Of a DNA stretch of 64,000 bases, positions 1 to 64,000 are shown piece after piece. Position numbers and translations under genes: made by a program. The stretch spans positions 12,152,001-12,216,000 of the forward strand of contig CP075493.1 in assembly GCA_021613535.1 (NCBI GenBank), written 5' to 3'. How positions within the stretch are numbered: the stretch's first letter is position 1; each line of letters opens with the position of its first letter. The stretch is from Adineta vaga. Lineage: Eukaryota; Animalia; Rotifera. A model generated the notes under the pieces. The model did no database searches. It saw only the letters and a program-made list of their open reading frames with translations, and had not been told where the DNA came from.

Positions 1-555
1 ATGCTTCAATGTGAAAATGATCAATTGCCATGTCCATCAAATGCAACAGAAAATGTTGTTAAATGTGTCTATTATTCATTTCAAATGACAAATCTAATTA
101 CTATGAGTACATCGGTAATCACTTGGCATAATGCTCTTCGTTATTCTGTTATTAAATTGATTCGTTTCATTCGATGGATCTTATTTCATGGTAATGATCA
201 ACCAAGAAATTTGTGTAGTTGTTTTTTTCCAGCTACATCACGTCGTTTACGTTGTATTATGTATGTTAATTATATTATATTGTGGATCTATCTTCTAGCC
301 ACAGCTATACTTGGTCTTGGCTGGAATAAAACACTTTATCGTATAACAGTTGATGAATTTGGTTCTATTTGGACACCGTTCGTCCTAGCAGCAGATCGAA
401 TATATACACTCAATATGGCTTTAATACCTGAATTATTACAAAATTCGTTAGATACAATAAAACATGGTGATGAATTACTTCTTGTGGATGTTGAAACTCT
501 TATTCATCTGACTTCTAAGAAAACAAAACGTCTACTAACAACTCCCGATAACTAA
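1..555 (+). CDS. 3' end of an uncharacterised, probably membrane, protein (truncated at window edge)
   Basis: ORF runs from the window edge to TAA at 555 and has hydrophobic stretches (YVNYIILWIYLLATAILGLGW). No family recognised. Confidence 0.45.
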   Translation: MLQCENDQLPCPSNATENVVKCVYYSFQMTNLITMSTSVITWHNALRYSVIKLIRFIRWILFHGNDQPRNLCSCFFPATSRRLRCIMYVNYIILWIYLLATAILGLGWNKTLYRITVDEFGSIWTPFVLAADRIYTLNMALIPELLQNSLDTIKHGDELLLVDVETLIHLTSKKTKRLLTTPDN

Positions 556-953
556 TCTAAAAATTTTATAGACGATTCTTTACTTTCTATATAATATTGC
601 ATTACTTATTGAAGAAAACATAAGAAAATTGCATTGGATTAAATCTAATAAATATTTAAACACACTTCAGCTCTAACTCATTTTTTTTTCATCAAGAAAT
701 TTGCAATTCTATTCTTTTTCGATAACAAAGAGTAACACAAACATCTTTGTCGATATTCATGATAATTATGCAATTAAATAACATTACAGCTCTCTTATTG
801 TCTTCTATTACGAAATTGTTTTCTCTTTCTTCCTTGCTTTCTCTATTTCTATAGAAAAGTTTCGCAATTACAATTCGTTGTGAAATTACAACGTGAAATA
901 AAATCTCCTTCATCTTTCTGATTGTATCATTATGTTGCTTGATCATCACGAGT

Positions 954-2196
954 ATGGATACATTTTATAATGATTTAATGACTTTGTGCTCTCAAGATGA
1001 AATATTCTATTTCAAAGATATTCGTTTACATGGAATAAATTATCGTATATTCAACTATCGTTTATGTTCGTATGGAAGATTTCAGACTCATCCTGCAGCT
1101 TTAAATTGTTGTGGAACAATGTTTAATATAACCAATCCAAAATGTGTACAACTTGTTTCATTACCATTAGAGAAAATTTTCGATTATGAAGAAGGTTTTG
1201 GGCAAAAACAGTTTCATGAACGTGGTCAATTTGGTGATAAAATGGAGAAAATGGATGGATCATTGATGACAACATTTTTACATGGTAGAGGATCGAAAGA
1301 ACAAACACTTAGACTTAAATCAAAACAATCATTAACATCAAATCAAGTTCAAGAAGCCATGCGATTGCTTGAAGGTATGTCATCATACCTATATTCAGTT
1401 TAAAATGAAACATTATTTTGATTAAAAAAAAATCTGTATATTTCTCTGTTAAGGCAAATTTAGAACGGAAATCGAACGTTTAATTTGCCTTAATTACACT
1501 GCAAATATGGAATATACAACACCTACAAATCATGTTTTCGTTGCTTATAAACGCCCACAACTTACGGTTTTATCCATTCGATCTCATATTAATGGTGAAA
1601 CTTTATTTGGTAGTCGATTAAAAACTTTTCTTTTGGAAAATAATTTTCCTACAATTCTTGAGCATCTCGTACCATTTGAAACCGTTGCATCTGATGTGAC
1701 ACATGAGGATTTAATTCACGGTACATATCAAGAAACAAGTGGTGAAGGTTATGTTGTTGAAATTAGGCACCCTGATCGATTGCCCTATCTTGTGAAAGTC
1801 AAAACGCAAAAATATTTTATGATTCATGGTGATCGGGGAACTGAAAATTCTCCAAGATCATTATTTGAAGCACTTATATATGGACAAAAAGAGCATTTGT
1901 TGGACTTATTTAAAGTTGATATATCAACATTGAAAAGAATCGAAGATATGGAACAACATATAAGACCCAAATACAACCATATGATTCAAGGTGTTCAACA
2001 CTTTTACATGGTAAATAAACATCTGTCGAAAAAAGATTTCCAACGATTAGTTTCAAACAATGACAACATCAGGATTTATTTACCATTATTGATTAGATTA
2101 TATGACGATGAAGTGAATGATTATCAAGGATTTGCCATGAAGCATGCGAAAGATCTATTCAGTATTGGTGGAAATTTCGTTCAACAGAATGAATAA
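954..2196 (+). CDS. T4 Rnl1 (RnlA)-family ATP-dependent RNA ligase, 2 exons (954-1374, 1454-2196)
   Basis: Colinear with T4 Rnl1 as recalled: FYNDLMTLC, YRIFNY, motif I EKMDGSL, LKSK, TANMEY..PTN, EGYVV, KVKT..Y. The GTATGT...AAG intron at 1375-1453 joins the two ORFs in frame. Confidence 0.92.
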
Positions 2197-2400
2197 CAAC
2201 ACTTGATCGAGATGAGTAGAAAATATCGATGACAATGTAGATGCATGATTTTTGAGTAAGTACGTTTTTTAAAAACTTGATTCAAATGGAAAAAAAATAG
2301 AACACAGAAAAAGCACACGAAAAGTGAGAATGAACTCTTTAAATATTAATGTCTGTATAAATGTCAATTAATCGTTGTAAATGTCGATCACCCTGACTAC

Positions 2401-3974
2401 TTAGAAAAACATATAAGATGAAATGCTTGTGAATAATATAACGGTTGATATGAATAGTGTAATATTTGATCGAGTTTTATCTAAAAGAATAAGTGTACAA
2501 GTTTCACAGAGTTTTAGAAAGAATGGGCGTTGTTGTAACATTTAAAGGCAACAAAACCAAGTCTTACCTGGATTAATGGCACTAGAAGAAACTTCACTGT
2601 TTGTTGACGTTGATGTTGTAGTCGTGTTTGTACTGAATGATGTTGTAGTCGTGTTAGTACTGAATGATGTTGTCACTGTCGTTGCTGTTGTTGTTGTTCC
2701 TGGTGCTGCTACTGTTGTTGTAGTCCCCGCTGCTACTGTTGTTGTTGTTCCCGACACTACTGTTATAGTCGCTGTTTCTGTGGTTGTGGTTGTTGTAGTT
2801 GTTGTTGTAGTAGTTTCTCCAGTGGTTGTTGTGGTTGTTGTTTCTCCCGTGACTGTTGATGTTGTAGTTTCTCCAGTGACTGTTGATGTTGTAGTTTCTC
2901 CAGTGGTTGTTGTGGTTGTTGTTGTAGTAGTTTCTCCAGTGGTGGTTGTTGTAGTTGTTTCTCCAGTGGTGGTTGTTGTTGTTGTTTCTCCAGTGGTTGT
3001 TGTGGTTGTTGTTTCTCCAGTGGTTGTTGTGGTTGTTGTTGTAGTAGTTTCTCCAGTGGTTGTTGTGATTGTTGTGGTTTCTCCAGTGGTTGTTGTGGTT
3101 GTTGTTGTAGTAGTTTCTCCAGTGGTGGTTGTTGTAGTTGTTTCTCCAGTGGTGGTTGTTGTTGTTGTTTCTCCAGTGGTTGTTGTGGTTGTTGTTTCTC
3201 CAGTGGTTGTTGTGGTTGTTGATGTAGTAGTTTCTCCAGTGGTTGTTGTTGTAGTAGTTTCTCCAGTGGTTGTTGTTGTTGTTGTTTCTCCAGTGGTTGT
3301 TGTGGTTGTTGTTGTTGTTGTTGTGGTTGTTGTGGTTGTTGTTGTTTCTCCAGTGGTTGTTGTGGTTGTTGTTGTTGCTCCAGTGGTTGTTGTGGTTGTT
3401 GTTGTTGCTCCAGTGGTTGTTGTGGTGGTTGTTGTTGTGTCTTCAAAGAGCAACGAACATAGTATTATTTTTCTTGGAATTTGCATATACGAAAAATGTT
3501 TGGAATACAATATAAAACTTAGATGTAATCGCTAGTTTCATGTTTATTGATAAAATTAGGAAAATCTGGAGAAATCGTTTTCAGACCCCGCATTTCTTTT
3601 TCATTCATTCATACGTACCTAACGCTGAACTAACACAAGAGCCTTCATTACTATCGCTTGCAATAGTACAATCTGTCTAAAAAAATTGAAATCAGTAAAG
3701 CTCATTTTCTTGCCTTGCACATACGTTGTACAAACAAAAAGAAGCACCACGAGCATCTCCATCTTTAACAACATACCAACATTTCAGTTGTCCATCTGCT
3801 TGTGCTTCACCTGTATCAGCACGTACATGATCTCTAGTATCTTTGAGTGGACAATCACATCCTAATACTTGAGAAAAGAAAACATGAATATGTCGTCGGA
3901 ATATTAAAAGTTATACCTTGGTTGTTACTGATATTGATAAAAAATAGAAGAAGAATTACGATAGTGAGAGACAT
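2401..3974 (-). CDS. Secreted, probably GPI-anchored mucin-like protein: signal peptide + 6-Cys domain + Thr-rich stalk + hydrophobic tail (5 exons)
   Basis: Manually spliced: MSLTIVILLLFFINISNNQ / VLGCDCPLKD...LKCWY...FCLYN / TDCTIASDSNEGSCVSSAL / Thr-rich exon ~3440-2568 / DKTRSNITLFISTVIIFTSISSYMFF*. All junctions are GT-AG. Confidence 0.8.
2780..3440. repeat. Coding tandem repeat of variable-length (about 21-30 nt and longer) units encoding GE(T)n
   Basis: Repeated tttctccagtggttgttgt(ggtt)n units are directly visible. Confidence 0.95.
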
Positions 3975-4391
3975 TTAACTGGAAAACAAATATAAATAAG
4001 TATAGTTAGAAGCGTAAATATACGAAATGACGATGTGAGTTGCCGGTAAATACAATATTTTGTCATTATTTCATCAAACGAATTGACTAAGAGTGTGAGT
4101 ACGTTTTCGATTTATTAGTCATTTCTTCACCTGTATCTAATATCTACGCATTGCTTCACAGTTCGGTGATTATGACGAAGAAAAATGGTGGAAAATGTGT
4201 GTACATACATATCGTGTATATTAAAATTATAATTTTTTCTCCCCGTACCAATAACGTGTTTCTCGATTTTGTGTGGAGCTGATCCGCGGTTGATTTCTGA
4301 CATCTTGGTATTGTAAAAACTACATTTGTTACATCCTCCTGTCTCTGAGGTGTTGCTCCTCAAATTTTTCTCACCAATTCTCACCATTATG

Positions 4392-4443
4392 ACACCTTTA
4401 CTAATGCGTTATCGTTCATTATGTGATCTTCATCAGAAGATGC
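4392..4443 (-). ncRNA. Degenerate minimal type I hammerhead ribozyme (Penelope-like element type)
   Basis: Minus strand reads GCAUCUU-CUGAUGA-A-GAUCA-cauaa-UGAAC-GAUAA-C-gcauua-GUA-AAGGUGU. Stem I has 7 bp including G-U pairs and the CUGAUGA core is intact. Stem II pairs 4/5 and the GAAA box is interrupted by a U. Confidence 0.5.
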
Positions 4444-5185
4444 TATTTTTGTAATTTATATCTAATCAGAACGAATCTAATAGACGTGTCTTTTGGTGAT
4501 GGCATCGTTGTAATTGAAAGTATGTCTATGGAAGTGTAGTTTGAAAAAGTTTGGTAAGATAGCTACCATAGGACTACTGTTATATGAGCTGTTCGTTAGA
4601 AAGAGTACATCAAGTTGTGTTATTCTACTCATCTATATAATGTTATATTTCTTCTGATTATTAATATATATCTAAACGAATATCACCATCATTTGATATC
4701 TAAGCTCATCGGTACATTCTCCATAAAATCTCATACTTTTCCGTATCAAATTGTTGATAGTAAGACACATGATAGGTATAATTTTGTCATTTGTTATTTT
4801 ATCGTCTTCGTATTCGTATCGTAACATTTTAATTTGAGAAAACAATCATCAATTAAAAATCGATTTGTTTGTCTACGTTTTTTTGTTTCTAGCATCCAAA
4901 GCATTAATAAATCTATGAGAGAGCGATAGGAACTAATAATCATTCCGTTTGAGATATCCGGGTAAAATCATGTACATATAATATCTGTTTTACTTCTTTC
5001 CATCGGCGAGTAGACTTTTTGAATTTGTGAGTATGAGTAGGCCGTAAGTTGAAAAGAAAAAATGTTCTTCATTACAGAAACATTATATAATATTCAAAAA
5101 CAAATTCAAATAAAATTAAAACGAGCTGAGTTAAAGATAATATTTTTGAAAAATAAGCAGCCATTATGATAAGTCAGATAGATAT

Positions 5186-7007
5186 TTATGATGACATGCT
5201 TGTGAATAATATGATAATCGATGAGATGAATATATAGATACTTGCTTGGAATTTATCTATAAGAATAGATACTATTGTTATTGATGGTATGTTTGAAAAA
5301 ACAAGTAGCTATTACTTAGAGTTCTACCATTAGATCTAGTGCTTGTCAACGTGATTTGTGCTGGAACTGTCGTATTTGATGTTGTAACATTCATTGCGGT
5401 TGTCGATATTGTTACTCCCATGGTGGTTGTCGATACTGTTGTGCTCATTGTTGTCGTCGACGTTGTTCCGCCCATCATCGTGGTCGACGTTGTTCCGCCC
5501 ATCGTAGTGGTCGACGTTGTTCCATCCATCGTAGTGGTCGACGTTGTTCCATCCATCGTAGTGGTCGACGTTGTTCCATCCATCGTAGTGGTCGACGTTG
5601 TTCCATCCATCGTAGTGGTCGACGTTGTTCCATCCATCGTAGTGGTTGATGCTGACACTGTATTTGCTGAAATTGACAGTTTAAAAAAATTTATTTGACT
5701 CTCATTTGAACATTAGGAAGGTGTTAGTATGAATGTGAGTGATACTATCGCTCCTATTCTTAACGATTTTCAGTTTCTGAAAACGATGAGTCTAATTCAA
5801 TTGAGAAGTTCTCCGACCGATTGACCACTCATGAATTAACGTAAAGGTCGTTGACGTAAATATGAAATAGAAATTTGGAAATTTAATGATCCTTTTTCAA
5901 TAATTCAATGTGCTGATCCTGACTAAAGATCTAATGAAAACGTCAAAAACTTGTTTTAAAACAAAACTATCTATAGAATATATTTCGCAAAAAAGAGAGA
6001 AGGGAATATTCTTAGTGTAATCAATGAATGTCTTCACTGATAACTATATTCAAGAAACTAAATAGCTAGAACGTACTTTGAGTACCAACACAATATCCAC
6101 CATGTTGATCCAGTAAAAGTGCACAACTAGTCTAAAATGAAATGAAAATTATAGAATGTATCGATATTTGATTGTATTATTACATACCGCATTATACGAG
6201 CAACCATTGTCGCTAATATTATATCCACATGTTAAAACTCCATTAGTTATTGTAGAACCAAGAAGAGGAGCACCTTTACTATCTGCAGTAGGACACGTAC
6301 ACTGAGATGCTATACAAAAGTTTAAAAAAAAGCAATAATATTCATAAATAAAAACTGAAGAGATGTGATAACATCTGAGATGAAATCATCCTGTATTAAT
6401 CGAACACACTCTGTGTATATTAAGCAAACTCACTGAAGTACATATCTCATATTCAAATATTTGTCATAGGAGAAGATTTACTAGTTGCGGTAGTTATCGT
6501 CATCGTCGTTGTTGTAGTTCCTCCACCTGGTAGTGGTGCTGCAGATGTTGTTGTTGCTGCTGCTATTAAGAAAAAAGAAAGATTGATAGTGATAGTCATT
6601 TAGAAAATTAACATTTTTCTACTAAAATATTTATTGAAGACATATTACTTACGTGCTTGAGAAGGACAAAAAGTTGAATCACCATCAGTTGCAATAGTAC
6701 AACTTGTCTAAAAGATCTCAAATCAGTCAATGTTATATTCATGATTTTGACATACTTGATAGAGACAATATAGATTAGTACGAGCATCTCCAGCATTAAC
6801 TACATAATAACATTTCAATTGACCGTTTGTTTGTACATCACCTGCATCAGCAAGTACATAATTTCTATTATCTTTTTGTGGACATTCACATCCTAATATA
6901 CAAGAAAACAACATATACTACTTAGTATAAATATTTCAAAACTAACCATCAGTTTTGTTTAGATTGATCAAAAATATGAGAAGAATCACAACAGTCGACA
7001 CATACAT
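5186..7007 (-). CDS. Paralogous GPI-type mucin-like protein with two Cys-rich domains and a TTTMDGTTS repeat stalk (~8 exons)
   Basis: MYVSTVVILLIFLINLNKTD / CECPQKD...LKCYY...YCLYQ / TSCTIATDGDSTFCPSQA / Thr linker / QCTCPTADSKGAPLL...LTCGY...GCSYNA / TSCALLLDQHGGYCVGTQ / repeat exon / DKFQASIYIFISSIIILFTSMSS*. Exon organisation parallels the 2401-3974 gene. Confidence 0.78.
5455..5645. repeat. 27-nt coding tandem repeat (~7 copies, TTTMDGTTS)
   Basis: atccatcgtagtggtcgacgttgttcc is repeated in tandem. Confidence 0.95.
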
Positions 7008-7529
7008 TTTTACTCGAGAAATGATAAATATAAATGAATGTAATTATAAATGCGTAAATAATATAAAATGGGCGATATTTTTTTTTGAAAATATATTTTT
7101 TGCTATTTGTCATCATTATAATATAGGATTGGTAGAGCGTTTTTTTTTATTCATTCGTCCTTCATCTATCTGTACGATATTGTTGTATACTGTTTGATTC
7201 GTGGATAGCTATAGTGAAGAAAGGGTAAACAAAAAGGCATTTGTATAAGTTTAGAGTAAAATGAGCAAGCTATATTTGTTTGCCCTCAGCCACGTGATTA
7301 CCTGCACATCAATATGTATTTGCATGATAGAAATAAATATTAAATGAGACTTAACAAATTATGATTACAATAGATTAGTCAATGTACAAAGAAGAATCGA
7401 TGTTTTATACTCAATGATATCCTTAGTCATTTACATCTGTAAGCCTCTCTCCTCACATTCGATATTTCACGTTTATTTTGACTTTTATTAAATAAAACAA
7501 TAACATCAAGTTTTTTACTCAACTAACTA

Positions 7530-8491
7530 ACGGGTGTCAAAGAATAAATGATCCTCTCAGTATTTTGCTTATAACTTTTTTCTTTTTGATCTTTAGAGCT
7601 GCTTGTTTTACCAAAAGATGCGCCTTGAAATTCTCTACAGAATCATAATTGATCTCACATTTATAAAATGTTAGGAAAAACCATTAAATGAAAAATATTG
7701 CAAACATAAAATATACCTAACTTTCAAAAGGAGAAAATGTCATGTGAATGAGTAGTTTTTTATATGTTATTTTTAATCATCAAGCATATATACTCTCATT
7801 AACACTATAGCATACAATGCAGCGTGAAAAGCTCTATAAGATCCATCATTAAATTTAGTTTGTACATATACTTTTTATTTTCAAAATAATGCAGAGCTGT
7901 TTTTCGAGTTTACAAGAATGATCATGCTTTTGTCACATAGGTTTTTAGATAATTTTAAAAAGATTGATGTGTTCGTATAGAATGACTTGTTATGGAAATT
8001 GTAGAGCTTTTAATTGCGCATCTTGTGATATATACAGATTTATTGGCTTAGAAGACGTTAGGTATAATAAAAATGAAATAAGAATAACGAATTTCGAATG
8101 TGTATATGAAGTGACCTTTCTTGTAAACTCGAAAAATAGTTATACATCGTTTTGAAAATAAAAAGTACATGCATAAACTAAATTTAATGTTGAATCTTGG
8201 AGAACTTTTCACGCTGCATCTTTTAGTATAATTTGTTCGTAAAAAAAACGTATAGATAACAATACTGATCGTTTGCGAAACAGTTTTGGCTTTGAAAGTT
8301 AAGTATATATTATGTTTGCAATATTTTTCATTTAATGGTTTTTCTTAACATTTTATAAATGTGAGATCAATTATGATTTTATAGAGAATTTCACGAGGAG
8401 TCTTTTGGTAAAAAAATGTTTTCTTAAGCACTGAAAAATGAATGAAATACATGGAAAATACTGAGAGGTTCATTCATTTTGTGACACCCGT
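7530..8491. mobile_element. Non-autonomous DNA transposon (MITE) with long imperfect TIRs, Tc1/mariner-like, TA target duplication
   Basis: TA|ACGGGTGTCA...TGACACCCGT|TA. Inverted similarity extends ~200 bp (7641-7728 vs 8290-8378) plus a further inverted block (~7817-7835 vs ~8201-8219). No transposase ORF. Confidence 0.85.
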
Positions 8492-8853
8492 TATTTCAAC
8501 TTTTAGAATATTTTGAAACAGTCTTTATAAACACTCATAGACTGTATTTCCAACAGAACCGTCTGCGAAACTTGAAGACAATAAAGATACAGATGGATCA
8601 ATGGAGAATGGGAGTTTCCTGTGTATACTTCGGATTTATTGGAGCATCAATATCATATTTGTTGTATTATTCTTTGAAAATGAATAAGCATTAAAATCCT
8701 ATCTGTCTAATAGAAATAAATCAAATGCACACGTCAAATATTGATTGATAGATTTATCTTTCGTATAATCTTCGAATACAAATAAGAGACTACATATAGA
8801 TTACTTTTAAAGACTGTGTCGCAATACCATCATAAAGCAGCACTATGAGATAA

Positions 8854-8912
8854 GGGTGTGGGTGTGGGTTAAGAGTATAGCCTGACATACATTCCCCCTC
8901 ACACCCACACCC
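8854..8912. repeat. Short inverted telomere-like TGTGGG repeats
   Basis: GGGTGTGGGTGTGGG at 8854-8868 and the inverted ACACCCACACCC at 8901-8912. Confidence 0.55.
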
Positions 8913-9149
8913 TCAAAATTCCCAGGGAACGTGTACGAGGAATAAAATAGGCCGATTTCATGAACCAATTTTCGATAAAAATCGGCTTTTCGATCTGCTC
9001 TGTAGCAGTTAGCACAAGATCCGAGGCAAAACTAAATATCAATTCATACATAACTCGACGAAGGCTGCAAAAATAGCAGACTTAAATCTTGTCAGAAAAA
9101 AATCCTGTAAAACCTGAGCGGGACCTGCCAAGGGGGAAAAGGCAGACTT

Positions 9150-9285
9150 TTGTACTTCAAGTAACTTTGTGATACTTCGGAGTACTTGGATGTAATCTCA
9201 AGTACTTTAAGCTACTTTTAGTCTACTTCTGCCTACTTTAAATTACTTCAAGTACTTCCGTTACTTTAGAGCTTCTAAGTATTTG
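9150..9285. repeat. Degenerate ~10-12 nt tandem repeat with TACTT core
   Basis: tacttcaag, atacttcgg, agtacttgg, agtacttta, ctactttt, ctacttct, ttacttcaagtacttcc occur in series. Confidence 0.6.
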
Positions 9286-9289
9286 TAAT

Positions 9290-9556
9290 TCGCAATATAA
9301 CTGTCAGCACAGATTGAAAATTACTCAAATAATCGATGAATTTGATGAAACATATGTGAAAGAAAAAGCGATATTGTGGTATACAAGAGAATCATGTACT
9401 TATCGTTTACTAAATAAAGCATTTCGATTACAAAATATTTCAACTTTAATTTTAATGAAATTTTTTATCAAAGAGTTATATTTTCAATTATTAGATCAAT
9501 ATCTTTTATATTTCGAAGATAATTCGATGGATTGTAAACATGTTAATGATAGTTGA
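9290..9556 (+). pseudogene. Fragment of an ART(-TPR) family gene (pre-ART helical region)
   Basis: AILWYTRESCTYRLLNKAFR...FFIKELY matches AISWYTRQTILFKKLNEAL...FFIKDLH of the intact gene at 61455-63594. There is no start codon and no catalytic domain. Confidence 0.7.
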
Positions 9557-11149
9557 TGAAATGATTTCTAATGTTTATTTCTTATGAGAAATTGAACAGA
9601 ATGCAACGTAATAGAAAACGAAAAGTTTGTTCATCAAAATTAGTTTCATTCTGTTCTGCTTCAAGGAGTTTTGCATGAAGCTAAAGAGAAATCGATAATA
9701 TTAAATAACAGTTGAACGAAAAAGAAGAAATAGTAAGAAATATCAACCTTTACAAAGGTTTATTTTCGTTAAAATTTGCCTTGATAATGGTAATTTTACT
9801 TCGACCATCGGTGAAGAAGTTTATCATCAATGTTTGGAATGTTATGACATTGAATTTGATTTTTGTTATCTAAATCCTAAAAAATCAAGTTTTTGAATAA
9901 TACTTACTTCTATTATAATAACTTGTTCATAAGGATTAATTAATGGTCACTAGAAAAAAGGATTATTTCAATTCGTCATCCAACCAATACTTACTTTTCG
10001 ACTAATTAATTCACGAATACGATTCATCGTACGAGAAGAAATTTCATGGTCAACTATATTTTCTGATGATTCTGACTAAAAGATCAATTGATATATACAA
10101 ATTTGTGAGGTAATCGTAATGGGGATGCAAATATAAACTCCAACCTCCGCTAGAAACGATAGACAAGATCAAATGGTCGAGAACTTTCACTAAAAAATAA
10201 TATAAAAACCTACCAGACCCAATACTAAGTGTGAGAGACAATGTAGTGATATCTATCACGTTTATTGGGGGTAAACAAGGACAGAATCAGGATCACGAAA
10301 TAACTGCTGTGCGAACATAGAAAAACATCTCTATATGTATAACTAGACATATAAAGAGAAACACAACAAAAAGAATAATAACACGAGAAAAAGAAATGAA
10401 AAGAAAAGAGACACAACGAAGAAGATCATCATGAAGACATGATGATCAAGAGAAGACCACATTCCACAGGAAAGAAAGAAAACATGTATGTGGTGACTAG
10501 AATGGAATGTAGAAGAGGAAAGGAAAAAAGAAAATACATGTATATGGAAGGTAGCGTCATGAAGTAATATCCAATGACGCTAAGAAAATTTAAGAAATAA
10601 ATCAAGACTTACAGCATAATTTGTTTTAACATCAACTGGTGATCCTAATGAATTGTCAAGTGAGTTTTGACGAGTATAGTTCCATATATTTCCCTAGATG
10701 TTATATTGATTAAGAAGCTTTGAATTGTTGATCGAACCATCTGATAATTGTTCAGAAATATCACCTTTTAAAATTACAAGATCATTAATCAGAATAAAAC
10801 AAAATTTTTTGAAAATAATTTTAACAGGAAAATAATTTTACTGTAGTTGTTTTCAAGATGAACTTATCAAGAAACTCATCCATGGTTGTAGGTGAGGGTG
10901 TTGGAAGGAAAGTGTGGAGGTTGAAAAGTTTAAAACTCGAAGCTTCGACTTCTAGATATATAAGTTTAATACTCGAATCGAGTTAACGATTTCTACACTA
11001 CTCTTACAAAGGCGAACTGTTGCACGGTGCTTCATTTTCTGCACTTACAACAAATTAAATAATTGACATATTTCAAGAAGTCTCTATGAAAAGTGTCAGT
11101 TTATTTACGAATAAAATAATTACTGAATTCACAACAATGTTCTTAATTT

Positions 11150-12151
11150 TCATACGAATCGAAATGATGCTGCAAGCAACAAATGATCTGATGGATGTGT
11201 TCTATCAGGATATGATTTTCCTGTTGGATGATTCGGTAGTTTTAATACATCGTGAACTATTAGATTACCAGCAAAGAAAATATAATCGAGTGTTGCACGA
11301 AAACTTGGTGATTTTCGTGTACTAGCAAAATTCGTATAATTTGGTTCACGTCCATTTTTTTCTCGATAAGCACTTCTCAATATCTGATGAGTATTGAATG
11401 GACAAGTAATTCCATGATCACCCACTTTTGGAAGTACAATATTCTGAGCATAACCACGATGCGTGAGCACTCGATAAGAAATATCATTTGGTTTCAAATT
11501 AAAATCACCGGCAAGAATAAATGGACGACCATCAGCTAATTGAAACATAAGATCTTTAACTGCAGACGAATGTATGACCATCACATCTGGTATCATGAAA
11601 AGACAAGGCATGTGATACGTACCAATAAATAATGGTTTTCCATAAACAAGAACTCCTACACAAACTAATGTATTTTCTAATGACATAGATTTTTTCCAAG
11701 GATCATCCGAATTTCTTTTAATTTTCTTCGTAAATGAATCTTTCAGATTAGTCCACCATGCAGATGCTCTTGGATCTTTGTCAGCTGACTGAATAGTGGA
11801 ACGAATATAATCTCCAATATTGATCGTATTCTGATATATTAATGACATGGTATTAGGTATTGCCACAGCTACTCCCATATAATCATTGTAATGATTACCA
11901 TATAAACTTTCAAATAATTTATAATTCATTTGCTGAAAAAATGACTGTAATGTTGGTAATAAAGTGTTACTAACTTCTTGTAAACAAATAATTGTATTTT
12001 TATGAGAACGAATCTCTTTTTCTAATTGAGATTTGATTAGTTTCCATCGATAATCAATTCGTAGATATTCTGGTCGACTTTCTATATAATATCCTGGTTC
12101 TTCTGCAAGAGCAGGTACTAATATATTGTATGTGACAAGACGTACAGCCAT
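11150..12151 (-). CDS. Endonuclease/exonuclease/phosphatase (EEP) protein, CCR4/nocturin-like, intronless
   Basis: Motifs TYNIL, CLQEV, TYH, AGDFN, TLDYIF and PSDH are present. Confidence 0.92.
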   Translation of the reverse strand: MAVRLVTYNILVPALAEEPGYYIESRPEYLRIDYRWKLIKSQLEKEIRSHKNTIICLQEVSNTLLPTLQSFFQQMNYKLFESLYGNHYNDYMGVAVAIPNTMSLIYQNTINIGDYIRSTIQSADKDPRASAWWTNLKDSFTKKIKRNSDDPWKKSMSLENTLVCVGVLVYGKPLFIGTYHMPCLFMIPDVMVIHSSAVKDLMFQLADGRPFILAGDFNLKPNDISYRVLTHRGYAQNIVLPKVGDHGITCPFNTHQILRSAYREKNGREPNYTNFASTRKSPSFRATLDYIFFAGNLIVHDVLKLPNHPTGKSYPDRTHPSDHLLLAASFRFV

Positions 12152-12692
12152 CGTATTCTACAGTGAAGAGGAAAAACAAAAATGAAAAGTGTGATGATGT
12201 ATTATAGAGAAGAGGAAGAAACCCACATATAAGTAATGCAAGACTATGAAACAAGCAAACACACAGGTATACGTTAAATCGTCATAAAAAACGTAATTTG
12301 GTTTGTATCCACCAACATGTCATGCATATCATTAGTCACAGAAATATTTTTCATTTTTGTAATGTTGAATATTATATGCTAATTACAAATCGTAGAATCA
12401 GTTTGTTTATCAAACATTATTGTGGCAATAGTATACTTATATTTCAGTTTTAGAATGTGTTTTTGTTGTTAGAGAAAGAAAACTATTTAGAAAGTCTTTT
12501 TCTTGGCATCTTCTACATGAATTTCTGATTGTTTCGTAAATTAACGTTGTATATTTATGGTCAATAATGCTACTGTTGTAGTAGTAAAACGTGACAATCT
12601 ATGATAGAGAATTTAGGAATATGTCAAGAGTAAATAAAGAAAAAAAGGAGGCTGTTCAATGAGTTATTTTTTCAATAGATTGAAATGTATAT

Positions 12693-13163
12693 TTAACCGA
12701 TTGAATTGCAACTAGTACATGCTTTGCATTTGTTTTGGCATCGACCTGCACTTTTCATGCCACTATGAGATTCACCGGCAGCACATTCACCTTCTTCTCG
12801 ATCCCACATAACAGCATTGACATGATCGACACCTAATTGATTGACAAGATATTCGTAAATATCATCTTCATTTCCATCACTTGGATGACCTGACCAAAAA
12901 GGTACATGATGAACATATCGACCAAATGCATCTTTGCTAAACTCCATGTACATTGGTGTATTGAGAATATGCGCATGCCAAGCTTTATCAATCATTGCCG
13001 ATGGACTACCGTTCTTGCCTTGTTTAAGTGCAGCATAGTAATGAGCCAATTCTGCTACACAATCCAAAGCTTCCTCACGACTCATATGTTCATGTTTTTC
13101 AAGTCGTTCGACGATATATTCAGTATCGCGTGCTGGTATAACTACTGGTTCGAATGATGCCAT
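12693..13163 (-). CDS. Glycine-rich-domain (GRDP/DUF1399)-like small protein with Cys-rich tail
   Basis: Signature PS..IDKAWHAHILNT..Y..F....G..VHHVP, followed by the C-terminal CQNKCKACTSC. Confidence 0.72.
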   Translation of the reverse strand: MASFEPVVIPARDTEYIVERLEKHEHMSREEALDCVAELAHYYAALKQGKNGSPSAMIDKAWHAHILNTPMYMEFSKDAFGRYVHHVPFWSGHPSDGNEDDIYEYLVNQLGVDHVNAVMWDREEGECAAGESHSGMKSAGRCQNKCKACTSCNSIG

Positions 13164-13501
13164 TTTAAAAATGATCAATGGAATGTAATCTGAGTTTGAA
13201 GGAAATGTCGAGCACTTTTATACTACCGTCAATTACGCAAATATTTTTTTTGTTCGAGGTACGTCATGTTGGTTGATCGATGCTTCACTTACTTTTTCTC
13301 GGAATAAGTTTCCTCAGCAATGTTCTGTTTTTATTACTTTTTTTCCCCGAAAAACTCTATGCAAGAACAGTTATTTTGCAAACGCCAGGATGTATTTGTT
13401 TTTCTCTGTTCTTTTTATATAAAAGTTGTTGTCTACGCTGCGATGTACTTGTAGCGTAAAACACTTCAGAATTTCCAACATAATTCTCTAATTGGCCGGA
13501 T

Positions 13502-14734
13502 ATGTTGGAAATTTTGGTTAAAACCTCCGAGATGAATGGATGTATTGTTCATGGGTGTTATTTTGTTATATTCGTATTATCATTTTTATATGCATTATGC
13601 TACATTTTTCATTGGTTAGCACATCGCAAAGATCTATTTGGACGATACTATGCAACGTTATTTTATTTTTTAGCAAAAAGATTCAATATTACATATGTTT
13701 TTCCACATATGAGAAATCCAACAAATAGAAGAAGAAATGTGTTTAGTTTAATTGCTCGTTATGATCCTTTTATGTATTGGATGATGTGTTTGGATTCCTA
13801 TCGAGTGAATGCCTATGAAGAAGCAATTAAACAGTATAGACAACGACAAGACAAAGCGGTTTGGTTAGATATTGGTACAGGTGCTCATATGCCATTAACG
13901 CGTTTATTAATAAAATATGGAGTTGCAAAACATGTCCATGCAGTCGAAGCCAATCGTGAAACATATCAATTTGCAAAAAAACTTCAACAGCAATTACCCA
14001 ACGAAGAAAAGAAAAAGATTTCCTTGTATGGCTGTTATTCAAGCCATATTGATTGGTATGCTCAAGATCCTCAACCAAATGCGATTATTCATGAAATAGT
14101 TGGTTGTATATCTTCCGATGAAGGATGTATTCGAGTGATGCATGATATAATTCAGAATCTTCATGGAAATGTATCGTTTTGTATACCTTATAAAATTGGA
14201 ACACTATGTATACCAGTGTCACGTCCCAATGTATCTTTAATTTCATCGTTTTGCTCATGTTTGTTGTCAACATCAGTGAGAATCATTAAATCAATCGGTA
14301 TACAGGGCATGTTCAATCCACCGAAAGATGTATTTCTTTGTGATAAACCAGAATTTATTGAAGATTTCATCTTAGAAGATTATGTTCGAAAACCATTAGA
14401 AAACTATCGAAAATTTTCAACGAAATTTATTGTAAAAAAGAGTACGGCACAATGGACTGGTTTTTATCTCGCGCCGTATATTTTAACCGCAGGAGGCAAG
14501 AGAAATGATTTAGTAGAAATAGATGGATTAAAAAACATCACAAATTGGCCAGTACGTTATGTTCAAATGTATGATTATGAAAAAGGTATTGTCGTCAAAC
14601 AAGATGATACAATACATGTTGTATTTGAATCTGATCTAACGAATGAATGCCCCATCTATCGATTAGAAGCATGGACAAATGATGACTATTTAATACGTTC
14701 ATCTTTTGCTTGGAAAGGACCTGCTGTTCATTAG
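13502..14734 (+). CDS. Class I SAM-dependent methyltransferase, PRMT-like, with N-terminal transmembrane segment, intronless
   Basis: MMCLDSYRVNAYEEAI, motif I LDIGTG, post-I HAVEAN and double-E-like IIHEIVG...SDEG, then a beta-rich C-terminal half ending TNW..RY. Confidence 0.82.
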   Translation: MLEILVKTSEMNGCIVHGCYFVIFVLSFLYALCYIFHWLAHRKDLFGRYYATLFYFLAKRFNITYVFPHMRNPTNRRRNVFSLIARYDPFMYWMMCLDSYRVNAYEEAIKQYRQRQDKAVWLDIGTGAHMPLTRLLIKYGVAKHVHAVEANRETYQFAKKLQQQLPNEEKKKISLYGCYSSHIDWYAQDPQPNAIIHEIVGCISSDEGCIRVMHDIIQNLHGNVSFCIPYKIGTLCIPVSRPNVSLISSFCSCLLSTSVRIIKSIGIQGMFNPPKDVFLCDKPEFIEDFILEDYVRKPLENYRKFSTKFIVKKSTAQWTGFYLAPYILTAGGKRNDLVEIDGLKNITNWPVRYVQMYDYEKGIVVKQDDTIHVVFESDLTNECPIYRLEAWTNDDYLIRSSFAWKGPAVH

Positions 14735-14840
14735 ATTCAGATTTGTTTTTTTTTCGCTTGAATTTAAAAGAAAAGAGAAAAATAGCTATATTGAAATACT
14801 TTATTAATTCTTTTTTTTTTGCATTCATTTGAAGATTAAA

Positions 14841-17800
14841 ATGAATAATACGACGACAGAATCGAACAAAATCAGTTATTGGTTTTGTCAGCAATGTGGT
14901 CGAAATTTCGAGCATGGTGAATTCTATTTCAATTGTGTTGTTTGTGATGATTACAATATCTGTAATGAATGTTTAATAATAATTCATCCATTGCATCCTC
15001 ATCGATTGATGCAAGAATTAGCTTATGGAAAAGAAGACATCTTCATAGATCGTCAAGAGAAAAGTATGGCTGATGGAATTGAAGCGACGATAGCTATGTA
15101 TCATGATCGTTATTGTTTGGGTGTACGTGATATCGATACGTATTCTTGGTTGACCTATCAGACAATAGGAGATCGATCAAGAAATTTTGGAGAAGGTTTG
15201 AGAGAAATCATTGAACCAGGTGGTTTTCTTGGTATTTGTGCAGGAAATCGACCTGAATGGATTATTACTGATTTTGCTTGTATTCTTCAGAATCTTATTA
15301 GTGTAACAATGTATTGTTTATTCAATGATTCAGAATTAACGTATATTATTAATAATACTAAAATATCCGTCATTGTTTGTGATCAACAAATGTTATCCAA
15401 ATTGATTCGGTTATTATCTCAATGTCCATCACTTCATCATCTTATATGTATGGATCCTATTCCTCAGTCTGATCAAGTTATATATTACATGGGCGATATT
15501 GAAGCACGTGGTGTAAATAAACAATATACAGCTGTTAGGGTGAATCCAAATGACTGTTCAACGATAATCTATACAAGTGGGAGTTCAGGATTTCCTAAAG
15601 GTGCAATGATTTCACATCGTGCTTATCAAACAACATTTTTACAGCGACATTGTGCGTTTCGTCTTGATCCAATCTATTTCTGTTATGAACCATTAGCATG
15701 GGTGACTGGCCGTTTTGCTGTTTTGAAAACTTTTCTTGCTGGAGGACGTACGGGATTTTCTTCAGGCAATGTTTCTCTTTTAATGGAAGAATTAGCTTTA
15801 GTTAGACCAACAAATTTTTCTGCTACACCGGCAATACGGAATAAAATCTATGCCGAATATAAAGCAGCTCTCTCATCAACATTGAAAGAAGGAGAAATTC
15901 TACAACAATTTTCTCGACTTATTCCTACACGATGTAAACGAATCAATGTCGGTGGCGCAATGATTAGTTCAACTGTCCTTGATTTTATTAAACGATGTTT
16001 TACACATTGCTCTGTTTATGAATCTTATGGAATCACTGAATGTGGATCGGTAGCATCGAACAATGTCATAAGAGATTCAATACAATATCGCCTTTTATCA
16101 ATTCCTGAAATGGGATATACTACAGATGACGAACCATTTCCTCGCGGAGAACTTCTAATTAAAAATGAAGAAATGTTTTCCGGCTATGTCAATGATCTTG
16201 AGGAAACACAAGCAGCTTTTACTGAGGATGGATTCTTTCGTACAGGTGATGTAGTTGAGATACGACTTCGTCCAAATGGAGCATCTTATGTGAATCTTAT
16301 CGATCGCAAAAAGAATTTTTTCAAACTTTCTCAAGGACAATATATTTCACCGGAATATCTTCAAACAATCTATATTCAAAGTCCATTCATTGAACAAATC
16401 TATATACATGGTGATCTTTTAGCAGATTCAATTTCAGCTGTTGTTGTACCAAACCGAGATTATGTACAAATATTTGCATCTGAACATCATTTAGAGACAT
16501 TGGATATGAATAACCCTCATCCAAAGTTGTACAATGCTATTTTAGAAAATCTTCGTTCGATCGCACAGAAAGAATCTCTTCGTCGGCACGAAATACCATC
16601 ACGATTGATTATTGATTTTCAATCTTTTACATCAGAAAATGGTTTGTTAACATCAACCATGAAACCATGCCGTCCAAAATTAGCTGCATATTATGGTGAA
16701 CAATTGAAGCAACCAAAGACACTTGAACAACGATTAAAAGATCTATTGAATGATAAAGAAAAAGATAATAACTTTATTCCAAGTGGTGGAGATTCCTTGA
16801 GTGCTATGCGTTTATCCCATCTGATCGAAAATAATCTTGGAATAACTGTACCAGTTAGTATACTTTTAGAACTAAACATGACTTTTGATCAATTAGCAGA
16901 GATAATTCAAGACCTAACTTTTATATCTTCTGCATCTCGTTCAACAATAGAAAAATTATATCATGATTCAGAATTATCGATAGATATCCCTATTGGAAAC
17001 AAATGCAAAGATACAAGTAAATATCCAACGATGATATTTATTAATGGAACAACGGGATTTGTTGGTGCATTTTTGTTAGCAGAATTATTAACGGTTTATT
17101 CTTCAGAGTGTAAATTTGTTTGTCTTATTCGATGTAAATTTTCAAAGATTCCATTAGATCGCATTCGTGAAAATCTACTCTTTCATAAAGTATGGAGAAA
17201 CGATCTTCAAGAACGAATTATTCCATTGCAAGGTGATTTAGAAGAACCGTATTTTGGATTAGATCATCCAACTTATCAAGCATTGGCTGAACAAATTGAT
17301 CTTATTTTTCATTGTGGTGCAACTGTTAATTTTGTTCTACCATGTAGTAAACTTTATCAATGTAATGTTTGTGGTACACAAGAAATTGTACGTTTCGCTA
17401 CGTACCAGAAAACAACTTATGTACCTATTCATTATATTTCAACGTTGAGTGTTCTGATACCAAATGTAAGTAAAGAAGTATCCGTTGATGAAATCCTTCC
17501 CGATGGTTTAATTACTGGTTATGCACAGAGTAAATGGGCAGGTGAAAGATTGCTGATGAAAGCGAATCATCTCGGTTTACCGATAACCATTTATCGTCTT
17601 GGATCAACTTGGGCTAGTACAGAAACAGGTGCCTGTAATCAAACTGATCTTCAGACATTTTTTTTCTTGGCAATGATGAAATCAAAGAGTTATCCTGAAA
17701 CGATGGTACATATAAATTTCCATGGATTACCCGTTGATTTTAGCACTAAGAGTATTGTTTATTTGAGTCAAATTCAGTCTGAGATAAGTGGAAATATCTA

Positions 17801-18109
17801 TCATTTTCAGAATCCAAATAGTGGAGTACAATTTGACGATATTATTGATGGTATGCGTCGATGTGATATTCATTTGCAGAGCATCTCATTGGAAGAATGG
17901 CGAAAAAAATTGAAAGCCACCGATGATGGAAATAGATCACTTGCACTATTAGTGATTATTTGAATGAAAATCTTTTTCAAGAAAAATGGGAAATATCTGC
18001 TGAACAATTTTATCATTCGATTTCTCAGTTACCTTTTCCAGCACTGAATGATTTGTATTTTATGAAATGGTTTAGTTTTATAAAAAATGAATTGCTTGAA
18101 TTAGTTTGA
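14841..18109 (+). CDS. NRPS-like carboxylic-acid-reductase architecture: ZZ zinc finger + adenylation + thiolation + reductase; -1 frameshift near 17945
   Basis: ZZ-like CQQC...CVVC...C..C...H.H. A domain YTSGSSGFPKG, YGITE, FRTGD. T domain GGDSL. R domain GTTGFVG, HCGA.VN, GYAQSKW, YRLG. The ORF stops at 17963, but the shifted frame continues TISDYLNE...LPFPALNDLYFMKWFSFIKNELLELV* to 18109. Confidence 0.9.
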
Positions 18110-18139
18110 AACGAGAGAAGATATAGGAAGTGTTCATTT

Positions 18140-19095
18140 TTCTCAAGTATTTTTTGATGAATCATATAATTCAGCACTTGAGAGAGCACCCGTATTACCA
18201 TTAAGTCCACCAGCAACTAATATTCGACTATCTGTTAATACAGTTATTGTATGGTCGTACATTATATAATTCTGTTCTACCTAGAGAAAAAACAATACAT
18301 CCACCCATAACAAATACATTTCCATTTTTTAATAAACATGCACTATGACAAATTCGAGGACTATTCATAATACCAGTGTTAAACCATTCTAAAGAAAAAT
18401 TTACCTGTTGGAAAAGTCACGATTGTTGATTTTATTAAACCAGCAACGACATATGTACAAACCAGAGAAAGAATAACTATAAAAAAAACATATAGTTCTG
18501 TCATCATAATCTAAGATTTCATAGCGATTTACATTTCCATATACAATTTAGTAATAGATCTACCGTATGCTAATTTTTCTCGCCACGAAGTAAAAATAGA
18601 TAAATATTCGGACTTCGTCATCATAAGATAATACTATTACTGTTAAAATGTGAGGACATGGCGTTTTTTTGGTTCTACTTGCGTGTAACTTATATAGAGA
18701 ATTGTGACGTTTTCATTGTGTCTTTTAAGTCTATATTTGATTTAACTCTGCTAATCGTACTATTCTCATCTCATACAGTATTCCTTTTCTTTTCTATACT
18801 ACAGTACAATTGAATTAATCTGTATATACAATTCAAATTCTCATTTGTATTACTGATGTTTGATTCATTCTATATTCTACACTATACCCACACTCTCAAG
18901 ATTGATAATAACTGGATAGTTAGAATAAAGTATTCAAAAGTCCATTTCTGTCAATTTTTATGGATACAGTTCAGCAGTTTTATAATACGCAATACCACTA
19001 AAACCACCTGCAACTAATACTTTTCCATTTGCTAATTTAGATGATGTATGATATCGTCGTACAACATTCATACTTCCTGTATATCTCCATGCTAA
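18140..19095 (-). pseudogene. Scattered Kelch-repeat gene fragments
   Basis: WRYTGSMNVVRRYHTSSKLANGKVLVAGG...AELYP* (~18957-19093), WFNTGIMNSPRICHSACLLKNGNVFVMGG (~18300-18390) and ILVAGGLNG...AELYDS (~18140-18225), broken by stops and gaps. Confidence 0.7.
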
Positions 19096-20216
19096 AATAT
19101 GATTAAGTTACCTCTTAATCATCAGATGTGAACATTAATCACCCGGTATGATTGTGATGGTGGTAGTCTTGGTCGTTATTGGTGTTGCTGTCGGTTCTAT
19201 TTTAGTAGAACAAGGAAATTGTTCAAGCGTTATGAATAAATGATGTACAAAATATTTTCACATTGATAATAAATTTACTGAATCTCGATAATACGACCGA
19301 TTGATTCGTAAATATTAAACACGAATTTTGTTCCCATTGAATAACGAATGTCGTAAGATTTGAATCAAATAATTTAAGGCTGATATCATGGATTCTGATT
19401 TTATCATTTCACATACACATTCATTTTTTGTTTTATTAAATAACGTTTGATAAACATTACCGCAATTATTCGACTATTTTCAAACTTATTGGAAATAATA
19501 CAGTTCACAGGATCAGACAGTAAAAAGAAAAAAGCGATTGTCAACATTTTCGATTAATTTTTTATGTTTTACTTTCTCAAATAGACCAGTTCAATATAAA
19601 ATGAATAGCAAAAGATTGCTTCTCAAATTTTAAGTAAGTATAAGTATCGTCATCACCATAGCATACTTCGAAAGATGTCATAAACGAATTACTTTAATTG
19701 TTACATTTACTGAAGGAAAAACGATAAATGATTTGTTGATACTCTTATTCTATTTAAAACTTTTTTCAAAAACTTCTCCTTAAATTGGAGTGCAAATGTT
19801 GTTACAGAGATCGAAATATTATTCTAATTAAGATGCTGTGAAATAGAATAATCCATTTAGTCCACAAGCGAATTCGACGACAATGGAAGAAAGCGGTCTC
19901 TTCAGTCATTATGATTTTCGTCTGCTTCAGACTCTTTAATGCGACAAAACAAACGTGAATGAGTAAGCAAACCTTTTTTTTTTGTATCGTAGATAACATC
20001 TACACGTGTAATAGAATGGAAAAAAACCTCGGAAGTACAAATTTCATATAGTATTTCATCTGATTTATAAATTGTACTGTATTATAGTTGCGCATGTTAT
20101 ACTATTTTATTTGTTGAATTTAATTATTAAGTTTAATATAAAATACAACAACTGATCCTTTCTTCTTCAATTTCTTATTTTACGGTATTGCATATGACTC
20201 ATACATTGATATATAT

Positions 20217-22470
20217 TTGTTTAGGTTTTATAGTATTATTCATTTTGTACAGAAAAATGGTCACAATTGCTGATAATGTCAGCACAGATCAGAATGTGCA
20301 ACAATTAATGAATGTTGTTGATCGTATTTTCACAGAACGATTTTATGACATCAAATTTGGGATTGAAGTTCACACGTAGAATTGATTTGTATCTACTTTT
20401 TTCGTATGCAAATCTTATTATTCTTAGTCTCGTATTCAACTATTGCATAAGCCGATCAGCACAAGATACCGAAAATGCTTTATTCGTAAAAACGAGTGGT
20501 CGACGCAAGTATTTATTAGGTATTACAGTAAGTAAAAACACCTGTAGGACTGGTGCAGAAATTTATTTTCTTGTGGAAAATTATCTGATAACCCATGTAA
20601 ATAAACTTTATGAAGTGAGTAATAATTATTGCGTCACATAGTTCGTTTTCAACTTTTAAACAAATCTCAAAACTATCCTTTCTAAAAATTGTTCTTTATT
20701 AAAGAAATGCATATATCAATAGCTAAATTGTTCGTATGTGACTTTAGTTAATGAAGGACCATTCAGAGGAAGATTTACTTCCAATATATGTGAAAAAATG
20801 ACGTGAATATTATCAATCAAGTGACATAACAAGTCGTCTTTTCAACTATCTCAATCAACATTGGATACGGATAGCAATTAATTATGGTTATAGATCTATT
20901 TATCAGATATTTACAGTACGTATTTGTTAGAAAGATGAGGTTCAATACTCAAGATATTACCTACTGCTCGCCTCTATAGATATAAAAAAAGATTTTTTAT
21001 GCTTGAACATCGAGTTCATCATGAAGTAAACCACCTAGAGACTATCAATCGAATTCCAGTTTACGAAATTTGGTTCCTTTTAGTTCTTGCATTCAATTCC
21101 GTAAGAGTACCCGTTGGACTTATTATATTTAGTTATGTATGTTAATATGGCGCGAACTTCTTTGGAAACGTCTGAATGATAAATTAACTATCGCGTGTTC
21201 TAATTTGATAAAAACATGGCGGTCAAAACCAATCGATGAAATTCAACTTATTGCTGATGTTATTCATAGCTATAGTACGTAATATAAATTTTCTTTATAT
21301 GGCAACATCTTCTTCGTCTTACTTCATAGAAACGATAGAATTTAACGAAGATATGTTCATATGGATTAGTAATTGTCAGACAAGAGTATTAGAAGAAAAG
21401 ATTTATGAAAATTACTTTGAAAAACAATTTCTTCAAGATAGTCAAGATTTTTATCGATCAAGAATAGCATTCGATTTCCAAAATGATTCTATCCTCAATT
21501 ATTTGAAACAAGTTTGTAGAGAAGTTCTATATTATCGAATTTCAGCATGATTCCATTTTCTTAGATACCTTCATATATAACAAATGACATTCAATCGATT
21601 TATCCTCATTTACAATCGTCGACACAAGTTAAAATGTTAGAATTGATTTCTAAAATATTCTTCGAAGACCATCTGAATATGATTTGTGACGAACTTTATA
21701 AATCGATTGAAAATAAAAACAATCAAAGTATGAAAAATCATATTCGTTTTTCGTTCCGTCGAAATAATTTATGTATGTTTACAGATCTACACATAACTTA
21801 TCAGTCTATCAAGCATGTAATACCGATGAAAGAGATCATTGCCAAGAAAACTAAGGATCATTTTTATCAATTCATTCAGCATGCAGAACATTGTATTGAA
21901 ACAATCTTCCAACTACACAAAAGATACATGAAACTCATTCATGAAAATTTTAACAATGAACTATGTTTCAGAATTTGTATTGATCAAGTAAAATCTCGTC
22001 TTTATATTTTTATCAATTGCTGAAAATTTTTCAGATTTGTGGCGAATATTTAATTGAGAATTCAGTTGTAGAGCTCGGTGATTCGAAAACAAAATTAATT
22101 GATCCTGTAGTTGATTACTATAATGAATTATTGAAACAAACGTTTGTTCGATTAGATTCTGCATGATTTTGAATGGATTAATACACTTTTTTTAGACATG
22201 GTTCTGTCGAAGATATCGCTTGCGAAGAAAAACTCAATCAAATATTGTTATTGTTTTATAATCAGGGATGTGAGAGTCGAGGTAGAGAAGAAACACTTAC
22301 CTTCGCTTTCAACCCCAAGCTTTGTTAGAATTCGATCATATTTCTTTCATTTAGATTATTCTGAATAGTACTTCAGATAACTATTTTATCCAGAATTTTT
22401 ATCAAAAACTATTTTCAAAACGTTTCATGGATCAATTCGACTCTTTTGAAACTGATGATAAGTCAGTGAT
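20217..22470 (+). pseudogene. Divergent cullin copy A (N-terminal repeats up to the start of the cullin homology domain), with stops
   Basis: GAEIYFLVENYL, LLPIYVKK*REY...LFNYLNQHWI, IYENYFEKQFLQDSQDFY and FYQKLFSKRF are spread over many short-intron exons with in-frame stops. Confidence 0.65.
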
Positions 22471-25000
22471 TGATCCTCAACTTAAAAAGATTCTTCATTT
22501 TTATGCACATCAATGGGAAAAATATCGAATATCTACTCAAAAAGAAACAAATGCAAACGATGTTTATGAACTATTTCCTGTAAGTCTACATATACTGTTT
22601 TTTTTCCATTAACAATTTGAGTTAAGATAACAATAAATATTTGGAGAAAAGTTCTTTTTCAACCATTACATGAACAAATCACACAAGCTTGTCTTCAATT
22701 AATTAACTCTGAACGAAATAAACAAGTTATTCCTACTCATTTGATAGGTGCAGTTATTCAGAGTTATGGTATGAACAAAACCAAATGAATTAATTTTTTT
22801 TTATTACTATTCTATATTTCTAGTGGCATTGAATTCTGCATCATCAACTTTTAAAGTTCTTAAAAATTCATTTGGAACTCAATTTCTTGCAGGAACACAA
22901 AAATTCTATCGATTAGAAGCTATTAACTTTCTTATTGATCATTCTGTAACAGAATATCTGAAAAAAGTTGTAGCACGTTTCGACGAAGAAGAGCAGCGTG
23001 TTCGATCTTATTTGCATCCATCATTATTACAGCCGTTGATTGAAAATCTCGAAAATATTCTTATTCGTGATCGACTTGATTTAATTTACGACGAGGCAAA
23101 AATACTTATTCGTGATGAAAGATATCATGGTTTTGTATACCCAGAATATTCATAAAAGAATACAAATTTCATTTTCTCGATAGATTTAGCACTTCTTTTC
23201 AAACTAATCAGTCGTATACCAGATGCAGCTAATGGATTAAAGGAAATTGTTCGAAATCACATCTCAGAAATAGGTGTCAATTCCATTAAAAACATCAGTA
23301 AAACTACGATTATTGTAAGTATGACGCCAAAAAGTAGATCTGCACTTATCGCATTGCTAATTTTAAGGATCCAAAAGTTTATATTGACACAATTGTCGAT
23401 GTTCATCATAAATATTTCAAAGTTGTACTAGATGTTTTTAATAATGATCCAAAGTTCCTTGTTTCTTTTCATCAAGTAAGTGTAACTTGAATGAAAAAGA
23501 TTAATTTGTCCTTTTTGAAAATCTGATAGGCTTGTGGCCATTTTATTAATCAAAATGAAGTTATACAAATAGCTGGAATTTTAGTTTGATATTGTGATCT
23601 ATGGTTGAAAAAAGGGTTCGTTGAATGAAAAATCTTCATCCACCAATAATCGTTTTTCTTGTAGGAATACGACTAACAATGAAATCGATCTGGACAAGAA
23701 AATGAATGAGATTATGATTGTTTTCAATTATATTCAAGATAAAGATGTTTTTCTAAGTTTCTATAAGAGAACATTAAGAAAACGTTTACTTGGGCAATTG
23801 AGCATATCGGAAGATCATGAAAAAATGTTAATTTCGAAGTTAAAAGTAAATATTTTTATATAATCACATGCCATCTAATTGATTTCCTTACTTTTTTTCA
23901 GGACACATGTGGTTATGAATATACAGTCGAACTTGAACGAATGTATCAAGATTTTTGTATTAGTCAAACTATAACGGATGAATATCGAAATGATTGTGAA
24001 AGAAAAGAATCGATCTTAAAGGAGAGTTTGAGAGAAAAATGTTCTGTTGGCTTTTCTGTAATGGTTCTCAGTTCAAATATATGGCTACTTTCTGATTCAA
24101 CAAATCTTCTGCTACCAATTGAAGTAAAATTCTTTTTTTTTCTACGGATGAATCAATTGTTTTTCATTGTAGTTAAAGACAACATTTGATCAATTCAACG
24201 AATTTTATACGAATCGCCATCCTAATCGTAAATTAACATGGATTCATCAACAATCCAAAGGAGAATTAGAAATCTCTTTTCATCCTAAGAAATATCTATT
24301 ACAAGTAATTTTTAATGGAAATTGTTCATTCAATTTTTTTAGTTTCTTGCATAGGTGTCATTATATCAAATGACAATTTTATTACTGTTTAATCAAAATT
24401 CGAATTATTGGACAGTTGAGAAACTTTATGATGCAACATTGATCAATTCTGACATATTAAAACAGACACTTTGTAATCTGTCGAAGAATAAAATACTCAT
24501 TTGTGAAAATATTACTAATAAACAAGTTGAAGATTTAGACGAGACCAATATTGAAATGAATTATTCAATTAAATTAGCTGATCAATTCTACAAGTAATTC
24601 TCTACATCAGATATTAATTAAAAATAAAGCAGAATTTCAAATTTTTTAGTAAAAAATTCAAATTAAATCTAAATATACCACGAAAATCTAATGAACAAAA
24701 AAGTATTCAAGATGTTCACACGCAAATTGATGTCGATCGTGAAATGAATGTACAAGCAACAATCATTCGAATTATGAAAACTCGACAAACATTAAAATAT
24801 TCATTATTAATACAAGAAGTTCTTTCTCAAAATGTTTCATATTTCAAACCGGAAATTCCCATTATCGAAGTAAAATCAATCATTGTTTAAATGAATTTTT
24901 TATTAATCTTTAATTTTAGAAATGTATTACTTTGTTGATTGAAAAGGATTATCTTGCACGTTCATCCAATGAAAAAGATGTTTTACATTACTTAGCTTAA
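22470..25000 (+). pseudogene. Cullin-1-like copy B (N-terminally truncated, intact C-terminal neddylation domain) with premature TGA
   Basis: YLKKVVARFDEEEQRVRSYLHPS, YIQDKDVFLSFYKRTLRKRLL, RKLTWIHQQSKGEL, IIRIMKTR and LIEKDYLAR...YLA*. In-frame TGA at 23587-23589 in ILV*YCDL (canonical LARYCD). Confidence 0.8.
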
Positions 25001-25129
25001 AGAGACAACCAATCGACTGAAACATTATTTTATTTTTTTGTCACAAAAAAGAAATTATTCAAGAGACAGACATAATATAAAAACAAACTGTTCTTCTGAT
25101 AGTCTTTATGGATACAAATCAGCATTCCT

Positions 25130-25303
25130 AAGATAAACAGTGCCAGAATTTTCATCTGTAAATCATACTTTTCCATTTGGTAATATAGACATGCAGTATG
25201 CTGTTTTTGTGCAATATTCAAATTGGCGGTATTATCCAAGTATTTATTTGTCAAATCATATAGTTCAACAGTATCGAGAAAATCATCATTACGTCCAGTT
25301 ACC
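25130..25303 (-). pseudogene. Kelch-repeat fragment
   Basis: TGRNDDFLDTVELYDL...LNIA..QHTACL with frame disruptions. Confidence 0.5.
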
Positions 25304-25816
25304 TGTTAATGGATTGTAAGCTTCAGTACATCTAAGATACACAATGGTATTACATCGACTAATTGACTTTGAGCGAGATAATTTGTTTGACATTTGCGAA
25401 TATTCTCTGTAATGAAGTTAGTGAATACTGAGCGAGTTGTTAGAGCACGTGAAAATTTCCAACCGACTTTTACAGATATTTAAATCGATCGAAAATCTTC
25501 TTCCATCGATTGACAAACGAAAGTAAAGAAAATTAATAAATAATATATTATTATTCTTTTCTTGTTTTAATGTGTTCTTAAACGTTTGATTTCATATGGA
25601 AAATATCATTGACAGAAAGATAATTAATTCTATTATGAGCACAACATTGTTCGTTTCCTACGCAATAAACAATGAGAGGAGTTTGATGTCATAGTTATTT
25701 AATAGGTTAGATAGTTTTATCTTATAGCATATTTTCACTCAATATAATTTTGATGAAAATATTTATTTCTAAACATATTTATTAATTTAAATGAAAAAAG
25801 TTAAATAAATAATATA

Positions 25817-27288
25817 TCATTTGGGTATATAACTTCGATGGCCACCGGGAGTCATATAATATTGTCCACCGCGTGTTCCTTCATAGATCGCGCGACCATT
25901 TGCAGCACCTCTCGTAGCCATATATTCACCTGTAAATCGACCACCATGTGCGCCTCCGATACCAGAACTAGTTGGTCGTGCTCTTTGAATTGGCATCTCC
26001 ATACCAGAGCCCATTGATGAAAAGGGCATGCCCATACCACCCATACCACAATTCACCGGTGACATACCACCACCACCTCCTCCTCCTATGCCCTGAAGTT
26101 GAGCCATGCGAGCCATCATACTGGAAAAATTGTTATCATCATTACTGTCTCTTCTTCGAGAAGATCGAGCTGAATTTAATTTACTTCTGAGCTAGAATTA
26201 AAAAGACAACAGATGGAGATAAATCGTTCTTTTCCTATGCTTACTTCTCTTTCACGTTGTTCTGCTTTGCGTTGTTCTTCACGAATCTTGATACGAAAAT
26301 AATAACTGTATTAACAAGATGATATAACTAATACATTAACTCACTTTTTGCATTTGTTCTTCATTTTTTTGTCTTTCCTCTTCTCGTGCCTAAAAATATA
26401 CGTACAAAATGAATCATTCATATGAAACAAAGACAGTATTCATACTTTTGTTGCTATGGCATCTTCTGCGGCTTTCTTTTTCTGACGTTCTTCTTCTTCT
26501 TCTCTCTGTTTTTCTTCCTGTCGTTTTCTTTCAATACGTTGATATTCAGCATTCGTATAACAATCTCCATTATTACTTCTGATCATACTATCAATAATTT
26601 CAATTAATTGATTGGTTTTTTTCTCTAACTGTTGACCACTTAATTTGTTATTGATTGCAAATGTTCGACCACCACATTCTCGAACTAAATCTCGTACATC
26701 AGGTGATGTATTAATAAATTCATTTAAATTTTGTCCTTCTTCCAATTTATCTTCACCAGTAAAAACCACAATGCAATATTTAATCGCACCTGATCCAAAA
26801 ATATGTCGAATAAAATCGACTGTCTGTTTTTCTTCTGGTGTAAATCGACCAACTTGAATAACAATCAAAAAAGCATGAACACCAGGTGTAGTCATTTCAA
26901 AAATTTGTGAAGCAATTTTTCGTTCAACCATTTCATTTGTCATCGTTCTATTGGTATCGAAAAATCCCGGTGTATCAACAACAGTAAGATTTTTCTGTTG
27001 ACCACCATTATCGTTATAGTTATATTGTCCAGATTTGCAATCGGTTGTAATTGATCTAGCTGATTGAGTAGCATAAAAAGCACTACGAGAATGTAATAAC
27101 GAATTGCCAGTGGAACTTTTTCCTGGAGTGAAGACTTTTTTTTAAAGAAAAGAAGAATTAAATCAGAGATTCACTAACCATTTCCTGTTTTTCCAACTAA
27201 GACTACACGCATTTGATTTTGTGACGAAGCCTAAAAGATCAAATACGATTTCTTTCAATGTTAGAAGTTATCTTTTACTTCATACCAT
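25817..27288 (-). CDS. AIG1/GIMAP-family GTPase + coiled coil + Gly/Met-rich linker + C-terminal 43-aa adaptor-like domain (6 exons)
   Basis: Spliced: M / ASSQNQMRVVLVGKTGNG / KSSTGNSLL...SITTDC...VVDTPGFFDT...PGVHAFLIV...RFTPEE...VVFTGED...CGGR..AINN. An E/K/R/Q coiled coil spans small exons, and the last exon ends ...GGQYYMTPGGHRSYIPK*. Confidence 0.92.
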
Positions 27289-27501
27289 CTTTTACTTGTG
27301 TATAATATTTGTATGCTAGTCAGTGCAAAAATTCATTGCAACATTTTATATTTATATATGTAAAGAAGAACGCTGCATCGGAGTATTCCATTAATGCTGC
27401 GTCATCAAAACGAAAGAAAAATTTACTGGGTATTTTTGTGGGTTTTTTAAAGAGTTATTACGCATGAGCATTTGTACTAATTCTTAACTAGAGAACTTCA
27501 C
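27289..27501. promoter_or_regulatory. Putative 213-bp bidirectional promoter between GIMAP and kinase
   Basis: Divergent ATGs at 27288 and 27502. Contains a TATA-like tract (~27345-27358), kB-like GGAGTATTCC (27380-27389) and bZIP-like TGCGTCA (27398-27404) and TTACGCAT (27458-27465). Confidence 0.5.
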
Positions 27502-28627
27502 ATGGTTAAAAATTGTCAATTAGGACCTATTCTTAGTTATGGATCTGAAGGAACGGTTCATTCAGGATCATGGCAAGGAACTATTGCAGCAATTAAAGTG
27601 CTCACCAATCAATATGCACGTCGTGCTGAAACTGAAATGAAATTAGTACGAAGTTTAAATCAAATTAACATTATTAAATATTATGATCTTGAATATGAAA
27701 AAGGCATTGCTTATTTATCGATGGAATTCATTACAGGTGGTAATCTTTATGAATTTATTCAAAAACAAGTTAATTCGAGTTCTTATTGGACAATTATTGA
27801 TCAAATCTTACAAGATGTCGCTCGAGGAATGGCATATCTTCATAACTCTCGGATCGTTCAAGGTGATTTAAAAAGTCATAATATTCTTCTACGTGAAAAT
27901 ACATATCAAGCAGTCATTTGTGACTTTGGTATTGCGAAATATCTAGATAATGATCATCAGGAAAAGAAACGTACTAATACAACGAAAGGTAAATTTATTA
28001 ACTTATCTATCATTTATATTTGTAGCAATGCATACTATAGGAACGATTCGATGGATGGCACCTGAACTTTGTACACCACCACCAGAACCATCATCATATT
28101 TATCAGATGTGTGGAGTTATGGTTGTACTATTTTAGAAGTAACAAGTGCTCATGAACCTTGGACAGAACAATATAATGATGATAGTCTACTCTTTCGAGC
28201 TCTTCAACGTAAAGAGAATGCATATTTGTTTGCTCGTATCTGTACGAATCAAACAGGACCATTACATCTACGTCAATTGCTAATACAATGTTGCGCATGG
28301 TCAAAAACTGATCGTCCACAATTTACAGATATTCTTCGACAATTCAACGTCGATGAGTATGCAGATTGTATGTCTGTTGATAGTACAGTCTCGAATGAAC
28401 AATCGTCGACTCTTGAAAGAAATGATGATTGCCATACAAAGATCCAGTATCAAACAAAACAAAATCGAAACATGGCTCAGACATCCACTAACAGTCATGG
28501 TGGACGTTTGACTGGAGAAGTATATACTAGTAAAGGTACAGCTAACGGTCGACCTATCTATGAAGGTGCTAAAGGTGGTTTGTATTATTTAACACCTAGT
28601 GGTGCAAAAGTGTATTTACATAAATAA
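27502..28627 (+). CDS. TKL-like Ser/Thr protein kinase (non-RD) with C-terminal 43-aa adaptor-like domain, 2 exons (27502-27988, 28041-28627)
   Basis: AAIK, catalytic loop VQGDLKSHNILL, DFG, GTIRWMAPE (spliced) and SDVWSYG. C-terminus is HGGRLTGE...GGLYYLTPSGAKVYLHK. Confidence 0.93.
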
Positions 28628-28657
28628 ATTCTCATCTTTATTTCGGTTGATTATTAT

Positions 28658-30482
28658 TCATTCATTTTTATGAAAACTACTCATAGACAAACATACATAA
28701 TGAATTAAGTAATCAAAATTGACATGAATGTTTCGTTTTTCTCTATAGAGTTCGGAACTTGTTCTTATGTGCCATGTAAAATTGTTAATCGGTATAACAT
28801 TTAGAGAGTTTGAATAACGTTGAACTGATGATGATGAATTCTCTACTCTGTATGGATTGTCAACATTGTTCTTCTTCAGGCGTTGTGTGTTTTTCTGAAA
28901 CCATTCAGTAGAAATATCTTTTGATGATACATGCTTATCAAATTCAAATGTAACACTTTTCAATTGTATGAATTTATCAATAATCGAACTCATCAATTCT
29001 TTGGATTGGATTACAACTTGTAAATGACGAATATTAACTAATGATTGAAAAAGTTCATGAATATTTTCATGATAAATTGGATACGCCGATTCATCTATAT
29101 CTCTTTCATATGGACGTTTTCTAGTCTTCCGCAAATAAAGAGAATGAATATGTTCAGGAAAAATGAATGCTGAATCGAGTGGTGTTAAAATCAATTGTTG
29201 AACATGACATGTATGTGTCAGTATTAATTGTATAATATCTATTTGTTGAGAAGTAAACGTTGAAAAGTCAAGTTTTTGTACTTGTTTTAAATCTATACAA
29301 GATGTAAGAGTATCGATTAATTCTCGACAATGTATAGAATCACACATTCCATTGTAAATCGCTAAAGATTTCGTTTTTGTAAAACAAAAATTAAATGATT
29401 TGGACTTTGGTATATAGTAGAAATATGAGTTCAACTGACGGTCAAAGAAGATTTTATTGTATAGATGCATTGGCACTGTTGATAATGGTGGATACGTGAA
29501 GAGAACATTAGATACCGATTGAGGACGAAAATGAGGCACTGAATAGATGATATGTCTATCGTTGAAAGAATCTTCACTATATGCAACGTACCAATGTTTT
29601 TCTTCAAACCAAAAATTCGAACGAAATTGTTCGAGTAAATCTTCTGGAGAATTTTCAAGTTAATCACGTATAGTAAATCGAAATCGAAATTTCTCGATGG
29701 ATGTTTTTCGTAGATATTCTTCCCATCGAATAGCATCGATTATATCCACTCTACCGAATCCTTCGATTGTCAACGATTTCAATCTAATCAATTTCATTAA
29801 ACAATTTTCAAGCACATCAAATGCTATGTTATGCATTCTAGAATTGAAAGAGAAATATAAAACTCCAACATCAATTGTATCTTCTTACCTAACTTGATTT
29901 CCAGCTGTGATAATGATGATAAGTTTTCACATAGACTTTCGAATTTCTCTGTAGGTATACCTCATTATCATAATTATCATCCTTAAAAAGTGAAACTTTC
30001 AAGTAAATTAATGAAGATATGTCAAGACATTGAGATATGTTAAAACTTTTGCTTGTTGAGAAATAATTTGGATAATGATTTCATCGAAATCTTCTTTCGG
30101 AAAATTTTATTGGAATGTCAACGACGATGTTTGACATGGTAAACTGATTTGCATGTTTCTCATGTAGGTGAAATCGATGGATTTTAAATTGATAAATTTG
30201 TTTTGAAAGTCAGGGAAGTGATAGAGAAAAAGTGGTATTTGATCAGGCATATATTCCGGATAATCGAAGAGAATGAACTTGTTGTGGCTGTAATTGAGTA
30301 CAAATCAAATCCAAATTCGATCGAGATATTTGACGAAAGTCAAGTTTCATTGAATAAGAACTGATAATTCGATCAAAACAGTGATTCAAATCATCGAAAC
30401 CATTGAAGATATCCAATCCGGTCAAATAGTCAAAAATTTCGTATATTATTTCGGCCGATAACAAGTTGAAAGATGACTTCAT
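28658..30482 (-). pseudogene. F-box-like/LRR-like lineage-expanded protein, frameshifted
   Basis: N-terminal FNLLSAEIIYEIFDYL..DIF..F..LN..F F-box-like motif. The coding signal shifts frame near 30250 (MPDQIPLF in another frame) and again near 29540. Confidence 0.65.
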
Positions 30483-31269
30483 ATTCGGACTTTTCCTCTC
30501 GTAATTCTTAACAAACAGTCAAAAGAGTTTTGTTATTTTAAAATGTCAGTAAATACATTGGACGACTTAGTCACATGTATACTTCTCTGATTTTCATTAT
30601 TCTCCTTCTTTTCTGCTATGTTAGAGAGCGCGTGAGAAAAAAAGAATGCAGTCTTCTTTCTGTTCTCTTGAGTTGATTTCTGTTTTTATTTGCTTTTAAA
30701 ACCGATGAAAATGAAAGTCAGGTTTCTAATATGCTGACATCCCAGACATAAACTAATCCACAACCACACCCGCACCACTTCTACTTGATTGATGTTGTTC
30801 AAAAAACCGCTAGTTAAATCATTTCGTTACTCTTATAAAAGATCAGCAGAAAGAACCCTATATTTTATTAAACAAAATGAGAATTTATAGACAAAAATGA
30901 CAAAAAAAAATTGTCCAGGGAAGAAATCGAGAACCTTCTTTTCGTCTGTACAAAGTATATAGTTAATCGAAAAGAAAGATTAGAATAAGACTGCATATGT
31001 GCCTGGACGAATATAGAGAAGAAGAATAGAAAAGAAAGAGAACGATGATTAGAATGATGGGGTATATGTAACCACTACGTTACAAATAAGATGTATCGTC
31101 CGCGACGAATTGTCGATTGACAAATTGTCCTAGCCCCGCTTTGTTATCATTACAAAGACTAAACAGAATGTGACTATATAGTTTCATAGATATAAAAGAC
31201 ATCTACTTTCTCAGTATGACCATCTTCTTAAACTTATCATTCTTTCATTCGATTGTGTTTTGTCTAAAG

Positions 31270-32100
31270 ATGAATTTGAAATTAATTCGAACATGGATTT
31301 TATCGTTTCTCATGTCACTTGGTATAATGCATCATTCACGAACACGAAAGATATCCCATCTTATCTTCATATTAGCTTTGTATGCTTCAATTGCCTTATT
31401 CGGTTACAAAGAATATGCTGTTTCTATCGTCATTTTATATACTTTGATAATGATAATTTGGACTTTATATGAGAGACGTTCATTATTTCAAACATATATC
31501 AATATGTATTATATTAAAAAGGATAATGCACTTGTCTTAAAACCATGGACACCAAAATGGAAAGAAGAATTTGAAAATGAGAAAGATCGTTTAAATAAAA
31601 TTATTTTATTCAAATGGAAACATATTTTTCACCAGGAACTCTCACCAGATGGTATCATTCATATTGGTTCGACTTCAATCGAAAACATTGCATTTGCTAA
31701 ACCAATTCATGATTTAGCACTTGCCATTACAACAGAACATGTACCAAAAGAGTTTTGTGAAGATTTACGAAAAGCTGGATATAAATATGTTGGTGCTGCT
31801 CCACATACGTTATCCTGTCAAGATCATTGGTTTTTTAATATTACACCACAGAATGAAATTGATACCAAAGGATATGGATTTGATCTTCACGTGTTATTAC
31901 CATCTGTTCATCAATGGCTTCGAGACATTATAAATTTCTGTCAATATTTAACAGAACATCCAATCGATCGAAATAAATATTCAAGTTTAAAAAGCGAAAT
32001 TGCACAAACTGAAACTGATATTCACTCGTATGCAATGAAAAAAAAGAAACTTGTGTTTATGTTATTAGAAAAATCACGAGAATGGGCTAAAACTAAATAA
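31270..32100 (+). CDS. GrpB/UPF0157-family nucleotidyltransferase-fold protein with N-terminal transmembrane segments
   Basis: W...FENEK..L, HIGSTSI...AKPIHDL, LHV, F..YL..HP..R..Y..LK and Y...K. Hydrophobic N-terminus; intronless. Confidence 0.88.
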   Translation: MNLKLIRTWILSFLMSLGIMHHSRTRKISHLIFILALYASIALFGYKEYAVSIVILYTLIMIIWTLYERRSLFQTYINMYYIKKDNALVLKPWTPKWKEEFENEKDRLNKIILFKWKHIFHQELSPDGIIHIGSTSIENIAFAKPIHDLALAITTEHVPKEFCEDLRKAGYKYVGAAPHTLSCQDHWFFNITPQNEIDTKGYGFDLHVLLPSVHQWLRDIINFCQYLTEHPIDRNKYSSLKSEIAQTETDIHSYAMKKKKLVFMLLEKSREWAKTK

Positions 32101-33239
32101 ATACCATTTAAAATAGAATTTTAATATATTATTCAAATAAAATAACAATTACAAATGTCTTTTCGTATCTTTCTCTTGGTCTCATTTTTGCTATAGGCTT
32201 CTTCGATGGAAGAGAAATAGGACAAGATCGTTTACTACTGTTTTCATATAATATAATCTCTTCAAAATGGTATCATCGTTGAATATTCTAGCATCGTATC
32301 AATTGCATTGAAATCTTTTGCTTGAGTATTCCAAATAAGTTGAACTACTATTTGACAACTGGCACTCATGGATTAGTTATGAAAAGAAATATCAATAACA
32401 AAAGTATCTATATCATTCATTTCAGATCTAGTTACAGCCATCGATTGTGACTGAAATGTTAGCGAAAGTCGATAGGGACCATAGTGTTCGTTTGAACGTG
32501 ATCGTTAGTATCGACAGAATTTATTATGATGTATAAAGCACATCGTCATAGTAAGATTGAAAAAAATTTCAATGAAAATGTTGCAAAACATAGTAAATAT
32601 ATGGGTTGATACAGAGAAATACTAAAGGAACTGCGGATTATATTATCTACAATTTAACAGATAAAAATTCGCTGTTGTATTTATTCAAGGTTGGACGCTG
32701 CTAAATAAAAAATGTACATGTGTGTCGTATTCGTTCTGTACAGAACAAGAAAGAAAAACATTGTTTTAACGCTTCTCATATGCTCACTTACTTGACAAAT
32801 TTATGCATCAGCGATCTATATATAAAGAGAGAGAGGTAGAAATGGTAGAAACATGTGCTCGCTATTCTAGTATCGAGTGATTATTTCGTTTATTTACATA
32901 TATAATATATTTGTACATTCAATATTGACTTACAAGTAATGTTCTTTGTGTAGTACTTAATCTTAACTTTTAGAAAGTGCTTTTGATTGTTTTTATTTTA
33001 AATAGAAAAATGGTAGGATAAGATAATTTTTCTATCATGAGAGTAAAATTAGGAATCTTAAGTGTAAAGATTTCGATAGTTCCAAGTTATTTACATTCAT
33101 TAAAATACTCGATTCGGTTTATATTCTCGTTTTTGACAAGGTGCAAAAGTCGGACACGATCAGCAAACAAATTATTTTGATCTTGTAGATAAACAGAAAA
33201 ATCAAGTCATTCAACTTATGTGCGTTTCGAACAATAAGC

Positions 33240-35336
33240 ATGTTCAATATACAGCGAACCTTTCATTATATATTAATCACTTGCGTATTAATCTTATGTC
33301 TAACTTACATGACATTAGTAAACAATTACAACGGATATAACCATCTGCAATACCAACATACAAGAAAACACAAGCACATATCGAAAGTTGATTTGAAATC
33401 TTTCCTATTATCAGTTCAAAATTATCCTAACGAGACTGACGATTGCATTTATCATGACAGAGAAAATGGATTGTTTCATCCAACAGTCAAACATCCACGT
33501 TATATTATTACGGGTGGTGCTGGTCTCGTCGGTAGTCATCTAGTCAAACGTTTGCGACAACAATATGAAGCAGATCAAATCAAAGTATTGGATAATTTAT
33601 CACGTGGTCGCCTACACAATTTACAATACAAAGATGGTACATGGGCTATCTCTACTCCTCGTGATTTTTGTCTCGTTGATCTTCGCAACATTCATCTTGC
33701 TTGCAAATATATCACAGGAGCTGATGTAATTTTTCATCTGGCAAATGTTGTTCCTAATGTAAATTTATCTAACTCATCTTACCTCCTAGATAATTTACGT
33801 ATCAATATCAATACATTGTATGCTACTCAAGTCAACAATATATCGAGCATGATCTATGCTCGTAGAAGATCTAGTTTGTCAACGTTTTCGGATAAGTCAG
33901 ACTCATCATATTATTGGTATAAGCGACTGAAAAAATATGAAGATAAACTACTACGATCTCATCATTTCGACATTGGTATAGTGCGTTTTCAAAACGTCTA
34001 TGGTCCTTACAATGATTTTACAGATACGTCCGATCATATTATAGAATCATTAATAAGAAAACTATTGCAATCTGAAAATAATCTTTTTATAATACCAGAA
34101 TTTGGAGAACAAGGTCGAGATTTTATCTATGTTGCTGATGTAGTCGATAGTTTGATGTTAACATATGAACAAGGAATGAATAAAGGACCGATCGATGTGG
34201 CAAGTGGAAGAAGTACATCAACCAAAGAACTTACAGATATCATTAGGAATGTTGCTAAAGCAAAATTAGGAAGAAAAATGAAGGTGATATTCGAATTTTC
34301 ACAAGTAGAGAACAATCAAGAAAAGATTATTGATTTAAGTCATGCAAACAATATTTTGGGATGGAAAGCAAAAGTTAGTTTGAAGGAAGGTATCTCGAAA
34401 ACTATGATTTGGATGAAAGAAAATCAGCATAAACCAAAGATACTTGTGATTATCATTGGTCAGATTCGTGGTGGTATTTTAGCATGGAAATCTCTACATA
34501 AGTTTTTTCTTCGACCATTCGATGCTCATTTAGCCTTCTATATATCAGGGTTTGAGATTAAAACATATTTACACGAAATAGCTCAGTATATTTGGATGGA
34601 ACCAGAATATGATGATTGGGGTATTATGTTCGATATGGTTGCTAAAGCATGTAACAATGAGAAAATTTTAGGAAAATGGAGAAACTATTGTAAACTACCT
34701 GGAATATATATGGGTGGAGTTAAAAATTGTTCACACGATTCACATTCATCGATTTCGTATGTATTTAGATGGTTACTACAACAGAAAATAAAAAAACTTC
34801 AATTACTTGATAAATATGATTGGTTCGTTTTAACAAGAGCTGATGAATTGTATCTTTGTCAACATTATGATTTTACAACAATGATTGAAGACGATGTATT
34901 GTTACCAACTGGTGAGCACTATAAAGGATGGTCTGATCGGCACTTAATTGGAAGATCATCTGTATTTATGAAAATCATCAATATAACAAATGAACTAGTT
35001 TGTAATCCTGATTATTGGTATAGGAAATTCAAAAGAAATGGCCGTGTGTATAACATTGAACAAACTCAAAAATTCATTTGGGCGGATATGAATCTACAAG
35101 TATCAGAATTACCAAGATCAATGTTTATTGTTAGAACACAGGATGATCCAGCATCATGGTCTACAGGTCTATTCCATCCACAATTGAATCATTTTGGTCT
35201 CAAAGTAAAATATCCAATGGAATTGTGGTCATCGCATAGACATTGCAAAATCAACAACATAACGAATGTCTTGAAATCTCTTCGTCATTATCATGGAGAT
35301 ATACTGAACGATGTTATTTCTGATTATGTCGAGTAG
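33240..35336 (+). CDS. Signal-anchored NAD-dependent nucleotide-sugar epimerase/dehydratase fused to a glycosyltransferase-like domain
   Basis: ITGGAGLVGSHL, LDNLSRG, FHLA, YxxxK (YYWYK), RFQNVYGP, RDFIYVADVV and LGWK...L.EG. The C-domain has IIIGQIRG, YDWFVLTRADE and GWSDRH. Intronless. Confidence 0.85.
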   Translation: MFNIQRTFHYILITCVLILCLTYMTLVNNYNGYNHLQYQHTRKHKHISKVDLKSFLLSVQNYPNETDDCIYHDRENGLFHPTVKHPRYIITGGAGLVGSHLVKRLRQQYEADQIKVLDNLSRGRLHNLQYKDGTWAISTPRDFCLVDLRNIHLACKYITGADVIFHLANVVPNVNLSNSSYLLDNLRININTLYATQVNNISSMIYARRRSSLSTFSDKSDSSYYWYKRLKKYEDKLLRSHHFDIGIVRFQNVYGPYNDFTDTSDHIIESLIRKLLQSENNLFIIPEFGEQGRDFIYVADVVDSLMLTYEQGMNKGPIDVASGRSTSTKELTDIIRNVAKAKLGRKMKVIFEFSQVENNQEKIIDLSHANNILGWKAKVSLKEGISKTMIWMKENQHKPKILVIIIGQIRGGILAWKSLHKFFLRPFDAHLAFYISGFEIKTYLHEIAQYIWMEPEYDDWGIMFDMVAKACNNEKILGKWRNYCKLPGIYMGGVKNCSHDSHSSISYVFRWLLQQKIKKLQLLDKYDWFVLTRADELYLCQHYDFTTMIEDDVLLPTGEHYKGWSDRHLIGRSSVFMKIINITNELVCNPDYWYRKFKRNGRVYNIEQTQKFIWADMNLQVSELPRSMFIVRTQDDPASWSTGLFHPQLNHFGLKVKYPMELWSSHRHCKINNITNVLKSLRHYHGDILNDVISDYVE

Positions 35337-36061
35337 CTTTTACTTTTTCACAGCTACGTAATTTATGAATAGGACATACATATAACGAACATTTGTTAGC
35401 TAAAAGTAATTAATAAATACTCCAAGCAAATAGAACATGAATAAATGATAATGAAGCATAATGAATATTTTTTACAAGGAATGTTTGATGATTAAAAGTA
35501 ATTTCTCAACATAACATTCAATAATATGAATGATGGTCTTCAAATAAAGATTTTATACTATTTAACGAATAGATAATAATTAGATTCGATTTTTTTGTGT
35601 ATATAATTATTCTCTTATAGAGTTCAATAGTTCTTTTAAAAAATTAGATGTGACAAAAATATCTTTTCACATTCATATGATATAAAATCCTTTCTTTCTT
35701 ATTCATTATCGAAAATATAACCAAATGCACAATATATGTTAGAAAATTATGCATTTTCTACATTACTTTCGTTTCATATCGAAATACACGTGGAAATCGT
35801 TAATGAAAAGGAAAAAATGCTTATTATCTAATGAATTTTAATCGATAAAAATACATGACAATAATATCGTTTGATATACGATCCAATCATCCAAAACCTG
35901 TATCGCACAAAAAAAGATGAGGTAGAGCAGTCACTGAAGATTGCATATAAGCGTAAAGGACAGGTAAGAAAAGGTACAAGGACAAATATATTTTTTGATC
36001 AATATTTTTTCTATACAGTGTCATATTGTTTCTCACAACATTGTTATCATTGATTTGAAGC

Positions 36062-39000
36062 ATGTCGATGGAAGTTTTAGAAATATCAGATGAAATTGTA
36101 TCTATTGAATTAGATGTTCCAGAACCATTAGAACAAACTTTAGTTGAAACAGAAATCAAATCAAAAGATACACCGTACTGTGTAATTCTTGTCACAAGTA
36201 TTATACTTACAATTATTACGATGATTATTGCTATTGTAATTGTTTGTTTAAATTCACCAAAGCCTCGTAAGTTTATTTTATTTTAACAATATTCATATTT
36301 GTATATTTCAATGTTCTATTTAAGGTCATACTTGTCGATCAAGTTTCAAAACTATTACTGATGCAAGTTCATCATCACACGATTCACATCCAAGTTCAAT
36401 TGTTGCTGGTGATTTAAATCATGATGATATATTAGATGTTGTGGTTGTTAATTCCGGTACGAATTCGATTGGAGTATTTCTTAATTTTGGTAATGGCACA
36501 TTTCTATCACAAACGGTTTGGCCAACAGGAGATCCATCGACACCATTAGCAATTGTTCTCGGCGATTTCAATGGTGATACACATGTAGATATGGCTGTTG
36601 CTAATTATGATACACATATGATTAAAATATTTTTTGGATGGGGAAATGGTTCATTTGGTGATCAAATGGCATTTTCAACAGGCATTTCTCGTCCAATAGC
36701 ATTAACAACTGCTGATTTAAATAAAGATGGAAGATTAGATCTTGTTGTTGCTAATAATGGGACTCACGATATAAGTCTATTTTTTGGTACTGGAAATTAT
36801 TCATTTAGCAATCCAATTATTTATTCTACTGGTTATGATTCATTACCATATTTTATTGCTATTAGTGATTTAAATAAAGATTATAATCAAGATATTATTG
36901 TAGCTAATTATGGTACACATAATATTGGTGTATTTTTCGGTTATGGGAATGGTAGTTTCACATCACAAAAAACTTATTCGACGGGTCTATATTCACATCC
37001 ATATTCCATAACCATTAATGATTTTAATAGTGATGAACATTTAGATATTGCCGTAGCAAATTCGGGTACAAATAATATCGGTATATTTCTTGGTTTCGGC
37101 AACGATACATTTACACTACAAACAATCTATACAACTTATCCTGGATTACGTCCACAATCAATTATTGCGGGTGATTTCAATCAAGATAATAATTTAGATA
37201 TTGCTGTTGCAAATTATCAAACAAATAATATAAGTATCTTGATTGGAACAGGAAATGGTAGTTTTCTTTCACCTGTTATGCATTCAACTGGGATTGATTC
37301 CATTCCATCCGATATAACTGTTGGAGACTTTAATCTTGACAATCAATCGGATATTATTGTTGCAAATTATGGTACAAATAGTATCTTAGTACTTGTTGGA
37401 TATGTTATGACACAAGCACAAATTCCTACCGTCTATTCAGCTGGTGATGGTGCAATTCCTTATCAGATAAGTACTGGAGATCTTAATAATGATACATATC
37501 TCGATCTTATCGTTGTTAATTCTGGCAGTGGTAGCATTGGTGTATTTATTGGAATTGGTAATGGAAGTTTTCATGAACAAATATCTTATCCATCTGTGAA
37601 TCAATCGGATGTCCGTGCGCTTGTCCTCATTGATTTAGATCATGATGAACGATTAGATGTTATTCTTGCTCATTTTAATGATGAAACCTTGGGTATAATG
37701 TATGGTTATGGCAATGGGTCTTTTACCCGTGTCGTTACACTTTTCGTTGGTAGTCCAGCATCACCACGATGGATAACTGTCAACGATTTCAATAATGATC
37801 ATCATCCTGATATTGTCTATACTGATCAAATTACTGGTAATTTCGGTATTTTCCTAGGTTTTGGAAATCGAACATTTGGACCTTTAATGAGACATCTCTT
37901 TGGATCTCAATCACAATTGATTGGTGTTGATTCCGGTGATTTTAATCATGATGGTAATTTAGATCTTGCTATTGCTGATTATGGTATTGGTAATATTGGT
38001 GTTTTTCTTGGTTTTGGTAATGGTAGTTTTATATTAGCTAGTCTTTCAGCTACCGGAGATAAATCACACGTATCGGCTGTAACTATTGCTGATTTAAATT
38101 ATGATACTCATCTGGATTTTGTCGTTGGTAATTCTGCGACGTAATATTGGTGTCTTCTTTGGTTTTGGAAATGGTAGTTTTACTAAACAACAATCCTATT
38201 CAACAGGTTTAAGTTCTGGTTCAATTTGGATTAGTATTGCTGACTTGAATAATGATGGTTCAGTCGATCTAGCTGTTGCTAATCCTTTTACGAATAATGT
38301 TGGAATATTTCTTGGGGATCATCAAGGAAATTTTACAAATCAATCAACTTATTCGACGGGTCCTGATTCTAAACCATATTCAATTGCTGTTGGTGATTAT
38401 AATCGAGATGGTCGATTAGATATTGCTGTAGCTAATTTTGGAATAAATCAGGTAGCTGTATTACTTGGACATCCAACACAAGCATCTCGTCAAAATCAAA
38501 CAACAAATATTACACCAATTTTGTTAGGAGATTACTATACAAATTTTCGAATAGAAACAAATTATCCAACAGGTTCAAGTCCTCGTCCATATTCACTTGT
38601 AACTGGTGATTTAAATAATGATACACAAATAGATATTATTGTTGCTAATTCAGGAGATGAAAATCTCGGTATTATCCTTGGCTATAATAATGGTAATTTC
38701 GCTTCGGAAATCCGTTATCCCATCGGTATTAGTTCAAATCCAACACAGATTATTATTAACGATTTTAATAGAGATAATCACTTGGATGCTGCTGTCACTG
38801 ATAGTAATGATAATAGTGTGATAGTATTGTTAGGAAATGGTAATGGGACATTTCCAACAAAATTAACATATTTACTTGATTATGAATCAAATCCAAGTGC
38901 ACTTGCTGTTGATTATATGAATGATGATGTATATTTAGATTTGATCGTTACTAATGAAAATAAAGGTACAGTGGGTGTATTCTTTGGACTGGAATATACA

Positions 39001-40695
39001 TTTTTCCAACGTCAAATACCATGTGATGCCGGTAAAGATACTAGTCCGAATGGATTAGCCATCGGTGATTTTAATAATGATGGTAATTTAGATTTAACCG
39101 TTTCATTGTATTATGCTGGAAAAGTTGGCGTCTTTCTTGGAAATGGCAATGGTTCCTTTGCACCAATTAGTACCTATTCCGAATTACTCTATTCACAACC
39201 TCGTGCTATTACCGTTGGCGATGTTAATCAAGATGGTAAATTGGATATTATTGAAATAAAACGTGGTATCAATAGTATTTCGATTTTATTAGGCTACGGA
39301 AATGGAAGTTTTGCCAGTCCTCTTCTGTATTCTTCCGGTGTTGATACACGTCCACGTTCGATTGCTGTTGGCGATTTTAATCAAGATGGTTGTCTCGATA
39401 TTACCGTGGCAAATTATGGTACAAATAATGCTGGTGTCTTTTTTGGACATTGCAATGGTTCGTATGATCCTGTATTGCAATTAGATACTGGCAAGAGTTC
39501 ACGTCCTAATTCAGTCACTATTTTCGATGTTAATAAAGATACTTATCCAGATATAATCGTTGCTAATAGAGCTGTCGACCAAGTTGGAATATTTTTTAGC
39601 AATAGTAACAAAAGTTTTTCCAATCAAATGATTTTATCGACTGGTACGGCATCGTCACCTGTTTATGCTATCGCTCGAGATTTCGATAACGATGGGAAAG
39701 TAGATCTTGCTGTTGGAAACTATGGTACGAATACTCTTGTAATATTCTATGGTTACCATAATGGTACTTTCGGTGATACTCGTACATTTTCAACTGGAAC
39801 TAATATACATCCAGAACAATTAGAAGTCGGCGATTTTAATAATGATAATCAATTGGATATTATTACAATTGATGCTAATAGTTTATATATAGGTATCTTT
39901 TTTGGTTATACAGATGGAACATTTGCTAGTATATCATTAATTCTTGTCGAACAAATTGGAGCTATTCCTGGTTTTATCGCTCTTGGCGATTTCAATAACG
40001 ATAAACATTTAGATATCGGTCTAGCTGAATACGGTAATAATTATGTACAAATTTATCTTGCTAATGGTACAAAACCTTTCACTGGACAAACAACATCTTA
40101 TAGTGTTGGTCGAAATTCTTTTCCATGTGCATTAGCTATTGCTGATTTCGATAATGACACTCATTTAGATATTGCTACTGCAAATTATGGTTCACATAGT
40201 ATTGGCATATTACTTGGACATGGAAAACGATTATTTTCAAATGTAACACTCTATTCTACAGGTAGTAATTCTTATCCAGTGGCATTAGTTGCTAGTGATT
40301 TCAATAATGATTCTATCATTGATATTATTGTTGCTAATCCAATGACCGATAATATTATGATATTTATTGGTCTCGGTAATGGAAAATTCTCATTTTTAAT
40401 TAGTTACTCAATGGGTGATAATTCTAAACCAGTATCAATTGCAATCGGTGATTTTAATCGTGATTCGAAGAAAGATCTTGCACTAGCCAATTATGGTACG
40501 AATAATGTCGGTATACTTTTTGGTACAGACAATGGAACGTTTATCAATCAAACATGGCATCCTTTAGGTTATAACTCTCGACCAAATTGCGTTGTTTTCA
40601 AAGATTTAAATAATGATGGTTGGGAAGATATTGCTGTAGCAACGTATGAAGAAGGACTTATTAAAATTCTTTTAAATCTTTGTCCAAAAATGTAG
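36062..40695 (+). CDS. Type II membrane FG-GAP/VCBS repeat protein (~25 repeats), intron 36267-36324, frameshift near 38140
   Basis: N-terminal TM (VILVTSIILTIITMIIAIVIVCL) followed by many GDFNxDxxxDIxVAN...GNGSF repeats. The repeat register continues across the two ORFs at GNSAT/NIGVFFG. Confidence 0.88.
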
Positions 40696-41837
40696 TAAAC
40701 CGGTTTACATTCTCTTTACTTTGTATATAAAATTTAGTAAAACTTTTGTGTATTTTTTTCGATTTTTGATTACATATATCTATTGTTTCAGTGAATTGAA
40801 ACAAATAAACTTTTATCAATTACATCATTGTTTGCACTTCATATTATCTTTTTTGTTTTTGATTCACGTCTATCGAAATCGGTATCTAGGTAAATAACAA
40901 ATGATTGATTCTATAGCATTTCAGTATTGCGTATTTTGTTTATTGACATTTATCGATTTCTTATCTCATGCTAATAATTATAAATATTTCAATGTATCCG
41001 AGATATTTACACAGTTGAATTGGTCGAAGAGTCTATTAACGTTTGAAAAATTTGTATATATTCATACCGTTATCAAGGACACATATCAATAATATACAAG
41101 AAAAGATAAGCACGTACATAAATACACAACATATTCTTTCATATATTCATCATTACCATTGAGAAAAATTACAAGATGAATGTTAGTAACCACATTTCAA
41201 CAATAATTTTTTTTTACATATCATTGATACATCTTGTGTGATTGATGCTTGGCACCATTTGTTTCTTTCACAGAGACTATTTATGCATCAAGCGTTATCC
41301 TTCTTTTTGTCATCACTTTTACTTTCTTTCTCCTTACTTTTTTTCCTTCTTCCAGTGCGTATCGTCTATCCCGCATGTTTTTTTCTTTTTCTTTCGTCCG
41401 ATAATCTTTTTCTTCTGTCTTATGTTTGGAAAACATGGATAGAACAAAAATAGATCTATTGCATCAAAACATAGAATTGTATATGGATTACGATTAGGAA
41501 GTTGTATATAGATATGTATTTGTGAACTGATTCAAATAAACGAGGAGAAATAAGAAAGATCGATATAGATTTTTTTCTCTCTTTTTTTTATTGTAGTAAG
41601 ATATATCGATGACGTATGATAAGTCATAATTCACTCAGTGCACATGATTTTTTATCGCTCTTTACAATGTATGAATAATCAAATATCTGTATTTTTGTTG
41701 CTATTTTTATAGACAATTAATTTTAAATAACACTTCATGTGCTCTATATAAACGACGCAATTCTGATCGGATTGAAACAAAACAACTCAAAAGTATATTT
41801 TTTCATTATTATTATTATTTACTTGCATCTATTCGTT

Positions 41838-42614
41838 ATGGAATCTCCAATTCTTCGAACGGATATTAAACTTACCAACCGTAGTGATGATTGTGCAAAT
41901 ATGCGACAACGATTGGATAACGAAAAATTGAATGATAATGAAGTCGATAAACTGTATGATATTGTTCAAGTAACGGATGGTCTTTTTAATCAAAATGGAA
42001 TTCGATATACCATTGAAGGTGGTACTTTATTAGGTGCTGTTCGACATGGTGGTCTTATTAAACATGATAATGATGCTGATTTCGATATTCTTCAAGATGA
42101 TATACCAAAAATCAAAGCATTAAGTAATCAATTTGCTGAATATGGCCTGGAAATAATTGATGTGCCAGGATGGGGTTTGCAAATTGCTCATGAAAATAGT
42201 CCAGGTTTAGCACCTGATCTATGGACAGATGGAGTTCATCAATGGACTAGTAAATGGCCATTTCTCGATCTTATTGCTATTCGTTGGGATGATACTCAAC
42301 AACGTTACATCCTTGCACAAGATGTTGCTTATCATGATTATCCAGCATATTATTTAACACGAGCAGACTGGGAAAATCCTTTTGAACGTGTACCATTTGC
42401 TCATCTACAATTATGGGCTATTGGTGGTGATAGAAACCGACGAGCATATCTAGATCGTCACTATAAAGATTGGAATTGTATCATCGAAATGAATATGGAT
42501 CATCGTTCAAATCATTATTTTGAAACAGAAATTATCTGTCCATTATCGAAAGAAGATCTTGGTTATCGATCAAGAAGTAATAAACCAACAACGTTGAAAA
42601 AAATATGGTCATAA
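41838..42614 (+). CDS. LicD/fukutin-family phosphotransferase (nucleotidyltransferase fold), intronless
   Basis: GGTLLGAVRHGGLIKHDNDAD, FLDL and YLDRHY.DW motifs. Confidence 0.9.
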   Translation: MESPILRTDIKLTNRSDDCANMRQRLDNEKLNDNEVDKLYDIVQVTDGLFNQNGIRYTIEGGTLLGAVRHGGLIKHDNDADFDILQDDIPKIKALSNQFAEYGLEIIDVPGWGLQIAHENSPGLAPDLWTDGVHQWTSKWPFLDLIAIRWDDTQQRYILAQDVAYHDYPAYYLTRADWENPFERVPFAHLQLWAIGGDRNRRAYLDRHYKDWNCIIEMNMDHRSNHYFETEIICPLSKEDLGYRSRSNKPTTLKKIWS

Positions 42615-42924
42615 TATAGACTCAATGACTATATATAAGATTTCTCTGTACATTCTATATTTTATAGATGGCGTCAGTCTCACTTTTGTGAATATATAGA
42701 TACCAATTTTGATTATACACAATAAAACAAATATTTTTATTAAATCCAGCAAAAGAATAAAATTTAAAGTTTTTCCATTTATCTTATTTTTTTGACAAGA
42801 CATATTTTCGATTGGCTGCTATTATATCCTATGTTTATACTATACTATAGAATAAGTAGTAGTAGTAGTTAGTATCTATATTCTGTTATTTTCTTTTTGT
42901 GTCAGATTGTTCTGAGAAAGAAGT

Positions 42925-43716
42925 ATGCCTTCTCCTCATGATTTATCCTTATTAAGTTGGAATATTTTAGCTCCATGTTGGGTACCACGTGAATGGTATC
43001 CTTCTATGTATGATTTAGCTGCTGATGATAAAACTCGTTTACCATTGATTATTGAACATATTCGTTCATTGAATCATGATATTGTACTGCTTCAGGAAGC
43101 CCAAGAAGATCGATTAGATTTATTCAAAGAAAGATTAGGTGATATTTATCTATTTGAATTTATATCGAATAATCCAACAGCGAGTGATAAACCCAATGGA
43201 CTTTTAACTTTAATTCGAAAAGCTTATTCATATGCATCTGAAATTAAAGTGATTAGTGGAATACTTGATTTAGAACGAGGTGATGCTATTCAACTGATAA
43301 CTATTCCATCAAAAAATCTTCTCTTATTGAATCTCCATCTTGATTATCATTATCGAGCAGAACAATCGAAAATGATTCGAAATCGATGTACTACTTTACT
43401 TGGTAATGAACAATCGATAACTCTCATGGCCGGTGATTTAAATGCTGAAATTAAAGATCATTATGAATTTGAATGGATTGATTATGAGAATGTTATTCAT
43501 GAAACATCAAAATATGCACATGTGCCTACTTATTATTCTGATCCTAAATATATTTGGCCAAATATGGATATTGATCATATTGTCTATGATTCAAAACGAC
43601 TTGAAGCAATTGAACATGGAAAAGCATGGGATACATCAGATCATACACTTGAACAATCATTAAAAACATTTGGTAGTGATCATATTTATATTTGGGCAAC
43701 ATTTCGTTTTCGTTAA
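42925..43716 (+). CDS. Endonuclease/exonuclease/phosphatase (EEP) protein, intronless
   Basis: SWNIL, LLQEA, NLHL, AGDLN, IDHI and GSDH motifs. Confidence 0.92.
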   Translation: MPSPHDLSLLSWNILAPCWVPREWYPSMYDLAADDKTRLPLIIEHIRSLNHDIVLLQEAQEDRLDLFKERLGDIYLFEFISNNPTASDKPNGLLTLIRKAYSYASEIKVISGILDLERGDAIQLITIPSKNLLLLNLHLDYHYRAEQSKMIRNRCTTLLGNEQSITLMAGDLNAEIKDHYEFEWIDYENVIHETSKYAHVPTYYSDPKYIWPNMDIDHIVYDSKRLEAIEHGKAWDTSDHTLEQSLKTFGSDHIYIWATFRFR

Positions 43717-44021
43717 AATAGCATTTTATCATCCGCATTTTTTACTTGTTCATAACAAGAAATAAAATCTCTCGAATAAACTTATTTTATATTAAAATAG
43801 ATGTTTAACATTATACTTTTAATTTCATCTTTACATCGATAAAATATAGCATATGTTTTGTAATATCTTATCTCTTTACATAAGGCCTATACAGCATGCC
43901 TCAACACTGCTGAGAGAATGTATGTATCGGATGCGTTTGAATGTGAATAGCATTTCTATTTCTTGTTCGTATATGTTACAATCTGAAAAAAAACGTTACG
44001 ATATTATTTATGGAATTTTCG

Positions 44022-45093
44022 TCAGTTTGTTGGATTGATGGTTGTACGCGTTATAGGTAGAATTCTTCTCAAATTAATACGTCGAGTCCAAGTAGAAAGA
44101 TATCGACGAAGTTCTTTCTTTAATTCTGGTATTGCCATCGTGATTGTCAAAGGCGAAAATAGGACAGCAAGATAAATGAATCCAATTAACATCCATTTAG
44201 AAAAGAGCTCATGTAAGGGTGGTGTTGAATTTAAATTATTGATCACTGATGCAATACTTGAAGGCATCCAGGATATATATAAAATTCCAACGAGAGAGAA
44301 AAGTTGTAAAACCATTTTCTTATTTTTATTCCAACTATTTCGTCGAATCATTCGTTGTTTTAAATAAAGAACTCGTACAACAAGAATAATATTGGACATA
44401 ATCATAACAATCAATGGTGTAACAATAGCAAACATCCATGTAAATGTTCCCATAAATGGTTGTAACAAATAACATGCACTTCCACAAGCCCATGAATAAT
44501 AATCAAACTGATTTTGACATGGATAGAAAAGCACGCCATAACTCACATATACAATGGGAATTAGCAATAAAGCGATCATTGGCAAATAATGCAGTATGAT
44601 TTTATATCTAAATATATACAAAAATAGAACATTCGAAAAATAGTTTCGATAGAAATTTACTTGAATAGAAAATGACTATAAAAGATAAGTAGATAGCGTT
44701 CAATTGACAAATAAGCATTTAAATGAACAGAAGCCATGTTGAAAACCGAGGTTAAAATAAACCAATACGTACAAAATTGATACGAGAGTACTGGAACTTG
44801 ACCGTGATAGAAATAGATGATGGCAAATGGTAGGTCACATGTAATCTAAAACAATCGTTTTCTTAGAAGGAAGTTCATTCTTGATATATAAGAAATATTA
44901 CCTGTAGAAAATATACAAGAAAAATACAAAGAAAGAATTGATTATGCAATCGTCTTCGTATTGTTTTCTTTTTCACGATTAAATAAAGAATAAAAGTTGA
45001 ACAGATAATCGATGGAAATATTAGAATAATTAAACCAGCGAATGTAAGTTTTCGACTAAGTTCAACGTTGAGCATTGTTTCATTGCCAGACAT
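44022..45093 (-). CDS. Orphan 7TM GPCR-like (rhodopsin-like) receptor, 3 exons
   Basis: Successive hydrophobic helices, IERY in TM3, an ECL2 C...CG..CY motif and W.P in TM6. GT-AG introns near 44901 and 44660. Confidence 0.75.
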
Positions 45094-46985
45094 TATTCTT
45101 TCTTTATAATTATCTAAAATCAAAGTTTTTTCTCATATATAGTTTTATCTCAAGTCCGCAAAATATCGACTCTTAAAATGAATGACGAAGAACGTTTTTA
45201 GAATACTGATATCTTTCTTTTTAATGACACTTAATTAATTGAAACTAATTCGAAAGCACTGAAAATGTTTGTGATAGTCCTTATTATTTCCTGTATGTTG
45301 TAATGGGTTAGATTAAGAGATAGTTCATGATGATAAATATATAGCACACTAAATGACGTATATTTGTTTTACTTCTTAACTTTTATTTTGATCTAGCTAT
45401 TATACTTGATGGGTTGATCATGAAAGAAATAGCTGAATCACACGTGTATTATTTTAGTTTTTACTGAAAGATATATTTATAGGTCAGACAGTAACATGTA
45501 AAGCATTAGTATATAGACGCTCGTTATACACTGCAAATTTCAAAATACATCTCTTCATTATTAGAAACGTATAATTTACTATTGTTCAAACCATAAATAT
45601 GATTTGGTAACAATATATTTATCATCCAAACTATTTTCTATCAGAGAGAGTGTTTGATGAACAAGTTAGAGATGCACTAAAATGACTGTTTCTTCAATAA
45701 TTATTCTTAAAGAACGTCTTTTCACAGGAAAAAGGAAAACTAAGAACACTTTACTTATGCTTAATCTTTTCTCACAATGAGGTCCATATAAAAGCATTTT
45801 TTTTAAATAATAATAATATCTGTGTACTTATGTGATCTATTCTTTATTTACTTCATGACAAAGTGTCTTAATGAATAAGAACAAAAAGATATATTATCTA
45901 AATACCTTTTCAATATGTTATAATACAGAAATTCTATAGAATATAGACAAAAGAAAGTCGATTTCATTTGCAAATTGAAAATAATTCTCCGTGTTAGAAC
46001 AACACTCATGAAATTCTATATCAACATTATTTACATTACTAATGAATGCTTTCCAAGACTCTCTAAAAACTAGTATTGAACCTTCATTTCTACTTATTGA
46101 TCTTTTAGGAATCATATTGGTTACCATTTCATCTCTATTGCTTTTTGTCTATACGAATAAAAAACATTTTCATCTTATTGTTGTGTTGATAATAATTTCG
46201 ATTTAAAAAAAAAAGAACTCATTCCTATCACATATATATATTATAACAAACACAATAATAGATAGATACTTGGTTTTTGCTACTGCATTAAGGATAGTTA
46301 TGAATCATCAAACAATAAAGTTACGAAAAATTGTTTCATCTAAAATTTTCATATAAATAGGAGACACAATCGTAATTGAAAAATAAAGAATATTTTTATT
46401 TACAATCCTATTTCAATGTTTTCATCATCTTCATTTATTTTACTCGAAAATAATACAAGATCAAAAGAGGGCTGGACCATATATCTTGAAAAAGAGAGGA
46501 ACTGTTCTACTTCCAGCAGAAACGCTTTATCCCCACAAAGTCAAGGAGAAGTCTAAAAGACTTAGAGAGAAATAGGAAGAAAGAAAGAAAGAATTTAAAT
46601 CGACGTAGAAGAATAGTGAATACAACGTATATGTTTATTTTTTCTCTTTTCATTTCTCCTTGTTATATATAACTTTATGTGTTAAGGATAGAAATAAGAG
46701 GTTAGACATTATTACTAGGCTAAGCGAACTGGATGGACTGATTTTTATCACAGTGGAACCATTTTCGAAAGAATAAGAAAAAAGTGTGAGAAAGAAACAT
46801 GTTTTACTAGACCCTTAAAAGGTTTAGTATAACACTTTTTTCTCTAGAGACTAGTACTGTCGTACTAAACTAAATGTCGGATGACCAAATCGAAGATTGT
46901 GATTAATTGATTGACAAAACAGATTTACTTAATTCAAAAATTCAGTTTACAGATTTACTACAGACAACAAAAAGTATCTATTAAC

Positions 46986-48023
46986 TTATGTTTGTGGTTC
47001 TACGTGATTGTTCCTTATTCTCGGAGGAGCCCGTCGATTGAAATGAGATTTAAACAGAACATAAATTAGTTGTTGGCGAAATCGTTTTGATACACTTATA
47101 TAGATGTATAATGAACTCTAAAAATAAACAGTTTTTTTTTATTAAATATCAGTTTTAATCTAGTCAATACTTACCATAAAATAAGTATAATAAAACATAG
47201 TTATTATATTTCTTATGGACTGTATTAGTATCAATGTAAGTTCATCAGTAGACGTGCCAAAAATTAAAGAATAAAAAGAATAAGTAAGTTGTGGCGTGAG
47301 AGCAAGAGTATTATAAAAAACTTGCACTAGAACCATTACTGTTAATTGTTTGTCTAATTCACGTCGAACTAATGGTATCGTTCGATGAGCTATTTTTTGA
47401 ATATTTCGATATGATAATACTCCAAATATTATCATAATTGTTAAAGGCAAAATACTGGTAAGAACAGGCAAATAAAAAGCATAGAAATATTTGTAGAAAA
47501 TGGCATTAGTGATAATACAAATGGATGCATTAGTTGCCGATGATAAAGTATGATTATAATATAGTATAAATGGTATTCCATGTAATACCCAAAGTATTAC
47601 CGTGCCTAAAACCATATAACGAGCAAATTTAATGTTATTATATTCATGCCATCGAGGATGAGAACAAGTTGCTAGAAATTGATCAATTATTGCTAAACAA
47701 AAACATGTAAACGATATTAATGCATTTGATTGAACAGAGAATAATCGATATTTGCAGTAGAATAGTGATAGATTTGACCAATCGATGCTAAATCCATACA
47801 ACATAATATAACTGAATAGACCAGTAAATAACTGTAAAAAATTCATCACCGACATAATACTTAAATAAAATGCACATGAACTTTGTCGAAATGTTCGAAG
47901 ACTAAGAAAAACAATAATAACCAATGGTCCACCAATCAGACCAGCAATGAAGAGACTAATACCCACGTAAATGACAATTTGCTGAGACACAAAAGCAAAA
48001 AATAATAATGTAGATTTTAACAT
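46986..48023 (-). CDS. Orphan 7TM GPCR-like receptor, intron 47118-47174
   Basis: GLIGG..IIVF..LRTFRQSSCAFYL, CKYR, IDQF.ATC and QLTVMVLVQ. The last exon is YIYISVSKRFRQQL. Confidence 0.85.
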
Positions 48024-49052
48024 TTTCCGTAGATACTTTCAATTATTATTTGAAATAACATAATAATTGTGTTTTACATCTTCTTTTTATTCCTTGCCAT
48101 TAAAATAATTTCTGTTCTCATCATCAAACGCACTAAAATTAACTTTACCTGTTAGTATTTCAAAGATAAAGCTCCCCATGTGTCCTTTTTATATAGAAAA
48201 TTAACTCGTGCGTATTTCATTTACAAAAAATCCTTTTCTTCTTTCATCTCAATTGTGATATATTCAGGGGCGTACCGAGGTACCAAAGGTAGGAGGGAAG
48301 CGCAAAAAAACATTTTTGAAAGTTTTCCAGAAAAGAGAATTACTAGGCGTTGCTTGCTGACTGTTACCAATCATATTTATACTGTATATACCATGAATTA
48401 TTCTACCAACAGTATCAAGCGATATTTGAACTAAAAAACAATAATATTTTGCACTCACATCGAATCAAATCAAACAATACACAATAAAAGTTTTTCCTTT
48501 AATTTTTGGATTCGCATCGATAACTGTAATTTTCTTCGTGTTCCAATTTGTATTCAATATAGAATTTATACGATCTGCAATGATGATTATCAGAAAAGAA
48601 AATATTAAGTTATTAATTTTTCTAATATGATTGAATGACAGGAAAAAAACATATTGAAATACAAGTGTAATTATTATTAACTTAAATTCAACTTCGGACA
48701 AGATTTAAGACCACTCGTTTCACTTAAAAATTTACAAATGATCCCGACTGCTATTGTTCAAAAGTATGATCAATCTCATTCAAAACTAACTTACTCAGCT
48801 AGCTGAAAATGTATGATAGAAATACAAAATCCTTTCAAAAAAGAAGATCTATCTTTTGCATAAAGATATAGATCAAAATAAAATGATATACCCAACTCAA
48901 TATGATCGATTAGAGATAATTGCAGATAAATGACGACGTTTATTTACACTTAGGAAGTATATTGAAAAAATACAATAAGCATCTTATATCTCAAAAAAGA
49001 AAAGAAATTGTCACAATATATATTTTGAAAATATTGTTGAAGGTAAATTGAT

Positions 49053-49268
49053 TTAACCAATTGTTTCATAATAACTGATATAGCTGGGAAGAGTATAAGT
49101 TCGTTCACTATATGAATATTTCATGCCATTTCCAACATCATTCAGAAGGGGTCCTGCATAGATGGCTGGACTCAAGAGATTTGATGGTGGAGCCATTTGA
49201 ATTGGAATATTGATTCGATTTCCAATACCAAAAGTAATTGGAGCTAGAAGAAATGAAATAATGATCAT
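49053..49268 (-). CDS. Possible small secreted peptide
   Basis: Short hydrophobic N-terminus (MIIISFLLAPITFG), coding-like composition and upstream CRE-like motifs. No family recognised. Confidence 0.3.
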   Translation of the reverse strand: MIIISFLLAPITFGIGNRINIPIQMAPPSNLLSPAIYAGPLLNDVGNGMKYSYSERTYTLPSYISYYETIG

Positions 49269-50174
49269 ATCATTATGTTCTATGAACTTCTATGTGTTTA
49301 CATACCGGTATTTGAATTCCAACTTTGTCGTCGTTCTTCACGATGATAGTAGGAAGACATTTTGCTGTGATGAATTGAACGATAAGTTGTATTGAGATTT
49401 GTAATTTATCTCTGGTAAAAACATGAAAGTATTTATATGCCTTTTCCATTTACGTCATTTTGAATATTAACGTCAGAGAACGAAAAAGATACGTAAGCGC
49501 ATATATACATATTTAGGTATGACGCATAGATATTATCAAAATGTTTCTATTTACATAATAAATAATATATATTTTTGCGTACTAGGTAAAAATAAATACG
49601 TCAATAAATGTATTGAACAGATTTGTTTATTTTCTCAGATGTAAGAAAATGATATAGTGTTTTATATAAATTCACCCTCAAGAATTTTGATCCTGATTCA
49701 TTTATACAATAAGATGAAATGTATCGCATGAGACATGTACACTTCATATTTGTAGCATTACGACAAAAACAATTATATCGCATACTTATTATATCATATT
49801 TACTTTTACTTACCTGATTATAGTAAAATAAAGAGTCAACTCTGGTAATACCAACAGTAAGATCACCAGTGACGAGTTCAAGATCTCTATATCTTGTACC
49901 GCACACAGTTAATCCCATGTTCAGATTGTAAAAAGTAACCACACCATGAAATATTTTATCATTACCAGCTGTTTTTGTTGAAGAAGTTGAATTAGCTGTT
50001 CACAACAAAATAACATGATACAAATAGTTGCTATGTTTTCTCATTGCTCAATGTGTGTGCTTCAGACATGAAAAAATGAAAATTGGAATCTCTTAATAAA
50101 GACACACCTATTTTATTTCTGAATTTTTCTTGGATGAAGAGAATAAAAAACAGAGAAAAGATATCAAAAGCTTC

Positions 50175-50876
50175 TTATATTGGCTTCGTTTTCACAGCTT
50201 CAATAATTAGTTGTCTCCATGTAACAACTTCACTTGTATTATCATCAAAATAATAATATGCATCATCAACTTGTATCCAATCACTTGAACATGGTTTTGG
50301 TGGTCTACCTGCTTCTTGTTTCTTTCCTTCAAATTTCCACCAACAATTATTAAAACCACATGTTTCAGGTTGAACATATTGTTTACATACCGGACATGTT
50401 GTTGTTTTTTCGTCTGGATCAGTAAGTAAATCGAACTTCTTGTAACCAATTGGTATTACAACACGCCTTTGATAAGCATCACATGTATTATTTGTACAGT
50501 TACCTTCAAGACATAATCCACGTCGTGATTTTCGCCACAATGGAGCTGATTTTGACCAATTGACTTTTTTCATATCTTTGCTATTACTAACATCAACAAA
50601 TTTCGATCCTAAACAGGATATATCGCTACGACTAGTTTTACTTCCATCGAATGTTTCCAATGCCGAGTTATTTTCTACGCCATAACTTGATAATGTATCA
50701 TCTCCATCCTCAAGTATTTCTTTATCAAATACAAAACTTATTTTTTCTTCATCTTGTACACTATTTATTTTCTCCAAAAATTGTCGTTTCAATTGTTTTA
50801 CTGTCGTAGATGGTTCAACATCCAAATCATATCTTTTTGGGCCCATGCCAGTTTTACTTTGAACAAAGATCTTCAT
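50175..50876 (-). CDS. Ubiquitin-like domain + Cys-rich (putative Zn-binding) C-terminal domain protein
   Basis: MKIFVQ...LDVEPSTTVKQLK...LED..TLSSYGVENNS (Ubl), then APLWR...GLCLEGNC.N..C...CPVC...P.TCGFNNCWW. Confidence 0.82.
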   Translation of the reverse strand: MKIFVQSKTGMGPKRYDLDVEPSTTVKQLKRQFLEKINSVQDEEKISFVFDKEILEDGDDTLSSYGVENNSALETFDGSKTSRSDISCLGSKFVDVSNSKDMKKVNWSKSAPLWRKSRRGLCLEGNCTNNTCDAYQRRVVIPIGYKKFDLLTDPDEKTTTCPVCKQYVQPETCGFNNCWWKFEGKKQEAGRPPKPCSSDWIQVDDAYYYFDDNTSEVVTWRQLIIEAVKTKPI

Positions 50877-51560
50877 TTTAATTCTAAAAGAAAAAAAACA
50901 AATAAAATCTTGTGAATCAATTTCACTCTCTATCGATGTTTTGTGTAGCTAACGCCATCCTCATACTATGAATAGATTTCTTCGAAGCAGTCCGTTCTCT
51001 CATTACAACGCAATCAAACAAGAAACACCGTGTATTATGTTGAAGGAAAAATCGCACACATGGTAGAAAAAAGAATGTTTTTTGTTCTTCAGTCAATATA
51101 ACTGTTTTCTTTTTGATTGCATTCACTTAGCTTCAAAAACAAAATTCTGCTCTCGAAGATAAAGAAATGCTTGCTTCTTATATCTATCAAGTTTTCCTTT
51201 GAATTTCTTTCTCGAATTGCTTAAGATCACACACACACACCCTTTGATTTTAGTCATCATCATATGATGCCTAGATTTCTTCGGATTCTTCCATATTCTC
51301 ACTATGACTACCGGGTGAAAGTAACGATGAAAGTAAATACTCGATGTTTTGTTGGATAAAAAAAAGGTGCACACTTGGAAGAAATATAAATATTTTTTCA
51401 TTCTTCAGTCAGCACAAACGTTGGAACTTTCTGTTTCGATTGTTTCAAAGATAAAAAGAACTGCTTCTTCTATCTGTCAAGTTGCTTTTTGAATTCGATT
51501 TTCGGCTCGCGTAATTTAATATGAAAATGAATTTTTCAGATTGAAAAGAAGTTTTCGTTT

Positions 51561-53318
51561 ATGACAGAAGTCGAAAATAGTCTGACTACAACAAATATTC
51601 GACGTAAATTAGCGCTTATTATGGGTATTAGTAACTATGCAGACAATACATCCCTAATCAATGCTACGAATGATGCAAAAGAAATGTCATCAGTATTAAA
51701 AAGTATGGGATTTCTTATTCATGATAACGAACCGAAATTAAATTTAACTTACAAACAAATGCGTCATTGCTTGACTGATTTTGAATGTTCAATAGAAGCA
51801 GGCGATTTGGTTCTCTTTTATTTTGCTGGACATGGAACACAATGGGAAGTAGGAAGATGATTAAATTAAATATAGCAAATGTTTTTAGTTATATACCTTT
51901 TAGGATCAAAATTATCTAATTCCAGCTGATAATTTTATTGAAAAGAATCAAAATAATATGAAAGTGAGACTACCTCTGAGTGGTCCTGAATTAGGAACTC
52001 ATGCAATCAATGTACAAAATCTTTTGAATAGTATCAATGATCGAACTCCCTTTCTAATCATGTTTATATTAGATTGTTGTCGGACATATCATTTACGAAA
52101 TCCTGAATTGCAAAAATTGATGAGAAGTAGTCTGATTCATCATTCACAAGGATTAAAAGCAATGCCTGCTCATGTTGGCTCATTAATTGCATTTGCATGT
52201 GCACCTGGAACAGCAGCAGATGATGGACAAAATGAAGAGAAGAATGGATTATTTACAAAACATCTTTTGAGACATATTAAAACACCAAATGAAGATATTC
52301 GAATGATTATGGCTGCAGTAACCGACGGAGTAATTGTAGAATCAAATAATGCTCAAATTCCACATATTACTTCTGTTTTAAGACATAAATATATATGTTT
52401 ATATGATGGAAAACAAGATTTAGAGTCCAAATTGAACAGATGGAATCAACATGCTCAGACTGTGGCCGGAAATAATCGTTGGGGAGAGCAATTAAGTCAA
52501 CTTCATCATCCATATGGAATTTGTATTGACGAAAATAGATCGATTTATATTGCTGATTGGGAAAATCATCGTATTGTTCAATGGACATCGAATTCTAATG
52601 AAGGAGAAATAATTATAGGTAGAAACGCATGGGGAAATCAAACGGATCAATTCTTTAGTCCAGCAAATGTCGTTTTTGATCAACAAACTCATTCGTTGAT
52701 CATTGCTGATCGAGAGAATAGACGAGTAATTCGATGGTTTAATCAAATGCAACAAACATTGATTGACAATATTCATTGTTGGGGTTTAGCAATGGATAAA
52801 TATGGATTTCTTTATATTTCTGATGTTACAAATGATGAAGTAAGCTGTTGGAAAATAGGAGAAAATCCAGGATTAATAGTCGCTGGTGGAAATGGACGTG
52901 GAAATCATTGCAGTCAACTGAATGGTCCAACTTATATCTTTGTTGATGATGAACAATCGGTTTATGTATCAGATGAAGAAAATCATCGTGTTATGAAATG
53001 GAGAAAATATGCGAATGAAGGAATTGTTGTTGCGGGAGGAAACGAACAAGGAGATAAACTTAATCAATTATCTTCTCCGCAAGGTTTGATTGTTGATCAT
53101 ATTGGGCTGTCTATGTGGCAGATTTTGATAATCATCGAATAATGCGTTGGTGCGAAAGAAAGAATGAAGGCGAAATTGTTGTTGGTGGAAATGGTCAAGG
53201 CAATCGTTCAGATCAATTGTACTGTCCTAGTGGTATATCATTTGATTTAGAAGGAAATCTTTACGTTGCTGATTGTTGGAATAATCGAATTCAAAAATTT
53301 GAATTAACCTATGCGTAA
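51561..53318 (+). CDS. Peptidase C14 (caspase/metacaspase-like) + NHL repeat protein, intron 51849-51903, frameshift near 53108
   Basis: KLALIMGISNY, NDA..M...L, FYFAGHG (His), ILDCCR (Cys), AFACAPG and NGLFTKHLL. NHL repeats P.GI..D....YIAD..NHRI; the final repeat continues in another frame (VYVADFDNHRI). Confidence 0.88.
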
Positions 53319-53987
53319 CAGGCGAATGTAATAAAGAATAAAAGATTTGTATTCATGCGGTTTCGAATTGATAAGATCTTGCTTTATGTCAGTATCAACT
53401 TGTAAAATTTTCTAATAAACCATTACTCAACTCCAATGCAAAATTTCTCGTCTATAGAAATATGCAATGAATGAGTCATTCGACGTATGACTGACGTTTT
53501 GTGCATATACGATTAATAGTGTATATTCATAAAGATTCGTACGCGACATGTTCCGACTCGATCACATCTGTTTTCTGTATATTTCTTGTTTTTTTTCTTT
53601 GATAGAAAATAGAAAAAAAGTACAATATCGAATCTTGATAAAATCATTTTATTCATCTGTATACGCCCATCACCTTACTATGCATGTCAACAATTGACAA
53701 TTTTGTCGTTTTTTTTTCTTTCTTTTCTTCGTTGTTTTTCTCGTTCTTTGCTTTTTCCACTCACAAATTCATATTATTACTTCGGTACATTCGTCCTAGA
53801 CATTTTTTTCCTGTATTCTTCCTATTTTCATTATTTTTTTCTGTCATAAATTACTACTTTTTCATATGGCATTCTTCTAAAAAGAATCCTTTCGTCTGGG
53901 AATAAATTATCGAAATATTGTCATTTGATTTTTATTTTTAGTGCGCAAAAAGGTAGAGAAGGTGAATATTAATATATTATCGAACAG

Positions 53988-54739
53988 ATGACTAATATCA
54001 TGAACCAAGCTGACGAAAATGATGTGAATACTGTTTTATTAACTGATGATAAAACAACCGATGATAGCGATTTGATTTTTCCATATTCCATAGTTCATTT
54101 AATCAAAGAGATTAAAAATGATCCATCAAAATTGCAGCCGATTAAATGTTTCTTAGTTTCGTATTATTTTCAACTTCTCATCGTCTTTATGGTGTCCGTT
54201 ACTTGTATTATTGTTAGTAGCTTACAGGGATCATGGTCTTATGCATTTACAATGACAAAAATTGTTTTTTTTGTCCATGGAATATTAAGTCTTATCACAG
54301 TTTTACTTCATCTATGTACAAATTTTTTTCGGTAAGTCAGTTAATTATTGTTGATCTTCCATGTTTTTTGCATATATATGATGGTTATCTGTGTAGTTCA
54401 TCATTATTTCTCATGACAAAATGGTCATACAATCAGCGTCAATTCGTTCGTTATTGTACTATTGTAAGTCATTTATTCACGATTATCTGTATCGTTTGGT
54501 TCTTTATTGGTCATATTTGGTTGGTTCAAGAATTCATACATGCTTTTACAACGTCTTATAGTTTAAAAGAGGGAACACAATTCGCAATCGTTATGATTAT
54601 CATACAATATATTGTCGGTATTTGGTTACTTTATTGTTGTACACAACATCAAAAGAAGATTTCAGGTGAATCAACAATAAATAAACAAATAACTGACAAC
54701 GATGTGAATCTACCTCAAGACGATCCAATGATTGTTTGA
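53988..54739 (+). CDS. Uncharacterised ~4-TM membrane protein, intron 54332-54396
   Basis: Two overlapping ORFs are joined in frame by a GTAAGT...TAG intron, giving four hydrophobic segments. Confidence 0.7.
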
Positions 54740-54899
54740 TTTAATCAATCAATTCTATTTCCTATTCTTAAACATAGATTTCGATCTAACGACATATTTT
54801 TATTTATTTAATCAGTTCATTGAAATAAACAAGAGATGATCATTATCAATTAATCAAAAGTATCAGTGTGTATCTCATAATTAGCACACGTCTGCTCAT

Positions 54900-55703
54900 T
54901 TAAATAGTATTCTTCTTCTTTTCAATCGCACGTAATAATTGCCATTGAACTGTCAATTCCGACAGATGTCGAATCTTAGCAATTAAATCTGCATTTGTTG
55001 TACTCCAGACATCTGTATATGTTTTTAAATATTGATATTGATATTTATAAGGAAAGAACGGTGCAGCTTTTTCGTACATATATCCAGCACTTTCTGAATC
55101 ATGGAGAATAATCACTTGTGATCGATAAGAATATTTAATAATATCATGTATTCGACGTGTTTCTGGAGCGTTGTCAACGAAAACAACACTCCATTGACGA
55201 TCATTTCCAATCGTATTCCAATCAGTAACATGTTCATATTGATGTAATGATGCATGCGACATTTTGGAAGAAAATGGCGATATCCAGTTTTTATCCGAAT
55301 CGACTGATAAAAGGTAACGTTGAAAGGTAATGGATACATTATGAAGCATTGGTGTACTTGCATGGCCACAACCAAGTTCAAGGATAGACCCATTTGTAAG
55401 AAGAATAGAAGCCAGAAGAGGAATAGCATGTGATCCATCGGAATGATCGAGAGGTATTGGAACATATCTTTCAATTATCTGATGCCAAATTGTTTCTGTT
55501 TCTTCAGCATATTGAGAATTTTTGATTTTCTGTCGAAAAGATGCTATTAGTTCCGGTGTTATTTTCAATGGAGTAGGAAATGATACCGAAGTACTGCGGG
55601 AATAAATCCATATGAGAATTATACAAGGTATTATAAATATACCGCATCGAGATATATTTCGTAAAGGGAGCTTTTTAGTTTCGAAGCGATGTACTCGTGC
55701 CAT
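54900..55703 (-). CDS. Signal-anchored class I SAM-methyltransferase-like protein (possibly glycan-modifying), intronless
   Basis: TM (GIFIIPCIILIWIY), ILELGCG..STP.LH, LLSVDSD..W, VVFVD and IILHDSE. Confidence 0.75.
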   Translation of the reverse strand: MARVHRFETKKLPLRNISRCGIFIIPCIILIWIYSRSTSVSFPTPLKITPELIASFRQKIKNSQYAEETETIWHQIIERYVPIPLDHSDGSHAIPLLASILLTNGSILELGCGHASTPMLHNVSITFQRYLLSVDSDKNWISPFSSKMSHASLHQYEHVTDWNTIGNDRQWSVVFVDNAPETRRIHDIIKYSYRSQVIILHDSESAGYMYEKAAPFFPYKYQYQYLKTYTDVWSTTNADLIAKIRHLSELTVQWQLLRAIEKKKNTI

Positions 55704-56116
55704 AATAAGTATTCAGGATACTCAAACCTTGCATTCAAAATGTGTATGGCGATAGAATCACATAGATACGAACGGTGTATAAAACGCATTGAAGCGTTCA
55801 GATAAAAAGGAAGTTATAAGATACTGATCAGTAGAAGTGTAGATTAATATATTCGATAAACAATTTTTTTTGATTTGAAATTCAATCTATTTTTTGATCA
55901 TTATGTATATGTGCAATATTGAGAAACAGCAAAATAACAAGAATTTTATTTTCGATAGATGTCGTTATTTATCATTAACATATGCATATACACAACAGAA
56001 TTCGTCCAGACTAATTTGCATTGAATAGGAAAAATGATCTATACCATCTTGATCAAATGGTCCTCACGCTTTTAATACTATAGAGTTAATTAGATATGAG
56101 ATTGTCAAAATATTTA

Positions 56117-57888
56117 TTAATTAACTAGTAAATTTTCATTTTTGTTTTCTGATTTTAAAAAGGTTTCGAACTGTGAATATTTTCGTAATTGATATAAACC
56201 ATTGCTACGCTTTTCTATACAACTATTCGAACGATGAACTATTTTCTTTTCTTCGAATTGTTTGTAGAGTTCCACTGATGATATTTGACGCTGTTGTTCA
56301 AGTTTAAAACGTATATCTTGTAAATAACGCATGTTTTCTAAAATGAATCGAATAGTCACTATCGGTAAAACATAACTCATTGATAAATGTTCGCAATTTT
56401 TAGCAAAAGGGATGATTCGTAGGACTTCACTTTTACATAAGCTGCTACGATCAAAACGTAGTTTTAACGTCCGAATTTTCTTCGATAAAGAATTGCGTAG
56501 ACGAACATTTGTCCAATTTTCAGTTATTCCTCGTAGCAGATCTTTTTCAATAGCTAACGAACATAAATGTGGAGCGTTGTTAAGTAAATTGATAAACATT
56601 TTCGACCATATTTTCGTGTTAGAACCAATATGTAATGAACGTAGATTTGTGAAAATATGAATCCATTGATTAAAATTAATATAATGATTGATTTTTAATT
56701 CAGTTATATTCATTTGATAGAAATCTTCGTGAAATATTGGAGAACATTGCAGTTTTAATTTCTTGACATTGAAATATTGATTTCTGTATAGATCTTTGTT
56801 TTTATCATTGGGTAATGTCGTAATACATTCATTCAAATATTTTGTATTGATAGTCAATTCATCGAAAGTGAATGGTAAGGAATAGAGAACGACATCATAT
56901 CTATAGAACTTTTCGGCTTTCTTGATATGACAATTAATGAACCAGTTATGTTCAATTGTATAAAATGGTGTTGAGTAGGACGTAATTAAATCTTGAATTT
57001 CGTTGTTAACACTTTGATAAAGTCTACATCGAACGTGAAAATAAAACTTGAAATTTTTGAGTAAAGGAAGTGATGATGAAATGACTTCTTCCCATATATC
57101 ACCTTTCGGATACTCGTCTCCTATTTTCTTTTGAAGGATTTCAAAAGTTTCTAATTGCTTCAAATTCTTAAGAGAATCTGATAATAATGTCAAATCGTTA
57201 AAGTTCTTAAAAAAGATTTTTAATTTTTTTAACATTGAAGGCCATAAAAGCGTAGTTAAATATCGATAGTAACGAGAGTTTTGAGGGATCATATTATATT
57301 CTAAACTTTCGACTTGTGATAGTTTCTGTAATATAGAAAAAAAAATTGTTTGGAAAATGATAAATATAAATTGACAAAACTTACTTGAAACCAGGAGTTT
57401 CCTTTTTCGTCCGTGATACGAAGGTATTTCAATTTGCAAAAGTTCAATTTATCTATTCCAGTATCATCTATCTCTCCAATTGATAAAGAAACAACATTTT
57501 CAAGAATCGATGAAATTTTAGATAACTGATTTGTATCAAGAGCATTGCTATTCATAAGAGATAATGATTGGACTTGATTGAAATCTTTTACCGATGCATA
57601 TTGTTCAATAAAATATTGAATTTGTCCTGGAGTATCATCATCATCAAAAAGTTGTAAGGATTTCCATTGTTGTGTAGGATATTGTTGAAATATTCGATCG
57701 AATCGTGTTTTTTTCATTGATTTAAAATCAAATGATGTACAATATTTGGATGCTAAACATTGTAAACGATAATTAAGAGATGAAAATACAACAAGTGTAT
57801 GAATATTATTGAGATAAGACAGAATTTCTCGAAAGATTTCATTTGGTAAATATTCTAATAACGATACTCGAGAATGAATTCGTTCCAT
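56117..57888 (-). CDS. F-box-like/LRR-like lineage-expanded protein, intron 57326-57384
   Basis: LEYLPNEIFREILSYL...FSSLNYR, TPGQI..F, WEEVISSSLPLLKNFKFYF and LYSLPF. Confidence 0.8.
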
Positions 57889-58537
57889 ACTTGATTTGAT
57901 AAATCTTAAAAATGAAATAACAAACGCTTATTCCGTTTTTCTTATAACACGTGTGCAACACGTAAATAATTTGTTTCTGTTGAAATTTTTATGTGTATGG
58001 ATACCATTGGTTGTTAGTATAATGTAACTACATGTCAGTTATTGCACAACGTTCTGCAACATAAAAAACAAAGTTTTATGTGAATGCATCGATTTTTTTG
58101 GTATGTTTTATAATAGATATAAGTAACAGAGCGACTATAAGAACGAATAGAAACTGCTTTTTATTTTAAAACTCTCATTCGTATTTTATACCATTCAAGC
58201 CGCGATGATCAGAGTATCTCTCTCTCGTTCTTTTACATTACTTCCTCTCTGAAATCGTTTGATTTACCGTAATTGTACATGCGATATTTCAATCATTTAC
58301 TTCTTACGTATTCTTGAGAGTGTGGGTGATGATCAAAGCTTACAATAAGTCAATCCTCTATCATTACATTATAGCTGACTATTGATCAATGTATTGGAAT
58401 GTTCTAATAGCTAAAAATCGTTTTCATTTTCATATTTTATTTCGAGATATAAATGTGAAAATTGATAGTTTTGTGCATGTATTGTTATGAGTATATAATA
58501 TGAAGTTCTTAGAGGAAATATATCAGATATCAAATTT

Positions 58538-59959
58538 TTAATGATTTAAAAGTATAGTAACATTATTTGAACCAGAATTTGCTGTAATAATATCAATTTT
58601 GTTATCATTATTAACGTCAGAAACGAATACTGAATGTGGATCAGTACCAACCGAATAAGTAACTTGACTTTGAAAGTAACCATTACCTGCATTGAGAAGA
58701 ATACCAACATTATTGGAGCCCGAATTGGCGACAATAATATCAATTTTATTGTCAAGATTTAGGTCAGCTGTGACAACACAATATGGCAGGAATCCAACTG
58801 CATAAGTAGTTTGAGGAAGAAATATACCAGTACCAGTATTGAAAAGAATACTGGTAGTATTGGAATAATAATTAGCAGTAATAATATCTGGATAATTATC
58901 GTTATTAATATCAGCAACAGTTACTGAGTACGGAGCCATACCGACCGTGTAAACAACTTGTGATAAGAACGTACCAGCAATCGAATTAATAAGAACACTA
59001 ACATTATTTGACATACTATTGGCAACGATAATATCTAGTTTGTTATCGCCATCAACATCAGCAACTGCTACCGATCGTGGTGATGTGCCAACATTATAAA
59101 GAGTTTTATTTGGAAATGTACCATTACCTGTATTGAGCAAAACAGCAACATTATTTGAACCAGCATTTGCAACAACAATATCCGGTTGATTATCATTATT
59201 AAAATCAGATATTACAACGGAATATGGAGATGAACCGCTTGTATAATTTATTGGAGAGAGAAAGGATCCGTTACCTAAATTGAATAAAATCATAATGTTT
59301 CCAGTACTATAAGTAGCCGCTACAATATCAGAATGATTATCACCATTAATGTCACGTACTGCTAGTGAAAATGGAAAAGCTCCAATATAATATTCAATTT
59401 GAGATGCATATGTACCATTTCCGTTATTGAGAAGTACACCAATAGAATTCGAATTATAATTTCCAACAATAATATCTGATTTATTGTCATTATTTACATC
59501 CGTGACAAAAACAGGAATTGGATAGTAACCAACTGAATAAGTAATTGGATTTTGAAACATACTGTAGGAAACTATAAGAATATCAAGAAAGTTTATTTTA
59601 GTTTATGGATCGAATTTCTACTAACATGTTGTTTTCCGTGTTTCATTCATAACCATCATTGCAGTTGTTTGAATTTGAGCTACCATAATACTAACGGTAT
59701 TTGATGCATTGAAAAATAATTCACAAGACCGATTTAATTGATGAAAAGTTGTTGCTCGACATTCAATTTTACTTAAACAAAGAAACTGACAATCTCGAAT
59801 GTCTGATGCAAAGACGGTAGCAAATGGTTTACAAGTTGTATTAACACATTGAAATTGGTAACCATCCATAATTGACATTTGCAGTGAACGTGTATCTTCT
59901 GCAATCGATTGTATTGTAAATATACACAAAAATACGAAACAAATTCTTGAACAAATCAT
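58538..59959 (-). CDS. Secreted PAN/Apple-like domain + FG-GAP repeat beta-propeller protein, intron 59572-59625
   Basis: Signal peptide, then CQFLCLSKIECRATTF.....CELF (PAN-like) and seven DxNxDxxxDIxVAN repeats. Confidence 0.85.
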
Positions 59960-60338
59960 AATTATGATTAACCTTTTAAAATGGAAAGCATCTATTCAAT
60001 GACATATAGTTTATATACTCTCTTTTTCCTTCTATTATTTTAATGAGAAATCATATCAACTTATCTTTGTCTTTTTTTTTGTTTCCTATAGAAACTGTTA
60101 TAGGAACGAGTTGGACTTTGAGACAATTGATATGTTCTACTTTTCTTTAATGAAATCAAAACTAAATAAAAAAGACATCTACTAACGGATATGACGTTAC
60201 TACTTTGATATATGAATTGCATCTCAATTTCGAAATAGATGTTATGAATATTTCAGGAAGTGAAGGAGAAATGAAGTGTAACTTCAAAAGAAAAGTGTAT
60301 ATATATATATTTATTTAGAAGAAAAGAAAAACATCCAA

Positions 60339-61223
60339 TTAGAAACAACGTCGAAGACAATTCCATACATATTGTCTTAGTTCATGATTAGAAATAAATA
60401 AATTAATCATCAGAGCCAATAAACATATTGCACCGAGATAAATACTCGCCATCAATATAATAACATCAACGAACATAATCACATTAATTGTATTAATAAG
60501 CAGAGCAGGTGTCCAACCAATAATAAACATTGAAAACGTGAAAATCATTTGTTTTAATAGAGAAATATCTCGGCGACTAGTAATTCTAGTTGTTATCCCA
60601 CTTGACTCTGGCAAATGAACACGACGTGTTGATCGTCGAACATAAATAAAAATCCACATATTGAAAGTCATATTCAACAATGATGGTACAATAACACCAG
60701 TAATCAATGTATAAAATCCCATCCATACTTTATTACTCGTACAATCCTACAAAATAAATTTCAACAAAATAATCCCATTTCTTATATTACAAAATATACT
60801 TACATCATAATATTCAAAAACAAATGGTAATGAAATAATAAACAAACTGATCCATTGTGTTAAAATACAAACAATAACCCATTGATTCGTTTTAAAGAAT
60901 TCTTTTGTATGATAAACAATGATACAAAATCGATGAATAGTAAAAGCAACAAAAGCAAACGGGATTTGTATACTTGCAATATTAAATGCATATTGAAAAA
61001 GAACACACATTGATTGTGGCATATCATAATAAATCGCATAGAAATAGATTATGAAATAGATACATGTACTGAGAGAATTTATACAAAGATTCAAAATAAA
61101 CATATTATTTTGATGACGAAAACGTGGAATGGCGAGAATTAAACCTGAATATAATAGAGCAATGAATAAAACTCCACTATAAACAAAATTTCGAAAAACT
61201 TCAAGCGTATAATAGATATCCAT
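60339..61223 (-). CDS. Orphan 7TM GPCR-like receptor, intron 60747-60803
   Basis: NMFILNL, IHRFCIIVY (DRY-like), RDISLLKQM and FIIGWTP, with seven hydrophobic segments. Confidence 0.82.
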
Positions 61224-61454
61224 ACTTATGTGAAAATGAATTGAATATAGAAAAACAAAGTCATTTTCTTTTCATCTACTTAGCTGTTAAGAGGGATTTC
61301 CGTTTAATCTGTTTAATAATTAATTAGATTTTGTTCAAGAATATTCCTGTCGTTCAATTATAACACAACGATGATGACAGAATTTATTATAAAAATGTAT
61401 TCAATGTGCAACATCAAAGTTTATTATGAGAATACCATTGAAATTAGAATGCCC

Positions 61455-63594
61455 TCAAGCTAAGAAATTTTTCATGCGAAGTATTTCTTCAATATTTTGA
61501 AGATATGTTCTTTGCGTTTGAATGTCGTCGTCATCTTCTTCTTTCTTACTCAAAAGTAAACATTTAATCACTTTTTCTGTTGTTTCTCTAGCTTCATCAA
61601 GTCGTCCAAGTTTTTCATAAGTTGTTGCAATATTCTTATACGTTTCAGCAAATGTTATATGATCACTTGGTAATGATTCTAATTCTATTTTTAAACATTG
61701 AAGGTGATGTTCTAGAGCAAGATCATATTGTTTTGTCTTATAATACATCGCACCAATATTATTATAAAGAAATGCTAAGACAGGATGATGATCTAATAGA
61801 TGTTTACGTTGTTGTTCAAGTGCTTTTAAAAATGCATCTAATGCTTCTTGATATTTTTCTTGTTTATAATAAATATTTCCAATACAAATATACGTAACGG
61901 CAATTGATGAAACATCAGAATCAGTCGATGATTGTAATAATGTTAATGCTTGATTAAATTGTTCTAAAGCTTTCGACCATTCTTTTTTCTCACGATAAAT
62001 ATGACCAATTGTATGTAATGTATGAATTAATGATGGATCATTTGATTCACATAAATCATGTCGAATAGCCAATGCTTTTTCATATAAACCTAAAGCTTCA
62101 TTACCATGTCCTAATGCCATATGTACCTTAGCAACATTACTAATATATGTTGCTTCGGTTAATGGATCGTATGATTCTAATTTACTTAAAGCATCTAAAG
62201 CTTTTTCATAGAATTTTAAACTATCTTTAAATTCACGTTGTTTGTATAATGTACTTGCAACATTAGCATTACTAGCTGGAATATTTTGATAATGATTCGT
62301 TGTACCTAATTGATCAAGAACACGTTTGAAAAACTCTAATAAAGTTAATTGAATTTGATCTGTTTCTTTTTTTAATTGTTTATCTTTTTCACTAACAGAA
62401 ACTAAACGAACGTTCCAAATACCTTCGTTTGTTTTCTTTTCTGCTACATCAACGATTCGAAATATCGTTCCAATTGAAAAGAGTACTTCACGTTCCTCTT
62501 CATATTTACTCCAACGTGATATATCAGCAAATGGACGTTCCATTTGATCAGCATCAATTTCCATATAAAACACAAGTGATTCCGTTTTTGGAGGTTTTCT
62601 ATCTAAAGCAAATCTTCTTGCTACGTGTTCATCTAAACTTGTTGAAAGAAAACTATTGAATGCAATTAATTTATCCACTTGAATTGTCATTTTGAATTCA
62701 TCCATAGTCATAGTTAATCCACGATGAACAGTAAAAAATCGTGATGCTAATGATGGTTTATATAAACTATGCATTTGTTCCAATTGTACATGTAAATCTT
62801 TGATAAAGAAATGAAATTTATATAAGATGGCTATATCTTGTTTCCAAAGAGCTTCATTCAATTTTTTGAATAGAATTGTCTGTCGAGTATACCTAAAGAA
62901 TGTATTGTTAGAAAATAGAAATCGTTGAAAGTTTATCGTACCATGATATAGCTTTTCCAGCATGATACTTTGTTTTTAATTCATCAACAATCTTGAGATC
63001 GTTTTGTTCTAATACATAGGTTTTCTCAAAATATTCAGCCAGTTCGATTTTTGCGTTGTTGTTATATTCCATTGTAAAGAGAAGATCACGATGTAATTGT
63101 GAACAGAGAAATTCGACTTGATTTTTAATATCATCGGAACCTTCCGATGTTGTAGAAATAGGAAGAAGATTTTTCAATGCTTGTTTCGTATCTTCTTTTA
63201 AACGTTCACATAATGGATCAATTGTGACAAAAATTCCACGTATTTTATTCGATTGGTTCATCAATTCTGTATATTTTCCTTCATCGTTACAAAATATATA
63301 GATCGAATTTAATTTCGAACATTCGATGATTTCTTTGGTCAATAGAAGTTCGCGAGCAAATTTACCAGAGACAATTAGATAGATTTCTTGATCTTGAATT
63401 TGTTGAATAATATTTGTCGCTTCTATAATTTCACGACAAGTAACTAAAGAATTGACAATAGTACGAAGATTTTGTACAGAATCAGCAGTTTCTTGATTCT
63501 TATTGATTGTTTCATCCAACCAAATTAGAACAAAACTTTCGTTTGTACTGATTATTGTCGACATTGGAACTGATATGGGTCCTGTATATGGCAT
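61455..63594 (-). CDS. NAD:arginine-type ADP-ribosyltransferase (R-S-E clade) + TPR repeat protein with N-terminal receiver-like region, intron 62893-62941
   Basis: LIWLD...LIVSG...SIYIFC N-region, WYTR, HRG, FLSTS and EEEREVLF (ExE), followed by ~6 TPRs (A..Y.NIG..Y). Confidence 0.9.
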
Positions 63595-64000
63595 TGAAGC
63601 TCTTAGTGCTCGATTGGCTTCTTCTACTCAAGACAAATCCATCCACAGAATGTTTGTTATTTTAATTCGATATAGAAAGATCAGTTACCTGTTGAATCAG
63701 AAGTAATCAGAGGTTTGGTCGACTCGTTTGATTGGGAATTCTTTGTCGATGTCTTTAATTGTGGTACGAATAATTTTAAATATTCAAACAATAATTTTTG
63801 CATTTCCACCGAAGCTGTTGCAGAAATTTTTGCTAAAAATCAAATGTACAAATCGTATACTCTTTTGTTTTTAAAATGAATTTTTATACTTTTATTATCT
63901 TCATTCATGATTTTCGTATTTACAGATGAATCAATTGGTTCTAATTCAGCTATAACATCTTTCGATGTCTATATATATAGAATGAAAATATAAAATCAGA

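Follow-up and report, generated by a model that had tools for sequence, protein, structure and literature searches.

A head-to-head AIG1/GIMAP GTPase and kinase gene pair with a shared C-terminal PF08789 domain in bdelloid rotifers

Introduction

In fungi and bacteria, adjacent genes can encode an NLR and an effector that share a HET-s, PP, sigma or BASS amyloid motif, carried at the N-terminus of the NLR and at the C-terminus of the effector. Another short module, the PBCV-specific basic adaptor domain (PBCV_basic_adap, PF08789), was first described on chlorovirus Ser/Thr kinases, and the family was defined on this kinase–PF08789 architecture. Among cellular kinases, Dardick and Ronald are said to have set out, in 2006, the non-RD kinases of innate immune signalling (the IRAK/Pelle/RLK group); non-RD status is a purely statistical correlate of immune function. 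To our knowledge, bdelloid rotifers do without many canonical components of immunity and encounter foreign DNA in quantity. Two proteins of PBCV-1 with the kinase–PF08789 architecture, A278L and A282L, are among the DNA-associated virion proteins (PMC3281028), an association that concerns the whole proteins rather than binding by the PF08789 domain.

Here we describe a gene pair in a 64,000-nucleotide stretch of the Adineta vaga genome (the window, to which all coordinates refer), in which an AIG1/GIMAP GTPase gene on the minus strand and a kinase gene on the plus strand, both intact, diverge from a 213-bp spacer and end in PF08789 copies of the same extended form. Searches of the literature by Pfam name, bdelloid AIG1, rotifer GIMAP and locus-tag prefix returned no description of the pair or of its expression, and the head-to-head arrangement of GTPase and kinase with a shared tail appears to be what is new.

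Results

An intact GTPase gene and an intact kinase gene

The GTPase gene (25817–27288, minus strand) has six exons (27288–27286, 27230–27179, 27122–26446, 26389–26345, 26286–26245 and 26191–25817) that together encode 397 codons and a stop, a coding total of 1194 nt without an in-frame stop. Exon phases were checked by hand, and the exon order agrees with that of Rotaria sordida protein P0173 in tblastn. We searched the exons of both genes one by one and also used the database proteins P0001, P0042 and P0173. Exon 3 carries the G domain (26446–27120; Pfam AIG1, PF04548, E=3.2e-48, 164 bits against a cutoff of 27). The P-loop GKTGNGKS straddles the junction of exons 2 and 3 and DTPG is also intact, which supplies both the G1 GxxGxGKS and the G3 DTPG elements expected of the AIG1/GIMAP family; a TGED lies at the position that we assign to a putative G4. 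Matches in the PDB are GIMAP4, 7, 1, 2 and 5 (E=6.5e-35 to 1e-24), with GIMAP4 (E=6.5e-35) nearest, and the first-pass annotation of the protein as an AIG1/GIMAP GTPase therefore holds.

Beyond the G domain, the translation contains a highly charged, Glu/Lys/Arg-rich segment (26245–26560, minus strand; the end of exon 3 and mini-exons 4 and 5) that is expected to be helical or coiled-coil. The last exon then encodes a basic, then Gly/Met-rich low-complexity linker (25949–26191, minus strand) ahead of the tail. A hydrophobic membrane anchor is missing from the C-terminus of the translated protein; the Gly/Met-rich linker and PF08789 stand there instead.

The TKL-like kinase gene (27502–28627, plus strand) has two exons, 27502–27988 and a second that ends at 28627 and begins at either of two acceptors: 28026 in our analysis, giving 362 residues, or 28041 in the NCBI model P0001 (I4U23_003969), giving 357. 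P0001 matches exon 1 throughout and exon 2 over its final 195 residues, and its tail is 100% identical to that of the window. Pkinase and PK_Tyr_Ser-Thr match both exons, with Pkinase scoring 92.8 bits on the first and 43.8 on the second, and a Ser/Asn/Thr-rich linker joins the kinase domain to the tail. Read from the sequence, the catalytic Asp, Lys and Asn, the VAIK-like Lys, DFG and APE are all kept, and QGD replaces the HRD motif of the catalytic loop (27859–27867, plus strand), making the kinase non-RD, as initially called, with the His replaced as well. This state is conserved rather than a product of decay: QGDLKSHN is invariant across the eight full-length bdelloid copies that yielded the motif (fragment P0184 reads QGDLKSQN), and omega for the N-lobe exon is 0.13–0.24. 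The nearest non-bdelloid kinases are eukaryotic TKLs (MAP3K13-like, HT1 and RAF) at 33% identity or less, and the closest solved structures are RAF kinases. Across both genes, Pfam finds AIG1, kinase and PF08789 domains and nothing else.

The two genes diverge from an intergenic spacer (27289–27501) that is presumed to be a bidirectional promoter. Its length of 213 bp, also given in the first-pass annotation, is measured from ATG to ATG and takes as the GTPase start the ATG at 27288–27286, immediately followed by a GT donor; an alternative in-frame ATG at 27212 would give 289 bp. At other bdelloid loci the spacers measure approximately 180–530 bp between called or tblastn-inferred gene ends. 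An intergenic alignment of three loci, with L002 represented by a shortened range, revealed weak conservation, confined to a stretch just 5' of the kinase ATG, from which no promoter motif can be claimed. The surroundings had been described as a region full of pseudogenes, a description that does not fit the neighbours we scanned, which have long intact open reading frames with clear Pfam domains. Genes of bacterial or fungal type occur among the neighbours in the window, including GrpB, an NRPS-like reductase, FG-GAP proteins and LicD.

The shared tail belongs to PF08789

The tails of the GTPase (25820–25948, minus strand) and the kinase (28496–28624, plus strand) align without gaps over 43 residues, 25 of them identical, as first noticed. 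At the DNA level, 80 of 129 positions agree, third codon positions agree in just 18 of 43 cases and the comparison gives a pS of 0.69. The match (tblastn E=1.3e-15) is much too strong for chance and reflects conservation of the protein sequence rather than recent copying of the DNA, in keeping with the first reading of this locus.

In each tail, the last 28 residues are the PF08789 match and the first 15 form an N-terminal beta-strand extension. Scanned alone, the AIG1 tail reaches 22.3 bits and the kinase tail 21.3, with the cutoff at 20.4, a marginal pass given that the same regions scored within their exons fall below it (19.7 and 17.0 bits). Both tails belong to PF08789. A novel domain was considered and rejected on the basis of the Pfam match and the reciprocal profile search described below; the tail, given no family name in the first reading, is already catalogued. 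Whereas the PF08789 unit is a Gly/Tyr/Arg-Lys-rich beta element of approximately 26 residues, the bdelloid tails have an extra N-terminal strand, H-G-G-R-[LF]-T-G-E, that lies beyond the Pfam match. Each tail has six Lys and Arg residues against two Asp and Glu.

An AF2 model of the kinase tail contains four beta strands (pLDDT 80.6), and the extended bdelloid tail is accordingly predicted to be a small four-stranded sheet. The model superposes best on chlorovirus PBCV-adaptor proteins (TMq 0.70–0.74, probability 0.97–1.0), with an rmsd of 0.9–1.2 Å for most of the top matches and 2.5 Å for the nickase; the chlorovirus nicking endonuclease Nt.CviQII is among these fold matches. Predicted models stand on both sides of the comparison, and the E-values are only 0.08–0.5 because the domain is so short. 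In the PDB, a sequence-profile search for a relative of the tail gave at best E=0.12, for a Nop10 hairpin, and a Foldseek search gave nothing below E=1.

PF08789 is a promiscuous module

A profile built from six bdelloid tails retrieved 513 protein clusters at a threshold of E≤1e-3. Among the best 149 of these, 103 match PF08789 themselves (best E=2.1e-23); the partner domains include Pkinase, HNH, Endonuclease_NS, SNase, DnaJ, cyclophilin, SH3_3 and UDPGP; a PF08789 copy lies within 12 residues of the C-terminus in 125; most proteins carry two or more copies; and 52 are small proteins with signal-peptide-like N-termini. Carriers span viruses, bacteria and eukaryotes, and many small secreted bacterial proteins are found among them. 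PF08789 is promiscuous, sits in most cases at the C-terminus and often occurs as repeats. Its presence on many unrelated, unlinked proteins, named in the first reading as a refuting outcome, argues against an interaction domain specific to this pair.

Among the best 149 matches, the combination of AIG1 and PF08789 occurs in bdelloids only, and in the carriers checked (P0029, on a 2.9-kb contig, was left out) it adjoins this kinase or its relic. Other kinases with PF08789, from metagenomes (P0016, P0019, P0075 and P0136), are unrelated, at 21–30% identity. One extended form of the tail, S-x-G-S-A-N-G, is also found in other eukaryotes, for example in diatom-type DnaJ proteins. The HGGR-x-TGE form is shared specifically by the AIG1 and kinase partners. 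Throughout 228 kb of bdelloid DNA examined, the tail was present only at the 3' ends of AIG1 and kinase genes. A word-indexed homolog search with the tail of the AIG1 paralog returned just three proteins and so says little about other bdelloid carriers.

The pair is conserved across bdelloids and was probably duplicated as a unit

The head-to-head pair with both tails was found in A. vaga, A. steineri (where the contig end cuts the AIG1 tail), R. sordida (two loci), R. socialis, Didymodactylos carnosus and two metagenomic bdelloids. The survey spans three genera in two orders, and the pair was seen at every examinable bdelloid locus with the exception of contigs that are too short, such as D. 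carnosus contig L007, whose upstream part does not extend far enough to reveal an AIG1 gene, and of one A. vaga paralog. The divergent pair, for which a comparison of synteny across species had been suggested, persists in at least eight loci, with different flanking genes at each locus type. Trees of AIG1 exon 3 and kinase exon 2 have the same two-group split (support 98 and 97, respectively), with one R. sordida pair in each group, and both R. sordida daughter loci retain both genes and both tails. The pair was probably duplicated as a unit, the gene trees being largely concordant, and the best reading of these sequence comparisons is that linkage of the two genes predates the divergence of the sampled bdelloid lineages and is specific to bdelloids. 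At one of the R. sordida loci (L001), a second kinase fragment (12859–13156) adjoins a run of N in the scaffold.

The exception is a paralogous A. vaga locus (L006), where an intact, constrained AIG1 gene with its tail lies beside a decayed kinase. Adjacency is therefore not obligatory and the GTPase needs no adjoining kinase, although the intact kinase of the window could serve the L006 GTPase in trans.

All parts of the pair are under purifying selection. The dN/dS check that had been suggested for the tails gave omega values of 0.06–0.20 overall (0.15 for the AIG1 tail against its R. sordida ortholog and 0.06–0.20 for the kinase tail against its orthologs), and the catalytic domains gave 0.13–0.27 (0.20–0.27 for the AIG1 G domain against orthologs). 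AIG1-type and kinase-type tails each have a signature of their own that is kept in Adineta, Rotaria and Didymodactylos, which indicates that gene conversion has not occurred.

Discussion

We favour, with about an even chance of being right, a reading in which the genes form a conserved, probably co-regulated pair whose shared generic targeting domain brings both enzymes to one site. The PF08789 tail would serve in targeting: bound through their tails to one ligand, GTPase and kinase would accumulate at the same place. This ligand would most plausibly be a polyanion such as DNA or RNA, because the chlorovirus kinases with PF08789 are DNA-associated virion proteins and many partner domains of the family are nucleases; given the many small carriers with signal-peptide-like N-termini (52 of the best 149), it need not be an intracellular nucleic acid. 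The presence of Nt.CviQII among the fold matches and the excess of basic residues in each tail also speak for a link to nucleic acid. In the GIMAP, the tail would replace the C-terminal membrane anchor of vertebrate GIMAPs. The 213-bp spacer would work as a bidirectional promoter through which the two genes are co-expressed. Once both proteins are at the shared site, the GTPase scaffold or clients of it might be targets of the kinase, or the scaffold might activate the kinase. By analogy with GIMAPs and non-RD kinases only, the pair may have an immune or stress-response role. Retention of a spacer of 200–450 bp could be partly neutral. A common targeting module, one option of the first interpretation, fits these data; a private, novel module does not, because PF08789 is a known and widespread domain.

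An alternative that we consider unlikely is direct coupling of the two tails, through homotypic or heterotypic beta-sheet pairing, with GTP-dependent oligomerisation of AIG1 recruiting, clustering and activating the kinase. Consistent with this idea, both conserved partners carry the domain and no other gene in the bdelloid DNA examined does, the two tail types were already distinct before the bdelloid lineages split and remain recognisable as a pair, the domain is predicted to fold into a small open beta sheet, and proteins with two or more PF08789 copies are common, as expected if copies pack together. However, the domain is also common on single, unpaired proteins, including secreted bacterial ones, for which ligand binding fits better, and the orphan AIG1 tail at L006 stays constrained without a neighbouring kinase.

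Of similarly low probability is the absence of any functional coupling, each gene using a generic PF08789 tail separately and the arrangement persisting only because the spacer is a tiny target for rearrangement or because promoter elements are shared. The promiscuity of PF08789, the weak intergenic conservation, the loss of the kinase at a locus where the GTPase survived and the independent occurrence of kinase–PF08789 fusions elsewhere (in chloroviruses and in P0016, P0019, P0075 and P0136) all agree with such independence. It accounts less well for the survival of the pair at its eight or more loci while both flanks were replaced, for the retention of both genes and tails by both R. sordida daughter loci, for the restriction of AIG1–PF08789 proteins to bdelloids among the best matches, beside this kinase or its relic wherever neighbours were examined, and for the specificity of the extended HGGR-x-TGE tail to the two partners.

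A bolder, decidedly improbable proposal is a sensor–transducer system unique to bdelloids, in which AIG1 would oligomerise through its tail on a polyanionic danger signal, for example foreign or damaged nucleic acid, the kinase tail would dock by beta-sheet pairing and clustering would activate the kinase. Being non-RD, the kinase would on this proposal be switched on by clustering, with no need for activation-loop phosphorylation. If true, it would be an animal counterpart of the shared-motif signalling between adjacent NLR and effector genes of fungi and bacteria, and would give PF08789 its first mechanistic role.

As to origin, a matter compatible with any of these mechanisms, capture of the kinase with its tail, or of the tail alone, from some foreign donor, such as a chlorovirus-like nucleocytoplasmic large DNA virus, followed by copying of the tail onto AIG1, seems very unlikely. 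In its favour, chlorovirus kinases are the proteins on which PF08789 was defined, chlorovirus proteins give the best fold matches, bacterial- or fungal-type genes abound in the window and the kinase clade has no non-bdelloid relative closer than 33% identity; yet the nearest of those relatives are ordinary eukaryotic TKLs rather than viral kinases (which lay outside the direct comparison), both genes have spliceosomal introns and the extended S-x-G-S-A-N-G form occurs in other eukaryotes. Recent DNA duplication or gene conversion as the source of the likeness between tails just 2.5 kb apart has virtually no probability left, being refuted by the low identity at third codon positions, the pS value and the tail signatures kept separately in all three genera.

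Should the coupling prove real, an animal lineage with little-known innate immunity would have a compact module of two small genes and a single tail, PF08789, a widespread domain without a solved structure or known ligand, would gain a first cellular role, and a GIMAP would have had its membrane anchor swapped for a different targeting device. If it does not, the locus is a clean, deeply conserved case of microsynteny in genomes noted for rearrangement. Either way, the 43-residue domain is assigned to the known family PF08789 and is not novel.

Among described systems, the chlorovirus PF08789 kinases (PBCV-1 A278L and A282L) resemble the bdelloid kinase in the core G-R-x-I-Y-x-G-x-[RK]-G-G-x-Y-Y-x-x-x-x-G-x-K-x-Y within a Gly/Tyr/basic beta domain, in the C-terminal position of that domain, in its fusion to a Ser/Thr-type kinase and in matching by HMM and, tentatively, by predicted fold. 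The bdelloid tails differ in adding an N-terminal strand and in being single copies rather than arrays; moreover, the host is an animal, the kinase belongs to a distinct non-RD, TKL-like clade and the domain is also found on AIG1. With vertebrate GIMAP1, 2, 4, 5 and 7, the GTPase shares an AIG1 G domain with intact P-loop and DTPG, followed by a C-terminal extension that is expected to be helical, but it has no membrane anchor and its gene is fixed head-to-head to a kinase gene. Like the innate-immune non-RD kinases, the bdelloid kinase lacks the HRD Arg wherever the motif is readable, keeps the other catalytic residues and falls in the TKL neighbourhood; unlike them, it has also lost the His (QGD) and has no death, TIR or LRR domain.

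Plant paired NLRs (RGA4/RGA5 and RRS1/RPS4), to which the pair had been likened as sensor and executor, similarly diverge from a short shared spacer and have conserved linkage. The analogy stands for this orientation and spacing and goes no further, because neither bdelloid gene encodes an NLR domain: NB-ARC/NACHT, LRR and integrated decoy are all absent, a GTPase is paired with a kinase, and what the two have in common is one domain at the C-terminus, not homologous NLR bodies. The amyloid-motif pairs of fungi and bacteria are alike in that unrelated neighbours share a short, beta-forming terminal element rich in Gly, aromatic and polar residues. In the bdelloid pair, by contrast, both copies are C-terminal, no NLR is involved, and the shared element belongs to a widespread globular family, confidently predicted to form a compact sheet and common on unpaired proteins.

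The two divergent genes and their common tail

In the window, which has a G+C content of around 30% and genes with short spliceosomal introns, the AIG1 gene occupies six exons on the minus strand (27288–27286, 27230–27179, 27122–26446, 26389–26345, 26286–26245 and 26191–25817). These total 1194 nt without an in-frame stop, as confirmed by checking lengths and phases on the sequence, and their order agrees with that of the Rotaria sordida protein P0173. On the plus strand, the two-exon kinase gene (27502–27988 and 28026–28627) encodes 362 residues with the acceptor at 28026. Its intron has a second candidate 3′ splice site at 28041, which is taken by the NCBI model and yields 357 residues; the five extra residues fall in the activation segment. 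For database searches, exons were queried one by one rather than as joined models, and full-length queries were database proteins. The first-pass annotation had placed the genes head to head, 213 bp apart, and the ATG positions give exactly this distance with the first AIG1 ATG as the start (289 bp with the second in-frame ATG, at 27212).

With a Pfam score of 164 bits, the GTPase clearly belongs to the AIG1/GIMAP family, and its best solved relatives are GIMAP4, 7, 1, 2 and 5. In the kinase, QGD stands where HRD is expected (27859–27867, plus strand), so its earlier label of 'non-RD' is correct; the catalytic Asp, Lys and Asn, the beta-3 Lys, DFG and APE can all be read from the sequence. All eight full-length bdelloid kinases in which a pattern search matched the longer motif have the same QGDLKSHN, with R. 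socialis P0176 and two partial models, which gave no match, lying outside these eight. The nearest non-bdelloid kinases are ordinary TKLs (MAP3K13-like and plant HT1/STY) with at most 33% identity, and the nearest solved structures are RAF kinases.

As first proposed, both proteins end in a common 43-residue tail. The AIG1 tail (25820–25948, minus strand) and the kinase tail (28496–28624, plus strand; 100% identical to that of the A. vaga NCBI protein I4U23_003969, P0001) align without gaps and share 25 of 43 residues (tblastn, E=1.3e-15), and their DNAs agree at 29, 33 and 18 of 43 first, second and third codon positions, respectively. Each bdelloid tail has six Lys and Arg residues against two acidic ones, and five or six aromatic residues. 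Kinase tails invariably contain R-L-T-G-E-[VI]-[YF]-T-S and in the majority end in V-Y-L-H-K; AIG1 tails invariably contain R-F-T-G, and usually go on with [YF]-M-A-T and end in [KR]-[ST]-Y-x-x-x. Because each signature has been kept, the split between the tails predates the sampled bdelloid lineages, with no homogenisation since. A profile search found no third copy in the 64-kb window, and across 228 kb of bdelloid DNA it placed the tail solely where AIG1 genes of this kind and their partner kinases end, at the 3′ side.

Upstream, a multi-exon cullin-like gene (22823–24890, plus strand) lies tail-to-tail with the AIG1 gene; downstream is a minus-strand ORF series with an F-box-like N terminus (28658–30482), a 293-amino-acid part of which had no Pfam match. 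Further out, 11150–17963 and 31216–43716 hold many long ORFs that seem to lack introns and encode domains of bacterial or fungal type: EEP nucleases (11150–12151 and 42925–43716), an NRPS-like AMP-binding/PP/NAD_binding_4 reductase (14829–17963), GrpB (31216–32100), an epimerase (33240–35336), two FG-GAP repeat ORFs (36441–40695) and LicD (41739–42614). These scanned neighbours are long and intact, which is at odds with the initial description of a region full of pseudogenes. The surroundings resemble a typical bdelloid stretch with many horizontally acquired genes.

Conservation and duplication of the pair

The pair is conserved among bdelloids and under purifying selection. The synteny across species that the first-pass annotation had proposed to examine holds in Adineta, Rotaria, Didymodactylos and metagenomes. 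Head-to-head pairs occur at two R. sordida loci, L001 (AIG1 at 4117–5679, minus strand; kinase at 6001–7156, plus strand) and L013, and in R. socialis (L009/L010), Adineta steineri (L014, where the contig end cuts the AIG1 tail), a bdelloid from a JGI metagenome (L002–L005) and another from an ENA metagenome (L015). In Didymodactylos carnosus (L011), tblastn located an unannotated AIG1 at 3916–3248; its tail lies at 3008–2880, and the kinase starts at 4447. The genera span two bdelloid orders, Adinetida and Philodinida (NCBI taxonomy). Spacers measure around 180–530 bp between called or tblastn-inferred gene ends. Flanking genes vary by locus type, with cullin and the F-box-like gene in the window, and elsewhere PARG, 7tm_1 with rhamnosidase, peptidase C1 with a UAA transporter, or Glyco_transf_92.

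Maximum-likelihood trees of AIG1 exon 3 and kinase exon 2 gave an identical split into two groups, with 98/97 support in each tree. One contains the window, A. steineri, the JGI metagenome and the first R. sordida locus; the other contains the second R. sordida locus, R. socialis, the ENA metagenome and D. carnosus. A tree of kinase exon 1 was compatible with this split, but did not resolve D. carnosus and the ENA copy. Given that R. sordida has a pair in either group, the two genes were probably duplicated jointly, and the pair is a conserved unit; both daughter loci in R. sordida still have both genes and both tails. L013 also carries tandem AIG1 G-domain copies on the minus strand (4401–3781 and 2626–2033, within 1217–4569), fused in one 621-amino-acid gene model with the tail at the distal end only; they may represent a tandem duplicate or a single protein with two G domains. 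At L001, a second, closely related kinase fragment (12859–13156) lies around 6 kb downstream of the pair beside a microbial-type PARG gene, and may be an assembly artefact because a stretch of N in the scaffold borders it.

Estimates of dN/dS (Nei–Gojobori), which the annotation had suggested for the tail, indicate purifying selection. With synonymous sites close to saturation, omega was 0.06–0.20 for the kinase tail, and for the AIG1 tail 0.15 against the R. sordida ortholog and 0.41 against the A. vaga paralog at L006; values were 0.20–0.27 for the G domain and 0.13–0.24 for the kinase N-lobe exon.

Adjacency of the kinase to AIG1 is not obligatory. On another A. vaga chromosome (CP075497), L006 holds the paralogous intact AIG1 gene with tail (P0042, I4U23_031431), and upstream of it, in divergent orientation, a kinase remnant of around 230 bp (7587–7806) that covers residues 11–73, is disrupted by a frameshift and in-frame stops, and ends short of the catalytic loop. 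The orphan AIG1 has kept its tail intact, and its G domain remains under constraint (omega 0.27). Either the AIG1 protein can work alone, or the kinase that survives in the window acts in trans for both loci. Weighing this orphan with the conservation of the pair elsewhere, we consider it unlikely that the two genes have no functional coupling whatever.

The tail belongs to a widespread domain family

The tail had been taken for a novel 43-residue domain, but it belongs to a known family. Scanned singly, the two tails match Pfam PF08789 (PBCV_basic_adap, 'PBCV-specific basic adaptor domain') over their last 28 residues with 22.3 and 21.3 bits, a marginal pass of the 20.4 cutoff that is backed by a reciprocal search. 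A hidden Markov model built from six bdelloid tails matched 513 clusters at E<=1e-3, of which 75 reached E<=1e-10, among 1.84 billion representative proteins; 103 of the best 149 of these 513 matches score against PF08789 themselves (best E=2.1e-23).

Fusion partners, which the annotation had advised listing, are many and unrelated, and the tail is not private to the pair. Among the best 149 matches they are Pkinase (6), HNH (4), N_formyltrans_C (3), AIG1, Endonuclease_NS, DnaJ and SH3_3 (2 each), and single cases of SNase, cyclophilin, UDPGP and RepA_C; architectures were verified individually for ten proteins. Within the same set, a copy lies 12 residues or fewer from the C terminus in 125, two or more copies occur in 116, and the S-x-G-S-A-N-G prefix of the bdelloid tails recurs in 50. 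A signal-peptide-like N terminus in 52 marks these as small secreted bacterial proteins. By far the strongest match (228 bits) is P0015, a protein of 3223 amino acids with at least 15 PF08789-type units and a C-terminal UDP-glucose pyrophosphorylase domain. The marine-metagenome DnaJ proteins P0083 and P0116 end in the extended S-x-G-S-A-N-G-R form, and one such cluster includes a DnaJ fragment annotated as from the diatom Fragilariopsis cylindrus; that form is therefore not restricted to rotifers. In its Pfam description (Iyer, Balaji, Koonin and Aravind 2006), PF08789 is reported from chloroviruses in fusions with Ser/Thr kinases and with a 2-Cys domain, so the kinase with tail is the founding architecture of the family rather than a new one.

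Predicted fold and possible role

An AlphaFold2 model of the kinase tail, from an alignment of 102 sequences, is a four-stranded beta unit (residues 4–10, 19–23, 29–32 and 38–41; mean pLDDT 80.6). Solved structures yielded no significant counterpart by sequence or by fold. Among predicted viral structures, most top matches were chlorovirus proteins, including 'PBCV-specific basic adaptor domain' proteins and the nicking endonuclease Nt.CviQII, with TMq 0.70–0.74 and probability ~1, yet E values of 0.08–0.5 for a very short query. The one experimental lead found comes from PBCV-1, in which six basic proteins were recovered together with the virion DNA; they include two kinases with PF08789, A278L and A282L, which the authors regard as putative DNA-binding proteins (PMC3281028). 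Given these kinases, the basic composition of the tail and its nuclease partners, a polyanion or nucleic acid is the most plausible class of ligand.

The tail would act as a shared address label, not as a private handshake. We see about an even chance that it targets GTPase and kinase to a common ligand, a reading favoured because PF08789 sits mostly on unpaired proteins of many functions, and because it is typically terminal and repeated and linked to DNA-associated and DNA-cutting proteins. Direct binding between the two tails seems unlikely. A viral or foreign origin of the kinase with its tail, to which the chlorovirus matches could point, is improbable, and would be a question of history separate from mechanism.

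The PF08789 domain, both enzyme families and the fusion of kinase and domain are already known. The combination of AIG1 with PF08789 appears new, and so does the head-to-head pair of AIG1 and non-RD kinase, which is bdelloid-wide and co-duplicating; the searchable literature yielded no account of either, in agreement with the first reading as regards the pairing. The pair makes a neat candidate module, amenable to testing, for an immune system that is poorly understood. In the GIMAP family, the C-terminal position with its membrane anchor is the localisation determinant; vertebrate GIMAPs carry this anchor where the bdelloid GIMAP has the tail. The analogy with plant NLR pairs, drawn at the outset, fails on domain content. 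Although its defining features are also absent here, the signalling of fungi and bacteria through adjacent genes with a shared motif is a closer conceptual analogue.
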